Shown one piece after another: positions 1 through 64,000 of a DNA stretch of 64,000 bases. Source of the stretch: Naegleria gruberi (lineage: Eukaryota); NCBI GenBank assembly GCA_000004985.1, contig GG738892.1; one strand, given 5' to 3'. The notes below the pieces were generated by a model. That model was not told where the DNA came from. It saw only the letters and a program-made list of their open reading frames with translations, and did not search any database. The position numbers were made by a program, and so were the translations under genes. How positions within the stretch are numbered: the first letter of the stretch is position 1; the number at the start of each line of letters is the position of its first letter.

Positions 1-56
1 TTGACAACTGGAGCAATATTGATTCTAGGCACAATGAGGAAATTTGTGGACATGTC

Positions 57-3000
57 AGGATGTTTGGTATATAAATTATTCAATCCCTTTTCAAACAGTA
101 AACTATAGGTCTCTGAAGGAATAGCAATCTTGATGGTCGGATTAAAACTGAGAATAGCCTCAATCCAAGATATTGATTCTGTTTCATGAGCAAGAATAAT
201 GACTGCCTCAATATTTTGATTGGAAAGTTGGATTGCAGTTGAGGTTGGATTACTCACAACATCAAAAACTTCCAATCCAACATCATAATTCTCAATATAT
301 TCCTTAATGGATGGTATTGTTTTTGTTGTATAATATCCAATTGGTGAATAGAGAATTGAAGCTTGTCCGTAGGTTTGCTTAAAATATTTCATTTGGGCAA
401 TTACTTCATCAAATACTGATGGTCTCCAATTAATAAAGTATTTAGAGTATGGTTTTCTATATTCTAGCGAACCAGCCAAGACAAACATTGGAATTTGATA
501 CTTTTTCAAAATATCCGTCACATTTCCATATTGATCAACACTCAATCTCAAATTACTTCCAAAAAAGCCAAATACACCCTGTTTTGTGGAAAGGGATTGT
601 AACTTGTATTCGAGACCATATTTCTCAACTTCTCCAGAAAAATATTCTGTGTGAATTTCAATTTTTTGAGATGCTTTGGAATTGTAAACAGTGAGATAGG
701 TTTGAAGACCTCTTGAATAGGCATCATATGAATGAGGTGCCTCAGATATCAAATCCAATTTTCCTGCCTTTGTGGAACTGTCATCATCATAGGGAATAAG
801 ACGACCGAATATAATTGGTTTTGAAATTACACTAGAAATGGAATCTGCCAATCCACTTCTTCTATAGGTTCCCTTATAATCTTGGAATGCACAAGAAGCT
901 GTATCATATTGTTTGGTAAATGTCTCAGTAAAAACAGATCCGGAATAGGAGTATAAAAACCCAGTTCTCAATCCCAAATTACATGGATTGGTGGCAGATT
1001 TAGAAAACGCTCCAAAAGTTATACCAGTTTCAGATTCCTTAATTACAGATTGAGTATAGACATAATCCATAAACGATTTTTTGGTAATTTGATTTCCCAC
1101 TGTATCCACTATTGTGGTAATAAATTTTCCAATATAATAACCTTCCAAAGTTCTTTTGTGTGCCCAAACTGATGAATCCGAAGGATAGTAATCCTTGATT
1201 ACCTTGTTAAACTCTGTAACAAATGAATTTGAGCTTGATGAAAATGATGGGATGTGAGAAACATAGAAAACTTGGAATGGAGAGGATGGATTCACGTTAG
1301 CTGCTAAGAATGATTTCATCTTGGTTTCTACATGATCAGAAAAATAAGAATTAATCAGATAAATACTCAATCCCTTTCTGAAAACTGGATTGGTTGTGTA
1401 GGTGAGCTGAATCTTTGAAAGTATAGATACAATGCTATCATAACTATCAAAGAGAGTAATGAGTAAAACTTGTGGATTGGCATTACTAGTCAATTCATCA
1501 ATGATTGTATCCAATGATTTAAGGCCTGAATCTGAATTGATGATAGAAGATTGACTGTCAATATTCAAATTAATAATATTCATCATGGTGGAAAATGTTT
1601 GGAAAGCTTCACTTGAATACGGGCAATCAGGTTTGTAAATAACACTCATTCTAGATTGAGCTTGTTTCATACTATAAGTAATTAAAGTTCCCAATTGTTC
1701 TGTCAATGTCAAGTGTAAATTCATAACAGGAGAATAGAACGAGCTCCTAAGAGTTCTCAAATTTGTAGCAGCAATCACACTAGCAATATCTGAATACTCA
1801 CTGTTTTGTTTGATATCAAGAGTTTGTGCATTATTAATTCCATCCAAATTGAGTACACCCTCTGTGAAACCAACCAATGCAACAGATTCATGCAAATTCT
1901 TTAATTCTCTTGTGTTGAAGAGAAGTGAACTAGAATCGTTGTGATAAAGAGTTTTCAATTCGATTTGCAATTTGTCAGAGGAAACTTTGGAATTTCTTCT
2001 CTTGAAAGCAGCTTGAATTCCCTTTCTTAACATTTCATCTTGAAGATTTTCTTTTTCAATGGATTGACCAAATATTATTGGTTTCTTGAGAATGGATGTA
2101 TCTGAAATGCAAGATCCATATTCGTACCATGAAAGTTGTTTAAAAACTGAGAATGAAACATTGGAAACGTATGGTGTTTTTCCAATATTAACAGAACTCA
2201 AATAAACAATCTTGAGTCCTTGATTGCAATTTGAAGCACAACTAACAGATGTTGCATTGGCAGAGAATGGTAAATATTGATCATAGACATTGGCACTTTC
2301 ACACCATTTGAAATTGACCTTGGTTCCATCAAAAACAAATGAACCACCATTATTAGTCTCAGAATTACCTGCAGTATAATCAATGTAAGATGTTGCAATA
2401 AAATTTGATCTTGTTAAATCACCTATAATAGTTTTGAGCATTGAATAGGCAAGCTTTCCAGTCAAATAACCCTCGAGTTCAATAAATGTTGGTTGAAAGG
2501 TAGAAACGTCCTTTCCAGTTGCTTTCAGATAAGCCTTTCTAGCTCTGTGATAAGACCTCACAACTGGTACTGTCAAATCCATTGGACTCGGCACGACTTG
2601 TGAAATGATAACATTATCCGTATAATATGTCGATGCAAATTTTAAAGAAGGCAAAGGGGATTGATTCAAATCATCAGTCAGGGCAGCACTTCCAACAAAA
2701 CTAACTGTCAAGAATATCATTTCACTTGCCTTTTCATATCCGTAATTTGTTCCGTTAGCAGAGAAGGCCACATTCTTTACCATTTTGATATATTTTGAAA
2801 GTGGAGCATACGTTCCAACAAGTACAATTGCCTCAGGATTACACTTTCCAATCGTATAGAAGGCATCTTCAACTGCCAATGTATTTCTAGTGTACAGACC
2901 TGTAGAGCAGAGTGAAATGTTCATTCGTGAGACGAGGGATCTGTTAATTCCGTTAAAACCAGCAATACCAAAGGCATCATTCTGATACATGATACTAATT

Positions 3001-4074
3001 CTTCTGATGAGTTTGGTATTTACAAGCCAATCAACCATGGCAGCAGTTTCATCATCATACGAAGCTCTCAAATTAATAACATTTGGATAGAAAGGTGTTC
3101 TAAGCCAACCAACTCCAGTGAATGAACCAAGAAGTGGAATGGAAGTTTTAGTAACATCTGGAAAGACTGCACTAACAGTTGGTGTTCCTATTATATCAAT
3201 ATTCAATTCATTAATAACATGTATATGGAGGAATAAATAGGTGATGATGGTAGTTTAGATTAAATAAGAACAGAGGAACTGTTACTACTTACCAACATAT
3301 CCAATTAATCCAAATATTTTACTAACATCTACACTTGTAATAAATTGAGGAGATGATGAGTTAAGGTAAGGCTGATAAATAAGCGAGCTGGTAGGGGGTG
3401 TTGTATTATAGAGAAAGAAGTCGGTATTAATCTTTGTATTGGTAGGCTCATAGGCATCATCTAATTGTACAATTTTATCACATGTTTACATTATTTTCAT
3501 CGTTCATGTATTCAATGTATTCAATACCCAAAACATAATAATATAAATTAAATACCGACCGAACAACAATATTACATACCCAAAGTTAAGAGTTTCAGCT
3601 TTTTGTTATTCCAAACTCCTCCCATAGAATTAACTTCTTCAAAAGCCGCTAAAATTCCATCTCTCATTTCAGTTCCCAATCTAAAGTAACAATATCATGA
3701 AGAAAGAAAGTATATTAAGGGAATTTCAAAAATAATTACATGTTCTTTCCAATGCATAGAACTTACTTTTTAGAAAGGCCAGTGAGTGGAGCTGACTGTG
3801 CAAACCATATTTCCTGTTCGTTATTCCACAGCACAGTGTCTTCCCAAGGTCGTTTCGGCGATATTGCTGTTGTTGACGACGAGCCGTTCAGTTCGACCAT
3901 TATTAAAAGTGTTACTAGGAGGAGGATTGATATTGTTGTGATGAAGGAAGAGTAGAATGCTCTGAAATGTTGCTGTTGTGGTCTTCCTCTTGCTGCCTGA
4001 TGATGAGAATGAGGTAGGCTGTTAGAGAGGCACTTGGCCTTATTTAACCTCAATATGTCCACTCGTTGTAGCAT
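57..4074 (-). CDS. Large secreted/extracellular protein with about three tandem ANF-receptor-like (periplasmic-binding-protein type I, LIVBP-like) domains. Multi-exon: complement(join(57..3187,3293..3460,3580..3680,3767..~4074)). The 5' exon start is uncertain.
   Basis: A long open minus-strand frame lies over 57..3187; it is absent from the ORF track because the spliced exons lack an ATG. GT..AG introns read directly: GTAAGTAG...ATAG (3188..3292), GTATGTAA...AATTAG (3461..3579), GTAAGT...TTTAG (3681..3766). The translation has repeated PBP1/ANF-receptor signatures, e.g. MRDGILAAFEEVN..GG..KLKLLTLDD and IFGLIGYVGTPTVSAVFPDVTKTSIPLLGSFTG...IMYQNDAFG, with similar blocks repeated twice more. 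Exon 1 encodes a hydrophobic signal-peptide-like stretch (FITTISILLLVTLLIMV). The stop TGA is near 57. Confidence 0.6.
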
Positions 4075-5989
4075 GTTGAGAGGTGGTTGCAGTGTATGTT
4101 TTTTGTTGGGTTTCTTTTTGCGTGTATCGAAAAGGATATTCACACCATTTGATGTTCACAGCATACCTCACGACCTCCGCTCTATTGAGGATAATTTCTC
4201 TTTAGAGATTCTAAATATTGGCCAAAAAGCCAAAACCAGCAATCTACAAAATTGGTGTTTTCTCTCCAACAAAGCACGAACATATTGTGGAAATTGAAAA
4301 GTAAAAGAGATTCTCTTAAGTGAATGAATTCTTAGCCCTTTACATATGTAAATTTTCGTGTCCAAAGTATATTAATACACTGCCAGATTCTCTAGAGATG
4401 CAATTTGAATTGATTGCCACTGCATTAAGGCTAACCTCTTTGGGAAGTTAGAATGTTGCGAGGATGATTCATTGTTATGCACTGAAAAGAAACTTATTTG
4501 TGTGAAATGACCTAAAACTTCAAAGGCTTGGGTGGGTGTCCTTAGTGAATTTGTGATTTACGCGAAATGGTTGCAATTCTTGAAAACTTGTTTGACTCTT
4601 ATTGTAGTCCAAATGGGGAAGGATCCATTTGAGAGATGATTTGAATTATTCCTCCTCCTCATCATTAACCTTATTTCTTGTCAGGAATAAAAAAACGCCA
4701 TCTAATAAAACACAATTTTGGTTCATTGTACACAACCTAAAAGGCCAATCCACGAGCACGAACAGTGTGCCTCTTCTCGTTGCTTAAGCCTCAATATAGT
4801 GGTGTATTCCTACAAGTTTCTCCTGCCATATTAACCAATAACCATTTCCTTCAACGCTGTATTCATTCAAGGCTCCAAATAGAGTAGGGAACTTGTGTCA
4901 CAACTTCCAATGTACCCGCAAGTTGGAGATCACTTTTTTGGGGACAGGTCAATTACTGTAATCTAAACAGAGACCAATAAATTGGAACAAAAGGCGACAA
5001 TTCAACTCTAACATAAATCCCTTAATCTAGATATAAATGATGATCCACCAAATAACAGGAATTAAATTTCATACAACTCTTTGAAAATCCAATAGAATGT
5101 TCTTCTTTGAAACTGTTGACAAATCCAATCCGAATTGTTCAACAACCAAATCTTAAGAAATGAAGACAATTTTGTTCCGATTTTTGGAAATAATCAAACT
5201 CAAATTTCTCTTGTTAATTTTGAACGGTTATGAATATTTCGGAATTCATTATTATCACTTGATTTTCCTCTTCATCAATATTATTTAAAAATCCAATATT
5301 TGATGATGAATTTTCAAAGTTTCATCTAAATTACATTCATGATCAACTTCGGAATGTACAAATTCCTCACTGACTACTATAAATCCCATTAGTGTTACAA
5401 AAGTGTTTAACAGGCTTTCTTTCCACTGATAAACATTTGGATTTCTATCGACGGTAACACCACTAAAAAATGAGTTCTCTGTACTTTTGTTTATTTTGTT
5501 TGGTTATTTTCTCTTCAAGTCTCTTGTAAGTGATTTGTTATCTATTGTTGGATTGTATTCTTTTGTTGTTGACTAAGCGTATTAATTTCAGCTGATAAGG
5601 GGCAAACACCAACCACAAGGCAATAGTTTAAGGTTGTAATTGGTGTACTGAAAAGTTCCAACTTGACTCTTCAACTTAAAATTGTGTTTGACAGTTCAAT
5701 AAAGGTGCCAAAAAGCAGTATTGTCATCTCATTCGTCCTTATTCCCTAATTGCCAATCATCAATCAACATGCTTTTCACATATTGACAGCCATCAACAAT
5801 TTGTTCTTTTTTAAAAATTTTAATTAAAAAAAATCTAGATTTCAACCCCTTGTGTTGTTCTTCCATCAAAACGACAAGAACAATTTCTAACGTTTTTATC
5901 TGTGGTAGTAATTACTCTTTCTACACATTAAACAACAAGCCTGTTGTTTCCACTACATTCTAATAACAAGAAGAAAGAAACTAAACAAA

Positions 5990-8900
5990 ATGTCCAATCA
6001 AACCAAGATGGATCTTTCCATCGCTGAGAGAAGAGCCTACGAATTTCTTCTCCGTTCTGAAGAAGCCAAACGTTGGATTGAAGAAATGATTCAGGAAAAA
6101 TTCGGTCAAGGCTCATCCATTGCCTACTTTGGTGAAATGATGAGAGATGGTGTGGCCCTTGCAAAGCTCGCCAAAATTTTCGCGCCAACCCACGTAAAAA
6201 AAATCAACAAGCCTAGTCAGAATGCGATCAAGTTGGAATTTTCCTTGGTTGATAATATTACTCAATTTTTGAATGCTTGTAAATCAACTGGTTTTAGAGA
6301 GATTTATCTTTTTGGTATGTTTTGTTTTTTTGAAGTGATTTTTATTCATATTTGTATTGTTTACTTGTTGTGTGTATTGATAATTTTTGTGATGATGACT
6401 ACTTGTTATGATTCATATGAATGATGGTTGTGTGATATGATGATGATTGATGATAATATAATACTACAATATAGAGGTTACCGATTTGTGGGAATTGAAG
6501 AATGTTTACAAAGTGGTGCATTGTCTCCATTCACTTTCTGTTTACTTATACACAAATGGTTTGTCAATCAAGATGGAAAGACTCAAGTCACTCAATATTT
6601 CTAGGGAAGATTTGGAACGTACAAAGAAAATGCTTGATGATTTGGAAAATTCTGGTATCAAATTTGATGATTCCATGATTGAAGGTGATGAAGGTGAAAG
6701 TAGCGAAGATTGTGACACTGATGTTAGATCAGACAAAATTAGAGAATACGTCACTAGTTTGGCCGATCCAGATCATTGTAAAGTAGATGGAGATAAGTTA
6801 AATTCAGCCATTTGTGGTGTGGAATCAAAATTCACAATCACAGCTTTTGATTCAGATGGTAATTTATTAAAGGGTTGCCAAGACAAATTTGAAGTTCAAT
6901 TGCAATCAGGATCAACAACATTCAATGCAAACGTCAAAAATAATAGAGATGGTACTTTTGAAGTGAGCTACACTCCTCAAGTTGCTGGTGACTATGTCAT
7001 GACCATTTCTCTCTTTGATGATGAATTGGGTGATGTTGTAGGTAACATTACAAATAAGAATGCATCAGATGGTGCTTGGAAAGTCAAGATTACAGCAAAC
7101 CCTGTTTCTGATCTATCAAAATGTGTACTCAAACAACAAAGAGATAATGCCAAGAGAGTATATAGAGCTGGTCAAGTTATTGATGATCTCATCTTGGAAA
7201 GTAGAGACTCATGCGGAAATATTGGTCTTGGAGGTGAAAAATTCGCTGCCAAGCTCATTTCCACTGTTGACAAGTCTGTTGTTTTCAATTCTAATGTTTT
7301 GGACAATAAGAATGGTCTCTATCAATTCATCTTCCAAATTGAAAGATCTGGTTCTTATGAATTGGAAGTTACTCGTGGTGATGAATACCTCTCCTCAACT
7401 CGTATTCCAGTCTCAATTCATGATTCTGGTAAGACTGATCCAAACAATTGTCTCTTCATTGGATTGGAAAGCAATTTGCTTCACTTGCTTGAAGATAATG
7501 GCAGCGAGTCCAACAAGGTCTTATCTTTGAGAAAGAAGGAAAATATTGTTAAATTGGAAAGAAAGGCAGGCGATGTCATTAGATTCTTGGTTCAAGCTCG
7601 TGACCAATATGGTAACAATCGTGAAGTTGATGGAACTAATGAATCCACTCTTCCACAACTCGTCTCTGAACAATTGACTGTTATTGCTTGTTTGGAAAGC
7701 TCTGATTCACCAACTATTGAAAATATTGACTCTGTTTTGATGACTCCAAGAACTGCCATGGTTGCCAAGAAACTTGGTGAATCAGGTACTCAATCCGATG
7801 GTGTTGCTGTTGATTCTACAATTGTCAAGATTCCACACATGAAGAACGACTCTGAATTGAGTGTATTGTTGGGTCTTGAACAATATGCCCAAAAGTTCAA
7901 TGGTTCTCAAGAAATGGAAAAGAAACTCTTTGAAACCATGTCCAAGTTTGTTTCTGAAAATGGTCATCACGGTTTGTACCTTGTTGAAACTAAATTGGTC
8001 GAAAGTGGAGACTATTCTTTGCAATGTAACTTGTTACAAGGAGATTGTACTTCCACATCAACTGCCGAAACTGACTCTGAATCCAAATCAAAGCCAACTC
8101 TCTACGCTGTTGGTCCAGCTCACACTGTTCACATTACTGATAATGGTCTCACTGATGCTAGTCAATGTGCAATTGTTCAAAGTTTCTCCAAGGGTGAAAG
8201 TGTTTCCAATACTGTTGTTGTTCCAAACAGCTCACTCAAGTTGGATCTCCAGAAGGATGATTATGAAAATCCAGACAATTTTTCCGATACTTTCAAAAAG
8301 TTCCATGCTGGTCGTGAAATGCACATTATTGTTCAAGCTCGTGACAAGTTTGGAAATGCTCGTAACATTGTAGAAAGTGATGAATTCTTATTGAAACTCA
8401 CTCCAAAACAAAAATCAGAACAATCTACTGAAGTTATTCCAGTGTCTGCCTCCTCACAAAAATTCGTTCAAGGAAAGGGTCTCTTTGAAATTGTCTACAC
8501 TGCCAAGATTGCTCAATCATACTATATGGAATTGGCATATGTTGACAAGTCTAAACTTGCTCCAGAAGTCACTGAACAAGAAAAGGCAGCTGCTGCTCAA
8601 TTGATCAAATCATTCCCACAAGAAATTACTGTCACTGATGCTGCAATTACTGATCCACACAATCTTTTATTCTCTGGTACTGGTATTACTAATGCTGTTC
8701 AAGGAAAGGAAAGTTTCTTTGTTTTGAGAATGAGAGATGAATTTGGTAACTTGAGACACCAAGGAGGAGATGATGTTAAGGCTACTCTCATTTCTGATGC
8801 TCGTAAGCTCGAATCTGCTGCCGAAGTTATTGACAATAAGGATGGTTCATACACTGTCAAGTATGTTGCTAAGGCCTCCGGTAAGAATCGTTTCGAAATT

Positions 8901-11321
8901 GTTATCAATGGTCAACTTGTCAAGAATAATGACATTTTGGATGCTGGTGTTTTCGTTTCACCACCAAATATTGAAGATGCAAGCAATGTTGAAACTATTC
9001 TTGATCACGATTTACTCTCTGCCCTCATGAATGCTTTCCGTGTTGAACAAAAGACTGATAACTTGGTTGAACAAATCCAAGCTCTCAGACAAGAATTGGT
9101 TAAACAACTTCGTGAAAACACCAAGATTAGTACTGATGTCAGAGATAAGGAAAGAAAGATTGCTCTCCTTGCTGAAAACAAGTATCGTGCTGAAGAAATC
9201 ATGAATCAAGGAAAGAGTGGTATTATTGGTTACTTCCAACGTCGTAAGACTATGCAATTCGGTGGACCTCTTGGAATTACCTCTGCTGCTGATGCCATGA
9301 TTAAGGAAAATATCAGTCTCTATGGTAACTTGTTCTACTTGCTTCAAACTAATCCAAAGTATCTTGCCAAGTGTATTTTCCTCGTTCCTGCATCAGATGT
9401 TGATCAATTCCTCAATACTGTCACTTTGACCTTGTACGGTTATGCTTTCAATCCTCGTGAAGAATATTTGATTTTGAACTTGTTCAATGAAACTCTCCAA
9501 CTCGAAGTTAAGAGTTCCACATTGGAAAGTTTCTTGTCTGGTAACCCAATTCTCATCAAATTGTTGATTACTTATTGTCACGAAAGAATTTCAGGAAAGA
9601 CCTTCTTGCAAAAGGTTTTGTACGACAAGATTTTGGATCCTATCCTCGAAGAAAAGGATCTCAACTTGGATCTTAACCCAATCAGTCTTCTCCGTGATAT
9701 TGTCTCTCAAAAGGAAGTTGAAACTGGTATCAAGAGCAATATTGACTTTAAGGAAATGACCTATGAAAAGGCTATGGAAGCTGATGAAAATGTTCGTAAT
9801 GCCATCAATTCTAGAAAGAACAGCTTGATCAAGATTTGTGAACAAATTCTCAATTGTATCTATGATAACATTCCTGAATTGCCATATGGTTTACGTTTCG
9901 TTTGTCGTCAATTGAGAACTTTGCTCATGCAAAAGTATCCAAATCACGATGATGAAAAGAAGATTAACCAAGTCATTTCATACGTTCTCTTCTTCCGTTA
10001 TTTGAACGCTCCACTTTGTACTCCTGATGGTTACAATTTGACAAAGAAGAAGATTTCTCCACTCATGAGAAACAATCTTGCCCTCATTTCAAAGGTCTTG
10101 TTGAGAATTTCTACCTTCAGAGAATTTGAAGCCGTGGATACTCACATGTTAATGATGAACGAATGGATTCGTGACAATATTCCATTGTTTAGCCAAAAGT
10201 TCTTGACTCCAAGTTTGGAAATCGTTGAACCAGAAGAATATCTCGGTGTCAATCAATATGCTGAACTTACTCAAAAGAAGAATCCAAGCATTACCATTAC
10301 TATTAATGAAATTGCCCTTACTCACTCTCTCCTTGTCAAGTTCAGCGGAAGAATCATCCCAACTGGTGAAGCTGCCGATCCACTTTCTGACCTCCTCACT
10401 CGTTTCAAGGATAAGATTCCAGAACAAGTTGAAACTGCCAAGAATGAAGAAATTACATTGTCTCTTGTCCCATTCAGTGTCAATGGAAAGGCTGAAGCCA
10501 CTGATGACTGGCTCACACTTTCACCAGAACAATTGTACGAAGTTACAAAGGAAAATGTTAGAACTATTCTTCGTTACATTACTCCACTTCAATTGGGAGA
10601 AACCGTTGAGGATACCTTGTCAAAGTCTGACTCTTATGCTGACGAAGTATTGAAGAATACTGAAAATATTGACAATGAAGTTGCTGGTTTGACAATCAAG
10701 AGAAAGGTCGAAGAAATTCGTAAGGCCCTTCCAAAATTGGATGAAGCTCAAATCATTACCAAGGAAAATCACTACCGTAAATTGTTGATCGATATCACTA
10801 AGGAAATTCAAAATCGTGAAGAACTCCAAAAGAAGCAACAAAAGGAAGTGGAAAGATTGAAGGAAAGTTTGAACAGTTTGAGATCATATCACTCATTCTT
10901 GAAGGACAAGGATGTCAGCTTGGATGAATACGTTCAACAAACTCTCAGAAACTATTTCAAGAAGCAAGAAAAGAAGAAGCAAGAATCTTCATCCAAGAGC
11001 AACAAGGTAAAGAGCTACAAGTTCAGCTATAAGGATTTGTCTGAAAAGTACAAGATTATCCACGACATTCAAGAAGGTTCATTTGGTACTCTCCAAAAGA
11101 AGGTTATCAAGTTTACAATTTCAATGAACGAAGGAGAACCAGGTGTCTTCTCAGTTTGTCCAACACTTGCTGGTAATGTCATTACTACTCTCCAACTCAG
11201 ATTGGAAGATTTGCTCGATAAGCGTGAAAAGGGTCAAGAACATCTCAAGATTGAAGGTGTTGTGCTCAATGTCAACATGACCATTCACTTGCTCAATAAG
11301 AAATTCTTATCAAAGAATTAA
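5990..11321 (+). CDS. IQGAP-family Ras GTPase-activating-like protein. It has an N-terminal calponin-homology domain, multiple filamin-type Ig repeats, a RasGAP-related domain and a RasGAP C-terminus. join(5990..6306,6476..11321).
   Basis: Exon 1 encodes a CH domain (FGEMMRDGVALAKLAKIFAP...). The intron runs GTATGT (6307) to ATATAG (6475). Exon 2 continues the CH domain (DLWELKNVYKVVHCLHSLSVYLY). The GAP-related domain carries the IQGAP-type motif FFRYLNAPLCTPDGYNL (compare YYRYMNPAIVAPD). Repeated beta-rich ~95-aa units are typical of filamin repeats. The C-terminus is coiled-coil and K/E-rich. Confidence 0.8.
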
Positions 11322-11565
11322 TTTATAAAACCTATTATTAATGTATCCATCTTTGACCATCTTCACTCTTAATTGTGATGGGCTTTTTACTTTCTGAACA
11401 ACTATTCAAAGAGCTTCTTCCAACCCAATGAAGGTGCACAATGTAGTAAGGCTGATAATCTGAGCGCTTAAATTTTTTTTGGGGCAGAGACCTATCGCTA
11501 GCAGTATCGAAAGGGCCAACAAGCGCCCTCAGCCTTAAAAAAAATTATACAAAAAAAAATTCACG

Positions 11566-13110
11566 ATGAAAGCCTCATCATCACGCCTCCTCGTCTTGTG
11601 TTGTGGTCTATTGTTGATTCTCGGCCACTTGATTGAGGCACAAAAGGTAAAGATTGATTCTACCTTTGGTACAAAGAATATGGTGGTGAATGATTTTGTT
11701 CAATATAATTTTCCTATTGTGATTCAACAAACACAATGTGCTTTACAAGTCTCGTTTGATTATAATATTAATGTTGGTATGAATGCCTCTCGATTTGCTT
11801 TCACTGCTGAGACTTTATCACCCAATCCATTCGGAACACTTCATACTCCAGCTACTACTAATTTGAAGATTTATGGATTGTACAAGATTACTTTTGAAGA
11901 TTTTGATCCAAACACTGGAAGTTTAGATATTACAGTTGTTTTGAGTAATCCTAGTGGTTTCTTGAATGTTAATCCATTCTCGATGATATTTTACAAGAAG
12001 GCTGATGCTACATTGATGGGAGAATTTGTTGATGCTGAATCTCATGCATTTTCTGATTCTGTCATGATTGCAACTAATTATAACAACTTGTTGACACAAA
12101 ATTTATTGGTTGCTGGTTTGTATGGTGATTTAGCTCAATCAGTTCAATCTAGAATTGACAAGTCAAATACTGTTCCAGGTCCAACAACTTTCCTCTTTGA
12201 CATTCTTCCAAGTATGAGTCAATCCCTTATTATTGCATTCCCAAATCAAAAGCCAGCCAAGACTCCTCCAACCTTTACTTTGTCTGAATATAATGATTTT
12301 GAACCGACTGCTGTTCCAAAGGGTTATGTTTCTCTCCACTCTTATCAACTCTCCACTTCTGTTGATCCTCCAACATTTTCTGGTTCTACTTGGAGTTTAA
12401 GTTTTGATGCCACTGTTGGATTTTTTTTAAATGACGAGAAGACTCCTGTTGAAATTCAACCATCAAGTCTTACATGTGCCTGTACTGCAAACTCTGATGA
12501 AATTTATCAAAAAGTGGAAAGCAGAGTTAGTACCGATAAGTTGACTTGTAAGATTGAAGATCCAACAACATGTGTCTATCCAATGATCATTGCTAGATTG
12601 GCCCCAAAGGAATCCGTTCCTGTTCAAGTTACTGACATGACCTTTGGTCAAACCTTTAGAGAAAAGGTTGAATATGGTAATAAGAAGATGTTCAAGGTTG
12701 TTGTTCCTTCTAGTGTCAAGTTTACCATTTCTGCCAAGTCACTCTATCAAGGAGAAACTGCAACATTGTTTGTTAATAGTAGAGGCTTCCCTACTGAAAC
12801 TGTCAATATCGCCAGAAAGTCCATTGATAATAAGGAAACTACTGTTACAATTGAAAATAAGGAAGTTGGTCCACTCGATTATTACATTTCCATTGCTCCA
12901 GTTTTTGCTGAAGGTGCTGTTATTATATTGAATGTTGATTATAGCTCATCTCTGGATGATAACGCAATTATCATTTTATCTGTAACCATTCCAATGTTCT
13001 TTTTGGTTCTAATTGTTTGTATGATTTTGGTTGTCGTTCTCTGTAGAAAGAAGAAGCCAGTTATTGAAAGTGATCCTTCAATGTTCCACAAGCTTCAAGA
13101 CAATCAATAA
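11566..13110 (+). CDS. Type I membrane glycoprotein of unknown function: signal peptide, Cys-containing ectodomain, single C-terminal TM helix.
   Basis: Single 514-aa ORF. The N-terminal signal peptide is MKASSSRLLVLCCGLLLILGHLIEAQ. The C-terminal TM is IIILSVTIPMFFLVLIVCMILVVVLC followed by RKKKP. It starts at a true ATG. Confidence 0.6.
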   Translation: MKASSSRLLVLCCGLLLILGHLIEAQKVKIDSTFGTKNMVVNDFVQYNFPIVIQQTQCALQVSFDYNINVGMNASRFAFTAETLSPNPFGTLHTPATTNLKIYGLYKITFEDFDPNTGSLDITVVLSNPSGFLNVNPFSMIFYKKADATLMGEFVDAESHAFSDSVMIATNYNNLLTQNLLVAGLYGDLAQSVQSRIDKSNTVPGPTTFLFDILPSMSQSLIIAFPNQKPAKTPPTFTLSEYNDFEPTAVPKGYVSLHSYQLSTSVDPPTFSGSTWSLSFDATVGFFLNDEKTPVEIQPSSLTCACTANSDEIYQKVESRVSTDKLTCKIEDPTTCVYPMIIARLAPKESVPVQVTDMTFGQTFREKVEYGNKKMFKVVVPSSVKFTISAKSLYQGETATLFVNSRGFPTETVNIARKSIDNKETTVTIENKEVGPLDYYISIAPVFAEGAVIILNVDYSSSLDDNAIIILSVTIPMFFLVLIVCMILVVVLCRKKKPVIESDPSMFHKLQDNQ

Positions 13111-13126
13111 ATCACAATTTGATTGC

Positions 13127-14500
13127 TTAATTTATTTGTTCGTGCATTAGTAAATCGGATTTTCTATTTCTATACACAATAAAACCCAATACACAAACTA
13201 TAAAAAGTAAAACCCAGTTCAATAGTACTGATAATCCAAGACCGCTTGAAACTGCAATTAATTGAGTTTGTTGCAATAACGTTTCATTCAACATAGTTTC
13301 ATAGTCACTTTGTGGTAATATTTGAATTGGATGAGACAGAGATACTCTCTTGTTCCACACTCCTCTCATTTGGATTGTCAAGAAATAACTAGTTATCCTT
13401 GTCAAAACAACATTAGAAAGCGGAATCTGTAATTGATATATGGAAGAACCAATTCTGTCCATTGCATTAATGGACACTTTCGCGTCATATCCTTTAAAAT
13501 CCAATGAATAAGGAGCTGTCGGGTGAACATTTTCAAATTTGATGAAAATGAAAGGGAATTGAGACGAATATCTAATATCATCACTTGCAAATGTATTCCC
13601 AGGTGATATTTTGAATGGCATTGGGGAGGATAGTGAGATACGAGAGCATTTACTAACATCACCAGAACAGGAATAAACCTTCGAACGATAGCTCTCCAAT
13701 TCCAACAGCTTGAAATAATACTTAGATGAACATGAGCAAAAGAGAGATGGTATTTCAGTCGAGTTAGTAATGTCTTCATCAAAACTAAATCTAAAGTCAA
13801 GTGTTGAGATGGTGAAATTCTCAATTGTAAAATTGAATGACAGGATTGGTTTCAAATTGATTGGAAAATCCTTTTCAATATTTTTAACATTTTCCTGATT
13901 GAAAGTGATAAAACCTGGATTTTGAAGTGGTTTCTGTGGAATGGACAGCTCAAGTTTTCCTTCTGTTGTCTGTGTTTCGATAAATCTTGGACCACATATT
14001 TCAATTTTTTCCCCAAATCTTAATTCAGATGGCAAGAGATCAGCATAGACACCCAAAATGAATTTGTTGTGAACTGCAGTAAAGGTTGACATTGGCATTT
14101 CATAACTGACGCTGGTCAAAGTTGCTTCCCTCTTTCCATGAATTGAATGCCAACCATAATCTGAACACATAAAATCCACAGAATTTGACACTACATTATT
14201 CAGTCCGTCTGGATATCTAAATGTAATCTTTACAGAATCAATTGAATTCTTTACAATTTCACCCTCAAATATAAAATCAAATCTGCTAATTCCCTTTCTA
14301 TTCCCCTCATCCTTAAGATAGTTGTTTGAAACTTGCAAATCAAACGTAACCTTTCCCACAAGCCTAAACTCAACCATCAAAGTTGAGTATTGATTTGTGG
14401 AAAATTGACCTGCAAAATTCTTAGGATTAACCTTAATCTGTGTTTCAAACAACCACATTGTTATTGTCGTATCATCACTCAATGCGCAACAAACATTCAA
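13127..14500 (-). CDS. Type I membrane glycoprotein, distantly similar in architecture to the convergent neighbour at 11566..13110. No ATG precedes the signal peptide, so the N-terminus is disrupted.
   Basis: 457-aa ORF with C-terminal TM LIAVSSGLGLSVLLNWVLLFIVCVLGFIVY then RNRK. Upstream in frame is a signal-peptide-like LIFLFVILTLLNVCCALS with no ATG. Both neighbours share Cys-cluster motifs (LTCACTANSDEIYQKVE vs LFCSCSSKYYFKLLE). The 5' end abuts an LRR-paralog fragment and an N-gap. Confidence 0.5.
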   Translation of the reverse strand: MNVCCALSDDTTITMWLFETQIKVNPKNFAGQFSTNQYSTLMVEFRLVGKVTFDLQVSNNYLKDEGNRKGISRFDFIFEGEIVKNSIDSVKITFRYPDGLNNVVSNSVDFMCSDYGWHSIHGKREATLTSVSYEMPMSTFTAVHNKFILGVYADLLPSELRFGEKIEICGPRFIETQTTEGKLELSIPQKPLQNPGFITFNQENVKNIEKDFPINLKPILSFNFTIENFTISTLDFRFSFDEDITNSTEIPSLFCSCSSKYYFKLLELESYRSKVYSCSGDVSKCSRISLSSPMPFKISPGNTFASDDIRYSSQFPFIFIKFENVHPTAPYSLDFKGYDAKVSINAMDRIGSSIYQLQIPLSNVVLTRITSYFLTIQMRGVWNKRVSLSHPIQILPQSDYETMLNETLLQQTQLIAVSSGLGLSVLLNWVLLFIVCVLGFIVYRNRKSDLLMHEQIN

Positions 14501-14540
14501 AAGTGTTAAAATAACAAAGAGAAAAATTAAATTTATTGTA

Positions 14541-14689
14541 ATGAGTTGTGGGTTGGTTTCGAAACAGTGGAGGAATGTTGTTGTGGAGTATTCGAAACTA
14601 GATGTAACATTTGTTGGTAAAATTGTACCAAATGATGTTTTTTATCAAGTTGCTGGCTTGATGAAACATTTGACGAAACTTGATGTTAG
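14541..14689 (+). pseudogene. 5'-truncated fragment of an F-box/LRR paralog; it runs into an N-gap.
   Basis: 14527..14689 is near-identical to 15003..15165 of the downstream LRR gene (MSCGLVSKQWRNVVVEYSKLDV...), with one ~66-bp LRR unit deleted. It lacks the F-box-containing N-terminal exon. It is followed by the N-run 14690..14739. Confidence 0.5.
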
Positions 14690-14862
14690 NNNNNNNNNNN
14701 NNNNNNNNNNNNNNNNNNNNNNNNNNNNNNNNNNNNNNNGATTTTTGCTAATTGGGCAGAGCCTTAAAAATCATTGGAGTTTTGAGATTCGAAGCTTATT
14801 GGAAGTTAAATAGTAGCTCTTTACAATTCCTGAACAATTAGGAAAGTTTCTTTTTAAAAAAA

Positions 14863-16129
14863 ATGTTCAAAATGGATGATACGGAGAGGGATATAGGAGA
14901 ACCTTCTTGTAAAAAGAAAAAATTAGAATTTTTGAGTGCTTATCATGTATTTAATAGTGATGAAATTTTGGAAATATTATCGTTCATTCCGAAGGATAAT
15001 GTTAAATTTATTGTAATGAGTTGTGGGTTGGTTTCGAAACAGTGGAGGAATGTTGTTGTGGAGTATTCGAAACTAGATGTAACAATTGTAGATTACAAAT
15101 TGTTGGAAGATTTGAAGGCTAGTCATCATTTAAACAATATTGAAACCTTACGAGTTGGTAAAATTGTACCAAATGATGTTTTTTATCAAGTTGCTGGCTT
15201 GATAAAACATTTGACGAAACTTGATGTTTGTAATTGCCAAATTGGAGCCGAAGGAGCTAAATGGGTTAAAAATTTTGAACAATTAACTGATCTCGACATT
15301 TATGGTAATCTAATTGGTGATGAAGGAGCTGTATTCATTAGTGAAATCAGTTGACTATTTTAAATATTGCAAAAAATTCAATAAGTGCCACTGGAGCCAA
15401 ATTCATTACTCGACTGAACCAATTGACTAGCCTTAATATCGCCTGGAACTTTGAATTACAATTTGAAGGGATAAAACCAATTTGTCAAATAATGAAACAG
15501 TTGACCACTTTCGGTATTGGAAGAATTGCTGTGTTCGATGAGGGAGCAAAATTTATCAGTGAAGAAATGAAACAATTGACTAACTTGGATATCAACAGCA
15601 ATATGCTAGGTTCAGAGGGAGCAAAGTACTTGAGTGGAATGGAAACTTTAAGAGTACTCAATATTGCTGCCAATGATATATTTGATGAAGGGCTAAATAT
15701 ATTAGTGGAATGAGTCAATTGACTGATTTGAGAGTACAGGGAAGTGAGTTAGGTTTCGAAGGTGTAAAACATATTAGTGGAATGAAACAGTTGACAAAAC
15801 TTAATATTGGCTGGAATAAGATTGGATATGAGGGGTTACACTTTCTTAGTGAAATGAATCAATTAACCAGTATTTCCTTCGAAGTTGGCAAGGACGAAAG
15901 TTTGAAAATTGGTATTAAAGAGGCTAAATCATTAAGTGAAATGACCCAATTGACCTTCCTTAATATTTGTGGCCATAAATTAGACTTTGAACAAGCCAAA
16001 CTCATTTCCTGCATGAAACCACTGAAAATCCTTCACATCACAAGCAACGACATTTCCACTGAAGAAGAAAAAACACTGCACGATATGAAACAGTGGGAAT
16101 GTTTAAAAATTTACAAACGTTCCAAATAA
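14863..16129 (+). CDS. F-box-like plus RNI-type leucine-rich-repeat protein with two internal frameshifts (probable pseudogene or sequencing errors).
   Basis: Three contiguous ORFs in three frames (14863..15354, 15351..15713, 15710..16129) all encode the same ~24-aa LRR unit (xQLTxLxIxxNxIGxEGAKxISxM). Against the repeat consensus, a 4-bp deletion sits at ~15348 (agtgaaat/cagttgact where gaaa is expected) and a 1-bp deletion at ~15697 (gaaggg/ctaaa). The N-terminus is ILEILSFIPKDNVKF..CGLVSKQWRNVV (F-box-like). Confidence 0.55.
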
Positions 16130-16278
16130 ATTAACAATGTCTCCCATTCATCATTCCTTACTGTTTCATCAAAATCCCTTCTTAACAATATCTTTAGATT
16201 TTTCAGAAATGAGACATTGAATGTTGATGATTTACTTCCTCCGATATTTTCAAACGTTTTTTTTGATTTTTTAAAAAA

Positions 16279-18228
16279 AATGAAAAGAAACTTTCCCGCC
16301 AATTCTCTCGTAGTTTTTATATTGTTGGTGGCTCTTGCTTCATCATCATTCCAACAACAAGAAACCTCTTCGGTAACAGTCTATAGTAAGAATAATTATA
16401 TTCTCAATTCGGAGGACTATTTGAAAGGAGCTGCTGTTGCTAGACTTGTCGATTCTGTTCAATTGAATGGCTGGTCTCAACTCAATATTTCAACCAATGC
16501 TAATTTATTTAATGATGAAGAACAAATGTATGCTGCTGGTATGGCTGAAGGATTAGTTTCCTCCTATCAAACCTGGCAACTTCTTCAAAATCAAATTTAT
16601 GATTGGAATTTCACGGAAAGTACTGGAAGTGTGAAGAGAACTCCATCATCAAATTATGTTTATCCAAAGGGAATTATTAATTTCCTTACACAAAATAATG
16701 CTTGGATGAGAAAGGAAGCTATTCAAAGAAAGGATCATTGCAAGTTTTGGTATCATGTCAATTTGATGATGACTCAATTTGATGGTCTTGTGGATGGTTT
16801 TTTGATTGGACAACAACGTGATTCTCGTATTCCTGCAAATAAGTATTTGGATTGGTTTGATTTGTTGGTTTTGCAAGGTATGTTTTTTAGTATTATTGTT
16901 AATGTTTAATAATTATTTCAATGCATTTCGCATGATAATTTTGTTATTGGATTCGGAATATTACATTGGAATATTGATGATTTTAAATTGAAATTACATG
17001 AAAATGGTTGAAATATATGGAATAGCTGCTGGTGATATGTACACACTTGTGGATGCTTTTGGAAGCTCATTGATGAAGTCTTCTCTCAAGACTCGTGCTG
17101 AAGCTTTTGCATCTGGTATTCCTTTGGAAGTTTTCCAATCTAATGCCTTCACTAGAAAGTATAAAGAAGAGCCACCATACACTGAATGTAGTGCTCTCAT
17201 TAAGGTTACACCAGATTGTAAAAACATCTTTGTAGGTCACACAACCTGGAGAAGATATAACATTATTAACAAGTTCTTCAAGACTCTCACAATGCCACTC
17301 AAGTTTGTTGCTGCCAAGACTGTCAGTATGAGTTCTTCTGCCAGTTTCTTCTCCTCTAAGGAAGATTATTTGGCTATGGACTCTGGTTTGGTTGCTTTGG
17401 AAACCTCTCTCAGTACCTACAATACTTCATTGTATAAATTGCTCAAGCCAGAATCATTACTTTCATGGGTTAGAAGTGTTGTTGCCAGTAGATTGGCTTA
17501 TACTTCAAAGGAATGGATTGATACCTTTGCTAAATTCTCCAGTGGTACCTAGTAAGTTTTCTCAATTCATTCACAAAAATATTTAAATGAATAGCAACAA
17601 TCAATGGATGAGTTTGGATATGAAGAAATTCAAGCCAGGTACTTGTCAATTGGAAAAGGATACCTTATGGATTATTGAAGAACTTCCAGGAGGTGCCAAT
17701 CAAAATGCTGACGTTTCATCAATTGTAAATTCCAATCAAGGTTATTGGCCAAGTTACAATATTCCATACTTCCCAGAAATTTACAACATGCTTGGTTATG
17801 CTGAAGCAAAGAAAAAGTTCGGAAATGAAATGGATTATAAATTGTGTCCAAGAGCTAAGATTTTCGCTAGAGAACAATCCAAGATTATCAATGATTGGAA
17901 ATCATTTGGAAGAGTTTTGCAATTCAATGAATGGCAAATTGATGAATTCAGTGAAGGAGATCCAGCTAAATCAATTGCTGCTCGTTACGATTTGAGACCT
18001 ACCAATGGTCAACTCAAACCAGCTGCATTTGGTGGTGCTGATACTAAATTGACCAGTTACAGACACGTCATGAATAGTGCTACTGGTAAACCTGTTACTT
18101 TCGGTATGGCTGGTCCAACTCACCAAGAACAAGCTCCATTCACATGGAATGATAATCGTTGGAATTCAATTCCACATTTGGGTCAACCAGACACTTACGA
18201 TTTTGACTGGGTTCAATTCAACAATTAA
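16279..18228 (+). CDS. Phospholipase B-like (PLBD / laminin-A family) secreted protein. join(16279..16877,17031..17551,17595..18228).
   Basis: Signal peptide MKRNFPANSLVVFILLVALASSS. Introns are GTATGT (16878) to AATAG (17030), and GTAAGT (17552) to AATAG (17594). Splicing restores the conserved PLB-like motif SGTYNNQWMSLD across intron 2. Other family-typical blocks are present (LVSSYQTWQLL, WNSIPHLGQPDTYDFDWVQFNN). Confidence 0.7.
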
Positions 18229-18326
18229 AAATTGCACTCTCATACTTAGTTTAGAATTATTAAATTCTTGTTTAAATGGTTGAATTAATATTGACCTACT
18301 CAGATTCATAAAATAACCTAGTGTCC

Positions 18327-19334
18327 TTACAGCACAGTACAATTCCAAGAATTATTTTCAGTTTTCTGTGGTGATGGTTCTTGAATTAGTGTCCAATCTT
18401 TCAATTGTTGGAAATAGGTAAATTGCAATTGAACGAACCAAAATGGAGTAAACACATTCTTCATATCCTTTGAATTAGCCTGTACGAAGATTGATTGCCG
18501 GAATCCAAATGCCTTTTTCACAGCCTCCTTTGGGTTGACCATCTCAGTAACTTGAACATTTGAGTACAAGCCAAGAATAATGCCCAGATGTGGTTGTTTT
18601 AGAACCTCTTTAACTGCCTCAAACCATTTATCCAAATCATCAAGTGTTTCCTTTCGATTCATTGCAAAACAGATAAGAAAATTCAACCATGAAAGCCTTC
18701 CCAATTGCTTTACAACTCCAGTCGAAAGGTATCTTTCCTGTCGAGCAGTATCCCATATTTGATGTTTAAACGCTTCCTCACCTCTAAGAGGAGCAAACGC
18801 CTTGACAATAAAATCAACCATTGAGTGAGAATAATTGTCAAAGTGTCCATTGTTCATTGTCTTTGAAAAGGTTTTCTTTCCAACAAAAGCATCACCTACA
18901 AGCATGTACTTGATGGTGTTGTTGTTGGAATTTATGAGCTTGGGTTTCTCATAAGAAGGACGAAATCTAGATCGATAAAAATCCAATAAATTAAATTGAC
19001 TTTCTAATACGTGCTCAACGTTTTTTGAATCTTTTTGTTCTGATGGATTAATATTACCCAATCTAAATGCCAATTGTAATAAATACATTCGAATGAAATA
19101 CTTTGAATTTCCAATCAACGAAATTTTGTCCGATTCATCTTCAATATTTCCATTGGAAGAAGAAATTGAAATTTTACATCCCAACAAATTTTCATCACAC
19201 CTTAAAATTTCATCCACATAAACCCAACATTTTCCCACCACTTGATAAATTGCTTGGTTAGTTCCCACTAGTGAAGCAAGCACATCAATAGGATGCAAAA
19301 ATTGAATAACTGTGGTCCAAACATCTTGATTCAT
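18327..19334 (-). CDS. F-box-like N-terminus fused to a divergent Ras/Rab-like small GTPase domain. An upstream ATG at 19403 is an alternative start.
   Basis: N-terminus MNQDVWTTVIQFLHPIDVLASLVGTNQAIYQVVGKCW is F-box-like. The C-terminal half has G1 KYMLVGDAFVGKKT and G3 WDTARQERY (canonical DTAGQE with G to R), and NKxD is degenerate. The 23 residues before MNQDVW are AT-rich, leader-like translation. Confidence 0.5.
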   Translation of the reverse strand: MNQDVWTTVIQFLHPIDVLASLVGTNQAIYQVVGKCWVYVDEILRCDENLLGCKISISSSNGNIEDESDKISLIGNSKYFIRMYLLQLAFRLGNINPSEQKDSKNVEHVLESQFNLLDFYRSRFRPSYEKPKLINSNNNTIKYMLVGDAFVGKKTFSKTMNNGHFDNYSHSMVDFIVKAFAPLRGEEAFKHQIWDTARQERYLSTGVVKQLGRLSWLNFLICFAMNRKETLDDLDKWFEAVKEVLKQPHLGIILGLYSNVQVTEMVNPKEAVKKAFGFRQSIFVQANSKDMKNVFTPFWFVQLQFTYFQQLKDWTLIQEPSPQKTENNSWNCTVL

Positions 19335-19898
19335 TTTTTTTTGATTGTAAAAATAAAAATTTACAGTAATAAGCAACAAGATTTTTATTTTGTCATGAAT
19401 CATCTTGTATTAAGATGTTGATGTGATCTGGGAGAAAATAAATTGTGCAATGTGCTCATTGGGACAAATTTTAAAAGTTGTAACTAGTTAAGGAACATTG
19501 AGGGGAATGGATTAAAAACTTGTGAAGCAAGTTTTGACACTTTCTACCAACCAAGTGGGTGTTGTCCTTTAATATTAAGGACATAATTCAACTTGTCCTT
19601 TTTCTATCTAAAAAAATACAGTGGATACAATTTCTTTAGAATCATCATCCTCACCAACCCAATAAAACAAAACAACATTCCAAACTTTGGAAGTTGATCC
19701 TTCCCAAATTCAAAATGACAAAGAGAAATACTTCCCAGAACTATTTGTTGAAGATGAACAAGATGTAATCATACAAATTAGTCAAAAGTCAGATTGAAGA
19801 ATTGTCTATTTTTATGTAGAATTGGACTGCTATAACATTTATATTCCATATTTGACAATTTTCCATTAAAACAATTTTTTGTAAATTCAATCAAAAAA

Positions 19899-20381
19899 AT
19901 GCTTCGTTCCAAAATCACTTCCGTTTGCTCATCACGACAATTTATTAATTCCTTCGGCAAATCCTCATTATTTCCATCATTAAACACAAAATTACATAAT
20001 TTCCATTCCTTACAAAGTAACCGAAAATCAAACTCATCCGATATTGATGCAAAATCCATCATTAAATCTATTAAAGTCCCAGAAATGGGTAATGGTATTA
20101 GATCCGCAACCATTTCCCGATGGAAGAAACATCCAGGTGATGAATGTGATGGTTCTGATGTGTTGGCTGAATTGGAGATGAAGAATTCTGATATGAAATT
20201 ATTGCTCGAGTTGAGACCACCTGTTAAGGGACAAGTGAGGGAACATTTGAAGAATGTTGGAGATGAGGTGATGGTTGGAGAGAAGATTGCAACCATGGAA
20301 ACGTTGGATATTGATGAGGAAAGTAGATTGAGACATGTTGTGGAGGATGCTATCATTGATGTTCATGTTTTACCTAAATAG
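19899..20381 (+). CDS. Small mitochondrial-targeted protein consisting of a single lipoyl-attachment (biotin/lipoyl hybrid-barrel) domain.
   Basis: The N-terminal ~60 aa is S/R/K-rich and lacks acidic residues (MLRSKITSVCSSRQFINSFGKSSLF...), i.e. presequence-like. It is followed by IKVPEMGNGIRSATISRWKKHPGDECDGSDVLAELEMKNSDMKLLLEL..VGDEVMVGEKIA, which matches the lipoyl-domain consensus including the lipoyl-lysine position (ExxK). There is no catalytic or E3-binding domain after it. The stop is at 20379..20381 with no donor site. Confidence 0.5.
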   Translation: MLRSKITSVCSSRQFINSFGKSSLFPSLNTKLHNFHSLQSNRKSNSSDIDAKSIIKSIKVPEMGNGIRSATISRWKKHPGDECDGSDVLAELEMKNSDMKLLLELRPPVKGQVREHLKNVGDEVMVGEKIATMETLDIDEESRLRHVVEDAIIDVHVLPK

Positions 20382-20467
20382 AGATGTGGATAGAATAAAT
20401 TAATGGAAAATATAGTTTAATATTAAACTATTTAATATTTACAGGTTTTAGGTTGACTATTAAAAAC

Positions 20468-21768
20468 TTAAGGAAGTGAAATTGTTGAAATTGGAGTGTT
20501 TGGTTCACTATCGATGGATATTGAAGAATTGGAAAGATTATGGAAATTATCTTGATTGGAGGCAGTTAGGAATGTTCCAAATTGTTGGTGATTACTAGTA
20601 TTGGTAGTGTTTGGTGACATTTCAATTCCTTTTGAGTTTTCCAAAGCTCTATTTGTTTTGTGTTCAAAGTTGACTGCCTTAATGGCATTCTTGACCATCC
20701 TTTTCATTTCACTGATAGGTCCAAAGAGGATACACAAACCAACAATGAAAATCCATGTAGCAATTGCCTTTCCAATTAACGAAACCACTTGAAAGTAAAC
20801 TGAAACATTCGAAACTTCTCCTATAAACGAAATCAATTCCATCAAACACAAGAAAACAGCAATCAAAGCAACTAAACTCACAATGATAACAATTCTAATA
20901 ATTGCCTTCTTACTAGTTTCCTTCAAATAATGTCCAGAATTTTCACTACTTTGTTTCAAATGTCTGATTAGCTGAACGGTTGTCCAAATTACATAACCCA
21001 ATGAAGAAAGAACACATAGAATGAAGATAGTTGTTGTCAATGAATAGAAAAATATAAGAGCTGGTTTGATGGTTGTGTCATTGGTTGCTTGTTGAACTTT
21101 TGTTATTTGGTCAACTAGCACAGTAATGATATAACCTATAATCACCACTGAAAGAATGATAGGAATGGTAATTATCGATCCAAGAAGAATCTTGAATACC
21201 TTTTCTGAAATGTATTTCAACTTCCTGCTCGTTTGCAAACTATTTCACATTTAAAACAATTCTAATCTTAAACTAAAACTTACAATATATAACAAACAAA
21301 CAAGAACTGCACCACCAACCACCAATCATTCACAGCCCATCCACAATAAATCAATGCATTAATCACTCTCACATGGAGTGGTTTCTCAGAACTGACAAAA
21401 GTCGCCACAGGAAAAGCCAACATGTTTAAGATTCGTAAAGCAAATAAAATGATCAAGATTACAACACTAGGTAACATGATAGAGAAGAGGATGATCTTGT
21501 TTTTGGAGAAGGGCCTTTTGGGTTTGATAGGAGTTGAAGAAGGATTGTTTTCGTCTGGTTTCGTTTTTTGGCTTGCTTTTGATTTGTGTTTAAAGCAGAT
21601 TAGGAGGGTAAGAATGAATGGAAGGAGAATAATGAAGGATAGCATTTGAATGAAGGTTACCGAAACCTCGCCAATGATTTGCGCAGTGGACACTGTTTCG
21701 TTTAAAGAAGAAGAATTAGATGAAACAGCTTGTATTATGAACAAATCAACTAATGACGACATTTTCAA
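20468..21768 (-). CDS. Multi-pass membrane protein of unknown function. complement(join(20468..21239,21284..21768)).
   Basis: Two ORFs are joined by a 44-bp GTAAGT..AAATAG intron (21240..21283) in compatible phase. There are at least 6 hydrophobic helices (FIILLPFILTLLICF, IILFSIMLPSVVILIILFAL, IITIPIILSVVIIGYIITVLV, IFILCVLSSLGYVIW, IIVSLVALIAVFLCLMELI, IATWIFIVGLCILF). The C-terminal tail is S/N/T-rich. Confidence 0.55.
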
Positions 21769-22271
21769 GCTTAAAGATAAAATCTAGTGGTATAGTGGAA
21801 GGACTCTGTTTTTTTTGAATGTTTCTTGCATGTTTTGGAGAATAATCTTGTTTCTGATAGAAATTGTTGGCGGATAAACAAACTCTGCGCAAATGAATGA
21901 CGATTGGAAATATCCCATCTAACATCTCTCATTGTTTTGGAGAGTGAGCTACAGAATTGATGGTTTCGGTACAGATTTGTTTCGAAGGAATGTTCACGTG
22001 TGGAATATAGAAACCTATAAACGTAGCCAGTTGGAAAATGTATTCTTTTGGTGGATTAGTTTGTTTAATTGGAGTAAAACAGTGCCTTTGTTTCGACTAA
22101 TACCCTTTCTATATTTACATTGTATTACATTGACAATAAAATCTGCTTGATATTAATAGTAGTGGTACTAAAAATCTTAGAAATTGAAACCATAGTAAAT
22201 ACATTTGCCTTACATTGCGAAATTAAACTGTTTCATTCAATCTTCGAGAAAATAGATAGAATGTTTCTTTT

Positions 22272-23996
22272 TCATGAAGATTTATCCAACTCTCCCAATC
22301 TTGCACTTTCTTCTACTAATTCTCGTGTGAGTTGAGTCCAATCTGCTTCAAAATGATATTCTTGAATACTTGTTGCTTCTTGAATGGTTAGGAAGAGAAT
22401 TTCTTCATAAGAAATTGAGACATCCAGCTTAAACTCTCTCAAAACAGTTTTATCACTGGTTTCATTCAAATTAGGAATACAAAATTCTCCCAATAATAAA
22501 TTATTCCTCGGTATGTATCTTTCACCCATGTACAATTTGAAATGGAATTGGTTTGTGGATGGGTTGACATTCTTTTGTACAGTGAACGATTTCTTGTAAG
22601 GCAGGTAAGTATTCCTATGGGCCAGAATCATCATTTTCCTATTATGTTCAATTCCAATGCTAAGTGGCAACACAACGTGTGCCCAAAAAGTATTTCTAAC
22701 TCTGAACTGTTCACAAAATACGGTAGCTCCTCTTGCCTTAATGGTTTTTGGAGGAATGTTGTCGTATAAAACGAATTGATTATTTCCTTTGAAGAATTCT
22801 CGGATTGTAGATGAAAATTTTGAGATTTGACAACAAGCACCACATAAAATCAAATCACTGACAGAATGAATTGATTTTGAATTCCTTTCCAATAGAGAGT
22901 TCAGTAGGGATGTAATTTTTGAGACTACTGGTGTTACTAATTGTTCAAATTTTGGTTTGCTGAGGACTAAAGAGAAATCAACTCCATCCATCAAGGAATC
23001 TACCTGAATCAAAACATTGAGTAGATTTCTTTCGCCGTATAATTCTTCTTTGGCAAGTTTACATACCTCATAAAGTCTGGCTCTTGCCTTTGGATTTGTA
23101 AGCTGCTTTTTTGTTTTCTTTTTAAATTCTTGCACACAATAGTTAACCAATAGCTCATCAATAGAATTTCCTGAAATGGTACTATCTGAAGTGTATTCAA
23201 TCAACTCGAAAATACCTTCTTCCAAATTGTATAGTGTTGCTATTGTACATGTAGATCCACAATTCAAAATTAACAAATCTCTGTCCGTCTTGTTATTGAT
23301 GCTATATGCCAATCCAGCAGCTATCACATCTTTAATTGCTCGTTCCACTTTAAATCCTGCCATTTCAAAAGCACTTTTTAAAAACGTTAATTGTAAATCA
23401 TTGTAAAATACTGGAACTGTAATAATATTTCGTTCGAAAAGATCTTTTCCCATATCCTTTCCCAATATTTCCACTCTCAATTTATCAAATAATTTCACCA
23501 TTAGGGTAAATAGTGGAATCTCAATTGAATAATTAGTTTTCGTATCAGTAATCTTAATCTGAATCAACTTGTTTAAATTCTCTACATCGTCTTTCGATTT
23601 GATATGTACATTCTCAGTAAATATTTGACTTATTAATCTCTTCTCTCCCTCAATTTCATCATTTTCCAAAATCTTGATTTCATTCAATTGATCTTGATCC
23701 GATCCCAAACAATCAATTAATCTCTTAATATTTACAATTGTAAAATCAATATATTCCTCATCACTCTCTTCAAAACCAAACAATTCAAATCGTTTAATTT
23801 TACTCTCCATCATACAAACAATAACCGTATCAACATTAGAACCCAATCTAATAACATTCTCTCCCAAACAACCCGAGCAAATATCACTCGAAACCTTGAT
23901 GAAGGAATTTCCGAAATCAATTCCGAACCAGTACCGATCCTCTCGTACAAGATTTGGCAAATAATCAGTTGCTATTATCATTTTTTTCAATTTCAA
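22272..23996 (-). CDS. Divergent Hsp70-family (actin-like ATPase fold) protein with degenerate nucleotide-binding motifs.
   Basis: Single 574-aa ORF. It aligns to Hsp70 landmarks by eye: GIDFGNSFIKVS (compare GIDLGTTNS), AIKDVIAAGLAYS (compare IINEPTAAALAY), LLILNCGSTCTIATL (compare VLIFDLGGGTFDVS), LVNYCVQEFKKKTKKQL (compare LVNHFVQEFKRK), LILCGACCQISKF...FFKG (compare VLVGGSTRIPKV...FF.GK). The phosphate-1 and phosphate-2 glycines are replaced. Confidence 0.6.
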   Translation of the reverse strand: MKLKKMIIATDYLPNLVREDRYWFGIDFGNSFIKVSSDICSGCLGENVIRLGSNVDTVIVCMMESKIKRFELFGFEESDEEYIDFTIVNIKRLIDCLGSDQDQLNEIKILENDEIEGEKRLISQIFTENVHIKSKDDVENLNKLIQIKITDTKTNYSIEIPLFTLMVKLFDKLRVEILGKDMGKDLFERNIITVPVFYNDLQLTFLKSAFEMAGFKVERAIKDVIAAGLAYSINNKTDRDLLILNCGSTCTIATLYNLEEGIFELIEYTSDSTISGNSIDELLVNYCVQEFKKKTKKQLTNPKARARLYEVCKLAKEELYGERNLLNVLIQVDSLMDGVDFSLVLSKPKFEQLVTPVVSKITSLLNSLLERNSKSIHSVSDLILCGACCQISKFSSTIREFFKGNNQFVLYDNIPPKTIKARGATVFCEQFRVRNTFWAHVVLPLSIGIEHNRKMMILAHRNTYLPYKKSFTVQKNVNPSTNQFHFKLYMGERYIPRNNLLLGEFCIPNLNETSDKTVLREFKLDVSISYEEILFLTIQEATSIQEYHFEADWTQLTRELVEESARLGELDKSS

Positions 23997-24406
23997 TTAA
24001 AATTTAGATATTTAAAAATTAATTTAAATAATAATAATTTTAGATGAGATTTTTGAAAACAAAAAAGGAGAATAGACACTTTTTGGACAAATCAAAGATA
24101 ACGATCAATTAGTTCTGCAGAAATATAGATATTCATCAAAGATATTGTTGTACCCACGAACGATATAATGAAGAACAAGAAGAATAACAACACTCAAAGA
24201 TATTATATGGTACAATTTACGGAATATGTATTCAAGTAGTTCATACTACTAAAAATTACTAGACTATAGAGAGAGCGAAGTGAGAGAGTTGTTTGTTGTT
24301 TTGTTGTTGGAGAGAGAGTTTCATATGTGTATTATATAAAATTAGTGAGTCCTCTTCTTCATATGATCAACAATGAATTCATTGGCGGGAAGTATAATAA
24401 AAAAAT

Positions 24407-25181
24407 TTACAAGAGATTGCAACCCTTCTTCTTTCCACTCTTGGTATCCTTTCCGACTGGAGTTGAAGGCTTTGACTTTCTAACTTCACGAACGAGGGCC
24501 ATGAAAGCTTCATCAACGTTCAATCTTTGCTTGGCTGAGGTTTCCAAACTTGGGATGCTCAATTGCTTGGCAAATTGTTTACCTTCATCAGCACTGATGA
24601 CTCTTTCAGATTCCAAATCACACTTGTTACCAACAAGAACCATTGGGACTTTATCAGCATCCTTGACTCTCAAGATTTGTTCATAGAAATCATTGATTTC
24701 TTCAAAGGTCTTTCTGTCAATGACAGAGTAAACCAACAAGAAACCATCACCAGTTCTCATGTATTGATCTCTCAAAGCCTTGTATTCTATATAATAATTT
24801 ATGTATCATCATCATAATAATATTGTTGTTGCCGGTTAATAACAAAAAGTAAATATTTTCAAAAACAAACCTTCTTGACCGGCAGTATCCAAGATTTCCA
24901 AGAAACATGGCTTGTCATCAACTTTAGCGTGCTTTCTATAAGAATCTTCAATAGTTGGATCGTATTCTTCAACGAAGATGTTTTGAATGAATTGGACAGT
25001 CAAGGCACTTTTACCGACACCACCACCACCGACTAGAGAGTTGTATTAAATAATTATTCAAAGAAAGTTAGAAGAAAGCATATACGAAAGGTTGAAAGTT
25101 AACGTTAGAGAAGGTGAATATTTTGTTTTACATACCAACGGCGAGCTTGTATTCTTCCATACCAGAATTGTTTGAAGCCAT
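24407..25181 (-). CDS. Ras-subfamily small GTPase with a C-terminal CAAX box. complement(join(24407..24786,24871..25032,25136..25181)).
   Basis: Exon 1 is [15 protein letters not shown]. Exon 2 is [54 protein letters not shown]. Exon 3 is [22 protein letters not shown]...LVGNKCDL...ETSAK...KKKGCNLL. The introns are GTATGTAAAAC..CTCTAG and GTTTGT..ATATAG in correct phase. All five G-boxes are intact. Confidence 0.85.
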
Positions 25182-25732
25182 TTTGTGAATATTTTTTTTA
25201 ATTTGTGTTGGGTAACAAGTGACAGGCTGAATTACAGTTTTAAATGTCAAGCCATTAATCATAGTTCTCTGTTCACATTAAGATGCTCAACAAAGACAAT
25301 TCTCTCAAACAAAAAGCATCAACATATGGCCATAGAACTCATGGAATCGAGTACTATCTTCCACGAACACGCATGGAAAAGAGTTCTCAATACCTTTGGA
25401 GATTTGATACTGTTGGATATGTTTTACTAATTGGGTTCTTTATGATAAATAGTACGTTATCGCTATGGTATTGAATAGTGATGGTTGTAGATGATGTCTT
25501 TACATCGATGAGGTGGGTAGTAAAAAAGATAGAATATTGGATAATGGCATGTAGATGTTGAAATTGAATATTTTTGCGAATATTGAAGTGATAACTTCAA
25601 CTAGAGTTGAAGAAAAATTTACAGTGTTGAAATTTGTAGAAAATTTAAAAAAATATTTCAGCATGGAAATTTCATTTGGTTGAATGTTTCTGGTCGGAAT
25701 GTTTGGCTTCATCATGATAATGTTTTAATAAA

Positions 25733-27718
25733 TTATTTTGTTACTGAGGATGATTGTTGTAGGTAAACCCTAACTTCTCTCTTGAGTACTTTAGCTAATT
25801 GAGAGCGAGGTAAATCACCATCAAATATGTGAATAGAATTTGGTAAATCTTCCTGTGGGACCTTCTTCTCTGTGAGGAATAACATTAATTCTTCACATAG
25901 GGCCTTCTTCTTTTCCTCATCATTAACAATATCAGCCTTTCTTCCATGACGCAACGATATGGCCATAACAGCCTTCTCTTCACTCACTTGAACGTAGGCT
26001 GTTTCCTTGATGGCTGGATGATCATGAATAATTTCCTCGACAAGTCTTGGGTAGGTAGTATGAGTAGTGGAAGATGTTGTCTTGGTAGTATCATCATTAT
26101 CATCATGATTGTTATTTGTAGAGATTGAAGATGCAGAACTATTAATCCTTCTCTCAATAACATCAGCCCTTCTTCCCAAGACGTACAATCGACCCTCTCT
26201 CAAGTAGCCAACATCTCCAATGTGAAGCCATCCTCCTTTGAGTGTCTTTTCCGTCATTTCCTGATTCTTAATGTATCCCTTGAATTGTGTAGGACTCTTG
26301 ACGAGAATGTTACCTATTGGAGGAGGTTTGCTCTTGTCTGTCCACTCCAAAACCTTATCATCATCATCAGCAATAACAACTTGAACCTGAGGAACAACAA
26401 TACCAACAGAACTCAACACTGAGCGAGGAGCCCATCTGTATTTTCCATTCTCGTCTATAGTATTGCTCTCTAAAAGGTGATTTGTTGTGGAAAGCATGGA
26501 AACTGGTGGAAGAACTTCAGCAGAGCCATATCCTTGTTGAAGAATTGGACCAAAACGAGCAAGGGCCTCTTCTAATTTTCCTACCGGCATTAATTCAGTT
26601 CCATAAATAATATTGGTGAGGGAAGAAAGATCGACCTTGTCAATATTTGGTGAATCCAACAAATCTATCAACAAGCTAGGAGTTGTGAATAGTCTAGTAA
26701 CTTTGTACTTGGGAATCAACTTTAAAAATTCTTCAGCTGTAAATTCAGATGGAATAAGGAGAGCTCCTCCCGATATCAGAGTAGGGATAACCATGCCACT
26801 TCCAGCACCATTAGTAGGAATACCAACAAGAGAAACTTCATTAATTTTCTCAGGATCAATGCTTGGATCTAATTTTGACTTGTCAATTGGAGGAGAGGAA
26901 AAACTCACTGGTCCAAGCTCTACATTTCTAATAGTAAGTGTAAGACTGAGGATGAATAGACCATGATTAGCACTAAGACATTTAGGAACTGAAGTAGTAC
27001 CACTAGTAAAGCCCAAACTGTACCAATCATCAGGATTGATCACATTGGATGAATATTGATAAAAGTCAGATTTTGATTTTTTGGAATTTGTAACAATATT
27101 GTTAAACTCTTCATCAATAACATCAAATGATAACAAACTAATCTGTGGAACTATTTCTTTGAGTAGTTGAGAAGATTCTTCACCAGCACGTCTATCATAT
27201 AGGAAACAATAATTCCTGTCCTCTCTAATTTCAACCTTATCCATCACATGCAAGAGTAATTCCTTGCCTGCATTTCTAGGAATATTCACTAGAATAATTC
27301 CACTCTCAAAGCATGCTAACATGGCCAGGATGTACTCTGAACCTTCTGGCAGCAAGGTAAATAGATAATCACCCTTTCTCAATGATGCTTTATTTGTGAG
27401 AACTGTCAATAAGGTCAACATTCTTTCCTTCAGTTCCGAATAGGTGAGTGGTTTTATCGAAGGAGAAATGAGAGCATACTTATCGTTGGCATATCGTTTG
27501 TATGCAAATCGAAACACATCCCTCGGTATTGAAAACCTACTCATCAGCAACAAGAGGAACTGTTTTCTGAACCATGTTAAAATCGACATTTTTTTGTACT
27601 GGATCTGGATGCAAACGTATTCGACCATTCGCTTAATTGATTGATTGGAAACAAATCTCATGTTCCAGTACATGAGCAAGAATTCGATTTGGTATGCATT
27701 TTCAATACATTTTAACAT
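25733..27718 (-). CDS. AMP-dependent synthetase/ligase (acyl-CoA-synthetase-like adenylate-forming enzyme) with a low-complexity insertion.
   Basis: Single 661-aa ORF. It has the AMP-binding motif GFTSGTTSVPKC (compare TSGTTGxPKG), the motif GYGSAE and the hinge WLHIGDVGYL. An N/D/T-rich insert (SISTNNNHDDNDDTTKTTSSTT) precedes the C-terminal subdomain. The start could be an internal Met (e.g. MSILTWF). Confidence 0.7.
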   Translation of the reverse strand: MLKCIENAYQIEFLLMYWNMRFVSNQSIKRMVEYVCIQIQYKKMSILTWFRKQFLLLLMSRFSIPRDVFRFAYKRYANDKYALISPSIKPLTYSELKERMLTLLTVLTNKASLRKGDYLFTLLPEGSEYILAMLACFESGIILVNIPRNAGKELLLHVMDKVEIREDRNYCFLYDRRAGEESSQLLKEIVPQISLLSFDVIDEEFNNIVTNSKKSKSDFYQYSSNVINPDDWYSLGFTSGTTSVPKCLSANHGLFILSLTLTIRNVELGPVSFSSPPIDKSKLDPSIDPEKINEVSLVGIPTNGAGSGMVIPTLISGGALLIPSEFTAEEFLKLIPKYKVTRLFTTPSLLIDLLDSPNIDKVDLSSLTNIIYGTELMPVGKLEEALARFGPILQQGYGSAEVLPPVSMLSTTNHLLESNTIDENGKYRWAPRSVLSSVGIVVPQVQVVIADDDDKVLEWTDKSKPPPIGNILVKSPTQFKGYIKNQEMTEKTLKGGWLHIGDVGYLREGRLYVLGRRADVIERRINSSASSISTNNNHDDNDDTTKTTSSTTHTTYPRLVEEIIHDHPAIKETAYVQVSEEKAVMAISLRHGRKADIVNDEEKKKALCEELMLFLTEKKVPQEDLPNSIHIFDGDLPRSQLAKVLKREVRVYLQQSSSVTK

Positions 27719-27982
27719 TCTTTGCTGATTTGGAAAGGTTTAGATCATCATCTTAATATTGTAAACACATTGAATTCATCCATTAGAACCTTTTTTATTG
27801 TTTACAATTACTGCCAACCAATGAAAACCCATCCAAACTCTACCTTTTACCTTCCACTGCACATAATATGGAACATTGAATAATAGCGATTCAGGTTCTT
27901 CTTCATTTTCTTTTAAAATCTCCTTCCATTTCCAGAACTTTATCAGTACCAAATCATCACGAATTTAATTTCCAAAAACAAA

Positions 27983-30900
27983 ATGACAACCTCTACTCAA
28001 CCGTTCACACATGGTTCATCATCACCCTCTACATCATCAACAACTGTTTTACCCATAACAGATGTAGGAGGAGGAGGAGTTGATTCATCATCTAGGGTTG
28101 AATTGATGAAGGATGAGCATTATCAAAGAATGGAAAAGAAGGAACATGATGAAGATGGTTATAGAGTGTTCTTTGGTGATAGACAGTTGAATATGAAGCA
28201 GGTTAGGAGGGGATGGTTCGGGATGAAGAGGAAAAGATTTTCCGATAATAGTGTTTCAACTACAAAGGTATGTTCAACTCAGATGAACTATTTAATATTT
28301 ATTAATAATATTTAATATTTAATATTTTTTGTAATCAATAACATGCTGTTGATTGATGGAATGGCAAATTTTGTGTGAAATTAGTACACGTGGTGGAATT
28401 TCATTGTGTTGAATTTATTTCACCAATTGAAACATTTGAGTAATTTGTACTTTCTCCTAGCTCTGATTTTTGCATTCATTCCTGGAGTGAGTCCAACAAC
28501 GCCCATTACACAATTACAAATAATTTTCATTATTTTGGTGAATATGTTGAGAGAGGGAGGTGAAGATATATTGAGATATCTCAATGATAGAAAGGTCAAT
28601 AGAAAGATGACGAATGTTTTGGTGGAGGATAAAGTGGTGCCAATTCACACGAGTAAGGTGAGAGTGGGGGATATTGTGAGAGTGGAATGTGATGAGACTA
28701 TACCTGCTGATATGATTTTGTTGGGATCGTGTCATTGTGAGGAGGAATCAGATGGAAGAGTTTCACTTTCGTCCAATTGCAAAATTGAAACTGCCAATTT
28801 GGATGGTGAGACAAATTTAAAGACAAGATTTGGAATTTTGAATGAAACAGTTCAAATGCCATCAAATCAAACAAAAGAGAATGTAATAATCAATACCTTG
28901 TTACAAATTAAGGGAAGTGTCGATTGTGAACTTCCAAGTGAAAATTTACACAGTTTCAAAGCTAGTGCTCTACTGAAATATTCACAGAATGAATCACAAT
29001 CGAGATTAATTCCCATCAATCAACAACACTTACTTTTGAAAGGAACAATCCTCAAAGCAACTGAATATGTCTATGGATTGGTGATTTATTGTGGAAAGGA
29101 CACCAAAATGATGAGAAACATGCAGAAAGGAAGAGTTAAATTCACCTCTGTGAATTTTACAATGAATATCATGATTGGTATCTTGTTTGTGATCATGTGC
29201 TGTTTGTGTATTGCCTTTGCAGGAGTTTCGTCCTATTTTGAATTCACACTTGCCAAAATTTCAAGCTACACTGGTAAATCTACATTGAATGTCAGCAATG
29301 CTGCCAGTGTTGTGCTCTCCATGATGACATTCTTTATTCTTTTCAATTCGTTGATTCCAATTTCTCTATTTGTGACTTTGGAATTTGTTAGAATGTTTCA
29401 GGCATGGCTTGTGAATATGGATAATGAAATGGCAGTTTACGATGCTGATCCACATGATCCAGTATCGAGAAAGACACTCATTTCTGCATCTTCACTCTCT
29501 TCTGAGCTTTTACCTGATTTGGCAACAGTTGACATTATATTCTCAGATAAGACTGGTACTCTGACAGAAAATTCCATGATTTTCAACAAGATTTGTTTTG
29601 GAACAAACTATGTTCATGATGATAAGGTCAATAATGGTCAACTAAACACTTTGATTCAACAATCTCTTAAAGAAACAACTGATCAAGCTCAAACAAATGA
29701 TTCAAAGAATGAAAATACGTTTGGAGAGGATGAATTATTCCAATCTCTGAATACCATGCTACTTCTCTCACTGTGCCACAATGTAGATGTGAGAGCTTCT
29801 GACGATTCTCAATCTTCCTCAGTGGAATTATTGGAAAATGTCGAAGAAACTCGTCCATACTATGAAGGAGCTAGTGTTGATGAAGTTGCTCTTGTGAATG
29901 GTGCTTTCAATAATGGGTTCAAGTTGAAATTTTACTCTGAAAAGAAAACCATCGTCTCCATATTTGGAATTGATTATACCTTTGAAAGATTGTGTGAAAT
30001 ACCCTTCACACCAGAGAGAAAGAGAATGTCAACCATTTTCAAAATTCCTAAAGAATTTCTTCAAGCTTTCCCAATTTACAGAAGGAAGACAGGACTTGAA
30101 AATGAAGAATCACTTGTCGTCTGTTTCACAAAAGGAGCAGACAGTTTTTTATTCCCATACATTGAGGAAAATCAATCGAATTCAGCACTGAAAGGTAAAC
30201 TTGAACAGCATATTTTGGAGTTTGCCAAAGATGGACTCAGAACACTGTTACTGGCCTACAAGTTTATTCCAAATCAGAATATAGTTGATGAGTTTGTTAT
30301 CAAGTATAATGAATTGAAATCAAAGCAAGAAGTTCAACAAGAGTTGTTAGATACATTGGAAAATGAAATGGAGAGAAATTTACAAATTTCTGGAGCTACT
30401 GGAATTGAAGATTCACTTCAGGAGAAAGTTCCAGAGACTGTCAAATTCTTCCTTGATGCTGGTCTTCAATTGTGGATGCTGACTGGAGATAAGACTGAAA
30501 CGGCGATCAACATTGCAGGAATGTCTAATTTTATTGGAAAGGAAACTAGACTAATCTATCTTAATGGAGAAGAATTTAAATCAGATCAATGCATGGAACA
30601 ATTACAAATCAAACAAAAAGAAATTGGAGAAGAGACGGATGTAGCTCTTGTCATTGATGGATTGGCCCTTTCCTATTGTGTCGAAAACAATGAGAAACAA
30701 GATTTATTCTTTGAAATTGTGAAAAAATGCAAGACTGTCATTTGTTGTAGAGCTACCCCAAAGCAAAAATCACTTCTTGTTGGTATTGCACAAAGGAAAT
30801 TGAAAAAGAAAGGATTAGCTATAGGAGATGGTGCCAATGATGGTAAGTTTATGGTTAGAATTTGAATTTTTACAATTAATAGTTCCAATGATTCAAAAGG

Positions 30901-31769
30901 CAAAGATTGGTGTAGGGATTATTGGAAAGGAAGGATCTCAAGCAAAGCTCAATTCTGATTTTGCCATTCCAAGATTCCACATGTTGAGAAAATTATTGGC
31001 TGTTCATGGAAGATACTCATTTAAGAGATGTGCCAAACACATCTTTTATAGTTTCTACAAGAATATCAGCGTCACTTGTTTGCAGATCTATTTCACCTTC
31101 TATACCATGTATTCAGGTCAGACACTTGTGGATGCCAATAACCTTTCGTGGTGGAATTTATTCTTTACCATTCTCAATACGTTCATTTATGGTTGGTTCG
31201 ATAAGGATATTCGTGAATCAAAATTATTGGATGAAAAACTTGGACCTAAACTGTATGCCAGTTTAAAGAAGGAGAATATCTTTAATCTCTACATGTTTAC
31301 AAGATGGATTGGATCTGGTATTGTTCACTCATTGATAATTTTCATGGTGGTGATTTATGGAACTGAGGGTTCCATTTTCGGCAATGGACAAGATTCAGAT
31401 AGTTTGTGGCTTAAATCTGTGTTGGCAACTTCATGCATGATTTGTGTTGTGAATTTTAAGTGTTATTTGGAGATGGAAGACTTTACAATTATTAATCATG
31501 TATGCATGTTCCTTTCGTTTGTGATTTTCTATGGATACAATATTTTGCTAACAGCTTATCCAAAAACTATTGGAGTAGTAATGACTGACACTTATTTATT
31601 TGGAGCTTGGGATGGTGGAATACGATCTGCTATCTTCTGGTTTGTCCACATCTTTGGTATTGTTGTTCCATTGAGTTTGGATCTTGCTGGTCATGGTTTT
31701 AAAGTGCTTTTTTGGCCTGATGAATATCAGAAAGTGAAATTGATGAAACTTCCAGAACCAAAAGTGTAA
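27983..31769 (+). CDS. P4-type ATPase (phospholipid flippase). join(27983..28267,28385..30842,30883..31769), ~1209 aa.
   Basis: The junction of exons 1 and 2 restores the P4 N-terminal motif SDNSVSTTKYTWWNFIVLNLFHQLKHLSNLYFLL (compare N.I.TTKYT...FLPKNLFEQF.R.AN.YFL). Exon 2 has DKTGTLT (phosphorylation site) and TGDKTETAINIA. The junction of exons 2 and 3 restores GDGANDVPMIQKAKIGVGIIGKEG. The introns are GTATGT (28268) to ATTAG (28384) and GTAAGT (30843) to AATAG (30882). The C-terminal TM bundle is in exon 3. Confidence 0.85.
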
Positions 31770-34439
31770 TTACATCAATAAACATGATTGGTTATCCTCA
31801 TTTGTTGCTGTAACAATATCTGATTTTCCAAATCCCGTATTATTTTCCATAATTGTTGAAGATGTTTCCTCTTCTACATCAGTTTGTTCCAACAATTCTT
31901 TTTGAAGAACAGCTGTTGAATATAGGCCACCAACAACCGACTTGTATAGTTCGGTATTCTTCCTTGATTTTGATAATGTCCTATCAAATGCACTCCAAAA
32001 TGTTACATCCTGCCCTTCATGGTGTGAAAACTTGATAGAGCCAACCATAATTTGATTTGATTTGTAAAATCTAAATGTGTAGATGAGTGAAAGAACATCC
32101 TTCGTCTTGAACATGTGATCGATAGTAAGAGTTCCAACAATAACTTCACCATGATTCGGTAACCTATTGAAAAACCCTTGTCTGTATGCCATATCCATAA
32201 AATCAGCCTTCTCCCTCAAATATTCCAATATCTTGTCAGATATTATTTTGAAATCCAATCCAAATAATAGATATTTCTTGTTGGAAATTTCAGGGACATA
32301 TTTGGTTTTTTGATTGTTTTGGAAAATACTAGTTAATGCAGAATCATTAATTTTGTAATTGTCCATTTCAATTGGATGTGAGATGAGACTTTTGATTTCA
32401 ATCCATAATTTGTGCATTTGTTTAGCCCAGCTTGGATGAATGCTGAAATTCTGTGTAATAATAGGAACATTATCCATATTTAAAAACTCTAACTTTTTCA
32501 GATTGGAAATATCCAGAGAAGACAATTCACAGGTCTCTCTTGTGGTACTATTCTGATTAAAGACGAATCTATTACACCCTGCTAAATCTAAAAGGATGAG
32601 ATTTTCCAAATCTTCTATACACTGTACGTTCAAAACTCTTTGTTGTGGAACAGATTTTAAAACGAATACTTCCAACTTTTTCAAGTCAACAATAGATAGA
32701 CAATCAAAATTTCCATCAATGTTTGGGAATTTCAAATATTTCAAATTTTTAAAGCTCTCAAACTTGGGATAGGAGTTAAAAGTGCTATCTTCACATATGA
32801 TAGACTCTGCATTGTTGCCAAGATTTTTGAAAAATTGTTCTGTGCTGTGAATGGCAGATTGAGAGATATGGATTTGTTTCACTTTGGAGCAACATGCCCA
32901 CACATTAGGTTCAAATGGTATAGATGGTATAACTATTCCGCAAAGAGTCAAACTTTGGAGAGAAGGAGCTACAAGTTTTGAGATAATTGACATGTTATGG
33001 GTTGAAGTCATTTTAAAGCTTTCAAGTTTTGAAAATATGTTAGGAATGATGAACAAGTTAGACTCTTGGCGCTCTTCAATAATGGTAAGGTTTCTGCATG
33101 ATTCTATGTTAAAATGAATATTTTCAGATGGGAGTTTCACTCGGGCACTCTTGTTAAAAATACATGTTAGAGAAAGGTTGATTAATGTATCGTTCAGCTT
33201 GCAAAGCCACTCCAATTGGCTCCACATGCTCATATTAATTATTGTAAAATTCAATCGTGTAATTTTCGTAAAATTAACAAGATACTCCAACATTTGAATC
33301 AGAGTGTTGACAGATGTTTCAATATTAGGAGAATACGTAGAATCGGTAATGTTCGAAATGTCAAAGCATAGAGACAATTCTTGGAGATTGCATCGAGGTT
33401 GGAATGTTGTTGAGGTTAGCATGTTTGGATTTATGCTCTGAAATCCTGTAAATAGTGAATTGAGAAGAAATACATCTTGTGGAGTCTTGATGGCCAAGCT
33501 ACATCTGAAAGATTCGAGAAGCAGGTTCTCTCTTATTTCATTTCTTGAACAAAGAATATTCTTACAATAACTCAGTACATCCCCAATTGTTATACTATTA
33601 CAATGAGTTCCCAAGTCAAGATCGAGATGTTTCAAGGTCCACTGTCCAGCATGATGATCGTTGGAAGAAAACTTCTTGATCATATCCAAAAACAATTTAG
33701 CAATTTCAGTGTTTGATGTTAGTTTCAATTTTAATCCTTCCAATATGTTGAAAAGTCCAATTCCATAATTTTCCAAAGTGAATAATTTTGAAATAGTTGA
33801 AAATATTGGAGAGTCCGCTTCAATGTCCTTATAAATCGTGAGTGAGGATTCAAATTCCATGTATTTTACATTTTTTGTGTTTGCCTGCAAGAAGATTGTC
33901 AACATTTTACAAATACAATTATCGAATACTTGTTTGAAATTTTCATCCCCAATCACATCGCACAGCACATGAATAAATTCAACTCTCTGGTCATAATGTT
34001 TCATGTTACTTGAAATGATTTTTCTAGTTGATGTTAAACCTTGCACTTCAGGAGTGAGATTCCACGTATTTCTCCAAGATTTGAATGCACCTTGCTTTGA
34101 TTTAAAATAGGGTTCAAAAACACTCAATGTTGATAAATTTGATGACTTTTTCTCCTCCGATATTGGTAAGAATTGTTCAATAATTTCCTTACTATTTGGA
34201 GCAATTAAAAGACCTTCATGAACAGTCCTATAAAACTCTCTATTCGTCAATGCTGCTCTCTTGATCAATGTCCAACTATCGAGAAAGGAAAAGATCATTC
34301 TGAGAACATAATTATGTTGTTGTTCATTCGATAAATCTCTTCTATCGCAACCCATTAATAATTTACCAAATGGTTGTTCTTGTCTCTTCATCGATGATGA
34401 ATATTTACATTCTTTGTATGATGATGGAAGACTTTTCAT
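31770..34439 (-). CDS. F-box-like plus leucine-rich-repeat protein (889 aa).
   Basis: Single ORF. N-terminus NYVLRMIFSFLDSWTLIKRAALTNREFYRTV is F-box-like, followed by numerous irregular LRRs (LxxLxLxxC/N). Its stop codon (31770..31772) directly abuts the stop of the convergent P4-ATPase gene (31767..31769). Confidence 0.6.
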   Translation of the reverse strand: MKSLPSSYKECKYSSSMKRQEQPFGKLLMGCDRRDLSNEQQHNYVLRMIFSFLDSWTLIKRAALTNREFYRTVHEGLLIAPNSKEIIEQFLPISEEKKSSNLSTLSVFEPYFKSKQGAFKSWRNTWNLTPEVQGLTSTRKIISSNMKHYDQRVEFIHVLCDVIGDENFKQVFDNCICKMLTIFLQANTKNVKYMEFESSLTIYKDIEADSPIFSTISKLFTLENYGIGLFNILEGLKLKLTSNTEIAKLFLDMIKKFSSNDHHAGQWTLKHLDLDLGTHCNSITIGDVLSYCKNILCSRNEIRENLLLESFRCSLAIKTPQDVFLLNSLFTGFQSINPNMLTSTTFQPRCNLQELSLCFDISNITDSTYSPNIETSVNTLIQMLEYLVNFTKITRLNFTIINMSMWSQLEWLCKLNDTLINLSLTCIFNKSARVKLPSENIHFNIESCRNLTIIEERQESNLFIIPNIFSKLESFKMTSTHNMSIISKLVAPSLQSLTLCGIVIPSIPFEPNVWACCSKVKQIHISQSAIHSTEQFFKNLGNNAESIICEDSTFNSYPKFESFKNLKYLKFPNIDGNFDCLSIVDLKKLEVFVLKSVPQQRVLNVQCIEDLENLILLDLAGCNRFVFNQNSTTRETCELSSLDISNLKKLEFLNMDNVPIITQNFSIHPSWAKQMHKLWIEIKSLISHPIEMDNYKINDSALTSIFQNNQKTKYVPEISNKKYLLFGLDFKIISDKILEYLREKADFMDMAYRQGFFNRLPNHGEVIVGTLTIDHMFKTKDVLSLIYTFRFYKSNQIMVGSIKFSHHEGQDVTFWSAFDRTLSKSRKNTELYKSVVGGLYSTAVLQKELLEQTDVEEETSSTIMENNTGFGKSDIVTATNEDNQSCLLM

Positions 34440-34727
34440 CTTGTTTTTTTCCGTTAGTTATTCGTTAATAATAATATCAGCTATCGGATGAATATTGTTG
34501 TATTCCATAGACTTCACTATCCAATTTACCAAAATCATGATATGAAACTCTATGCAACGGTGGCAATGATGTAATCATGACGTCATTGATTTGTCTCTAA
34601 TTTTTTCTAAAATAAAAAAAATAAAACAACAAAGCCTTATGATGATAAAATGTTAAAAGATATGATGATTTGATTGAGAAAAACGATCCGAATGTTGTGC
34701 GATTACATACATTTGATCTGTATTAAT

Positions 34728-36744
34728 TTAAGGGTTTATTTTGTCATTGTCAATAGTATCCTCCTCTTGATTTTCTGCTTGTTGAGATTCATCATTTCCA
34801 AGCATTTGCTTTAGAGCTAAATTCTTGTAAATACCATTCTCAATATTAAGTAATTGTTGATGAGTTCCCATTTCTCTAATAACTCCTTTTGTCAAAACAC
34901 AAATAACATCAGAATTGATGACAGTTGTCAAACGGTGAGCTATGCAAATGGTTGTTCTGTTTTTCATCAAATTTTCTAAAGCTTGTTGGACTAATCTTTC
35001 AGATTCAGTATCTAGAGCAGATGTTGCTTCATCCAATAGCAAAATCTTTGGATTTTGTAACAAAGCTCTCGCAATTGCAACTAATTAACAAGATTACAAA
35101 AAATTTGAAAACTAAATTCAACTTACTTCTTTGTTTTTGACCTCCTGAAAGAGAAACTCCCTTCTCACCCAACATGGTATCATAACCATCATGTAAATCC
35201 ATAATAAATTGATGTGCATTGGCCAACTTGGCAGCTTGTTCAATTTCTTCTTGTGAAACATTCTCAACTCCAATAGCATAGGCTATATTGTATCTGATTG
35301 ACTTGGAAAAGAGAACTGGTTCCTGTTCGACAATTCCAATTTGTTTGTGAAGGAAAATAGGATCCAAATCAGTCAAATCTTCACCGTCCAAGAAAATTCT
35401 TCCTTGTTGAGGAGAATAGAAGCGTTCCAATAGACCAACCACAGTTGACTTACCAGAACCTGATGGTCCTACTAAAGCAACTGTTTGTCCTTGTTTGATT
35501 TTCAATGAGAAATCTGTCAAAACTTGTTGTTGAGGACGAGAAGGATAAGTGAAACAAACTTTCTCAAAATCAATATTTCCTCTTATTTGGTCAACTGGAA
35601 TTTGCTTTCCTCCGCTGATAGGAATTGCAGGTTTTCTCAATATAACCTTCAAAAGATGTGTTTCACTAACGTATGACTTCATTAATTGAGGAAAGAAAGT
35701 AGCCGATCTAATCAATGAAATGCAACCAATAAGCATCATTCCAAAAACTTGAAACAATGAAGCCAAACTAGTCAATCCTAAAACAGCTTGATGTCCCGAA
35801 TACCAAAATGTCAAAGCAACAGTTCCCCAAACAACAACTGCAGCAAATCCAAAGGCAACTCCATGAACTGTGCTTCTAATAAAACCAACCTTATTCAACT
35901 CTTTCAATTCAATGCCATATCTAGTCAACTCTGTCTTTTCACCTGCCATTGAGCGAATAGTTCTGAGACAAGTTGTAATTTCATTGGCAACTCCAGCACT
36001 TGTTCTTGTTAACAAGGTCATCTTCTTAATGAGATGGGTGGAAATAATGGACATGGTTGTGTGTGATATTAATGTGAGTGGAATGGTTGATATGAATAAT
36101 AATGTCATTTTCCAATCACAAACAAGTGATAAAATTAAACCAACAATGAATTGCATGATTTCTTGCATGAAAATGTTGAATTCATTGGTAAAGACATCTT
36201 GAATTTTGGGAATATCTTCAGTGAGACAACTCATAAGGGAACCAATCTTTCTGATTTCGAAAAAGTGTACTTCTTGTTGAATGAGTGCTGACATGTATGC
36301 TTCTCTCAAACTAATCATATTCGAAACATGTATATTAGAAAGAGTTTTTTCATACTATGATACTTACCTTGTGCCAATTCTAACATTAGCCCAATTTTGA
36401 AAAAGTTGTTGAATTAAAAAACCAACTCCACCACAAAAAGCAATAATGGTCAACTTGACACAAACTTGATCTACACTTTCGCCTAACATTTCTTGATTAC
36501 TATTGGCATTAGTAAATGTCTTGATTAAATCTCCAAGAACATAATTCACAATAACTGGAATCACACCATAGCCAGTTGATCCAACAGTTCCAATCAATAG
36601 AATAATCCAATTGAAACCAATAATTTGAAATATTTTCAAATGAGAAAACAAATTAATCTTTGGTTCTCTTTGGTCTTGAATTTCAGTTTTGTTTTTGTCA
36701 ACAGCAATACTTTTAACCATTTTTTTTTTCTTTAATCTTCTCAT
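34728..36744 (-). CDS. ABC transporter, B-subfamily half transporter (TMD-NBD). complement(join(34728..35080,35127..36310,36368..36744)), ~637 aa.
   Basis: N-terminal TMD with 6 helices. The NBD has Walker [11 protein letters not shown]-loop, the signature LSGGQKQR split by a 40-bp GTAAGT..AATTAG intron then [24 protein letters not shown] (Walker B), and the H-loop IAHRL. The first intron is 36311..36367 (GTAAGTA..GATTAG), joining RIGT to [14 protein letters not shown]. Confidence 0.8.
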
Positions 36745-37196
36745 TTTCGAATAAGTTTATCTTGTTTAAATAGAAATATTACAAGAGCTGCATCTTAATT
36801 GACTTAGTGCGTTCACACGGACACGATATAAATGGTAAAATTTTGGTAATGTATGGGGTCCGTGCAGAGTTTCTTCAAATTTGATAGATTAGTCCGTCAT
36901 TATCCAATGAAACTCACTTGTTTCTTTCTTGAGGAGAATTACAGAGTTCACCATCGTTGATAAACAAAAGTCTTGTAATGTTTCGTCTACAGTTCATTTA
37001 CAAACAATTGCACCGTTTGAAAAGTCCGTTGCTCTCCCGTCATGATTTGATGGAATTCCAAAGGAAGTTTTCAAAGTATGTGCATGAAAATATATTTGGA
37101 CAATTTATTTTTTTAGCTTTACAAATGACAAATCTTTTTTGAACTTTAAAACCAAATCATTGCTCTGGTTCAGTTTCAATATCAAAATCAAAAAAA

Positions 37197-39082
37197 TGAA
37201 TCGGTTCATTTCGTATTTGTTTCTTCTGGCTATTCTATTTGTTTTTTATAAGCCAGTTCAATGTCAAACTATTGCAGTGATCAACAATTCATTGCAAGTT
37301 TATAATGGCGACAATGTTACCATTACAACAACCAATTTACAGTCAACTGTCAATGGAATTGTTGAACCACGTGTCATTTACACAGTTACTTCAGTTACCA
37401 ATGCTCGTTTCCTCCGTTATAACACTACCTTTGGTTTCTATCTCGATACCAACACTTTCTCTGTTGCCGATGTCACTAACGGACTTATTTTATTCTCCCA
37501 TTTTGGTAATCAAGAACTCCCAACTTTTACCTTAAATGTCTATGATCCATTTTACAATATTAGTACAACTGCTATTGGAAATATTGAATTCACAGCCTTC
37601 AGAAGAGGAACCATTGGTGCTCCACGTCCAGGTTTCTTTGCCAGTGTCGATCCAACTACCTTAATTGTCACACTCCGTATCAGAATGTATTTAAGAGTTT
37701 TCTCACCACCAGAAGTCAAATTCAACATTGGACTTTCTGCATTGACAGCTTGTCAACAAACTGATTTAATTAGAGATGGATTTGTTTACAATGCAGGAAC
37801 TTCCACTTACTGGTATAGTGATTATGTCCTTTCATTGCCATTGTCAAGTTACTTGTCAAATCCAAATGTTCAACAAATTTCAACTGGAGGTGTCATTGAT
37901 TTGGTTGCATTGATGTATGCTGAATACATGATTACTACTTACACACCATTGCCATCTACTTCAACTGGTGGTGATGTTTATGTTGCTCCACCAATTTCTG
38001 GAACTTGTTACAAAGTCATTTATCAACAACGTTATATTTTGACATTGGTTCTTCAAGTGACACGTGTCAGTTTTAATACTACTGGTGGAATTACCACTGG
38101 AGGTAATAACTGTACTGCTTATATACAACCAAAGAGAATTTTCGTTAATGATTTGGGTAAATTGGAAATTAGAATGATTGTTTGGACACTTTTGGCACCA
38201 CCTGTCACATCATGGACAGTTACTGGACCATATTTCTTTAATGTTACTGATGCCATATTCACTGGTACTGCAAATGGTTATTATCAATATACAATTGTAA
38301 TGCAGTCAAATGTCATTAATGGACCAATCGACTTTTATGGTGATTATGTACTGACCTACTTATCCCCTGATGGATCTGGTTGTACAATTTCATATTCTTT
38401 ACAATATGTGGTTCCTTACCCTGTCATTACTCAAGTTTTACAATATAATACCACAGCTCAAACTTATGGAAATGCTGCCTTGACAATTGCTCAAACTCAA
38501 TTCGCGGCAACTGACACTATCTATGTCAGAGTTGATGTTCCAGGTGCTCCTAGCGTTCCTTACATGACCATTTCCCCATACAATGTCATTATGTGTTGTT
38601 TCCTCGATTTCACAACCATTCCTGTCAATGTCGACTGTCGTAACGCTTCCAACTCTGATTTCAGTACTCAAATCTATATCAATGGAGTTCCTCAAAGCAC
38701 TGGTGGTTTAAATGCTGCTACCCTTCCTCCTCCATCCACTTCCAGTTATGGTTTCCAATTCGATCTCCCATTTGCAATCAGAGATGGTCTCGATAGAAGA
38801 TGTTTCCTAACCATCGAGTCTGCCTATTTACCTACAAATACTACCACTGTTAGAAGTCTATTCAAGGAAGAAAATGTAGAAACTAGAAGTTTGGCAGCTA
38901 ATCCTGTGGCTAATACCGTTGTTTCACTTACTTATCGTTTGTTTGATATCGTTCCAAAGTCAACTAAGGGAGGTGCTGGAGCAGGTGGTGTTGTCAGTGG
39001 AGCATTCTCAATTGTCAGAGGAGGTGGAAATATGTGGATTCTTTCCTTGACTCTAGTATTGATCAAGTTATTCATCTTGTAA
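37197..39082 (+). CDS. Thr/Ser-rich secreted or cell-surface protein with a signal peptide and a C-terminal hydrophobic (GPI-anchor-like) tail.
   Basis: Signal peptide MNRFISYLFLLAILFVFYKPVQC. The long T/S/N/Y-rich, beta-rich body has no enzyme motifs. The C-terminus is GGNMWILSLTLVLIKLFIL. The ORF-track start at 37139 is a non-ATG start; the first ATG is 37197. Confidence 0.55.
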
Positions 39083-39857
39083 TCAATTTACACATAATTT
39101 TCCTTTCACACAAATCACAAATTTAAATAAACGCATCATTTTCAATTTGTAATTTTTATGGTTGTGGAGATTCTCCCGTGTCTTACTACAGAACGGGAGA
39201 AGAGTATCCGCTTAATACTGCTGACAAACCAAAATAGAAAATATTCAACACCGATACTTTTAATAAAATTGAATTTTCCAATTATATTTTCTTGTGTTAT
39301 TTGGCTGATGAAGTTATTGATTCACTCCTTCAAGAGTAATTCAAAAATTATCAAACTCATTGTGAATATTTAAATAATAAAATTCTTGTTTTTTCTTTTA
39401 ATTTCATTTCTTTCACCTTAAATCGAACAATTAACCTTATTTCCTTAAACATCATTAAGATCAAATTGAATTTCAAAGATAACTAACTTTTTCAACATCC
39501 ACACATTATAGTGATCACACTCATATCAATTAATCCGTATTTTTAATAAACAATCAATTGAAGAAACCTAAGATCGTGAAAATCTTTCTTACGATTTATT
39601 TGAAGAGAGAGAAGAAAGAGAAATATGGAAAATGAAATCATGATCCATTACATAGTTGTTTGTTACTCCAAGATTACAAAAGATTATCAAGAGTTTGGTT
39701 GAAGTTTCTAGACAACAATTTAAATATGCTATAAGAGAACCTTGCTCATCTCCTGCTACTGGTCTTCAATTTGTTCATCAAAAGGAAGTTAAGGATGTTA
39801 TGAATGTTGCGCCTTTAATTATGATAAATTTGTTTATTCTTATTGAATTACTGCATT

Positions 39858-42440
39858 TTACCAATTATCACCACAAGAACATTTTCCGTTTTCAAAATGA
39901 TGAAAACGTGAAGCATCTCTTACAATAATTTTGCAGTTTCTGACTTTTGAGATATACTTTGTAGCATTATGGCAATCTCCACAAACTCTCAAATTGTTAG
40001 CAATTCTAATAGTGGAACCTTTTGGTTGGTGAATAAAAGCATAGGCCATGGCCAATTTTTCTGAATGGCGACACAATAAATTCTTTTTCTCGTCGTCTGT
40101 AAATGTTCCGTGTTTAGTAACCCACCTTAAATCAGGCTCATAGCCAGCATCAATCATTTCCTGAGTTAGTTTCATTAACTCTTCTTCTATTTGTTTAATT
40201 TCAGGGTGGTTTTTGTCGTTACTAACAAAACTATATGTTTTTCCATTGATTTCAATAGTTGTTACTCCCGGAATCTTCTTTGCATTTTCTGATTTCATTT
40301 CTTTTTTGAGAAGTTCTACCTCAAGGTCCTCACCAAAGTACGAATAAATATTCGCTAGCAGGATATAATTGGACGAATCAGTTTTGTCTATTTCCTTTAA
40401 AATAGCAAAAGCCTTCCTTGCTCTCTCCAAATCATTATACTTTCTACATCCTCCTAAATAAGTACTCCACAATATTAATTCTTTGCTGTCACCAATTATT
40501 TTTTCTGCTTCTTCAAATAATCCAGAACGAACTAAACCATCCACCAAACAAGCTGTGTGCTTTATGGTTGGTTCGATATGATACTTGCTTGGCAGTTCTC
40601 TATAGAGATTAATGGATTTCTCAGGCATCATGTTGTGGCTGTATGCAGAAAGCATGTGAAGAAGAGTTTCTTCATTCGGTTCGAAGCCTTGCTCTATCAT
40701 CTTGTCGAATATTACTTCTGCCTGTTTGGCTCTCCCATTTTGAGCACATGTTGCGAGTACTACGTTCCATGTAATGATTGAAATTGGGTATTCTCTTCGC
40801 AATAAATCTACAAATAACTCAAAGGTTTTCTCTATTTCTCCCATTTTACCATAAAAGTTTAGGATAGTATTGTGTAGTTCAATTTCCTGAAAATGATATT
40901 TTTCAGCAATTTGATGTATTTCAATACCTTGCTTCAAAGATATACCATCAGAATATAAAGAAAGCATTGATATCAGTGAAATATAATCAAAATTTTTCAA
41001 TCTTAACATTTCTTCAAAAGTTTCTTTTGCCCTATCATAGATTTTGAAAACAGAGTAGAATTTAAGTATAGAATTACGCAATTCCAAACCACATTCAAAA
41101 AGTGGTGGCAGTAGTGCAATAATTTCTTCTCCTTCTTTTTTCAGCAATTTGTTTGTACACTCATTTAGCATTACAATAAATGAAACTTCGGAAGTCTGTT
41201 TAGTTGACATCATGTTGTAAAAGAGAGAGAAGGCTTCTGATATTCTCTCATCTTTGAAGAGGATTTTTAGTATCGTATTACACATTGGAGTATCGGGATT
41301 CTTGAAAGAGTAGAAGGTCTCAATAGATCTCTCAACCTCCCCTAAGTTTGCGTAAAATGAAATTACAGAGTTCATAACAATAGGATCTTTGCATTGGTTT
41401 TGTTCTATTAAACCACATATTTCCTTTCCTCTCTCAAATAGGTTGTTAGAAATACAAGCATTCAGCATAATAACGAATGTGCTATTTGATGGCTCGGCAA
41501 GTCTACGAAAATTTTCAAAAGCAAGATCAATTTTACCGCTTGAAAGAAGAGCTTGTAAGTAACAATTCCAAGTTATTATATTCTTTTGAGGAGAATTAGT
41601 AAACAACTCAATAGCTGTTTCATATTGCCCACATGTGGAATAAAAACTAATTAAACAAGTAATTAAAGTGATATCGTTAAGCAAATGTGGAAACAGTTCA
41701 ACAATAATTCGGTGAATAGATTTTCCTCCTTCTAAATATTTGATTTTAGAGCAAGATTTGATGAGCGTTGTAAACAAAATAGCATCAGGAGAAACACTCA
41801 TTTCCAACAAGATGTTCTTCACATCTTGCAAGCGATAATTCTCTATCAATTTTTCGGTTACTTTTGTTATATCTATTATTGTTGGTGCTTCCATTTGGTT
41901 GAATAGTCTAATTACCATTTCTAGATTTCCAGAAGTACAATACGAATTGAGCAAACAAGACTTGTTCTTTTCGCTCAATGGCACCAAATTGTTGTCCAGT
42001 GTTTCGTACCAAAACTGTGCCTTTTTTTTGAATTTGGGACTTGTGGTCATAGCGTTCAAGATCATGTTCCACAATGTCGGAGAAATTCTTTTAAATTCGT
42101 TTGGTGCAAGTGTGGAGAGGATTTGATTAACTTCTTCTAAATATTCATCTTGAATCCATTTCTCTTGATTAGTTCGCTTGCTAGCAAAATACATGGACGT
42201 TAGAGTATTAACTGAACGTTTTGAAGAAACCCTCTCAAATATTCTTTTACAATCATAAAAGTTAATTTCCTTCTTGTTCAACAAGAAGACAGCGTCAAAA
42301 TCATTAGGGTTTTTAAAATATTCTTGTAGTGCTGCGGTGGGGTTTTTTGGGTCAAATAAGTCTTTCACCTTTCCTAACTTTTTTAATGAGGTTGCAAAGT
42401 GGCGAAGTGTGAACATTTTTTTGATGAAGAACCCCACCAT
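39858..42440 (-). CDS. Pentatricopeptide-repeat protein with a C-terminal E/DYW-type cytidine-deaminase domain (organellar C-to-U RNA-editing-factor type).
   Basis: Single 860-aa ORF. About 15 degenerate 35-aa PPR/TPR-like helical repeats are followed by HSEKLAMAYAFI...IRIANNLRVCGDCHNATKYISKVRNCKIIVRDASRFHHFENGKCSCGDNW. That is the DYW-domain HxE...CxxCH zinc-binding deaminase signature, with terminal DNW in place of DYW. The N-terminus is basic and presequence-like. Confidence 0.8.
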   Translation of the reverse strand: MVGFFIKKMFTLRHFATSLKKLGKVKDLFDPKNPTAALQEYFKNPNDFDAVFLLNKKEINFYDCKRIFERVSSKRSVNTLTSMYFASKRTNQEKWIQDEYLEEVNQILSTLAPNEFKRISPTLWNMILNAMTTSPKFKKKAQFWYETLDNNLVPLSEKNKSCLLNSYCTSGNLEMVIRLFNQMEAPTIIDITKVTEKLIENYRLQDVKNILLEMSVSPDAILFTTLIKSCSKIKYLEGGKSIHRIIVELFPHLLNDITLITCLISFYSTCGQYETAIELFTNSPQKNIITWNCYLQALLSSGKIDLAFENFRRLAEPSNSTFVIMLNACISNNLFERGKEICGLIEQNQCKDPIVMNSVISFYANLGEVERSIETFYSFKNPDTPMCNTILKILFKDERISEAFSLFYNMMSTKQTSEVSFIVMLNECTNKLLKKEGEEIIALLPPLFECGLELRNSILKFYSVFKIYDRAKETFEEMLRLKNFDYISLISMLSLYSDGISLKQGIEIHQIAEKYHFQEIELHNTILNFYGKMGEIEKTFELFVDLLRREYPISIITWNVVLATCAQNGRAKQAEVIFDKMIEQGFEPNEETLLHMLSAYSHNMMPEKSINLYRELPSKYHIEPTIKHTACLVDGLVRSGLFEEAEKIIGDSKELILWSTYLGGCRKYNDLERARKAFAILKEIDKTDSSNYILLANIYSYFGEDLEVELLKKEMKSENAKKIPGVTTIEINGKTYSFVSNDKNHPEIKQIEEELMKLTQEMIDAGYEPDLRWVTKHGTFTDDEKKNLLCRHSEKLAMAYAFIHQPKGSTIRIANNLRVCGDCHNATKYISKVRNCKIIVRDASRFHHFENGKCSCGDNW

Positions 42441-42465
42441 TGGAAGATCCTAACATATTTTGAAA

Positions 42466-45400
42466 ATGTTTGTGAAATTATTATCTTGGGGTTTCCTGAT
42501 AGTAATTAGTCTGGTTGGCATGATTGTGCTGTGTTGCTTTTCAGCAATTTATACATTCATCTTGCCAATCAATGATCTCAAAACCTCTCTTCCATTTCAA
42601 TGTGAAGATTCACTCTCTACGATGGTGACATTCTCTGTTACTTTATTCAGAATTCTATTCATGTTTGTAATACCACCACAATACTTATACATCAGATCAA
42701 TAGTACACATGATTCTCTCATTGGTTGTGGCTGTTGTGCAAATTTATACATTATCCTATTTCAGAAGATTTGAGAATACTATCCATTTTGCAAGTACACT
42801 TTGCTCAGTTGGTGCTAGCATTGGAGTGTTGGTATCATCATTGGTGAATTCTAAAATGGAAGACATGATGGGAATTGCAATGTTTTTCGGAATAGTTCTT
42901 GGATTGTCACTTATCTTCTCCATTATTGGTGTATTGATTGGAGAAATTTACACTAGATCAATCATGAGAAGAATACGGTCAATAATGAAATCTCCATCTG
43001 CTGTTGTTGGCCATATGGCTAGTAGGAATTCCTATTCTCGACAAGACTCTTATTCTACAGAGAAAGAATCGGCCGAAATCTATCTTTCATTAGAAAATTC
43101 TCTAAGACAACTGAAATTGTTTTTGAGATTTTGCTCTTCCGCACAAGATATTGAATTGGTGGTTTCATTTATTAAGGGAATTTCCACAAAGAAACAGTTT
43201 AATGATCCCAAGTTGATAACAACTTCAGCCATAATGATCGGACACAGATGGAATGATACAAATAGGTATAATTTTTCAGTTTATCTATTAAAGAAAGCCT
43301 CTCGTTTAGGAGGAAATTATTGGGAAACTCTCAATATGCATTATAGAGTGAAACAATTTGAAAGAGATCAAAGTAATTTGTCATTTCAAGGTCGGTACAC
43401 ATTAGAGATTAAGAATGCAATTTCTATTCTTGAAAAGAAACAAGAGGAGCTCAAAATTGCTCATAAAGCATTCTGGAAAGAGCTTACTATTGAAAGGCCA
43501 AATACATCAAAGCTAGCCAATTTAAACTCTCTTTCAGCAAAATTAACTAGGCATTGTGATGAAAATTTCGGAATCTTGATGAAGAATTTCCCACATGATA
43601 AAACTGTTATACGGCACTATGCTAAATATGTGGAATCCATCAAGTTGGACAAAAACTTATCAAGTCAACTGTTTGAAGAAGCGACAGTTCTAGAAGATAA
43701 GGAATCAAATCATTACAAACAACCAAACTTGAAACGAAATTTAAGGTCAAGTTTGAGAATCTACCCTGTTGATAGAAAGGCCTTCAGAGAAGATGATGAT
43801 GAAATTCTCACAAACAAACAAGATTTTGAAGGAATAGAAAATCTCTCAGAGAACAAAAAGGAAGAAGCTTTGCGAAATGCTCTCAGCTCTCCTTACCAAT
43901 CCAAAATAAGAACAATTGCTTATGCTTTCATGTTCTCCTTATGTATTGCTACGGTGGTTGTTTGTTTTGCATTAACTAATTATTATCAAACATTATTATC
44001 AAAATATCCTCTTATTAAGGATTCATGTTATATCCAGAGTACTTATGGTGGTTTATTTAGAAATTTGAGAATGGCTCAGATAGTTTGGGAGTTTTATGAT
44101 GATTTAAAAACTCCATTTCCATTGGTTAATACAACAGAATACGATAATATACAATTGTTCAACAGCACCTTTATGGAAAAGATTGAACTAAAGAGAGAAG
44201 CGTTAAGAAAGTTGGAGGAGAACTCCAATTCAGGCGTATTTACACCTGGAATGTTTACTGATTTTACAATAGAAGATAAGCTTATCAATATTCCACTCCC
44301 TAACGATACAGGAATAAGGAAAGAGTTTACTAACATTTTTAAAAGATATGCTTCTTCAAGAGAAGTAAACTCCGTCATTTTGGAACACATTGAAAATTCA
44401 GTTATGAATGGAAAGATGAAATTTTATGAAGTTGTAACGAGGTAAGAAGAATTCAAATTTATAATATTAATATTGTAGTTATGAGTTTATGTATATTTAT
44501 CAAAATAGAAGAACAGGAGCTGATGCTTTCTTAGCATTTTGTAAATCGATGCAAGTTAGCCAAAAGACCTTTATCGATGAAACTAGAAATCTCTTACTCA
44601 ATATTGTTATTGGCATTGGTATTTCTGTACTGGGAATTTTTTTGACATTCTTAATAATATCAAGAATTGAAATGGAGATATTTTCTATTGTACTCTCCAT
44701 GTTCAAAAAATTGCCAAAAGACATTCCTGGTTTCATTTATCAGGATTTGGAAAAGCAATCCAAACATGATGAGATGAAAAAATTTGACAAACAGTTAATG
44801 CCTAATGAAAAGAATAAGACCTTAATTGTTGGATTAATCATATGCGTCTTGATAATAGTTTCCATCGTTTTGTTTTATTATGAATTTTCAGATAATACTG
44901 ACAAAGCAGAGCAATGTTCAACATTGATTTAGCCAGTTACATGGTGAGAGTTTCTAATAGAATGACTCAAAGATTGAATGAAATATTTTCATATAAGGTA
45001 CTACCTCTTGGAAAAGCTGTTAATCATCCAGCTGTTGTCACTAGTGCACTTGCTGATCAATACAGATTAGAAAATAGAGATCACGTGCAAATATTACATT
45101 CAAGTTACAATCAAATAGTATATGGATCAAATAATACTGACAAGCTAATAGGAATTTTTGATGAAATAGATGAAATGTTAATTGGTTCAAATTGTAATAC
45201 TACTGAGCACATGAATAATTGTACAAGCCTCATTGATTTAATCACGTTTTTCTGTGTTAAAGCTGCAGAAGCCACAGAGAACTTATTCAATCCTCTAAAT
45301 GCTAAGAAAACCATTGAAAAATTTTATGATGTTTTGTATCTTTACAACTTGAATGACTTTGTTACAACTAGAATCAATCACTTTTTAGATTTGATAGTAA

Positions 45401-47518
45401 AATATACTGAAAGCCCAAATAGAACTCTCTCAATAATTGTATTATGCATAACTATAATTTCTATGCTAGTACTGGGATGGTACTTCTATAGATGCATAAC
45501 AGAGTTTGACAATGAGATGACTATCCTTAGATCCTTCCTTGCATATGTCCCATCAGAGTGGATAGAATCTAATGAAGAGTTTAAAAACTTTGTATTTTAC
45601 AAAACTATTCCCATGTGGAATTTCAAGAAATCAAATTCTGCAGTTAAAGGTTCAGATGCAGTTAGTAATATTCTACAATCAATGATTGATGGAGCTTTCA
45701 TAGCAAATGAAAAATCAGAAATCCTATTATTCAACAATGCAGCTCAAAAGATGTTCTCCAAGAACCCGTCTGAAGTTATGGGATTACCTATGCAACATTT
45801 GTTTGACTCATCTCATGAAACTGCGTTGAAACAATTCATAGATAACAGAAACAAGTATTTGGAATCACAAGGAGGTGAGCTATATGAAGTAGATTGTGTA
45901 AGAAAAAATCAAACAAGATTCCCAGCTTCCCTCAATCTGTTTGTTACCAGGAATGAGGATAAAAAGACAATTATTGTTGGATTTTTCAAAGATATAACTA
46001 TGGAGAAGAAACAGAATAATCTTCTCAATGAAGAAAAGAAGAATTCAGATATATTACTTAGGAATATCCTTCCAGAAGCAGTTGCCATCAAATTGAAATC
46101 AGGCGAAACTGAAATTGCAGAAAAATTCCAAGATATTACTTGTTTCTTTTCGGATATCTGTACACAAACTCCCTCCGCTTTTTTAACGGGATCCCAACTT
46201 TGATGACCCACAACAGAATAGTTACTTAGTGATTCATCATAATTTAACTTGTATGGTGTGCGCCTATATGTTAACTATCATCAGAATTGTTTTCAGCAGT
46301 TTATGTGTAGTAGGTCGATTGAAAACCTCAATTGAGTGAAAACATATATGAAAATTTCAAAATCCAATAAAACCAGAACCAGTATATGCCAAGCTCCAAA
46401 TATCGAGATATGTACTCAAAACATCTTGAAATATAACCACAATCATTGGTTTGTTGATATTTATTGTCTGGACAAAGATATGCAGGGTTAAAGTTGAGCT
46501 ATTTTTCAAACTCAACTCAGTTGAAGTGGAACTGAAATGGAAGGTTGTTTCGGACTGAGTACCAAATAAGCAAATAAAGTCAAACAACAAATATTTAAAA
46601 AATTTAAGTTTTATTATTGTTTCTACAACCAAAACAATATTGGTTGTAGTTGTATGTTCAGGAACACAATATTCACCAATGGGAATGTCTTCCTCCTCCA
46701 TGAGAACCATAACAGGTCATTCAAAGAGAACTGTGATGAGAGCAGAAGTGGCAACAACCATGTGAACGGAAGATAGCTTCCTGTATTGCTTGCAAGTCTT
46801 ATCTGGTAGTGTGGTGGGGCATGATGAAGAGAAAGGACCNNNNNNNNNNNNNNNNNNNNNNNNNNNNNNNNNNNNNNNNNNNNNNNNNNACAGAGATTTA
46901 TCATTTGGAAAAGATTAAAACAATTGGGGATGCGTAAGTTGTCTTTTAACAAATTGAGTTCACTAACTGCAATACAAAGATATTTTTGTGTGGGAGGTCT
47001 TCATAATTATCCTCAATCAGATCACCCAGAACGTTCTCTTCGTTTCTCCATTGATACTCTCTCTGTAATTCACAAATATAACGAAGAAAACAATAAGAAG
47101 GTCAATATTAGAATTGGTTTAAATACTGGAAGTGTTATTGCTGGAGTTTTGGGTAAGAAAAAGTTTGCTTACGTAAGTTGAACTTCCTTTCAATATTATT
47201 GATTTCAACAAACAGGATTTATGGGGAGATACTATTAATTTTGCCTCAAGAATGGAATCAACTTCATTACCTGGAAGAATTCATATTTCCAGATCTACCT
47301 ATGAAAGAGTTTATGATTTAGGAATGGAATTTGAAGAAAGAATGGTGGAAGTGAAAGGAAAAGGACTATGTAAAACATATCTTTTGAAGGATAAGTATCA
47401 TGTCAATCCAATTGATACTGAAGTTATTGAAGCAACAAAGTTTGATGAGGAAATGAATGAAATCACTGAAGGTACATCATTGGTTGGTGATGGATTGGTC
47501 AGGCATACAGGTGAATAA
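42466..47518 (+). CDS. Receptor-type class III adenylyl/guanylyl cyclase: N-terminal multi-TM region, large middle domain, TM, PAS domain, C-terminal cyclase catalytic domain. The model is incomplete, with one unresolved frame break (~44920) and an N-gap (46840..46889) inside the catalytic domain.
   Basis: Segments: 42466..44438; a GTAAGA intron to TTGTAG (44478) or AAAATAG (44508); 44479..~44932, which is then out of frame with 44914..46203 (the PAS-like region ILQSMIDGAFIANEKSEILLFNNAAQKMF...VGFFKDITMEKK and the start of the cyclase, FFSDI). After the gap come 46890..46933 (TEIYHLEKIKTIGDA), 46980..47172 (YFCVGGLHNYPQ...IRIGLNTGSVIAGVLGKKKFAY) and 47216..47518 (DLWGDTINFASRMESTSLPGRIHISRSTYERV...), with GTAAGT introns at 46934..46979 and 47173..47215. 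These are the canonical class III cyclase metal-binding and substrate motifs. Confidence 0.6.
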
Positions 47519-47526
47519 AGAAATAA

Positions 47527-47695
47527 CTTTAGGGATTATACTTTGTTCCAAAGAAACCCAAATTTTGATCTCACTCTTTCTGTACTAATTCCATCTCTAA
47601 TATCCTCAAATGATGAGCAGCAGAACATGTTGGAAATAATTTCTGACAGTGTTGTGAATAGGACTAATTTATCAACACTAGCTGATATGTTGGAN
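47527..47695 (+). pseudogene. Fragment duplicated from the 3' part of the downstream gene (48485..48705) with an internal ~80-bp deletion. It is followed by an N-gap and then a second copy of the cyclase 3' end (47745..47833, matching 47430..47518).
   Basis: Direct sequence identity: GGGATTATACTTTGTTCCAAAGAAACCCAAATT...GATCTCACTCTTTCTGTACTAATTCCATCTCTAATATCCTCAAATGATGAGCAGCAGAACATGTTGGAAATAATTTCTGACAGTGTTGTGAATAGG is shared. TTGAAGCAACAAAAGTTTGATGAGGAAATGAATGAAATCACTGAAGGTACATCATTGG... is repeated on both sides of the gap. Confidence 0.6.
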
Positions 47696-47920
47696 NNNNN
47701 NNNNNNNNNNNNNNNNNNNNNNNNNNNNNNNNNNNNNNNNNNNNTTGAAGCAACAAAAGTTTGATGAGGAAATGAATGAAATCACTGAAGGTACATCATT
47801 GGTTGGTGATGGATTGGTCAGGCATACAGGTGAATGAAGAAATAACTAATAATATTCGATTCATTGATTTAGAGAATTGAGATTATGTAGTAGATATGTG
47901 AAAAATCTAATAGAAAAAAA

Positions 47921-48863
47921 ATGAAACGAGTAAATTCTTCTAATGATGAAGATTCTTCACCTCCAAACAAAATAACTAAATTTTGTGAACAAGTGGAAAG
48001 TTTATCCTGTTTAGAAATTGCAACTCTGATTAAACATTGCCACAAGGTTCGCGGAAGAATAATTCTTGATTTATTATCGAATATTCCGGACGAAATTATT
48101 CTTCATATTTTAATGTATTTGGATCCATTGGAAAGAATTGCACAAGGACCACGAAATTGTTGTAAAACTTGGAATGGGAGTATTCACAATTTAACTGTTT
48201 TGTGGAAACTTGCATTGGAACATTTAAAAATTGAAAATGATGAATTGGATGAGGATGATATTGAATTTTTAAAGATTAGATCCCTAAATAGACAACCAAA
48301 AGCAGTACAGTTTGATTATTGTTCTGATGATGAATCTTACAACTTTTCGAAAAAAGATCTCGTTCACCATTCAAAAGATTTCAATATCATTACCAAAAAC
48401 CCACGTATAGAAACTTCAAATAACAAAACTTACCACAATATTAGGGAATATATTTCGCATTACTATTTGGATACTGAGTTGATTGAGGGATTATACTTTG
48501 TTCCAAAGAAACCCAAATTCTTTAAATTTGAAATTTCAGCAAGTGGCAATTCTCGTTGGACTGAATATTCAACTGATGATCCAACAACGTATGATTTTGA
48601 TCTCACTCTTTCTGTACTAATTCCATCTCTAATATCCTCAAATGATGAGCAGCAGAACATGTTGGAAATAATTTCTGACAGTGTTGTGAATAGGTATCCT
48701 CAATATTCACAACACTAGCTGAATATGTTGGAGAATCCAATAATGGTGTTAGATGGTTTACTAAATGGTTATCAAATTTTGGTTTTTTACCAGATGATTT
48801 CGATGCAGAGAGTGAATTGGAGGGTTTAGTTGATGATGTGAGTGAAGAGGAAGATGACGAATA
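47921..48863 (+). CDS. F-box-like protein with an acidic C-terminus. There is a frame discontinuity near 48700 (the ORF stops at 48718; the coding frame continues 48726..48863).
   Basis: F-box-like LSNIPDEIILHILMYLDPLERI. After the in-frame TAG at 48716..48718, a +1 frame encodes EYVGESNNGVRWFTKWLSNFGFLPDDFDAESELEGLVDDVSEEEDDE* with good coding character. The paralogous fragment at 47640..47695 differs here by +5 and +1 indels, so the local frameshift may be real or an error. Confidence 0.5.
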
Positions 48864-48886
48864 AATTTATGATTTATTTTCACTGA

Positions 48887-51800
48887 TTAAAGCATCATTA
48901 AGAATGCAGCCAAAATTGAAATAATCAACAAGGAACAATTAATCATGAAAGATCCTGAAACAGTGGCAAAATTGACTGGTGGTAATGAAATGGTAACCTT
49001 TTCAATCACATTTCCTGAAGCATCTGCAGTTGAAATACTTCCAAATGAAGCTGAAGTGGAGGCAGTATCTGGATTTTTAACAGAACCTAAAGCAATAGAA
49101 ACCTTTCCAACAGAAACTTGAGAGCTCACAGCTCCTGAGATGGTGTTGCCATTGACATTAACATTACTAATAGTAATTTCACTTCCACTAGCATCTGTAA
49201 CAGTAATTGTTGAAGCCATAATTGCTCTCTTTTGAACAATTGAGACAACATATCCATTTGGTAAACTGAGGGTAATTGAGCCACCCTTTGGAATTGGACT
49301 AGCAATCTTGACAACAATTGTAATGGATCCAACACCTCCTGGAACTCTATTAGAACCACCTGATGAACCAGCAGTAGTAGAAACTTCAATAGAGACAGCA
49401 GAAGATTCTTGAGCAGCAGTTGAGCCACTAGCTGGAATGACAGCAGTCAAATAGGCGGTATAAGTTGTCACTGGTGAGAGACCAGATGAAAGAACATAGC
49501 TAGTACCAGAAATAGATGAAACTGAAGCAACTTGAGTTCCAACAGCATCTCTAATTACCAAAGAATAAGTTATTGAGCTTGCGGCAGTTACTGAAGCAGT
49601 CCATGAGAAAGTGGCACCTGCAGCAGTGACATCTGAAACCTTCAAGGCAGTTGGTGGAGCAACAGAACTTGGTGAAGGACCATCATATGCAAACAATCCC
49701 TTCAAGGTAATAGTTCCAGCAGAAATGGAATAAGAAGCATCAGCCCAATTCTTGGCAGTATTAGAAACTGTATTGACATTTGGGAAACAAATCTTGAAAT
49801 CATTTGTGGACTTTTTGGTTCTTCCCATAGAATAATCCATAGCATCTCCAATTTGTCTATAGAATGTTTCATTATTATTATTGACACATCCAGCATTACT
49901 ATTACCCAAGAAGAGAATATCCAACAAGTTGGCGTTGAGATTATTATCACTCAATGGATTAGTACACTTAATGTTATCTCCACAATCAGCATCTGATGAA
50001 CATGTTTGAGCATTCAATAATTGCTTACAGAGATTACCTTCACAGAAGAGGTAGAAGTTTGGAATGCCTTCTGGATTGTTTGTACAACGAGAGGTGTGGA
50101 CGTGGATTTTAATTTGACTGTCCAATAATGAGAAGAGATTAGTATAGGTGAATCTACAACCTTTGGTTTCGTAATCTGAATAGGTACAAGTGGATGGCAT
50201 TTGAACGTTCAAAGTACTCAATGAAAGGAGTGAAATAATTCTTTGCATTGGTGAAATAGTCCAAGAACCAGCAGAGAAAGTATTAGAATTGGAAGAAAGT
50301 AAAGCCAACCAAGCTTTAGCATTGTAAGGTTGAACCAAAACTCTTCTCAATTCACTTGTCCATCCATTATTGCATGAAAAGATGGAATTAACAACAGTTT
50401 CGTTTCGATTGTGGTAGATCCGTAATTAATATTTGGTGAGTAAATTGTCATCAAATTTGGACCAAATTGCAAAACTCCATTACAATCATATTTCAACATG
50501 AGAGTATACTTGTTTGTATCATAAGATGGGAACAATGGATCAACAGGAACTGAGATTGAGGCAGTTCTCTTTTCAGAAGCAACAATATTTGAACCATCAG
50601 CTAAAATACCATCCCATGAAGAGACACTTGACAAGGAAATGGTACATGTACGATTATATGTTGTGGTATTACAACTTGGACCAATATAATCATAATAACA
50701 CATACAGACACCTTCAGTGGAGGTGGTAGCAGCATCTTCAAAGTTTGGAGTGGCAAAAACACAAGAACCATGTCCAGAACAGACATCTGGGCTAGTAGCA
50801 GCAATACCATTACAAGTGACAGGTTTTTCACAGAGCTCACCAGTAAATTTGGTTCCAGTACATTGACATTTACCAACAACACCTGAGGATGCGACACATA
50901 CACCACCATTTTGACAACTAGGACAACTGACTGAATATTCACATTGAGCTCCAGTATATCCTTTAGTACATGAACAATAACTCAATGGATTATAAGCAAT
51001 AGTGTGACAAGAACCACGTCCATTACAAACTGATGGATTAGTAGAATTGTAAGAACCACACATAATTGCTTGAGAACACAAAGAACCAGCATAACCATAA
51101 TTACATTTACAGACACCAATGTTACCAGCAACGAGGGAACAATAACCATTTCCACTACAAACAGAGGCAGATGTGGAATCAACACCACCACAATAATAAA
51201 CAGAATCTTGGACTGATGAAACAGTTCTCTTTGCTTGTGGAATGGCAATTTCAGTAACAACAGAAGTAGGAGCAGCAACATCAGCACTCATTGGAACTAC
51301 AGCAGTTTGTTGAGTCTCTTGAGATTCGGATAAAGTTCTGGAAACTACCTTTGCAGTACAAGTAGCTTGTACATTAGCTCCAGGACTCAAAATTGGTGCC
51401 AACTTTGGACCACACATCTTGATTGAAGTATAGGTCTTTGTTGAAGTTTGACTCCAATGATTGGCCAACATTGTCTTCATCAATGAATCAATTAATTGTT
51501 CTGGAGATTTACAAGTTTGGAATTGATTATAAATTCCAGCAAAAAAGAAACCAAAACCAAATTGGAAATTTGAGCCATATCCAGCATTATTTGGAACATC
51601 CCAACAAGTTAAACTATTTCCACCACAATCAGAATCTTGTTGACAAGGATAACCAATCTTATCACAATCATCACCTTTACAATGAATTGCAATATATGGT
51701 AAACGTTGTGGAATTGAAAAAGTTGCACGATTTCCACTTGTTTCAGATGGACAAGAAGCCAAAGCAACTTGAATTTGAGTACTTCCAAGAGCAAGTGAGA

Positions 51801-52307
51801 ATAAACATGGAGAACCATTCGAAACATCATTCAAATTACAACTTGAAATTTGTGCGAAATATTTAGAATTGGACATTTGCATCCAATTATTAGGAGCATC
51901 AGATTGTGCAGGACATGAAGTATCAAGAGCAGCTCTTCCCTTCATGGAATTCCATAAAAATCCTTCGACACCTGGAACATATTGTCTTTGGAAGTTTCGT
52001 TCAGTAATTGATGGACAACGACATTGATTAACTCTTAATCTTGCTTGTTCGATGGCATAATTAGTAGCAGAATAGGCCAAACCAATGTTAATGTTGGATT
52101 CTAGAAGAGATCCTTTCAAAAGACGCATGTAACCATTGCCTGATTAGTGACAGATGCAAATTAATATAAAAATATTAAACATGACATGTTAATAAAAATT
52201 AAAGTCTACCAAAACCTACATGAGAGTGAAATAATTTCACGTTGATGAGATGAACACACCAATGTCACCACAAGAATGACAAATGTCAAGCAATGTAATA
52301 ATTTCAT
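48887..52307 (-). CDS. Large Cys-rich (EGF-like repeat) and Ser/Thr/Ala-rich cell-surface protein with an N-terminal signal peptide, an internally duplicated Cys-rich domain and a GPI-anchor-like C-terminus. complement(join(48887..50350?,50347?..52139,52241..52307)), with a 1-nt frame break near 50350.
   Basis: Exon 1 is MKLLHCLTFVILVVTLVCSSHQ (signal peptide). A GTGAAA..AATCAG intron (52140..52240, phase 1) joins it to ...NGYMRLLKGSLLES. Multiple EGF-like CxxxxGxCxCxxGYxGxxC units lie in 50600..51100. The downstream ORF (48887..50350) is in the -1 frame but repeats the upstream domain (CKGDDCDKIGYPCQQDSDCGGNSLTC vs CEGNLCKQLLNAQTCSSDADCGDNIKC). Then come S/T/A/V-rich repeats and a C-terminal GSFMINCSLLIISILAAFLMML. 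Confidence 0.6.
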
Positions 52308-52538
52308 TTTTTTTGTGAATGTTTAAACTCTTCAGCAACTTGGTTACAAGAAACGTGAAGGGCATCAACAGTTAAAAATCACCGAAAACCTATTTTCATG
52401 AAGATGGTGGAAACCATTTTTGGTCTTTTAAGTTTCTTCTTGTTTTTAACTTGCCTTTTTAAAGTTTACAATAAAGCGACAACGGCTAAACTAAACTAAA
52501 GTGGAAAGCATGGATGAGATTTTGGTCTCTGTGTTTAA

Positions 52539-54086
52539 ATGAAAGGTGCATACCACAGTGTGTTGTTGAAGCATTCAGGTTCATCCTTCCACATGATTGT
52601 TGACACTGAAAAAATGATGTTGACACTTCCTGCTAAATATCCAATAATTAGTTTTTGTGTTTGTTTGGTGATTTTGTTGGCGAGTTGTGGATTGAGTGTT
52701 TGGAAATTAAAAATTGATTCGGATCCTTTTAAACTTTTAACACATTCACATTCGAATGCCAAGTTGAAACGAGACGAAATGAATTTATTGTTTCCTAAAT
52801 ATAATATATGAGAGCAGTGAGCATATTTAAGGGATCCTCTAGANNNNNNNNNNNNNNNNNNNNNNNNNNNNNNNNNNNNNNNNNNNNNNNNNNNNNNNNN
52901 NNNNNNNNNNNNNNNNNNNNNNNNNNNNNNNNNNNNNNNNNNNNNNNNNNNNNNNNNNNNNNNNNNNNNNNNNNNNNNNNNNNNNNNNNNNNNNNNNNNN
53001 NNNNNNNNNNNNNNNNNNNNNNNNNNNNNNNNNNNNNNNNNNNNNNNNNNNNNNNNNNNNNNNNNNNNNNNNNNNNNNNNNNNNNNNNNNNNNNNNNNNN
53101 NNNNNNNNNNNNNNNNNNNNNNNNNNNNNNNNNNNNNNNNNNNNNNNNNNNNNNNNNNNNNNNNNNNNNNNNNNNNNNNNNNNNNNNNNNNNNNNNNNNN
53201 NNNNNNNNNNNNNNNNNNNNNNNNNNNNNNNNNNNNNNNNNNNNNNNNNNNNNNNNNNNNNNNNNNNNNNNNNNNNNNNNNNNNNNNNNNNNNNNNNNNN
53301 NNNNNNNNNNNNNNNNNNNNNNNNNNNNNNNNNNNNNNNNNNNNNNNNNNNNNNNNNNNNNNNNNNNNNNNNNNNNNNNNNNNNNNNNNNNNNNNNNNNN
53401 NNNNNNNNNNNNNNNNNNNNNNNNNNNNNNNNNNNNNNNNNNNNNNNNNNNNNNNNNNNNNNNNNNNNNNNNNNNNNNNNNNNNNNNNNNNNNNNNNNNN
53501 NNNNNNNNNNNNNNNNNNNNNNNNNNNNNNNNNNNNNNNNNNNNNNNNNNNNNNNNNNNNNNNNNNNNNNNNNNNNNNNNNNNNNNNNNNNNNNNNNNNN
53601 NNNNNNNNNNNNNNNNNNNNNNNNNNNNNNNNNNNNNNNNNNNNNNNNNNNNNNNNNNNNNNNNNNNNNNNNNNNNNNNNNNNNNNNNNNNNNNNNNNNN
53701 NNNNNNNNNNNNNNNNNNNNNNNNNNNNNNNNNNNNNNNNNNNNNNNNNNNNNNNNNNNNNNNNNNNNNNNNNNNNNNNNNNNNNNNNNNNNNNNNNNNN
53801 NNNNNNNNNNNNNNNNNNNNNNNNNNNNNNNNNNNNNNNNNNNNNNNNNNNNNNNNNNNNNNNNNNNNNNNNNNACCTCTTGACTATTCCTTTATTGATT
53901 TGTTCCTTGTCAACTGTGGTCAGCATTCTGCCTCTTGCATTTCATGATATCAAGATTGTGAAAAAGTACTTTTTCGATATTATTATTTTAGGACAAGGTA
54001 TTTTATTGTTTAACGTATTGGTAATATTCCCTGCAATATTATCATTAATTGAAAAGTTGAGATCTAGGAAAATTCCAGCTCTTTAA
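52539..54086 (+). CDS. Patched/Dispatched/RND-superfamily-like multi-pass transporter, copy 1. The N-terminal part and the C-terminal part are separated by a 1032-N gap at 52843..53874.
   Basis: The N-terminus has TM1 (ISFCVCLVILLASCGLSVW) followed by KLKIDSDPFKLLTHSHSNAKLKRDEMNLLFPKY, resembling the post-TM1 IETDPxxLW loop-start of RND/SSD proteins. After the gap, 53877..54086 encodes LLTIPLLICSLSTVVSILPLAFHDIKIVKKYFFDIIILGQGILLFNVLVIFPAILSLIEKLRSRK, identical to the end of copy 2. Confidence 0.45.
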
Positions 54087-55107
54087 TTCTACCAAACTCT
54101 TTCCTATTTTACCCACTAAAATCTAAACCTACCAATAAAACAAATTTGAATCACCAAAGCCATGTCGAGTATTGCATGATAAAATAATTTTCCCTTTTCC
54201 TTAACTTTCACGAAATAATTGCTACGGTACATCAACAATAATACTGTTAACAATTTATACTTCAAGATGATTGGTTAGTGTCAGCAATCGCAAGTCACAT
54301 ATATTTGGTAAAACGTTGTTTTAGGTTTTCATTTGTGTACAATAAATTATTACAAAAATGTGAACAGAGCTTATTGTTAACTACGATTTGTCACTAATCC
54401 CTAGACAAATTCTGTTTCAGTAATTTGTGAATTAAATATCGTTAGTATTGCTTGTAAAGAATAGACGGTGGGCAGTACCATGTATTCGTTGTTCCAACTA
54501 GAGTCGAGCCAATTTTATTAATATTTTAATATTATTTATTCTTCTGATGATATTTCGTCGCCACTTTATTCATCACTTCCACTTTGTGGATTCTGATGCA
54601 TCATCTTCCTCATATTCTGATCCGCTGGTAGTATCGTCTTGGTAAATTCTTGGAAAGCTTTTGGAGTTTATGGTTTGATGGTTGGTATTTCATCATCAAC
54701 AGGATTTCCTCTTTTTGTTGCCAATTTCTTGGTTTCTTTGTTGTTGGAGATTTAGATGTAAGAAGAAGATTCCAGTCAAAGAAACTTCCTGATGATGGGT
54801 TGTTGTATTAATTTTCTAACCAACTGCCATGTTGTTCAGTTGCTTCCAAATACCAGCTTGTGATTGGACATTGTGGCCAGTAGACAAAACCTAGTAAAGA
54901 AGTTCCATAAACTTCATTCTCCAAACAAGTGATTTTGTTGCAATTTGCCAAAGATGCAGTGATAAGAAGAAACTGGTTAGCGAAGGATTATTATTTAAGG
55001 TGATGTGTTTCAGAGAAACCTAATCAATTAAATTTATTCTCGTAGCGCCTCTAATAATGAAATTGAATATAACAGAAATTGGTGACAATTCTACACAACA
55101 AGATGAA

Positions 55108-64000: not shown

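Follow-up and report, generated by a model that had tools for sequence, protein, structure and literature searches.

A triple-flytrap gene of Naegleria gruberi is very probably the front part of a receptor-type adenylate cyclase

Introduction

The receptor-type adenylate cyclases of T. brucei, ESAG4/GRESAG4.1 and 4.3 (1fx2, 1fx4), combine a flytrap/PBP ectodomain with a single helix and a single class III domain that needs dimerisation. Class III cyclases carry two metal Asp residues, an adenine Lys/Asp pair, a transition-state Asn/Arg pair and a phosphate Lys in the last strands; at the base-specifying positions, Lys/Asp is the adenylate pair and Glu/Cys the guanylate pair. Naegleria and the trypanosomes both belong to the Discoba. 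In trypanosomes, dimerisation activates the receptor adenylate cyclases, in which two flytraps are combined with a transmembrane domain and a cyclase domain; all members of this type, those of trypanosomes included, lack a known ligand (PMC6027212). Naegleria possesses at least 81 cyclases (PMC9928731). When the literature was searched for Naegleria together with PBP or receptor-type adenylate cyclases, no report was found.

Here we describe a gene at the edge of a 64,000-nucleotide stretch of N. gruberi DNA (contig GG738892.1), referred to below as the window. An earlier note, made from the letters alone, had taken it for a secreted protein of three ligand-binding domains with no attached effector. 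Our analysis shows that it shares the layout of the T. brucei enzymes, and we conclude that it is very probably the front ~three quarters of a single-pass, receptor-type class III adenylate cyclase of the trypanosomatid kind, for which we propose a role in cAMP regulation.

Results

No stop codon closes the frame before the window edge

The gene runs from position 4074 to position 1 on the minus strand and encodes the N-terminal ~1250 residues of Naegleria gruberi NAEGRDRAFT_71740. Three GT..AG introns (86, 119 and 105 nt) divide it into four exons. Exon 1 (3767..4074) begins with the ATG at 4074-4072 and is followed by intron 1 (3681..3766, GTAAGT..AG), whose removal reproduces the database protein exactly. 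Exons 2 (3580..3680) and 3 (3293..3460), which flank intron 2 (3461..3579, GTATGT..AG), were placed by the splice model that matches this protein. Intron 3 (3188..3292, GTAAGT..AG) precedes exon 4 (1..3187), which is open at the window edge, with coding continuing past base 1. The spliced window protein comprises 1254 aa, and from Met59 on its translation equals XP_002673284.1 exactly over 1196 residues. This database protein (1647 aa, hereafter P0001) is 100% identical to the window-encoded sequence.

The earlier note had let the coding sequence stop at a TGA near position 57. A TGA triplet is indeed present at 55..57 on the minus strand, but it is out of frame and does not terminate this gene, whose in-frame codons here read CCT (59-57), GAC (56-54) and ATG (53-51) and give P-D-M within the translation ...TKHPDMSTNF.... 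A frame of 1084 codons extends without a stop from 3254 to 3, and the ORF stays open to base 1. P0001 crosses the edge with ...INIAPVV on the window side and KQESV... beyond it. The alternative offered in the same note, a gene going on past the window via an intron, was correct as to the continuation; to judge from the window, though, coding proceeds within the same open exon and not through an intron. Tblastn covers the equivalent region of the N. lovaniensis paralogue L002 in one uninterrupted segment.

At the other end of the gene, the ATG at 4074-4072 is the sole in-frame Met upstream of a hydrophobic segment, SSFITTISILLLVTLLIMV (residues 42-62; 3889..3951, minus strand), with a Kyte-Doolittle 19-residue mean of up to 2.5. 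This segment is predicted to be a signal peptide or signal anchor, and the start of the database model (ATG 3900-3898) falls within it. Its position is equivalent to that of the signal peptides of P0002, L001 and L002, and in the N. lovaniensis paralogues a Met with a signal peptide is encoded at the corresponding site, ahead of the annotated starts. Counting against a cleaved signal peptide, translation from ATG 4074 would put 41 residues in front of the segment, which is unusually long. The PBP/flytrap extracellular region lies behind this signal sequence, as in a trypanosomatid-type receptor cyclase. The protein had been described as being without a transmembrane segment; this hydrophobic segment is inside the window, and the true membrane helix is located just outside it.

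Three flytraps, of which the first is best conserved

The membrane-distal domain D1 (residues 80-555; 2100..3837, minus strand, spanning introns 1-3) is LIV-BP-like. In Pfam it matches Peripla_BP_6 (PF13458) with 71.3 bits (cut-off 31.7), and its best solved relative is the LIV-binding-protein-like 4kv7, aligned over nearly the full length (E 2.4e-39, 138 bits). The second domain, D2 (residues 556-975; 840..2099, minus strand), is divergent and has no Pfam match. It was recognised by hhalign against D1 (98.1%, E 1.4e-13) and by its AF2 model (pLDDT 83.8), which has a PBP-I fold and for which Foldseek returned 4kv7 as the top match (E 2.4e-16, probability 1.00), with LivJ/K and NPR-C (1jdp) also matched. 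The third domain, D3 (residues 976-1420), is cut by the window edge, and the window holds the first 279 of its ~445 residues (976-1254; 1..839, minus strand). Its Peripla_BP_6 match is weak (16.3 bits, below the cut-off of 31.7), and hhalign aligned it with D1 at E 9.7e-15 and with D2 at E 2e-20. The AF2 model of D3 (pLDDT 73.2) matched PBP-I/mGluR flytraps in Foldseek at E 1.4e-13, both runs using the full D3 taken from P0001 and not the window part. Mutual hhalign probabilities among the three domains were 98-99%. A two-lobed alpha/beta type I PBP fold was therefore found by sequence similarity to 4kv7 for D1, and by model for D2 and D3.

Pfam for D1, hhalign and AF2/Foldseek thus bear out the three tandem PBP type I domains described earlier. 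The ANF-receptor label attached to them did not hold: in the proposed search with PF01094, the 1254-aa window protein scored 25.2 bits and D1 alone 20.5, both short of the cut-off of 25.4. The precomputed Pfam list for P0001 (PF13458, PF01094, PF00211) names this family, and it applies no gathering cut-off. Judged by sequence, the flytraps are bacterial LIV-BP-like (Peripla_BP_6) domains and not bona fide ANF_receptor members. An NCBIfam scan of D1 and D2 for a narrower ligand class gave one negligible match (17.8 bits against a cut-off of 477) and no equivalog.

The same architecture was found in the collinear paralogues P0002, P0003 and the N. lovaniensis locus L002. Between paralogues, identity amounts to 64% in D1 and 39% in D2 and D3. 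Because D1 is so much better conserved, it is the probable sensor, and we infer that D2 and D3 form a stalk.

The continuation of the gene encodes a membrane helix and a cyclase domain

All that lies beyond base 1 is known from P0001 alone, a computational gene model of the same genome. In this model, the rest of D3, a membrane helix and a cyclase domain follow. The helix is the second hydrophobic one of the extended protein (residues 1422-1446, KD mean up to 2.86) and the single membrane helix between the ectodomain and the catalytic domain of P0001. Only ~15 residues separate it from the cyclase domain, with no kinase-homology domain in between. The cyclase domain matches Guanylate_cyc (PF00211) with 69.6 bits, compared to a cut-off of 21.9. 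Among solved structures it is closest to T. brucei GRESAG4.3 and 4.1 (1fx4, E 5.5e-24; 1fx2, E 2.3e-22), far ahead of the following match at 6e-06. The motifs FTD, EVKTxGDSF, PDYYG and INxSARIE are common to P0001, its paralogues and GRESAG4. The Asp pair, Lys/Asp and Asn/Arg are all present; the Lys in EVKTNGD and the Asp in PDYYG point to an adenylate rather than a guanylate cyclase.

The database protein thus runs into an effector, and the continuation into a cyclase is the very outcome that the earlier note had set against its own reading. The effector-less flytrap protein, which would have been an unusual architecture had it held, was an artefact, produced by a stop codon read in the wrong frame and by the position of the window edge.

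The P0001 model does not include the last part of the cyclase domain. After 'GGQ', the sequence VLISE...LGEFxLKG...RLFE, including the LKG strand, is lacking, whereas it is present in the paralogues; P0001 instead reads ...AAAHGGQ and passes directly to KTKRTYGALRN.... The Pfam cyclase match correspondingly covers profile positions 2-161 of 183 only. As modelled, the protein might be inactive because this part is absent.

One cyclase catalytic domain in the window

Two cyclase genes had been reported for the window; only one cyclase catalytic domain was detected. It belongs to a PAS-cyclase gene at ~42.4-47.5 kb, whose spliced linker, read from the DNA, is DLWGDTINFASR. One Pfam score of this PAS-cyclase is indicative only, as the query carried the assumed linker DVWGDTVNVASR and not DLWGDTINFASR. 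A second cyclase gene was not found in the 64-kb window by tblastn with the family cyclase domains, by the family HMM on six-frame segments or by motif regexes. The ORF at 31770-34439 was considered as a candidate and rejected: it gave weak tblastn echoes and had no Pfam support.

Discussion

In the architecture, a signal or anchor segment is followed by D1-D3, a single transmembrane helix and a single cytoplasmic cyclase homology domain; from the last part of D3 onward, it lies past the window edge. The enzyme would act as a homodimer, because a lone cyclase domain forms active sites only at the dimer interface. We propose that the membrane-distal, conserved, LIV-BP-like D1 closes upon binding of a small extracellular ligand. 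The divergent D2 and D3 would serve as stalk or dimerisation modules and relay this change through the membrane by way of the helix, so that the two catalytic domains alter their orientation and cAMP synthesis is tuned.

A soluble, secreted three-flytrap decoy or binding protein ending at the TGA near 57 would agree with the lack of a catalytic or C-terminal transmembrane domain within the window. It deserves almost no credence, given the out-of-frame TGA, the ORF open to base 1 and the identical database protein that goes on to a transmembrane helix and a cyclase domain. A natural precedent for such a decoy is NPR-C, which lacks a cyclase domain, and the N. lovaniensis entry P0005 (593 aa) has the appearance of a free-standing PBP protein. 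P0005, however, represents the first half of a gene that was split in the model: 222 nt further downstream, the following gene on the same strand encodes PBP and Guanylate_cyc, and tblastn with the window-gene protein runs straight over both halves (residues 200-701, then 704-1611). The 'ANF receptor' label could also suggest a receptor guanylate cyclase like the ANP receptors of animals. NPR-A/GC-A has a flytrap ectodomain, a single helix and a dimeric cyclase output; the order flytrap, transmembrane helix, cyclase is common to both, NPR-C (1jdp) is among the structural matches of D2, and PF01094 appears in the precomputed annotation of P0001. Natriuretic-peptide receptors, however, have one flytrap, a kinase-homology domain with a coiled coil, and guanylate specificity residues. 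The Naegleria protein has three flytraps that stay below the ANF_receptor gathering score, ~15 residues from helix to cyclase with neither kinase-homology domain nor coiled coil, Lys/Asp and not Glu/Cys at the base-specifying positions, and trypanosomal adenylate cyclases as its nearest solved relatives. We therefore regard a guanylate cyclase as very improbable.

If the N. gruberi gene truly lacked the last third of the cyclase domain, with the phosphate-binding Lys of the LKG strand, its product would be a pseudo-cyclase that scaffolds or heterodimerises with active paralogues, or is decaying. Both the P0001 model, without VLISE...LGEFKLKG after GGQ and with its Pfam match stopping at profile position 161/183, and a second N. 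gruberi model, P0009, which is likewise short there, speak for this. The catalytic residues upstream of the missing segment are all intact, however, and in both N. lovaniensis paralogues the coding sequence of the segment follows GGQ contiguously, uninterrupted by an intron. Moreover, gene models in the N. gruberi assembly are disturbed by numerous 50-N gaps and their duplicated flanks. By eye, the tail of P0001 resembles the post-domain tails of the paralogues (KTKRTYGALRN and RTNKREFPAILRN; KKNRIVPLVE and NNKVIPIVE), which would fit a wrongly removed 'intron' in the P0001 model; in local alignments, the C-terminal tail scored no better than shuffles against the paralogue tails (z <= 1.3). 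Taken together, we consider a genuine pseudo-cyclase improbable and retain the receptor adenylate cyclase as the best explanation.

The Naegleria protein shares its catalytic motifs with T. brucei GRESAG4, as well as the site of an insertion, between ...CNWP and WNGLRVR; the alignment gaps show this insertion to be shorter in Naegleria. The Naegleria protein further differs in having three flytraps instead of two, in a database model that lacks the end of the catalytic domain, and in a canonical LIV-BP-like D1; the adenylate-cyclase PBP-like families PF25495 and PF25493 match weakly. With LivJ/LivK and 4kv7 (Rhodopirellula baltica), D1 aligns nearly full length, and the D2 and D3 models superpose on LivJ/K-type structures. 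Unlike these proteins, the Naegleria domains are triplicated, fused to a helix and a cyclase, and not ABC transporter partners, and D2 and D3 have lost the sequence signature. BvgS-type sensor kinases, which are bacterial, have type II PBP folds and a histidine kinase as output, also place serial flytraps before one membrane helix. In these kinases, membrane-proximal flytraps have mechanical or dimerisation roles and do not capture ligand (cited in PMC6027212).

A more tentative proposal, which we consider rather unlikely as it stands, is that the triple-flytrap Naegleria cyclases form a distinct, ligand-tractable branch of Discoba receptor adenylate cyclases. In such a branch, D1 alone, whose sequence remains close to that of the planctomycete protein 4kv7 (E 2.4e-39) and which was possibly acquired from bacteria, would bind a small nutrient-like ligand, and two degenerate, duplicated flytraps would form a rigid, signal-transmitting stalk. 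If this is true, the triple-flytrap proteins could show what kind of ligand is sensed by the long-orphan ectodomains of the trypanosome cyclases.

The gene adds one more uncharacterised cyclase to the very large repertoire of Naegleria, and its protein is already catalogued. Public gene models in this family contain errors: start codons fall within the signal peptide, a single N. lovaniensis gene is annotated as two, and the last part of the cyclase domain may have been wrongly cut out. The trypanosome-style receptor adenylate cyclase layout is present in a free-living heterolobosean, with three flytraps as compared to two, and a ligand may be easier to find for the well-conserved, LIV-BP-like D1 than for the ectodomains of trypanosomes.

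The gene continues beyond the window edge as a receptor cyclase

The gene under study lies on the minus strand of an AT-rich sequence (about 34% G+C) with dense genes and short GT..AG introns. Starting from the ATG at 4074, it consists of four exons (4074-3767, 3680-3580, 3460-3293 and 3187-1) separated by introns of 86, 119 and 105 nt. In the earlier note the CDS was thought to end at a TGA near 57. This TGA (bases 57-55) lies in another frame: the codons read there are CCT GAC ATG (translation ...TKHPDMSTNF...), and in the last exon a single frame stays open for 1084 codons, from 3254 to 3, and meets no stop before the window edge. The claimed end inside the window is therefore wrong. When the exon-4 translation was searched, a fully covering, 100% identical match of 1647 aa was found, annotated as 'predicted protein [Naegleria gruberi]' (XP_002673284.1, EFC40540.1, UniProt D2VRX6; locus NAEGRDRAFT_71740). 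From residue 59 (ATG 3900-3898; numbering from ATG 4074), the spliced translation matches XP_002673284.1 exactly for 1196 residues, and this agreement validates all three introns.

The database protein crosses the window edge (...INIAPVV inside, KQESV... outside). Outside it, the third binding domain is completed and a strongly hydrophobic helix follows at residues 1422-1446; about 15 residues further on, the class III cyclase domain begins (PF00211, 69.6 bits). This off-window part is taken from the N. gruberi gene model and is backed by collinear paralogues: the same architecture was found in P0002 (N. gruberi, 1711 aa), P0003 (N. lovaniensis, 1745 aa) and the N. lovaniensis locus L002, where residues 704-1611 were matched by tblastn in one segment. 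Since the database protein enters a cyclase domain past the edge, what was found is the very continuation that the earlier note had named as contradicting its proposal of a protein with no attached effector. The effector seemed absent because a stop codon was misread and the window ends within the gene. The gene is real, as are its three flytraps. The encoded architecture is a signal segment followed by the three flytraps, a single membrane helix and a single cyclase domain whose residues are adenylate-type. The object is an uncharacterised, already catalogued receptor-type adenylate cyclase.

Three tandem binding domains

Pfam detected Peripla_BP_6 in three stretches of the window protein (E 9e-23). 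The proposed ANF-receptor label (PF01094) was not confirmed, ANF_receptor reaching 25.2 bits, just below the cut-off of 25.4. Scanned alone, D1 (residues 80-555) gave 71 bits with Peripla_BP_6 and 20.5 bits with ANF_receptor, D3 (976-1420) gave 16.3 bits, and D2 (556-975) had no Pfam match. In profile-profile comparisons built on small family alignments, all pairs matched: D1-D2 with 98.1% (E 1.4e-13, 322 columns), D1-D3 with 98.4% (E 9.7e-15) and D2-D3 with 99.3% (E 2e-20). The first domains of other family members cross-match D2 and D3. The predicted structure of D2 (pLDDT 83.8, pTM 0.87) retrieved 4kv7 as top Foldseek hit (E 2.4e-16), with LivJ/LivK, NPR-C and the flytraps of class C GPCRs ranking next; that of D3 (pLDDT 73.2) matched both PBP-I proteins and the flytraps of mGluRs at about 1e-13. 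Profiles, cross-matches and predicted structures agree, confirming the suggestion of about three tandem PBP type I domains. By sequence, D1 is closest among solved structures to 4kv7 from Rhodopirellula baltica, which is LIV-binding-protein-like (E 2.4e-39). Between paralogues, identity is 64% in D1, about 39% in D2 and D3, and 45-49% in the cytoplasmic part.

N-terminus and related gene models

Residues 42-62 (window 3889-3951) are hydrophobic, and P0002 has a classical signal peptide at the equivalent position. In the N. lovaniensis loci L001 and L002, a Met and signal peptide are likewise encoded there, upstream of the annotated starts. The database start of XP_002673284.1, Met59 (3898-3900, minus), lies inside the hydrophobic segment; the true start is probably further upstream. 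The sole in-frame upstream ATG, at 4074 (4072-4074, minus), restores the segment; it leaves an unusually long leader of 41 residues, so the exact start is uncertain. With either start, the three flytraps are predicted to lie outside the cell and the cyclase domain in the cytoplasm.

The public gene models of the N. lovaniensis paralogues (GCA_003324165.2) are imperfect. At L001 (2659-8479) and L002, the annotated start omits the upstream exon with Met and signal peptide, and at L002 (6682-12239) one receptor cyclase has been annotated as two genes, a 'leucine-binding protein' of 593 aa and a cyclase of 1036 aa. P0005 (N. lovaniensis) looks like a stand-alone PBP protein, yet it is only the first half of a gene that was modelled in two pieces, and the next gene downstream has the cyclase domain. 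No evidence for effector-less versions was thus found in Naegleria.

The catalytic domain and the end missing from its gene model

The best solved matches of the cyclase domain were the T. brucei receptor-type adenylate cyclases GRESAG4.3 (5.5e-24) and GRESAG4.1 (2.3e-22), the next following at 6e-06. The conserved motifs FTD(V/I)xxST, EVKTxGDSF, (P)DYYG and INxxARIE are present. From the roles established for these positions in class III cyclases, they contribute both metal-binding Asp, the Lys and Asp that specify adenine, and the Asn and Arg of the transition state. This residue set is adenylate-type, not guanylate-type.

After ...AAAHGGQ, the XP_002673284.1 model lacks the VLISE...LGEFxLKG...RLFE segment found in paralogues, and Pfam coverage ends at profile position 161/183, as would be seen in a genuinely truncated pseudo-cyclase. 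We consider such a truncation unlikely: both N. lovaniensis paralogues encode the segment contiguously, and the N. gruberi assembly contains numerous 50-N gaps with duplicated flanks. For these reasons a gene-model or assembly error is favoured. A statistical test of similarity between the tail of this protein and the paralogue tails was negative.

Other genes and assembly features in the window

Only one cyclase catalytic domain was detected within the 64-kb window, in a multi-exon PAS-cyclase gene (about 42460-47518, plus) encoding N-terminal membrane segments, TmcB-type TPR, PAS and a class III cyclase domain. The motifs of this domain are EKIKTIGDA|YFCVGG, IRIGLNTGSVIAGVLGKKKFAY|DLWGDTINFASRMES and VEVKGKG, and the gene is broken by a 50-N gap at 46840-46889. 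The gene at 39858-42440 (minus) encodes a pentatricopeptide-repeat protein of 860 aa that carries E, E+ and DYW deaminase domains (DYW E 5e-46), the architecture of a plant-type organellar C-to-U RNA-editing factor, here in a heterolobosean. The receptor cyclase gene is adjoined by an IQGAP-like gene (5990-11321, plus; at least one intron at about 6320-6486) with a calponin-homology-like N-terminus, filamin/Ig repeats, RasGAP and RasGAP_C. A P4-type phospholipid flippase ATPase (28406-31769, plus; PhoLip_ATPase_N, E1-E2, Cation_ATPase, and PhoLip_ATPase_C with E 9e-64) appears as two overlapping ORFs, implying an intron or frameshift near 30830-30865.

Near-identical coding fragments flank the 50-N gaps at 14690-14739 (14541-14813 and 14863-15354) and 47695-47744 (47543-47764 and 47921-48718). 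They resemble gap flanks left uncollapsed in the assembly, an artefact by which gene models could be corrupted. Bins of 13-20% G+C are only apparent, owing to larger N runs at 52844-53874 and 59309-61095. Two hexamer arrays of 97-99% identity, (GGGTTT)n at 62605-63138 (about 90 copies) and (TGGGTT)n at 63708-64000 (about 49 copies), have between them a 50-N gap and some unique sequence. Their G-rich strand runs 5' to 3' toward the window end, which fits a chromosome or scaffold end with telomere-like repeats.

Relation to known receptors and proposed mechanism

Unlike animal natriuretic-peptide receptor cyclases, the protein lacks a kinase-homology domain, carries adenylate-type specificity residues and stays below the ANF_receptor threshold. 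It shares its layout with trypanosomatid receptor adenylate cyclases, but has one extra flytrap and a canonical bacterial-type first domain. Flytrap number differs within the family, with about one in Willaertia P0007 and two in P0024. In other protists and bacteria, D1-type domains are joined to other outputs: a 7TM class C receptor (P0017-19), a protein kinase (P0015, P0026) or an MCP signalling domain (P0025).

Lone class III cyclase domains are active only as dimers. For the trypanosomal receptor adenylate cyclases, which combine two flytraps with a membrane helix and a cyclase domain, activation is believed to occur through dimerisation under the control of the ectodomain, and they are still orphan receptors (PMC6027212). 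The cyclase repertoire of Naegleria is very large, at least 81 (PMC9928731); our literature search found no paper describing the triple-flytrap subfamily. In the Naegleria receptor, the membrane-distal, strongly conserved D1 would be the ligand sensor, and because it is LIV-BP-like, its ligand may be a small molecule. The divergent D2 and D3 could act as stalk or dimerisation modules, and in the juxtamembrane part of D3 there are cysteines that are invariant, which suggests rigidification by disulfides. Ligand-driven closure or re-packing would then be passed through the membrane helix to alter the relative orientation of two catalytic domains, and with it the cAMP output.

Follow-up and report, generated by a model that had tools for sequence, protein, structure and literature searches.

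The gene and its family

The window analysed here, a stretch of 64,000 nucleotides from Naegleria gruberi, carries on its minus strand an uninterrupted open reading frame of 358 codons (18327..19403). By a hand estimate that takes ~0.075 stops per codon at 32.6% GC, a frame of this length would stay open by chance with a probability of ~1e-11. The frame falls into two parts:

18327..19334, minus strand: complete, single-exon coding sequence of 335 aa plus a TAA stop (exact-sequence look-up; homologue alignment)
19335..19403, minus strand: in-frame upstream ATG plus 23 codons, almost certainly non-coding, representing 5' leader or promoter (indels relative to the environmental contig L001; absent from homologues and from the public gene model)

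An exact-sequence look-up matched the 335-aa product in full to a protein of N. gruberi NEG-M (EFC40542.1, XP_002673286.1, UniProt D2VRY2) that is publicly annotated as "rab family small GTPase," and the N. gruberi contig of XP_002673286.1 also encodes proteins matching two other open reading frames of the window. The gene is therefore real but not a discovery: it is a catalogued one, whose family and architecture were published in 2021. We have high confidence in its identity and in the anatomy described below.

Translation almost certainly initiates at the second ATG (19334) rather than at 19403. The second Met is residue 1 of the alignment in all homologues, and the public gene model begins there. 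The interval 19335..19403 is AT rich and differs from the 98%-identical L001 by substitutions and by indels of 7, 2, and 1 nt; indels relative to this related strain cluster immediately upstream of the ATG. A sequence-only reading had taken the whole frame as coding. The frame is indeed open and the gene real, but on this evidence its first 23 codons are almost certainly untranslated.

The related contig also differs within the coding sequence:

19198..19199, minus strand: 2 nt (GT) deleted in L001 (pairwise alignment and translation)

The deletion follows codon 45 and would bring two stops right after the N-terminal segment (…EILR, then both stops). It lies in a GTGT context of an assembled metagenome and could be an artefact. 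An intron across this site was considered and rejected, as the GTGTGA found there is unlike the donors GTAAGT/GTATGT in the gene next to it and the public model, which is identical to the reading frame, has a single exon.

In an exhaustive HMMER scan covering 1.84 billion representatives, full-length relatives were confined to N. gruberi (six, plus one partial) and Naegleria lovaniensis. Other homologue searches, with the protein, the full-length alignment, and the N-terminal alignment, gave 1, 4, and 2 proteins, respectively, and missed paralogues. The relatives align with the window protein from residue 1 through the C terminus, and the fusion of an F-box-like segment to a degenerate Ras/Rab-like domain, recognized in the sequence-only reading, is shared by seven or more full-length paralogues or orthologues, the N. 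lovaniensis member among them. A separate scan of JGI metagenome contigs recovered no relatives, and tblastn recovered no further paralogues within the 64-kb window. Other long or N-terminally extended Rab matches of the HMMER scan proved unrelated, being tandem-Ras or RING-Ras proteins or having an extension without a Pfam match; only P0073, described below, has an F-box ahead of Ras. The window protein belongs to a Naegleria-restricted paralogue family whose members have a short, divergent F-box-like N terminus, a linker of two helices, a G-like domain derived from Rab, and a CaaX box.

The Rab-like domain, linker, and C terminus

Downstream of the N-terminal segment, the following features were located:

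18963..19115, minus strand: conserved helical linker, aa 74-124 (GNSKYFIRMYLLQLAFRLGN … QFNLLDFYRSRF) (family alignment; AF2)
18441..18911, minus strand: Ras/Rab-fold G-like domain, aa 142-298 (Pfam Ras and Roc; PDB Rab11; Foldseek)
18873..18896, minus strand: degenerate P-loop, GDAFVGKK, corresponding to Ras 10-17 with A12, F13, and K17 (Rab11 and H-Ras alignments)
18735..18752, minus strand: G3/switch II, DTARQE, with Ras G60 changed to Arg and Q61 kept (Rab11/H-Ras and family alignments)
18558..18569, minus strand: G4 position, with LYSN in place of NKxD, a motif that no family member retains (Rab11/H-Ras and family alignments)
18468..18476, minus strand: position of G5 (SAK), which reads NSK (Rab11/H-Ras and family alignments)
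18330..18341, minus strand: CaaX box CTVL, preceded by a conserved Trp (alignment of family C termini)

Several lines of evidence confirm the Ras/Rab-like nature of the C-terminal domain. First, Pfam Ras (PF00071) matches aa 165-321 of the 358-aa frame at E 2.5e-15, with 56.9 bits against a cutoff of 21.6; for the G-like domain (aa 142-298), the Pfam values are 2.2e-15 with Ras and 6e-9 with Roc. Second, the best solved-structure sequence matches are Rab11 (9.6e-11), RabA1a, and Ypt6. Third, a Foldseek search with a low-confidence AF2 model of the domain returned Ras/Rab chains at a TM score of ~0.75 (target normalised). The RabF motifs reportedly described by Pereira-Leal & Seabra are IGVDF, KLQIW, RFrsiT, YYRGA, and LVYDIT; judged by eye, SMVDF, KHQIW, and RYLST of the window protein are partly kept and QLGRLS and ICFAMN are not.

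The nucleotide-binding motifs are another matter, and all of those that mark a functional small GTPase, G1 (GxxxxGK[S/T]), G3 (DxxGQ), G4 (NKxD), and G5 (SAK), are non-canonical here. BLASTP pairs H-Ras GAGGVGKS with GDAFVGKK, which places Ala at position 12, Phe at position 13, and Lys at position 17. The lysine that had been assigned to the G12-equivalent position is consequently that of position 17, where it stands in for the Mg-coordinating Ser/Thr of the P-loop. The same GKK occurs in paralogue P0005, and GK[ST] is present in other paralogues. The Gly-to-Arg change in DTARQE and the loss of NKxD had both been read correctly, the latter position being occupied by LYSN or YSNV, depending on the aligner, within a family pattern of G[LF][HY][PS]xx. 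Ras T35 is replaced by Ser.

Across the family, NKxD and SAK are missing from all members, while the decay of G1 and G3 varies by paralogue, with P0002 keeping GDTGIGKT and DTAGQE. Such paralogue-specific decay of G1 and G3, together with universal loss of G4 and G5, is what one would expect once selection on nucleotide binding has ceased. Given the P-loop Lys, the G60R change, and the lack of NKxD and SAK, with Q61 retained, it is more likely that the domain binds guanine nucleotide and Mg weakly or not at all, and its function as a molecular switch has probably been lost.

The C termini of the family read CTVL, CSIY, CSLL, CIIQ, CSLM, and CSLQ. The Leu at the X position of CTVL predicts geranylgeranylation. 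The Rab-type CC/CxC di-cysteine motif is absent, with one Cys only, that within CTVL. Both the CaaX box and the G5 loss (NSK) had been overlooked in the sequence-only reading.

The linker is found in this subgroup alone, and N76, L85, L92, L116, F119, and Y120 are invariant in the family alignment. Both AF2 models predict linker helices at ~74-93 and 103-124, with pLDDT of 50-66. By eye, KYFIR..LA.KLGN of this subgroup looks like KFIRYLLRKQVYEFACKLAQ of a sister subgroup. Homology of the linker to the sister Naegleria subgroup with a canonical F-box was dropped as a candidate, as the hhalign probability of 2.5% was not significant.

The N-terminal segment and possible functions

The extension begins with one further feature:

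19200..19334, minus strand: F-box-like segment, aa 1-45 (MNQDVWTTVIQFLHPIDVLASLVGTNQAIYQVV...) (F-box profile positions ~6-40; family-level matches)

The N-terminal ~40 aa had been likened to an F-box, and judged from sequence they are F-box-like at the level of the family only, via the paralogues. The window protein itself has no match to Pfam F-box or F-box-like (PF00646 / PF12937), even at E<=10, and two further paralogues likewise lack an F-box match. PF00646 does match the N termini of five of eight family members and the family consensus, and it is the only Pfam family that recurs there. The sole member above the cutoff of 20.5 bits is P0012 of N. lovaniensis (26.2 bits), which UniRef names 'F-box domain-containing protein'; P0004 (18.8 bits), the consensus (18.5), P0002 (15.7), P0005 (15.6), and P0003 (14.7) fall below it. 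Alignment of the family N termini with 12 Pfam-validated F-boxes by hhalign gave a probability of 69.9% (E, 4.1e-5), over 29 columns only.

The segment lacks both the LP with which helix 1 of an F-box begins and the conserved Trp. The protein start, MNQD, occupies the LP-aligned position, and F-box profile positions 1-5 are uncovered in every member. An hmmsearch of PDB sequences with a profile of the N-terminal 134 aa returned no F-box protein, its only matches being spurious ones to RelA/SpoT (E, 0.18-1.8). Structure prediction, which had been suggested as a check, allowed a fold search for the G-like domain, as described above, but not for the N terminus: pLDDT for residues 1-75 was 30-46 in two runs, too low for a fold search, and the isolated N-terminal 134 aa reached 49. 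Within the N-terminal extension, conservation is highest in the F-box-like segment, and the invariance of D4, W6, F12, L13, P15, D17, and S21 across the family suggests that a binding function has been selected.

The best explanation of the whole, to which we give a roughly even chance, is an SCF adaptor carrying a Rab-like module that works independently of nucleotide and is anchored in a membrane by prenylation. The G-like domain would be a pseudoGTPase without a GTP/GDP switch, binding nucleotide poorly or not at all, and may act as a constitutive protein-interaction surface. Prenylation of the CaaX box would hold the protein on a membrane. The F-box-like head, if it still binds Skp1, would make the protein a membrane-anchored SCF substrate receptor, with the Rab-like domain recruiting Rab-binding partners for ubiquitination. 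The role of SCF substrate receptor, taken by itself, is tentative, and we lean somewhat against it. F-box proteins are the substrate-receptor subunits of SCF ligases, though auto-ubiquitination is possible; the Rab-like domain is therefore more plausibly a binding or regulatory module than cargo, and the earlier suggestion of a GTPase presented to an SCF ligase reverses the usual logic. If the head does bind Skp1, the protein would offer a rare case in which a membrane-bound SCF ligase recognizes its substrates through a Rab-like domain, and such a receptor would be relevant to the regulation or defence of endomembrane traffic in amoebae.

LP-to-AA mutations in F-boxes commonly abolish Skp1 binding. 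The F-box may be vestigial and unable to bind Skp1, in which case the N terminus and linker would form a structural cap or regulatory arm on the Rab-like domain, and the protein would be a prenylated membrane scaffold or pseudoGTPase unconnected to ubiquitination. We regard this as rather unlikely. It draws on the missing LP and Trp, on F-box matches that are absent from the window protein and two paralogues and under the Pfam cutoff in most others, on the short hhalign alignment, and on the lack of F-box proteins among the PDB matches, but it has to contend with seven invariant residues in the best-conserved part of the extension. Moreover, two sister Naegleria Rab-like subgroups, which have longer N-terminal regions than this subgroup, possess canonical, LP-containing F-boxes.

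It is improbable that the gene is a recently redundant paralogue drifting toward a pseudogene, with its odd motifs a product of decay. The reading frame of 335 codons is undisturbed in NEG-M, neither the CaaX box nor the motifs peculiar to the family have been lost, and four of the six substitutions relative to the 98%-identical strain are synonymous and two nonsynonymous (dN/dS, ~0.13; Fisher p = 0.018). G1 and G3 are more degenerate than in P0002, as decay would have it, and the frameshift after codon 45 in L001 points the same way, unless it is the assembly error that its context allows. Birth-and-death evolution with disrupted copies has been described in these Rab-like clades (Herman et al. 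2021, BMC Biol 19:142), but Table S8 of that study gives XP_002673286.1 no putative-pseudogene flag.

A GTP-locked, non-hydrolysing GTPase that is itself delivered by its F-box to SCF for turnover is very improbable. The claim of locking is unsupported: its G12 basis was a mis-registration of the lysine at the Mg-coordinating position 17, neither NKxD nor SAK is there to hold the guanine base, and the catalytic Q61, which locked mutants usually have changed, is kept. The motifs point instead to poor binding of nucleotide, and F-box proteins are established as SCF receptors. In favor of the model are the replacement of G60, the altered switch regions, and the precedent of the trypanosome FYVE-F-box-GTPase TbFRP, whose F-box its authors tie to fast self-turnover (PMC3593210).

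Finally, the Naegleria F-box-like/Rab-like families may provide membrane-anchored 'Rab decoys,' in which a nucleotide-independent Rab look-alike would trap Rab-targeting effectors of intracellular bacteria (for example, Legionella or chlamydiae) for SCF ubiquitination. This is a long shot, although expansion within the lineage, turnover by birth and death, disruption at the strain level, and relaxation of the nucleotide motifs would all fit it. If true, it would be a form of innate immunity in amoebae comparable to the integrated decoys of plant NLRs.

Published work and comparison with known systems

Table S8 of Herman et al. 2021 includes XP_002673286.1 and groups it with XP_002670760, XP_002681067, XP_002672868, XP_002672932, XP_002669889, XP_002670133, and XP_002673455; these paralogues are the homologues that were recovered independently in this analysis. 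According to Additional file 4 of the same study, the divergent Rab-like subgroups specific to Naegleria have an N-terminal extension that is identifiable as an F-box "in at least some," and one subgroup bears CaaX. The window protein belongs with this CaaX-bearing subgroup by its extension, Rab-like domain, CaaX box, restriction to Naegleria, and presence in Table S8. Herman et al. 2021 further report that the F-box is the commonest extra domain among Naegleria Ras-superfamily GTPases and suggest 'GTPase-dependent ubiquitination.' The architecture, which had been called uncommon, is so across eukaryotes but not in N. gruberi. Table S8 places no 'F-box' label on the CaaX subgroup, and the study does not discuss a motif-level pseudoGTPase state in XP_002673286.1. 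The present analysis adds sequence-level support for the extension of the CaaX subgroup being an N-terminally truncated F-box without LP. It also adds the observation that NKxD and SAK are lost subgroup-wide, with decay of the P-loop and switch II differing between paralogues, so that the members are likely pseudoGTPases.

Outside the family, the uncultured-eukaryote protein P0073 (~290 aa, on a 1-kb JGI contig) also has an F-box-like domain (1.4e-13) followed by Ras (4.3e-45), but its F-box is canonical and contains LP, its motifs are near canonical (GNAGVGKT, DTFGQE, and TKLD), and it lacks the family-specific linker. In mammals, FBXL2 is an F-box protein anchored in membranes via a geranylgeranylated C-terminal CaaX ending in Leu; unlike the window protein, it has a canonical F-box and binds substrate through leucine-rich repeats rather than a Rab-like domain. 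RhoBTB proteins combine an atypical Rho domain, with atypical nucleotide behaviour, with BTB domains that act as a Cul3 adaptor. They thus resemble the window protein in joining a small-GTPase-like domain to a cullin-adaptor domain but differ in using BTB/Cul3 rather than F-box/Skp1/Cul1, in being of Rho type, in domain order, and in the absence of CaaX from most of them. RhoBTB is cited as a multidomain Ras-superfamily form by Herman et al. 2021.

Rab-like effectors of Legionella, bacteria that live in or with amoebae, also combine a Rab-like domain with an F-box or U-box (Gomez-Valero et al., bioRxiv 10.1101/350777). These proteins differ in being bacterial and secreted and reportedly keep the structural features of Rab. 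TbFRP of the Euglenozoa, which like Naegleria belong to Discoba, has an F-box upstream of a Rab-related GTPase domain (Exp Parasitol 2013, PMC3593210). Its authors propose that a small GTPase is linked to SCF or turnover, tying the F-box to rapid protein turnover, and did not find an N. gruberi orthologue. TbFRP, of ~64 kDa, differs in its N-terminal PI3P-binding FYVE domain, for which Pfam gave no match across the family, the window protein included. TbFRP is brought to membranes by FYVE, whereas CaaX is predicted to do so for the window protein.

The gene and its surroundings

The minus-strand frame is open without interruption for 358 codons and, at the 32.6% GC of the window, is far longer than expected by chance (∼1e-11 by hand estimate). 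The sequence-only reading took this frame as the coding sequence, and the open frame is confirmed but its start is not. Three lines of evidence place translation initiation at the second ATG (19334), rather than at 19403. First, all full-length homologues align beginning at the second Met. Second, sequence look-up returned an exact public match for the 335-aa product from 19334, and none in the same collection for the 358-aa version from 19403. Third, an environmental contig 98% identical to the window (L001; ENA ERZ929261, run ERR1078381) differs from it between the two ATGs by indels of 7, 2, and 1 nt and by substitutions, but by only one conservative change (V5I) in the 135 nt directly downstream of the second ATG. 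This product has the same sequence as EFC40542.1 (XP_002673286.1; UniProt D2VRY2), publicly named “rab family small GTPase [Naegleria gruberi strain NEG-M]”; public annotation already models its gene as a single exon. Matches of two further ORFs of the window to N. gruberi proteins encoded on one contig with this gene likewise assign the window to NEG-M.

Features of the window
6486-11321, plus: 1,611-aa ORF with filamin/Ig-like repeats, then RasGAP and RasGAP_C domains (IQGAP-like architecture)
16217-18228, plus: phospholipase-B-like gene in three ORF blocks, whose two short introns (GTATGT donor near 16879; ∼43-nt GTAAGT…AG near 17552-17594) supply a local intron consensus
18327-19403, minus: open frame; translated part, 18327-19334
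19424-19831: ∼400 nt of intergenic sequence, between the Rab-like gene and a divergent lipoyl-domain gene (19899-20381, plus), replaced in L001 by ∼75 unrelated bases; no repeats of it were found elsewhere in the window
39858-42440, minus: 860-aa PPR protein carrying E, E+, and DYW deaminase domains (DYW, 5.3e-46), with the same sequence as N. gruberi EFC40548.1; in a heterolobosean, it has the architecture of plant-type RNA-editing factors
62605-63138: near-perfect tandem array of ∼90 copies of the telomere-like hexamer GGGTTT (TRF score, 1005; 97% matches), internal to the window, with sequence running on to 64000; it accounts for the ORFs without stops that occupy several frames at 62541-63231

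F-box-like head, linker, and C terminus

No Pfam F-box or F-box-like match was found in the window protein, even at an E value of ≤10. Five of its Naegleria relatives do match PF00646, and all matches span profile positions ∼6 to 40 (residues ∼3 to 39).

PF00646 scores in the family (cutoff, 20.5 bits)
N. lovaniensis P0012: 26.2 bits (E, 6.7e-6); PF12937 also passed
N. gruberi P0004: 18.8 bits
N. gruberi P0002: 15.7 bits
N. gruberi P0005: 15.6 bits
N. gruberi P0003: 14.7 bits
Family consensus: 18.5 bits

Profile-profile comparison of nine family N termini with 12 F-boxes, all 12 verified with Pfam, gave a probability of 69.9% (E, 4.1e-5; 29 columns) and aligned the family's QDxWxEIIQFLEPIDVLaSL..INR with a segment of Skp2. 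UniRef lists the N. lovaniensis relative as an F-box protein. Given these scores, the profile comparison, and the UniRef name, the N-terminal segment is most likely F-box derived. The F-box resemblance reported from sequence alone holds only at the level of the family. In the segment, however, the initiator Met occupies the place of the expected Leu-Pro motif and the conserved Trp is missing. No F-box protein came up when PDB sequences were searched with a profile, and residues 1 to 75 had a pLDDT of 30 to 46 in two AF2 runs. These losses would suit a vestigial F-box in a protein serving purely as a scaffold, a possible but less likely reading.

A variable, acidic or Ser-rich spacer and a conserved two-helix linker, GNxKYFIRLYLLKLAxKLGN … ELKLLNFYR, separate this head from the G domain; N76, L85, L92, L116, F119, and Y120 of the linker are invariant in the family alignment. 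By eye, linker residues 78 to 124 (KYFIRMYLLQLAFRLGN … QFNLLDFYRSRF) resemble KFIRYLLRKQVYEFACKLAQ … ELSILKGCFKRF of a sister Naegleria subgroup that has a canonical F-box (Herman et al. 2021, Table S8), a likeness unsupported by hhalign (probability, 2.5%).

The protein terminates, after a conserved Trp, in a CaaX box (CTVL) on which the sequence-only reading did not remark; the corresponding residues of the paralogues are CSIY, CSLL, CIIQ, CSLM, and CSLQ. The box predicts Ras/Rho-style prenylation, rather than the CC/CxC type of Rabs, and membrane anchoring.

Strain variation and the Rab-like domain

Relative to L001, the coding sequence has 4 synonymous substitutions in 206 sites and 2 nonsynonymous ones in 799 sites; although the counts are small, dN/dS is ∼0.13 (Fisher P = 0.018). 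At window positions 19198-19199 (L001, ∼1418), within a GTGT context, a GT dinucleotide is missing from L001. Its loss would introduce two stop codons directly after the F-box-like segment and leave the downstream frame intact; the metagenome gene caller consequently gives a product of only 253 aa. This deletion could be a real strain-level disruption or pseudogenisation, fitting the birth-and-death evolution indicated by disrupted copies (PMC8296547, supplementary text), or an assembly error. That the gene is a decaying paralogue would accord with such a disruption and less well with the low dN/dS, and we consider it unlikely.

Pfam Ras matched residues 142 to 298 of the 335-aa protein (E, 2.2e-15 to 2.5e-15; 57 bits versus a cutoff of 21.6), and Roc matched at 6e-9. 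The top solved-structure sequence matches were Rab11, RabA1a, Ypt6, Rab12, and Rab43, and Foldseek with a low-confidence AF2 model returned Ras/Rab chains (TM, ∼0.75).

Nucleotide-binding motifs, from alignments to Rab11 and H-Ras (Ras numbering)
G1 (P-loop): canonical GxxxxGK[S/T]; here GDAFVGKK (A12, F13, K17)
Switch I: canonical Thr35; here Ser (T35S)
G3: canonical DTAGQE; here DTARQE (G60R, Q61 kept)
G4: canonical NKxD; here LYSN (YSNV with the other aligner), lost
G5: canonical SAK; here NSK, lost

DTARQE and the loss of NKxD had been read correctly, but the lysine assigned to position 12 was a registration error: it lies at position 17, replacing the Mg-coordinating Ser/Thr. In the family alignment, G4 and G5 are absent from all members, while some paralogues keep G1 and G3 whole (GDTGIGKT and DTAGQE in P0002) and others have them broken in different ways, which argues that selection for nucleotide binding was lost early in the subgroup. 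This pattern speaks for a pseudoGTPase that binds guanine nucleotides weakly or not at all, making the GTP-locked, self-targeted GTPase first proposed from sequence alone highly improbable.

We infer that the protein is probably prenylated and membrane bound and that its Rab-like domain probably works not as a switch but as a constitutive surface for interactions. Should the F-box-like head still bind Skp1, the protein would act as an SCF substrate receptor that is anchored to a membrane and recruits Rab-binding partners.

Family distribution and known F-box GTPases

When 1.84 billion representative proteins were scanned exhaustively with HMMER, the only full-length relatives were from N. gruberi (D2W196, D2W0S8, D2VSG5, D2VSI1, D2VQX3, and D2VYT9, plus one partial model) and N. 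lovaniensis. The remaining matches were Rabs of ordinary or tandem type, a single RING-Rab, and an uncultured-eukaryote protein (P0073; 1,038-nt JGI contig) in which a canonical F-box-like domain precedes a canonical or near-canonical Ras/Rab domain. As judged from this protein, the F-box-Rab order also occurs outside the Naegleria family; no additional relatives turned up in a scan of JGI metagenomes.

The gene and family have been described previously. Herman et al. 2021 (BMC Biol 19:142, PMC8296547) list XP_002673286.1 in Table S8 as an unnamed “Rab” with no pseudogene flag, additional-domain label, or orthologues outside Heterolobosea; its neighbours there are exactly the paralogues recovered here, and the supplementary text describes divergent Rab-like subgroups specific to Naegleria, whose N-terminal extension can be recognized as an F-box “in at least some,” and reports a conserved CaaX motif in one subgroup. 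What is new is only the reading as a pseudoGTPase from individual motifs and the support, at the level of the family, for an F-box without LP in the CaaX subgroup. The original observation is partly confirmed and its interpretation partly supported.

Where Naegleria Ras-superfamily GTPases carry an additional domain, it is most often an F-box, “pointing to GTPase-dependent ubiquitination” (PMC8296547). The same supergroup offers an earlier precedent, the euglenozoan FYVE-F-box-GTPase TbFRP, for which its authors found no Naegleria orthologue (PMC3593210). Unlike TbFRP, the family described here lacks a FYVE domain and is therefore not an FRP. Legionella, too, has Rab-like effectors with F-box or U-box domains (bioRxiv 10.1101/350777).

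Follow-up and report, generated by a model that had tools for sequence, protein, structure and literature searches.

A stand-alone lipoyl-domain-like protein with a lengthened lysine hairpin in Naegleria gruberi

Few protein modules are as stereotyped as the lipoyl domain, and the position of the lysine that is modified within it is regarded as fixed. The open reading frame (ORF) analysed here encodes a lipoyl-type domain by itself, and raises the question of whether such a protein is a working lipoyl carrier, a fragment of a larger enzyme or a domain put to some other use. A first-pass annotation, made from the letters alone, had described a stand-alone mitochondrial protein with one lipoyl domain, and had offered as its identity a lipoyl-carrier or regulatory subunit of a 2-oxoacid dehydrogenase complex, or else a truncated E2 or E3-binding protein. 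The ORF lies in a stretch of 64,000 nucleotides (the window) of contig GG738892.1. The window is AT-rich (~33-37% GC where it bears genes) and, because (TTTGGG)n arrays stand at its end, it belongs to a chromosome end in the nuclear genome of the free-living amoeboflagellate N. gruberi. The features discussed below, in the coordinates of the window, are the following.

19899..20381, plus strand: complete single-exon coding sequence, 160 codons and a TAG stop (NCBI match, codon usage, peptides)
19899..20039, plus strand: presequence-like N-terminus, residues 1-47 (MLRSKITSVCSSRQF...NRKSNSS) (composition)
20067..20297, plus strand: lipoyl-type (barrel-sandwich hybrid) domain, residues 57-133 (Pfam PF00364, NCBIfam, PDB, AlphaFold, Foldseek)
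20166..20213, plus strand: elongated Lys hairpin, residues 90-105 (AELEMKNSDMKLLLEL) (alignments, Gly spacing, model)
20181-20183, plus strand: codon of the hairpin lysine K95
20196-20198, plus strand: codon of the hairpin lysine K100
20307..20378, plus strand: C-terminal tail, residues 137-160 (DIDEESRLRHVVEDAIIDVHVLPK), outside the Pfam match
20468..21238, minus strand: last exon of the convergent downstream gene, which encodes a multi-pass membrane protein, P0170 (ORF list; 100% match to an N. gruberi 'predicted protein')

Gene model, product and surroundings

In the ORF list the frame opens with an ATG at 19899 and closes with a TAG at 20379-20381, which is exactly the extent that the first-pass annotation had given it. 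Upstream of this ATG the first in-frame stop lies at a distance of 21 codons, with no other ATG between the two. The product is identical over its entire length (100% identity, 100% of length) to XP_002673215.1 (EFC40471.1; UniProt D2VRY3; NAEGRDRAFT_51783), for which the public annotation is "predicted protein" only and the NCBI gene model equals the ORF. Codon usage was scored with a table built from genes of the same window that have Pfam support. The ORF scored 0.30 bits/codon in frame, with a gene-like 0.45 bits/codon in its lipoyl-domain part, and the adjoining genes scored 0.16-0.54 bits/codon. An antisense ORF of 192 codons (19778-20356) was rejected as a shadow ORF because the five other frames score ≤0.04, coding-type codon usage being confined to the frame of 19899-20381. 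Two environmental contigs assembled independently (L001 and L002) carry this 160-codon ORF too, closed by the same stop. Elsewhere in the window, two pairs of ORFs of equal length (661 aa and 429 aa) were considered as products of a segmental duplication and were found to be unrelated (6% identity).

XP_002673215.1 is present in a label-free whole-cell proteome of N. gruberi, in the raw table 'NG cu BCS raw' of supplementary file 2 (PMC9035749). According to that table, it was identified by 2 unique peptides (15.6% coverage, Q-value 0.0008, 5 MS/MS spectra) and was quantified in four of the six samples (PMC9035749). The log2 LFQ values of the three copper-starved replicates are 23.7, 24.1 and 24.3, and a value (23.3) is given for one only of the three copper-replete replicates; by the authors' test the difference between the two conditions was not significant (PMC9035749). 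The abundance appears low, with a log2 LFQ of ~24 against log2 values of ~29-33 for TCA-cycle enzymes, although the latter are from the organelle fractions of another study and the two scales are not directly comparable. ORF 19899-20381 is a real, translated nuclear gene of N. gruberi.

The N-terminal leader, which the first-pass annotation had called presequence-like, deserves the name on closer inspection. It begins with MLRS, contains no Asp or Glu in its 47 residues (the first is D48), has a net charge of +7 and includes 15 Ser/Thr. AlphaFold models it with low confidence and without regular structure. Its composition is that of a mitochondrial presequence, suggesting that the protein is imported into mitochondria. 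At the other end of the protein, the 24 residues of the tail (137-160) have no detectable homology, are given AlphaFold block means of 55-62 and are identical in the strain copy L001.

The surroundings of the gene bear on the proposal that it is a truncated E2 or E3-binding protein. The stop codon of the ORF and that of the convergent gene are separated by 86 bp, and when the full E2o, E2p and E2b proteins of N. gruberi were compared by tblastn with both strands of the whole 64 kb, no E2 catalytic domain was detected. The only segment matched by these three proteins was the lipoyl part itself, 20070-20303, where the E2o is 37% identical over 78 aa. As the convergent gene begins 86 bp past the stop, a missed downstream exon is very unlikely; with a gene model that equals the ORF, the truncated E2/E3-binding protein option is effectively excluded.

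Family and distribution of the domain

Residues 57-133 match the Pfam profile Biotin_lipoyl (PF00364) from position 2 to position 73 of its 73 positions, with an E-value of 9.8e-12 and a score of 45 bits against a cut-off of 22.1. The HMM search thus bears out the single lipoyl domain of the first-pass annotation. The annotation was also right that sequences specific to other parts of these complexes are absent: the E2 catalytic domain (2-oxoacid_dh, PF00198), the E3-binding domain (E3_binding, PF02817) and the H-protein (GCV_H, PF01597) gave no Pfam match even at E≤10, and there was no NCBIfam match to GcvH either. The lipoyl-type domain is followed by 24 residues only, and no E3_binding (PSBD) domain was found there. 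By these sequence comparisons, the protein is neither an E2 nor an E3-binding protein nor an H-protein.

The best NCBIfam matches are to the N-termini of sucB/E2o (E 1e-11 to 2.5e-10). Taken together, the NCBIfam E2o and E2p profiles match at 1e-11 to 1e-8, as against 0.017-0.11 for the biotin enzymes. Among solved structures, the best sequence match is 1lab, the lipoyl domain of the Bacillus stearothermophilus PDH (E 4.5e-9). An AlphaFold model, built with an alignment of 44 sequences, has block means of 82-98 across residues 51-140, with a confident core (residues 53-136) that shows the expected run of strands, and two unconfident tails. When this model was compared with the PDB using Foldseek, the lipoyl domains of E2o and E2p came first, with target-normalised TM-scores of 0.65-0.81 and an rmsd of ~2 Å, and biotinyl domains were weaker. 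W75, G80, G111 and the length of the beta1-beta2 loop are conserved. Profile and predicted fold place XP_002673215.1 in the Biotin_lipoyl (single-hybrid-motif) superfamily.

The first-pass annotation had advised a search for separate E2 genes, and these exist. An organelle proteome table of N. gruberi (PMC8134430) lists a complete E2o, XP_002682037.1, with the lipoyl site IDTDKVSVEI, as well as E2p (XP_002680871.1), a second E2p/E3BP-like protein (XP_002680673.1), E2b (XP_002681089.1), the H-protein GcvH (XP_002675653.1) and an LplA-like ligase (XP_002672495.1). Each of the four E2-type proteins listed there, and GcvH, has its own canonical lipoyl site. Because complete E2s and GcvH exist elsewhere in N. 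gruberi, XP_002673215.1 is not supplying a lipoyl domain that is missing from some E2. Its closest paralogue in the species is the lipoyl domain of E2o, with 29 of 78 residues identical (37%) and a local score of 129, compared with scores of 53-66 for E2p, the E2p-like protein and E2b and of 43 (z 4.1) for GcvH.

Searches for relatives were made with two methods that together span close and distant ones. A word-index search of 5.8 billion proteins for an orthologue returned only XP_002673215.1 itself. At E≤0.001, an exhaustive phmmer search of 1.84 billion representatives returned 696 hits, and below 1e-30 the only one was again the protein itself; the next hit, at 9e-16, is to a protein in which several repeated domains add to the score. 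The best 149 other phmmer hits are ordinary lipoyl domains, 27-45% identical, and among the matches listed none reaches beyond the domain. A scan of JGI metagenomes found no relative, an exact-sequence look-up (P0001) returned no contig, and a literature search on the accession, and on stand-alone lipoyl domains in Naegleria or in mitochondria, found nothing specific. A metagenomic protein of eukaryotic appearance (P0066), in which a leader and a low-complexity tail flank a canonical lipoyl domain of E2o type, was considered as an analogue and rejected, its contig being 1182 bp long and the protein probably a cut or mis-called E2o.

The sole relative found, P0151, is from the ENA/Logan metagenome ERR1078381, on a contig that is collinear with the window at ~98% DNA identity. 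Between the window and the strain copy L001 the gene has seven nucleotide differences, all of which fall in codons 1-49, where they produce three synonymous codons and three replacements (S4F, H33I and I49L). The divergence of the leader is 4.2%, a significant excess (Fisher's test, p 0.0005), the neighbouring coding sequence differing by 0.4-1.1%. Codons 56-160 have no differences in 318 nt, where ~2 would be expected, so the shortfall is not significant. The upstream intergenic region differs by a ~330-bp indel. The leader and the upstream intergenic region evolve fast, and a strain pair at 98% is too close to prove purifying selection on the domain by dN/dS.

Protein searches with the two flanking genes, those for phospholipase B and the membrane protein, reached a more distant related species in the ENA sample ERZ27315067, in which phospholipase B is 77% identical and the membrane protein ~50-65% identical. 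Different genes adjoin both of them there. Neither of the two short contigs carries a lipoyl-like sequence, including in the 1.1 kb beside the membrane-protein gene, which shows a break in microsynteny and is not proof that the gene is absent from that genome. From these comparisons, the gene appears to be confined to the N. gruberi group.

The lysine hairpin

The one claim about the domain that did not survive concerns the lysine. The first-pass annotation had seen the conserved lipoyl-lysine context in LAELEMKNSDM, a stretch whose lysine is K95. XP_002673215.1 has no canonical E-(T/S)-D-K-(A/V) turn, and in every alignment made (phmmer to PDB chains, MAFFT of library hits together with the four E2 domains of N. 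gruberi, and pairwise) there is an insertion of four residues just before the aligned lysine. Phmmer puts the four at M94, K95, S97 and D98, and MAFFT sets them in a single block ahead of K100. The hairpin thereby aligns as ELEMKNSDMKLLLEL against EVQ--N--DKAVVEI. It is K100 (D-M-K-L), and not K95 (E-M-K-N), that aligns with the lipoyl-lysine, a column occupied by K in 236 of 289 aligned domains; counting from the preceding strand, K95 comes one position too early.

The lengthening can also be measured from the conserved glycines on either side of the hairpin. The spacing from G80 to G111 is 31 residues in XP_002673215.1. For comparison, the spacing was determined in all the lipoyl domains that the best 149 of the 696 library hits contain, a total of 280 domains; it is 27 in 278 of these, 26 in one and 31 in one, the last being the near-identical strain copy. 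The lengthening of the hairpin is unique among the nearest 280 domains, apart from the protein's own strain copy.

In the AlphaFold model, the hairpin (block mean pLDDT ~90) consists of strands 90-96 and 99-105 joined by a turn at S97-D98, so that it is longer by two residues per strand and both K95 and K100 are set back on the strands. When the turn is read against N40-D41-K42-A43 of the Bacillus domain, D98 is predicted to hold the position at the tip. According to a summary of mutagenesis work, a lysine is lipoylated only if it stands exactly at the hairpin tip (PMC6270654, section 4.2). The same section reports that when the lysine was moved by one position (D41K/K42A) the domain was not lipoylated, and that extra lysines next to the normal one were unmodified (PMC6270654, section 4.2). 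In a competent E2 lipoyl domain the Lys stands exactly at the tip of the type-I turn between beta4 and beta5, usually in a D-K-A/V context and on a hairpin of fixed length; this arrangement was not found in XP_002673215.1.

Since the enzymes need a lysine exactly at the tip and the modelled tip is D98, the domain is probably not lipoylated, or only poorly. Non-lipoylation is something that we infer from a model in whose alignment no other sequence carries the insertion; in the real loop a ligase could still find K100 (which follows D-M) or K95 sufficiently exposed. The uniquely lengthened hairpin makes the carrier reading doubtful and tips the balance towards a role for the unmodified domain, in regulation or binding, or towards a minor one. 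Of the subunit types first proposed, the stand-alone single domain therefore holds good and the lipoyl carrier is in doubt. As the hallmark of a competent lipoyl domain (a Lys at the tip of a fixed-length hairpin) fails, XP_002673215.1 should be described as lipoyl-domain-like rather than as a lipoyl carrier.

Interpretation and comparison with known systems

The explanation that fits best, to which we give about an even chance, is a lineage-restricted, E2o-derived, stand-alone pseudo-lipoyl domain that is probably not lipoylated and may bind a partner or act as a decoy. The protein would consist of a mitochondrial-type leader, a lipoyl-fold domain descended from the E2o type and a short unique tail. 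With D98 at the tip of the lengthened hairpin, and K95 and K100 set back, a standard swinging arm would be ruled out. After import, the free domain could occupy the sites at which lipoyl domains are recognised, for example those of E1o, E3 or the lipoyl-transfer enzymes, or modulate them; alternatively, it might hold a partner through its unique tail, or have a marginal role only. Free lipoyl domains bind weakly to E1 and E3, and a decoy would therefore need either a high local concentration or a partner bound by the tail. The more specific idea of a natural decoy that tunes the 2-oxoglutarate dehydrogenase complex, or a lipoyl-transfer relay, by competition is a hypothesis that we regard as improbable.

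A working free carrier, in which K100 (or K95) is lipoylated and the soluble domain provides E1o/E3 or lipoyl transfer (as a GcvH-like relay) with an additional substrate or relay, or buffers redox, is unlikely. The protein is made, as its detection in the proteome attests, it retains a lysine in the lipoyl-lysine column and its domain is otherwise well preserved (beta1-beta2 loop length, W75, G80 and G111), and N. gruberi mitochondria contain both the LplA-like ligase and GcvH. Against these points, the hairpin is four residues longer than in 279 of 280 domains (the exception being the strain copy), its modelled tip is Asp98 and not Lys, in the best-studied domain a lysine shifted by one position is no longer lipoylated (PMC6270654) and the canonical lipoyl proteins are all already present in N. 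gruberi. Biotinylation at the M-K of 'DMKL', as in a BCCP-like carrier, is barely credible. A Met does precede K100, as in the A-M-K-M motif, the Pfam family spans both kinds of domain and biotinyl domains are among the weaker fold matches; yet the E2o/E2p profiles match far more strongly than those of the biotin enzymes, the M-K-L sits in the lengthened hairpin and so meets the same problem of length, the attributes of a BCCP-type domain were not found and no partner carboxylase domain is present at the locus.

Two further readings were weighed. The ORF could be the opening exon of an E2 or E3-binding protein that has been mis-annotated, with the catalytic or core-binding part in a downstream exon, a notion that draws on nothing beyond a general N-terminal similarity to E2o precursors. 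We consider it extremely improbable, given that the end of the convergent gene is met 86 bp past the stop, that the 64 kb contain no E2 catalytic domain on either strand, that the 160-codon ORF recurs with its stop in L001 and L002 and agrees with the public gene model, and that complete E2 genes exist elsewhere. It is also unlikely that the gene is an evolutionary leftover, that is, a lineage-specific partial duplicate of E2o type which is expressed at a low level without a selected function. Such an origin would be in keeping with the failure of the word-index, phmmer and JGI searches to find an orthologue, with the different neighbours of the anchor genes in ERZ27315067 and the lack there of a lipoyl-like ORF within 1.1 kb of the membrane-protein gene, with the low abundance and patchy detection of the protein, with the disruption of the key functional loop, and with the fast evolution of the 5' part and the upstream region, including the ~330-bp indel between strains. 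Unconstrained decay that had gone so far should, however, have brought stops or frameshifts, whereas the 160-codon ORF is intact in a genome of 33% GC and its domain part has gene-like codon usage. Because the ORF, the significant full-length profile match and the confident fold have survived at 37% identity to the nearest paralogue (~63% divergence), it is more likely that a folded domain has been under some selection than that the gene has purely decayed.

The pseudo-lipoyl reading can be set beside several known proteins. The nearest is the lipoyl domain of E2o (SucB, ODO2; XP_002682037.1, PDB 1ghj, 1pmr and 9a4v_B), which has the same fold and family profile and provides the best NCBIfam and Foldseek matches; common to the two are an 'IKVPxMG' start and an 'E(L/I)RxP' motif past the lysine. 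Unlike E2o, XP_002673215.1 has no linker or catalytic core, its M-K-N-S-D-M-K loop takes the place of the T-D-K turn and is four residues longer, and it ends in the unique tail of 24 residues. It resembles GcvH and GcvH-like carriers in being small, stand-alone, presumably mitochondrial and of the single-hybrid-motif fold, and lipoate would be possible in principle, but there is no GCV_H profile match, the alignment with N. gruberi GcvH is weak and a normal GcvH is already present. As a non-catalytic relative of E2 with a lipoyl domain it recalls the E3-binding protein (protein X, Pdx1), except that the peripheral-subunit-binding and core-forming domains of the latter are both absent and that XP_002680673.1 is a separate protein.

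We know of no counterpart, in the lipoate system, of the BADC regulators of plants. BADCs are described as biotin-less paralogues of BCCP that inhibit the heteromeric acetyl-CoA carboxylase (10.1101/634550). The likeness is one of concept only, in that a paralogue of a swinging-arm protein has lost its competent attachment site and may compete with the real carrier (10.1101/634550); the cofactor system and the group of organisms are different, and homology stops at the shared superfold. In addition, BADCs join their complex through BCCP-like contacts. A role in binding or as a decoy may, by this analogy, be entertained for XP_002673215.1.

XP_002673215.1 is an already deposited but uncharacterised protein, and presents a known module in altered form. 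Its wider impact is limited by its apparent confinement to the N. gruberi group and by its low abundance. For annotation, it demonstrates that a match to the Biotin_lipoyl profile together with a nearby lysine does not amount to a lipoylatable site. As an expressed, stand-alone domain with a lengthened Lys hairpin, it is a natural experiment on what the lipoylating enzymes, E1 and E3 will tolerate, and if it were bound by a partner it would represent regulation by a cofactor-less mimic of a carrier in mitochondria.

Strain divergence at the start of the lipoyl-like gene

The intergenic region 5' of the lipoyl-like gene in the reference strain (window 19404-19898) was compared with positions 3399-3543 of L001, the collinear contig that carries the copy of the gene from an environmental strain 98% identical to the reference. 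Indels of ~330 bp together with 5% mismatches separate the two strains in this region, and codons 1-55 of the gene itself differ by 4.2%, whereas the flanking genes differ by just 0.4-1.1% between the same two strains. The region 5' of the lipoyl-like gene, together with the gene start, is a local divergence hot spot. No second copy of the extra sequence of the upstream indel region was found elsewhere within the window.

Neighbouring genes

11566-13110, plus strand, 514-residue ORF with a weak match to the FTR family
16217-18228, plus strand, phospholipase-B-like gene with three ORF-sized exons
18327-19403, minus strand, gene encoding a small GTPase domain of the Ras/Roc type at residues 165-321

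The three exons of the phospholipase-B-like gene jointly span the Pfam Phospholip_B profile, and relatives of environmental origin that are 77% and 51% identical share this exon structure. In the related species (ENA sample ERZ27315067), the place beside phospholipase B is taken by another gene, whose product has a faint RCC1-like match. The ~160-residue N-terminal extension that precedes the GTPase domain in the window gave no family match. The match of the 514-residue ORF to formylmethanofuran-tetrahydromethanopterin formyltransferase (FTR) is sub-threshold (E 1.5e-4; 22 bits, with the cut-off at 27) and is probably due to chance; a member of this family would, if true, be odd for a eukaryote.

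AT-rich blocks and telomere-like arrays

52535-53947, both strands, pair of long overlapping ORFs on opposite strands
62545-63139, long (TTTGGG)n telomere-like array
63700-64000, second long (TTTGGG)n telomere-like array

Positions 52001-54000 and 58001-62000, with a GC content of 13-20% against a background of ~33%, are extremely AT-rich subtelomeric blocks. The overlapping ORF pair may be a composition artefact. A local direct duplication (53877-55253 and 55978-56844) was also observed, comprising three collinear pieces of 217-344 bp each with 93-100% identity.

The (TTTGGG)n arrays at 62545-64000 look like a chromosome end. Between them lie a run of N (63140-63189) and ~500 bp of sequence, which in part (~63240-63420) repeats the stretch just 5' of the first array (~62330-62520). 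The second array may have arisen where scaffolding joined two contigs that each bear a telomere, or it may be a genuine interstitial repeat.

Copper and protein abundance

In the published label-free proteome of N. gruberi, XP_002673215.1, the product of the lipoyl-like gene, was quantified in all three copper-starved (BCS) replicates and in one of the three copper-replete replicates (PMC9035749, supplementary file 2), a difference that was non-significant by the authors' test. This pattern may simply reflect low abundance. It is possibly of interest because lipoylated proteins are bound by copper.

Follow-up and report, generated by a model that had tools for sequence, protein, structure and literature searches.

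An open reading frame in a 64,000-nucleotide stretch of DNA from Naegleria gruberi (contig GG738892.1; termed the window) raises the question of what remains of an Hsp70 when its nucleotide site, its interdomain linker and its lid are all altered in the same protein, and to which branch of the family such a protein belongs. Atypical Hsp70s such as Hsp110, Ssz1/HSPA14, HSPA12, and HSPA13 show that members of the family can be repurposed after hydrolysis, allostery or the lid has been given up, and the mechanisms of several have yet to be tested (PMC13580251). A preliminary description of the locus had proposed an Hsp70-fold protein with altered phosphate loops and a missing C-terminal lid, representing either an HSPA14/Hsp110-like co-chaperone or a lineage-specific pseudo-chaperone.

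Results

The open reading frame (22272..23996, minus strand) was listed with 574 codons, counted from a TTG triplet, which is a bacterial start codon. This TTG follows directly on an in-frame stop, and the first ATG is located at position 23981. Because the host DNA is eukaryotic, the coding sequence is taken to start at this ATG and to extend over 22272..23981 on the minus strand, encoding 569 amino acids plus a stop codon. The length of 574 amino acids in the preliminary description, which regarded the protein as shorter than canonical Hsp70s, has to be corrected accordingly. The translation matches XP_002673288.1 (UniProt D2VRY5) with 100% identity over 100% of its length, and the gene is therefore complete and consists of a single exon. 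NAEGRDRAFT_71748 is a real N. gruberi gene coding for a very divergent Hsp70-family protein, which is labeled "predicted protein [Naegleria gruberi]" at NCBI. Its identifiers are mentioned in none of the papers found; the supplements of a proteomics paper on copper in N. gruberi contain no match, and a genomics paper on N. fowleri does not discuss Hsp70. No HSE-like element is present within 420 bp upstream, which is weak evidence, as Naegleria promoters are uncharacterised. The genome also encodes a paralogue, NAEGRDRAFT_70803, with 61% identity; both are intact reading frames of about 565 amino acids with the same ends (MI... and ...LDKSS). The features of NAEGRDRAFT_71748 are as follows.

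22272..23981, minus strand: whole coding sequence (XP_002673288.1), as defined by the reading frame, the ATG after the in-frame stop, the full NCBI match and the Pfam HSP70 match
23577..23981, minus strand: residues 1-135, 16-residue N-terminal extension and highly divergent lobe I (IA/IB) of the nucleotide-binding domain (NBD), from alignments and the AF2 model
23901..23924, minus strand: phosphate-1 loop GIDFGNSF (GIDLGTTY in Hsc70), from translation and alignment
23724..23726, minus strand: K86 in NIKRLID, corresponding to K71 of Hsc70 and K70 of DnaK, an invariant column in an alignment of 26 sequences
22698..23576, minus strand: residues 136-428, remaining NBD with a well-conserved core (C-terminal part of IA, IIA, IIB), from Pfam, phmmer and BLAST alignments
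23241..23270, minus strand: phosphate-2 loop ILNCGSTCTI (IFDLGGGTFD in Hsc70), from alignment and translation
22818..22847, minus strand: adenosine motif LCGACCQISK (LVGGSTRIPK in Hsc70), from alignment and translation
22665..22697, minus strand: interdomain linker region RNTFWAHVVLP (DLLLLDVTP in Hsc70), from alignment and translation
22341..22664, minus strand: residues 440-547, β-subdomain of the substrate-binding domain (SBDβ), an eight-stranded β-sandwich
22272..22340, minus strand: residues 548-569, C-terminal helix equivalent to lid helix A only (AF2 helix at 553-568, alignment)

The proposed Hsp70 fold is borne out by the Pfam profile PF00012 (HSP70), which matches with 169.4 bits (cut-off 20.6; E=1.3e-49), and by solved Hsp70s, which match at E~1e-38. 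The protein is composed of an actin-like two-lobed NBD, a linker, a complete SBDβ and one helix, so that the collinearity with Hsp70 noted before does hold, but it extends over the whole SBDβ and the first lid helix instead of ending at the start of the substrate-binding domain. Conservation is unevenly distributed over these modules, and only 42% of the canonical Hsp70 columns conserved to at least 85% are retained. The Pfam, phmmer and BLAST alignments all begin in the core at residues 136-428, which is modeled with pLDDT values of mostly 75-95 and is 64% identical between the paralogues. Lobe I contains insertions of about 18 and 30 amino acids relative to Hsc70, and the first ~135 residues show no significant sequence match to solved Hsp70s: a query of the 227 N-terminal amino acids reached these only via residues ~114-226, leaving residues 1-113 without significant alignment. 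Residues 1-135 share 20% identity with HSPA8, compared with 29-35% for the same region of Ssz1, Sse1 and HSPA14, and the AF2 model is poor across residues 1-130, with pLDDT values below 50 at residues 1-13, 34-40, 47-83 and 96-115. Between the two paralogues, residues 1-135 still show 58% identity and 83% similarity, with identical blocks even here.

The nucleotide site is strongly altered. NAEGRDRAFT_71748 is identical to Hsc70 (HSPA8) in 8 of 25 nucleotide-contact residues, compared with 25 in BiP, 21 in DnaK, 16 in HSPA14, 14 in Sse1 and 12 in Ssz1, and does not possess the complete canonical set of nucleotide, Mg and catalytic contacts. Retained residues are D10, G12, K71, G201, K271 and G338 (Hsc70 numbering), including the catalytic lysine K71 (K70 of DnaK), whereas E175D, D199N, GGGT to GSTC, E268K, R272E, S275Y, R342Q and D366K are changed. 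The substitutions previously noted in both phosphate loops are present as described. The phosphate-1 loop is identical in both paralogues and combines the conserved D10 and G12 with T13N, T14S and Y15F; the hairpin predicted here by AF2 (E17-22/E27-32) is in the same register as in Hsc70. A two-residue deletion suggested at this site by a first MAFFT alignment was rejected, as the ungapped register is backed by L-INS-i and the AF2 hairpin. In the phosphate-2 loop, G201 is accompanied by D199N, G202S, G203T, T204C and D206I, while the paralogue reads LDCGATKTM, keeping D199 and differing at positions 202, 204 and 206. The adenosine motif retains G338, but contains G339A, S340C and R342Q. As judged from the alignment, these changes together with E268K, R272E, S275Y and D366K represent a remodeled adenosine pocket, affecting the adenine-stacking arginines R272 and R342 as well as E268 and D366 at the ribose site. 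Since E268K, R272E, G339A, R342Q and D366K are common to both paralogues, the remodeling predates the duplication. The catalytic-center positions 175, 199, 202, 204 and 206 differ between them, and NAEGRDRAFT_70803 keeps the full set of D10, K71, E175 and D199. The degenerate pocket of Ssz1 still binds ATP-Mg, and NAEGRDRAFT_71748 may by analogy bind a nucleotide and even hydrolyse it slowly.

The elements connecting the NBD to the substrate-binding domain have diverged as well. The linker is still hydrophobic, but its conserved Leu run and Asp are gone, and it is the least conserved segment between the paralogues (3 of 11 positions identical). The allosteric residues are changed to R155L, N174K and T177I and are not constant within the pair either (R155L/N, N174K/R, T177I/V); a canonical (D/V)LLLLDV linker with R155, N174 and T177, as required for allostery and J stimulation, is not found, the corresponding linker stretch reading NTFWAHVV. 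P147, D152, K159 and R171 are kept, the last of these corresponding to R167 of DnaK at the J-domain interface. SBDβ and its hydrophobic pocket are conserved. The subsequent C-terminal helix, which is 77% identical between the paralogues, ends in the conserved LDKSS directly before the stop codon, about 22 residues past the last SBDβ strand; lid helices B-E, a G-rich tail and EEVD were found neither in the alignment nor in the AF2 model, in agreement with the preliminary description.

Apart from the linker, the similarity between the paralogues amounts to 81-86% per domain. A near-identical environmental copy on an ENA contig differs from NAEGRDRAFT_71748 by four synonymous and two non-synonymous changes, and its coding sequence is more conserved than the flanks. 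As judged from the integrity of the reading frames, the conservative substitutions and the presence of only six polymorphic codons, the gene looks constrained by purifying selection. An exhaustive HMMER search of 1.84e9 representative proteins yielded its own cluster at 1181 bits and the next match at 221 bits, and NAEGRDRAFT_70803 was the sole match above 30% identity in a collection of 90% clusters, in which the N. lovaniensis orthologue of the neighboring gene is present as a positive control. Neither collection contains an orthologue from outside N. gruberi above the generic Hsp70 level; JGI metagenomes gave only generic Hsp70s with 22-25% identity to the query, and IMG/VR contained no relative.

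The nearest sequences are of the cytosolic Hsc70 type, as 132 of the best 149 representatives are HSPA8-type and BLASTP scores decrease from HSPA8 (144 bits) over BiP (132), DnaK (111-117), HSPA14 (103) and Ssz1 (81) to Sse1 (78). The affinity to HSPA14 or Hsp110 suggested before finds no support in these values, nor in the derived residues, which are shared with HSPA14, Ssz1 or Sse1 at background level (2 of 39 with Sse1). Neighbor joining placed the protein with the atypical Hsp70s at 100% on raw distances, but at only 7-46% on gamma-corrected ones; the grouping with Ssz1, HSPA14 and Sse1 was consequently treated as long-branch attraction. A viral origin was rejected, as the best full-length BLAST partner (27% identity), which is encoded on giant-virus-like contigs, is itself Hsc70-type with 46% identity to HSPA8 and not a specific relative. 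The bacterial proteins DnaK, HscA and HscC reach lower scores than cytosolic Hsp70s of eukaryotes, for which reason a bacterial origin or horizontal transfer was likewise rejected. The most likely ancestor is a eukaryotic Hsp70 of the cytosolic or ER type, with a later duplication within the N. gruberi lineage giving rise to the pair; by sequence criteria the pair is lineage-specific and could be assigned to no known Hsp70 subfamily.

Discussion

The interpretation that we favor, with moderate confidence, regards NAEGRDRAFT_71748 as a lineage-restricted, atypical, non-cycling and lidless Hsp70. The exchanges E175D, D199N, T204C and D206I would leave this copy with weak or absent hydrolysis, coupling of the NBD to the substrate-binding domain is probably lost because the linker and the equivalents of R155, N174 and T177 are not conserved, and trapping of clients would be impossible without a lid. 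A canonical ATP-driven clamp cycle should then be beyond its reach, and the protein would stay in one conformational state, in which SBDβ and the C-terminal helix may either bind hydrophobic segments with low affinity and fast exchange or hold a partner constitutively. This would make it a holdase or an adaptor, or else a protein regulating canonical Hsp70 and its J-proteins, a mode of action known from Ssz1/HSPA14. The alternative of a lineage-specific pseudo-chaperone in the preliminary description is plausible in this respect, although D10 and K71 are kept and the paralogue preserves all four residues of the D10/K71/E175/D199 set.

Ssz1 of yeast and human HSPA14 (Hsp70L1) represent the atypical Hsp70 subunit of the pan-eukaryotic ribosome-associated complex (RAC). 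Ssz1 is lidless, binds ATP without hydrolysing it and accommodates a built-in partner segment in its SBDβ, and Ssz1/HSPA14 pair stably with the N-terminal part of zuotin/MPP11 as heterodimers. In lidless DnaK, substrates bind and dissociate 10-100x faster and are held with lower affinity (PMC7083937). NAEGRDRAFT_71748 resembles these proteins in the absent lid, the complete SBDβ, the degenerate catalytic center and the similar size, and a non-cycling mode with a binding partner or a weak client is probable for both. It may even be envisaged as the Naegleria orthologue of Ssz1/HSPA14, bound to zuotin/MPP11 and recruiting canonical Hsp70 to nascent chains without hydrolysing ATP itself, but membership in this family is not supported and we consider it quite unlikely: the sequence is no nearer to Ssz1 and HSPA14 than to canonical Hsp70s, it retains helix A and carries insertions in lobe I, and it is restricted to N. 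gruberi in two copies, unlike the RAC subunits. Even more doubtful, and the least probable of the readings considered here, is a nucleotide-exchange factor for canonical Hsp70 of the Hsp110/Grp170 type. Hsp110 is likewise an Hsp70-derived paralogue with substituted glycine loops and T13N, and E175D is also found in Sse1. However, the extended substrate-binding domain and long lid of Hsp110 embrace the NBD of Hsp70 and are essential for exchange-factor function, whereas NAEGRDRAFT_71748 has neither the long lid (SBDα) nor the extended, acidic SBDβ insertion and comprises 569 instead of more than 690 amino acids. Moreover, Hsp110 keeps E268, R342 and D366, all of which are replaced here, and both the derived residues common with Sse1 and its BLAST score, the lowest among the references, argue against a relationship.

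A working, ATP-driven Hsp70, specialised for fast exchange and cycling with a dedicated J-protein while tolerating the odd residues, would agree with the retained NBD contacts, the retained P147, D152, K159 and R171, the conserved SBDβ with its hydrophobic pocket and the more canonical catalytic set of the paralogue. The protein also shares 30% identity and the order of NBD, linker and SBDβ with HSPA8/Hsc70 (Ssa type), with D10, K71, G201, K271, G338, P147, K159 and R171 in common. Nevertheless, this seems rather unlikely. Four of the exchanges are located in the catalytic center, both arginines that stack on adenine are gone (R272E, R342Q), and the ribose site carries two charge reversals (E268K, D366K). 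The linker and the residues at 155, 174 and 177 have been lost and differ even from one paralogue to the other. Unlike HSPA8, the protein has a rebuilt lobe I with insertions and has lost the Leu-rich linker as well as lid helices B-E, the G-rich tail and EEVD, and is left with no lid for trapping a client. The degree of divergence, the catalytic positions that differ between the paralogues, the failure to detect orthologues and the lack of an HSE-like element might instead indicate a functionless relic, a duplicate drifting under relaxed selection that has so far escaped disruption. This is very unlikely, because two uninterrupted reading frames with the same ends are conserved in all domains outside the linker, with identical blocks even in the unique N-terminal region, and because the codon differences of the environmental allele are mostly synonymous and its coding sequence is better conserved than the flanks. 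Neutral drift to this extent in an AT-rich genome would be expected to produce many stops and frameshifts.

It is also conceivable, but unlikely, that the two paralogues found an unrecognised Hsp70 subfamily, in which the NBD binds another ligand or partner instead of sensing ATP/ADP and SBDβ with the helix serves as output. The adenosine pocket would then have been re-engineered on purpose, as it were, with the charge swaps E268K, R272E and D366K as well as R342Q and G339A fixed in both copies, and with lobe I rebuilt. If true, the Hsp70 scaffold would have been given a new role in Naegleria that is specific to this lineage and is not that of a chaperone.

The two Naegleria proteins add to the atypical Hsp70s an example that arose independently or, at the least, fits none of the known groups. 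By the contact counts and alignments, the NBD of NAEGRDRAFT_71748 is more degenerate than that of any atypical reference, while SBDβ is conserved, and the pair could help to define the minimal useful parts of an Hsp70 without the ATPase cycle. Otherwise, NAEGRDRAFT_71748 counts as a single uncharacterised paralogue, restricted to its lineage, from a protist genome with an automatic annotation; it raises no long-standing question and is of modest general interest. C-terminal truncations with loss of EEVD and/or the lid are also known from the cytosolic Hsp70T lineages of plants (T1/T2) and from engineered lidless DnaK (PMC10687569; PMC7083937), but plant T1 and lidless DnaK have a canonical NBD, unlike the strongly degenerate one with unique insertions described here. 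HSPA13 (STCH), in contrast, consists of an NBD only, whereas NAEGRDRAFT_71748 has kept a complete eight-stranded SBDβ.

Gene Model and Family Assignment

The DNA of the window is nuclear N. gruberi sequence of about 34% G+C. The preliminary description had flagged the following reading frame as an Hsp70-like gene:

22272..23996, minus strand, ORF of 574 aa

The ORF is real, but its length has to be corrected to 569 aa, because its TTG start is an artefact of an ORF caller applying the bacterial code. An in-frame stop lies directly upstream of the TTG, and the first ATG is located at 23981 in an A-rich context. The product starting there is identical over its full length (100%) to XP_002673288.1 (NAEGRDRAFT_71748, UniProt D2VRY5), labelled "predicted protein [Naegleria gruberi]," and the gene is therefore real, single-exon, and already present in the databases. 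It was previously known through automatic annotation only, and a literature search yielded no mention of either NAEGRDRAFT_71748 or its paralogue NAEGRDRAFT_70803.

The protein is matched by the Pfam HSP70 profile with E=1.3e-49 (curated cut-off 20.6 bits). A phmmer search against all PDB chains ranked cytosolic Hsp70s highest, with E~1e-38 for Chlamydomonas HSP70A as well as for bovine Hsc70, and put Ssb, BiP, and DnaK next; Foldseek with the AlphaFold2 model retrieved the two-domain structures of Hsc70, BiP, and DnaK (E~1e-33). The model has a mean pLDDT of 74.4, with good confidence in lobe II of the nucleotide-binding domain (NBD) and in the substrate-binding domain (SBD), and poor confidence in residues 1-130. 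Since all three approaches led to Hsp70s and none to other actin-fold families as best matches, the proposed Hsp70 fold stands.

Domain Organization

The layout was derived from an L-INS-i alignment and the AlphaFold2 model, using HSPA8, BiP, Sse1, Ssz1, and HSPA14 as references, each confirmed by exact sequence look-up.

Table. Domains of the 569-aa protein (L-INS-i and model) and their identity to the paralogue.
N-terminal extension: 16 aa
Rebuilt NBD lobe I: residues 17-135; 58%
NBD core: residues 136-428; 64%
Linker: residues 429-439; 27%
SBDbeta, eight-stranded: residues 440-547; 68%
C-terminal helix, equivalent to lid helix A: residues 553-568; 77%

The TPS motif, otherwise near-universal, is missing from lobe I, which also carries two insertions of ~18 and ~30 aa. 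When the 227 N-terminal residues were compared with solved Hsp70s, alignment was confined to residues ~114-226, and residues 1-113 gave no significant alignment to any of them. The chain terminates with LDKSS after the C-terminal helix; alignment and model agree with the earlier observation of a missing lid and EEVD, as lid helices B-E, the G-rich tail, and the EEVD motif are all absent. The pocket positions of the SBD are still hydrophobic (I, V, F, F in the L-INS-i alignment), and its arch and L1,2 loop are polar/basic (HNRK, and HERK in the paralogue), which suggests an altered substrate specificity.

Nucleotide-Binding Site and Possible Mode of Action

The ATP site was compared over 25 Hsc70 positions taken as contacts to nucleotide, Mg, or phosphate in the Hsc70 ATPase structures.

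Table. Contact residues identical to those of HSPA8.
BiP: 25/25
DnaK: 21/25
HSPA14: 16/25
Sse1: 14/25
Ssz1: 12/25
Paralogue NAEGRDRAFT_70803: 11/25
NAEGRDRAFT_71748: 8/25

The retained residues are D10, G12, K71, G201, G230, K271, G338, and I343 (Hsc70 numbering). The replacements are T13N, T14S, Y15F, E175D, D199N, G202S, G203T, T204C, D206I, E231N, E268K, R272E, S275Y, G339A, S340C, R342Q, and D366K, bearing out the previously noted alterations of both phosphate motifs. The phosphate-1 loop has kept its length: a preliminary alignment had placed a gap there, but L-INS-i and the hairpin register of the model bear out the ungapped version. Substitutions likewise affect allosteric residues and residues of the J-domain interface (R155L, N174K, T177I), and NTFWAHVV takes the place of the Leu-rich linker. 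As far as sequence can tell, the NBD may or may not have retained ATP binding: Ssz1 binds ATP with a comparably degenerate pocket, whereas both adenine-stacking arginines are gone here and two charges of the ribose site are reversed.

Like Ssz1, NAEGRDRAFT_71748 combines the lack of a lid with an atypical NBD. Ssz1 binds ATP without hydrolysis and cannot run the Hsp70 cycle; its SBDbeta accommodates a stretch of the partner protein Zuo1 and makes transient contact with nascent chains. Lidless DnaK shows 10-100-fold faster peptide on and off rates and a lower affinity (PMC7083937). The Naegleria protein would likewise be incapable of an ATP-driven clamp cycle and would probably rely on its best-conserved parts, SBDbeta and the C-terminal helix, for binding that is of low affinity or directed at a partner. 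Further Hsp70-derived paralogues are still mechanistically untested (PMC13580251).

Relation to Other Hsp70 Subfamilies

BLASTP scores were highest for HSPA8 (144 bits) and BiP (132), followed by DnaK (111-117), HSPA14 (103), Ssz1 (81), and Sse1 (78), and the closest reference among the best 149 representatives was HSPA8 in 132 cases, BiP in 15, and DnaK in 2. Neighbor joining on raw BLOSUM distances grouped the two paralogues with the long-branch atypicals in every replicate, albeit with inconsistent partners; after gamma correction, this grouping fell to 46%, 22%, and 7% at alpha 2, 1, and 0.6, and the usual sisters were cytosolic or ER sequences. Over 39 columns conserved in canonical Hsp70s in which both paralogues carry the same derived residue, this residue is shared by HSPA14 in four, by Sse1 in two, and by Ssz1 in none, which is no higher than the background of 7/53 between HSPA14 and Sse1. 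Membership in the Hsp110 group is unsupported, since the hallmarks of that group, a long lid and an SBD insertion, are absent here. A role as Ssz1/HSPA14-type subunit of the ribosome-associated complex is likewise unsupported, and both the existence of two gene copies and the lack of sister-species orthologues speak against it.

Of the affiliations initially considered, an atypical, lineage-specific Hsp70 is retained, and an HSPA14-like or Hsp110-like nature is not demonstrable. The pair most likely originated from a cytosolic or ER-type Hsp70. As a further variation on the known atypical Hsp70s, NAEGRDRAFT_71748 is of mild interest for the evolution of the family, but it would not surprise a specialist and bears on no open question.

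Paralogue and Distribution

One N. gruberi paralogue, NAEGRDRAFT_70803 (564 aa), is encoded on another scaffold and shows 61-63% identity, with 81-86% similarity in every domain but the linker. E268K, R272E, G339A, R342Q, D366K, and the phosphate-1 changes are common to both copies and are therefore older than the duplication. At the catalytic-center positions 175, 199, 202, 204, and 206, the two copies carry different residues, and the paralogue has retained E175 and D199. From the intact ORFs with matching ends at such divergence, we infer that both copies are under purifying selection. A near-identical allele on an ENA metagenome contig (L001) differs by four synonymous and two non-synonymous changes, its CDS being more conserved than the flanks, which agrees with selection in numbers too small for proof.

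An exhaustive HMMER search of 1.84 billion representative proteins with a profile of the two paralogues returned the cluster of NAEGRDRAFT_71748 itself with 1181 bits and, as runner-up, a plant Hsc70 gene model with 221 bits in two matched stretches; almost all matches started at profile position ~180 or beyond. No relative with an identity between 30% and 61% was found in the 90%-cluster search, and no close relative in the JGI metagenomes or IMG/VR. As a positive control, the neighboring acyl-CoA ligase gene retrieved its N. lovaniensis orthologue (51% identity) from the collection used for the 90%-cluster search, so the missing Hsp70-like orthologue carries weight as far as annotated proteomes are concerned.

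Among full-length BLAST alignments of NAEGRDRAFT_71748, the top-ranking partner, with 27% identity across 560 aa, is encoded on metagenomic contigs:

L004 6001-7770 / L005 1085-2854, P0048, Hsc70-type protein of 589 aa

P0048 is 46% identical to HSPA8 and was rejected as a specific relative. Its contigs are dense in ORFans and carry NADAR, ubiquitin, and HD-domain genes, looking like a giant virus (Nucleocytoviricota) genome.

Neighboring Genes and Other Features

19899-20381, plus strand, lipoyl/biotinyl-attachment-domain-like ORF (ORF translation)
20468-21238, minus strand, multi-pass membrane ORF (ORF translation)
21280-21768, minus strand, multi-pass membrane ORF (ORF translation)
24407-24775, minus strand, Ras/Rap-like small GTPase exon (ORF translation)
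25733-27718, minus strand, AMP-binding acyl-CoA ligase gene, PF00501 (NCBI model 618 aa)

As expected for a eukaryote, this neighborhood (GTPase, acyl-CoA ligase, multi-TM, and lipoyl-domain genes) gives no clue to what the Hsp70-like protein does, nor do the translated ORFs point to a functional connection with it. Given the 618-aa NCBI model, the initial ~43 aa of the ligase ORF are probably non-coding. Below N. lovaniensis, ligase matches show 41-48% identity, the named ones being bacterial (Flavobacteriaceae, Anaerolineales); the gene may have been acquired horizontally in the Naegleria lineage.

The 420 bp preceding the Hsp70-like gene contain no heat-shock element. Over the whole window, 66 instances of the HSE-like pattern GAAnnTTCnnGAA (<=1 mismatch) compare with 39.7 +/- 6.7 expected from shuffles; coding sequence or base composition probably accounts for the excess. 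The apparently extremely AT-rich blocks at ~53000-53900 and ~59300-61000 are runs of N (G+C = 0.000), i.e., assembly gaps and not low-GC DNA. Near-perfect (TTTGGG)n arrays occupy 62605-63138 (~90 copies) and 63708-64000 (~49 copies); a 50-N gap and ~520 bp of unique sequence lie between them, and their G-rich strand is oriented 5' to 3' toward the window end. They look like a chromosome end with the N. gruberi telomeric repeat, and two telomere-bearing contigs have possibly been joined in the scaffold.

Follow-up and report, generated by a model that had tools for sequence, protein, structure and literature searches.

DYW-type PPR proteins are not a new finding in Naegleria gruberi, the gene family having been published for this same organism in 2010; these proteins were reportedly described by Knoop & Rüdinger (FEBS Lett 584:4287), and editing in N. 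gruberi is said to have been shown by Rüdinger et al. in 2011 (RNA 17:2058). The organism possesses 10–11 DYW-type PPR proteins vis-à-vis two mitochondrial sites of verified C-to-U editing (Fu et al. 2014, PMC4202320), a disproportion that makes orphans of most of its DYW proteins, and its DYW clade, in which a second metal site is present, represents a lineage-specific expansion (Iyer et al. 2011, PMC3239186). All four papers agree with the opinion, expressed in the first-pass annotation of the locus described here, that the protein belongs to a plant-like type which, plants apart, occurs in few lineages.

The gene under consideration is located within a window (the whole 64-kb stretch of DNA that was analysed) that is a subtelomeric stretch of an N. 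gruberi nuclear scaffold; telomere-type (TTTGGG)n repeats begin at 62605, ~20 kb from the PPR-DYW/cyclase locus, and a second scaffold carries a copy of the left neighbour with 95% identity. Nothing was found when the entire window was scanned for Rfam families and tRNAs, and the low-GC “islands” seen at 52–54 kb and 58–62 kb are artefacts of N runs. The uninterrupted ORF (39858..42440, minus strand), given in the first-pass annotation as coding for an 860-aa protein, is indeed an intact, previously annotated N. gruberi gene, its product being 100% identical, with 100% coverage, to XP_002673292.1 (EFC40548.1, D2VRZ1, NAEGRDRAFT_51788); in tblastn, residues 1–860 map to 42440–39861 at 100%. The gene encodes one of the known plant-type PLS-class PPR-E1-E2-DYW proteins of the organism; its accession numbers were not found in the supplements of Fu et al. 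2014. Its closest non-self relatives are land-plant DYW PPRs, with 25–35% identity over the whole protein. The features of the locus are collected in Table 1.

Table 1. Positions of the features of the PPR-DYW/cyclase locus within the window
Feature	Position	Strand	Basis or remark
PPR-DYW CDS, complete, intronless, stop codon included	39858..42440	-	860-aa ORF, uninterrupted
N-terminal 120 aa of the PPR-DYW protein, without PPR motifs	42081..42440	-	
PPR array, ~16 motifs, aa 121-654	40479..42080	-	consensus scoring and Pfam
E1 motif (aa 655-688) and E2 motif (aa 689-722)	40275..40478	-	Pfam, consensus scoring, alignment to 9kfx
DYW cytidine-deaminase domain (predicted), aa 723-860	39861..40274	-	Pfam DYW_deaminase, PDB homologues
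PG box	40227-40271	-	PGVTTIEINGKTYSF
HSEKLA, aa 792-797 (zinc ligand His and catalytic Glu)	40050-40067	-	
CGDCH, aa 820-824	39969-39983	-	
HHF, aa 847-849	39894-39902	-	
CSCGDNW, aa 854-860	39861-39881	-	
Junction, 55 nt, putative proximal boundary of the duplicated cyclase block	42441..42495	.	
Membrane PAS/cyclase gene copy, 5'-truncated	42496..47515	+	tblastn of P0088 and P0024; Pfam
Cyclase frameshift, 4-nt deletion near 44912	44908..44932	+	GAGCAATG vs paralogue AEQAMF (expected GAGCAAGCAATG)
Second cyclase disruption	46166..46889	+	paralogue similarity ends after FFSD, no GT donor

The C-terminus had been read in the first-pass annotation as a DYW deaminase signature (HSEKLA...CGDCH...CSCGDNW), and a search against PPR, E and DYW models had been proposed. 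The three motifs are indeed present in the C-terminus and the matches to all these models are far beyond chance, the Pfam profiles recognized being DYW_deaminase (5.3e-46, profile positions 1–93/93), E_motif (3.8e-30 at aa 668–730, full profile, 1–63/63), Eplus_motif (2.2e-14 at aa 735–762, profile 1–28/28), PPR_2 (1.7e-36), PPR (2.2e-33), PPR_1 (1.3e-11) and PPR_3. A phmmer search of the PDB yielded the synthetic PPR-DYW protein 9kfx (6.7e-64), the DYW domain of OTP86 (7o4e, 2e-35) and DWY1 (7w86, 2e-31); in the end-to-end alignment of the C-terminal region with these three structures the PG box, HxE, CxxCH, HHF and CxC are all conserved, the deaminase-site elements (PG box, HSEKLA and CGDCH) aligning with the equivalent motifs of 9kfx and 7o4e. 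Also present and aligned are HHF and CSC, corresponding to the two His and the C-terminal CxC by which the second metal site is defined (Iyer et al. 2011, PMC3239186). The terminal tripeptide is DNW, a variant of DYW, and the aligned solved OTP86 domain terminates in DSW. Taken with the annotated identity, the domain models and the solved-structure homologues support the designation of the product as a putative PPR editing factor of the DYW type whose deaminase signature is intact.

The portion preceding the deaminase domain is likewise that of the PLS-class DYW subgroup, consisting of a tandem array of P/L/S-type PPR motifs followed by E1 and E2 (E and E+). The motifs, 29–37 aa long, are arranged in the order (P)-S-(P)-L-S-P-L-S-P-L-S-L-S-P2-L2-S2, the array ending with a clear P2-L2-S2 triplet. 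Their register was established by ungapped BLOSUM62 scores against consensus motifs of the P1/L1/S1/P2/L2/S2 types, and motifs 1, 3 and 9, the three weak ones, which are N-terminal, have low scores. The nucleotide specificity, whose prediction had been advocated when the gene was first noticed, was derived from the 5th and last residues of the motifs according to the PPR code; the predicted RNA target is close to 5'-C(A)G(G)AC-n-UC-n-U-n-CY-nnnnn-C*-3', a sequence that is tentative in view of the consensus motifs, the ungapped scoring and the three weak N-terminal motifs on which the register depends.

The first 30 residues (MVGFFIKKMFTLRHFATSLKKLGKVKDLF) contain seven K/R and two D/E, the first acidic residue being found at position 27, so that, from composition alone, this stretch of ~30 aa would look like a mitochondrial presequence. 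The start context of Met1 is TTCCAATG, and that of a second Met, located at aa 9 (42416..42414), is A-rich (AAAAAAATG). A homology search with aa 1–256, aimed at finding orthologues in other Naegleria that could distinguish Met1 from Met9, returned 0 matches, the self-match also being missing.

By analogy with the land-plant editing factors, the protein would be imported into mitochondria by virtue of its basic N-terminal presequence, its PPR array would bind a specific stretch of RNA, each motif being paired with one nucleotide and S2 lying opposite position −4, and its DYW domain, acting as a zinc-dependent cytidine deaminase, would convert to U the C located four nucleotides downstream of the bound stretch. 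It is highly probable that the locus as a whole consists of a known plant-type PPR-DYW gene, to which editing is ascribed by this analogy, and of an adjoining cyclase start that represents a duplication breakpoint.

An unlikely alternative concerning the first part of this reading is that the protein, while real, serves mitochondrial RNA metabolism in a different way (endonucleolytic cleavage, stabilisation or splicing, for instance) or has a role outside the organelle. The DYW proteins outnumber the two known sites, other roles have been raised explicitly (Fu et al. 2014, PMC4202320), and note has been taken of endoRNase activity claimed for some DYW domains (Iyer et al. 2011, PMC3239186). 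Against this stands the retention of all the residue classes for deamination, i.e., HxE, CxxC, the second zinc site and the PG box, which would be needless for a purely RNA-binding role; furthermore, sites edited in mitochondrial RNA that is unannotated or non-coding may so far have escaped detection.

The gene located on the plus strand beyond the 5' end of the PPR-DYW gene had been recognized in the first-pass annotation as a cyclase, a designation that holds since PAS and Guanylate_cyc domains, along with TPR_TmcB, are found by Pfam further downstream. Its start had been placed at the ATG at 42466, and the distance of 25 bp (42441–42465) separating this triplet from the minus-strand ATG (42440..42438) is correct; on the other hand, 42466 does not stand as the start of the gene. 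The annotated model, XP_002673218.1 (P0024), maps at 100% from 42709, 268 bp from the PPR-DYW ATG, and comparison of paralogue proteins with the DNA of the window by tblastn indicates that similarity begins abruptly at nt 42496. From this nucleotide onward the window copy is 98.5–99.3% identical to two paralogues, the full-length XP_002677157.1 (P0088, NAEGRDRAFT_79715, 1644 aa), located on a 427-kb scaffold and of which it represents aa 237–1644, and XP_002668531.1 (P0023), located on a 10-kb contig. These two proteins have 235–236 additional N-terminal residues that are encoded nowhere in the 64-kb window, and the region that is missing from the window copy is conserved in ~60 family members, the homologues aligning from aa ~20–125 of P0023 onward. 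Native status should be granted neither to the start at 42466 nor to the annotated ATG at 42709.

Loss of the 5' end is accompanied by further damage. Compared with NAEGRDRAFT_79715, the window copy is 98.5% identical over aa 237–885 and agrees with it in exon 1/intron 1 structure (intron 1 at 44442–44508) as well as in its TmcB-TPR, PAS and cyclase domains, but lacks aa 1–236, carries a 4-nt frameshift deletion and has part of the catalytic domain replaced by unrelated sequence and a gap. At the frameshift one GCAA unit is lost and a premature TAG is encountered at 44930–44932, the annotated model bypassing this stretch with an ad hoc intron. The second disruption, where homology is lost at 46165 beside an assembly gap, comprises ~675 unrelated nucleotides and a gap of 50 N, with the loss of ~30 catalytic-domain codons (MVGFTQLSSGMNPSELIKMLGAIVNAFDDL); the domain is devoid of its first third and the Guanylate_cyc profile is matched only at positions 60–123 and 136–182 of 183. 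Judged as a class III adenylate/guanylate cyclase of the Naegleria PAS-cyclase family, whose members bear an N-terminal multi-pass membrane domain, the window copy has neither a complete catalytic domain nor the family-typical N-terminal membrane region and uninterrupted frame, and, given the frameshift and the internal disruption besides the loss of the first 236 codons, it is probably a pseudogene. The comparison shows a truncated, frameshifted duplicate of NAEGRDRAFT_79715 lying at a subtelomeric duplication boundary.

Of the two explanations originally offered for the 25-bp gap, a mis-assigned N-terminus is therefore favored, on the plus-strand side, by the truncated and frameshifted nature of the duplicate, whereas an ultra-compact bidirectional promoter is without support. 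A duplication breakpoint, or possibly an assembly problem, accounts best for the close spacing, and the short ATG-to-ATG gap says nothing about promoter architecture in Naegleria. A recently duplicated cyclase segment would have lost its first 236 codons, with 42466 marking the proximal breakpoint, and a shared mini-promoter would be unnecessary. Three other arrangements were considered. A gene nested in the cyclase, or a long cyclase intron with exon 1 upstream of the PPR-DYW gene, is rejected because the missing 235–236 aa are not found by tblastn in the 64 kb and because there is no AG acceptor at 42494–42495; the former of these reasons also rules out a simple insertion of the PPR-DYW gene into the cyclase. 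It is also unlikely that P0023 is the missing 5' end of the window gene, given that the window copy, P0023 and P0088 all differ in their overlap. GC content did not separate the junction from coding sequence.

Both the junction at 42441–42495 and the frameshift could be assembly or sequencing errors. That the junction, and perhaps the frameshift too, are artefacts of a chimeric contig, the real upstream neighbour of the PPR-DYW gene being different, is improbable: the cyclase is a multi-copy gene, with at least four near-identical copies, full or partial, spread over four scaffolds or contigs, and hence is prone to mis-joins, the locus is subtelomeric and the cyclase region contains two N gaps and locally duplicated contig ends, 47427–47528 being repeated across a gap at 47745–47847, but the junction is situated inside one gap-free contig (14740 to 46839) and not at a scaffold gap. 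Furthermore, there is one difference in the overlap between the window and P0088 and one between P0023 and P0088, and there are two between the window and P0023; with each of the three distinguishable from the other two, that of the window represents a sequence in its own right. Near telomeres truncated duplicates are often encountered, which also speaks against an artefact.

It has been considered, as a quite doubtful extension, that the intact, single-copy PPR-DYW gene may have lost its original upstream region when the truncated cyclase duplicate was copied beside it, may be transcribed from within ex-coding cyclase sequence, with only 55 nt of unique DNA in between, and may edit an undetected C of mitochondrial or other RNA. 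Were this so, the protein would be one of ~8–9 orphan Naegleria DYW proteins and the PPR-code motif would make its site directly searchable.

It is very improbable that both ATGs (42440 and 42466) are genuine and drive divergent transcription from an ultra-compact bidirectional promoter lying within the 5' ends, the cyclase being a functional, N-terminally short isoform, for, even if the ATG at 42466 has an A-rich context (GAAAATG) and opens a 659-codon ORF running directly into a hydrophobic helix, it is preceded, 12 nt upstream, by an in-frame stop (42451–42453), its first 10 codons (MFVKLLSWGF, 42466–42495) have no counterpart in the paralogues, the ORF begins partway through a conserved membrane domain of several helices, at least two strongly hydrophobic helices and some conserved motifs being absent from it, this ATG is not the one chosen in the reference annotation, and the gene downstream carries the frameshift and the disrupted catalytic domain.

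The importance of these results is mostly confined to annotation quality. The PPR-DYW gene is a textbook case of plant-type RNA-editing machinery in a protist, present in the literature since 2010; what is added is a motif-by-motif map with a predicted RNA target that can be matched to the N. gruberi mitochondrial transcriptome and, as to the cyclase, the recognition of model XP_002673218.1 as an apparently truncated, frameshifted duplicate.

When compared with the N. gruberi DYW-type PPR set of Knoop & Rüdinger 2010, the protein, which comes from the same organism and the same annotated protein set and has PLS repeats with E/E+/DYW, presents no structural difference. With the land-plant PLS-class DYW factors (Arabidopsis OTP86, i.e., At3g63370, PDB 7o4e; DWY1, 7w86; the Physcomitrium DYW PPRs) and with synthetic 9kfx it shares the domain order (PLS array, P2-L2-S2, E1, E2, DYW) and the same catalytic and zinc motifs, its E1-E2-DYW region aligning over the full length with 9kfx (E = 6.7e-64). 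Unlike the land-plant factors, it is hosted by a heterolobosean amoeboflagellate, its repeat order is irregular, P being skipped in an S-L-S run and the P motifs being short (31–34 aa), its S2 is 29 aa long instead of 32 and its terminal tripeptide is DNW. According to the literature, the MORF/RIP partners of the flowering-plant factors are confined to seed plants, so that the Naegleria protein presumably acts alone, like the moss factors. The same excess of factors is found in another heterolobosean, Acrasis kona, in which ~12 DYW PPRs stand against two mitochondrial C-to-U sites that have been verified; in the published phylogeny the Acrasis proteins group with those of Physarum and the Naegleria proteins with those of rotifers, suggesting independent acquisitions (Fu et al. 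2014, PMC4202320).

The minus-strand reading frame, annotated in N. gruberi as a "predicted protein" on a 342,059-bp scaffold (XP_002673292.1, EFC40548.1, UniProt D2VRZ1, NAEGRDRAFT_51788; identity 100%, coverage 100%), encodes a DYW-type PPR protein with an intact deaminase signature, as the first-pass annotation had read from its C-terminal motifs, all of which are found. Profile searches of the 860-aa translation against PPR, E and DYW models (Pfam) yielded significant matches, with DYW_deaminase at 5.3e-46 (aa 766-860, all 93 profile positions being covered), E_motif at 3.8e-30, Eplus_motif at 2.2e-14, PPR_2 at 1.7e-36, PPR at 2.2e-33 and PPR_1 at 1.3e-11. The reading frame, its motifs and the spacing of its ATG from that of its neighbour are correct and well past chance expectation, and no annotated copy of the protein at ≥90% identity was found. 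Together with the 100% matches of both neighbouring genes to the annotated flanking genes, this identity shows the window to be nuclear DNA of N. gruberi strain NEG-M.

The identification is correct and solid, yet already published. N. gruberi is credited with 10-11 DYW-type PPR proteins (Fu et al. PMC4202320, citing Knoop & Rüdinger 2010), and at 5e-46 for the DYW domain an annotated protein should not have escaped the 2010 survey. Two mitochondrial C-to-U sites have been verified in this organism (Rüdinger et al. 2011, via PMC4202320); the proteins outnumber the sites, so that other roles are possible (Fu et al., PMC4202320), and non-plant DYW genes are still taken as presumed horizontal transfers (2026 survey, PMC13386178). 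In Naegleria the DYW clade has undergone a lineage-specific expansion and retains the second metal site (Iyer et al. 2011, PMC3239186). The earlier framing of a plant-type DYW editing protein in a protist is right according to the published work on N. gruberi. The useful yield consists of the PPR motif map with its predicted RNA target and of a correction to the model of the adjacent cyclase gene.

The PPR ATG (42440..42438, minus strand) and the plus-strand ATG at 42466 are indeed separated by 25 nt, a distance that had been read either as an ultra-compact bidirectional promoter or as the sign of a mis-assigned N-terminus. The frame opening at 42466 does belong to a cyclase gene, carrying TmcB-type TPR, PAS and Guanylate_cyc domains (Pfam), but ATG 42466 is not its native start. 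The reference model P0024 (XP_002673218.1, 1225 aa) maps at 100% identity from 42709, 268 bp from the PPR ATG, while the similarity to the full-length paralogue P0088 (98.5% amino acid identity through exon 1) starts abruptly at exactly nt 42496, corresponding to its residue 237, and that to a second paralogue, P0023 (287/289 identical), starts at the same nucleotide. No part of the 64-kb window encodes the 235-236 residues with which the paralogues begin ahead of this point; those residues belong to a conserved multi-helix membrane region, the alignment of most of the 65 family members retrieved by an exhaustive search beginning at P0023 positions ~20-125, and hydropathy analysis indicates that the window ORF opens at the third strong hydrophobic helix. 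Furthermore, an in-frame stop (42451-42453) lies upstream of ATG 42466, and the ten codons at 42466-42495 (MFVKLLSWGF) have no counterpart in any of the paralogues compared. This evidence identifies the 55 nt at 42441-42495 as the junction between the upstream edge of the PPR gene and a duplicated cyclase segment. The short spacing does not point to a compact bidirectional promoter; of the two alternatives that of a mis-assigned N-terminus is supported, a truncated duplicate being the underlying reason.

The cyclase copy is damaged internally as well. Relative to P0088, the frame switches at 44908-44917, where GAGCAATG replaces the AEQAMF encoded by the paralogue, implying the loss of one GCAA unit, and a premature TAG follows at 44930-44932; the annotated model masks this frameshift by splicing out 44621-44922. 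Similarity is lost a second time after FFSD (46165), without a GT donor, and gives way to unrelated DNA (~675 nt) and a gap of 50 N; ~30 catalytic-domain codons are absent, and only positions 60-123 and 136-182 of the 183 of the Guanylate_cyc profile are represented. Truncated, frameshifted and interrupted, this copy is either a probable pseudogene or badly assembled. At least four near-identical copies of the PAS/cyclase gene, full or partial, are present in N. gruberi. The end of P0023 (aa 524) almost coincides with the start of another paralogue, P0089 (P0088 aa 517), which suggests an additional copy whose two parts were placed by the assembly on different sequences, the 10-kb contig and the 160-kb scaffold.

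Since the breakpoint at 42441-42495 falls within a gap-free contig (14740 to 46839), a real duplication boundary is favoured over an assembly mis-join, such as the multi-copy cyclase could have caused. The gene to the left of the PPR gene, XP_002673217.1, likewise has a 95.4% identical copy elsewhere, which makes up residues 1-609 of XP_002679776.1 (602-kb scaffold); the latter model runs on past the cadherin-like part into an unrelated TPR protein and probably represents a fusion of two genes. At the window end, ~20 kb from the PPR gene, two (TTTGGG)n arrays (62605-63138 and 63708-64000; ~90 and 49 copies, 97-99% match) flank a 50-N gap and ~520 nt of other sequence, their G-rich strand running 5' to 3' toward the window end, the orientation seen at genuine chromosome termini; they look like telomere repeats at the end of an N. 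gruberi chromosome, and the locus would then be subtelomeric. The simplest reading is that recent segmental duplications have produced a subtelomeric mosaic, in which the single-copy PPR gene lies between duplicated segments.

The window holds seven N runs (3068 N altogether); the sharp GC dips at 52-54 kb and 58-62 kb, at first sight AT-rich DNA, are artefacts of these runs. Contig ends are duplicated on both sides of the gap at 47695-47744: 102 nt of the cyclase 3' end (47427-47528) recur at 47745-47847 with 98% identity and look like unmerged contig ends. In addition, ~75 nt (47528-47600) are found again at 48483-48632 within an F-box protein ORF (47921-48718), so that the two ORFs have the peptide FDLTLSVLIPSLISSNDEQQNMLEIISDSVVNR in common. 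Farther on, two neighbouring minus-strand ORFs may constitute a single gene; the product of the shorter, Ser/Thr/Ala-rich, cysteine-containing and with a hydrophobic C-terminus, is probably a surface protein.

Coordinates of the PPR-DYW gene, its protein landmarks, neighbouring features and cyclase paralogues
Feature	Position	Strand	Remarks
PPR-DYW ORF	39858..42440	minus	860 codons, uninterrupted
E1	aa 655-688 of PPR-DYW protein		consensus scoring
E2	aa 689-722 of PPR-DYW protein		consensus scoring
DYW domain	aa 723-860 of PPR-DYW protein		consensus scoring
PG box PGVTTIEINGKTYSF	aa 724-738 of PPR-DYW protein
HSEKLA	aa 792-797 of PPR-DYW protein
CGDCH	aa 820-824 of PPR-DYW protein
HHF	aa 847-849 of PPR-DYW protein
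CSCGDNW	aa 854-860 of PPR-DYW protein
D2VRZ0 / XP_002673217.1	37196-39079	plus	cadherin-like secreted protein, 628 aa; 100% match; Pfam Cadherin_3
D2VRZ2, cyclase model	from 42709	plus	100% match to annotated flanking gene
Two long ORFs	48887-52128	minus	487 and 593 aa
N runs (scaffold gaps)	14690-14739, 46840-46889, 47695-47744, 52844-53874, 55339-55388, 59309-61095, 63139-63188
P0088 (XP_002677157.1)	427,589-bp scaffold		near-identical cyclase copy, 1644 aa
P0023 (XP_002668531.1)	10,292-bp contig		near-identical cyclase copy
P0089 (XP_002669345.1)	160,583-bp scaffold		near-identical cyclase copy

Scoring of the PPR-DYW protein against P1/L1/S1/P2/L2/S2/E1/E2 consensus motifs after the scheme of Cheng et al. 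2016 provisionally places ~16 PPR motifs at aa 121-654, arranged as (P)-S-(P)-L-S-P-L-S-P-L-S-L-S-P2-L2-S2. With 7 K/R and 2 D/E among its first 30 residues, the protein has a basic N-terminus compatible with a mitochondrial presequence, and the start context of the second in-frame Met, at codon 9 (AAAAAAATG), is richer in A than that of Met1 (TTCCAATG).

In plant DYW-type factors the PLS array contacts one nucleotide of RNA per motif, S2 facing the nucleotide at -4 relative to the edited C, and the DYW domain acts as a cytidine deaminase that depends on zinc. By analogy, the Naegleria array would bind its RNA one motif per nucleotide with S2 at -4, and its DYW domain would deaminate the target C in a zinc-dependent manner. 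Under the PPR code reportedly due to Barkan 2012, Yagi 2013 and Takenaka 2013, ND specifies U, NS C, NN C/U, TD G and TN A. The 5th and last residues of each motif, to which this code was applied, are NS, ST, TD, TD(L), TN, NS, VD(L) and ND for motifs 1-8 and NS, IG(L), ND, IE(L), NS, NN, LT(L2) and AE(S2) for motifs 9-16, giving a predicted target of roughly 5'-C(A)G(G)AC-n-UC-n-U-n-CY-nnnnn-C*-3'.

The C-terminal 205 residues align with solved structures without large gaps and with all catalytic and zinc-binding motifs in register, the matches being to a synthetic PPR-DYW protein (9kfx, E=6.7e-64), the DYW domain of Arabidopsis OTP86 (7o4e, E=2e-35) and DWY1 (7w86, E=2e-31). The terminal tripeptide is DNW in the Naegleria protein and DSW in the aligned OTP86 domain, so that the departure from DYW falls within the variation tolerated by the family.
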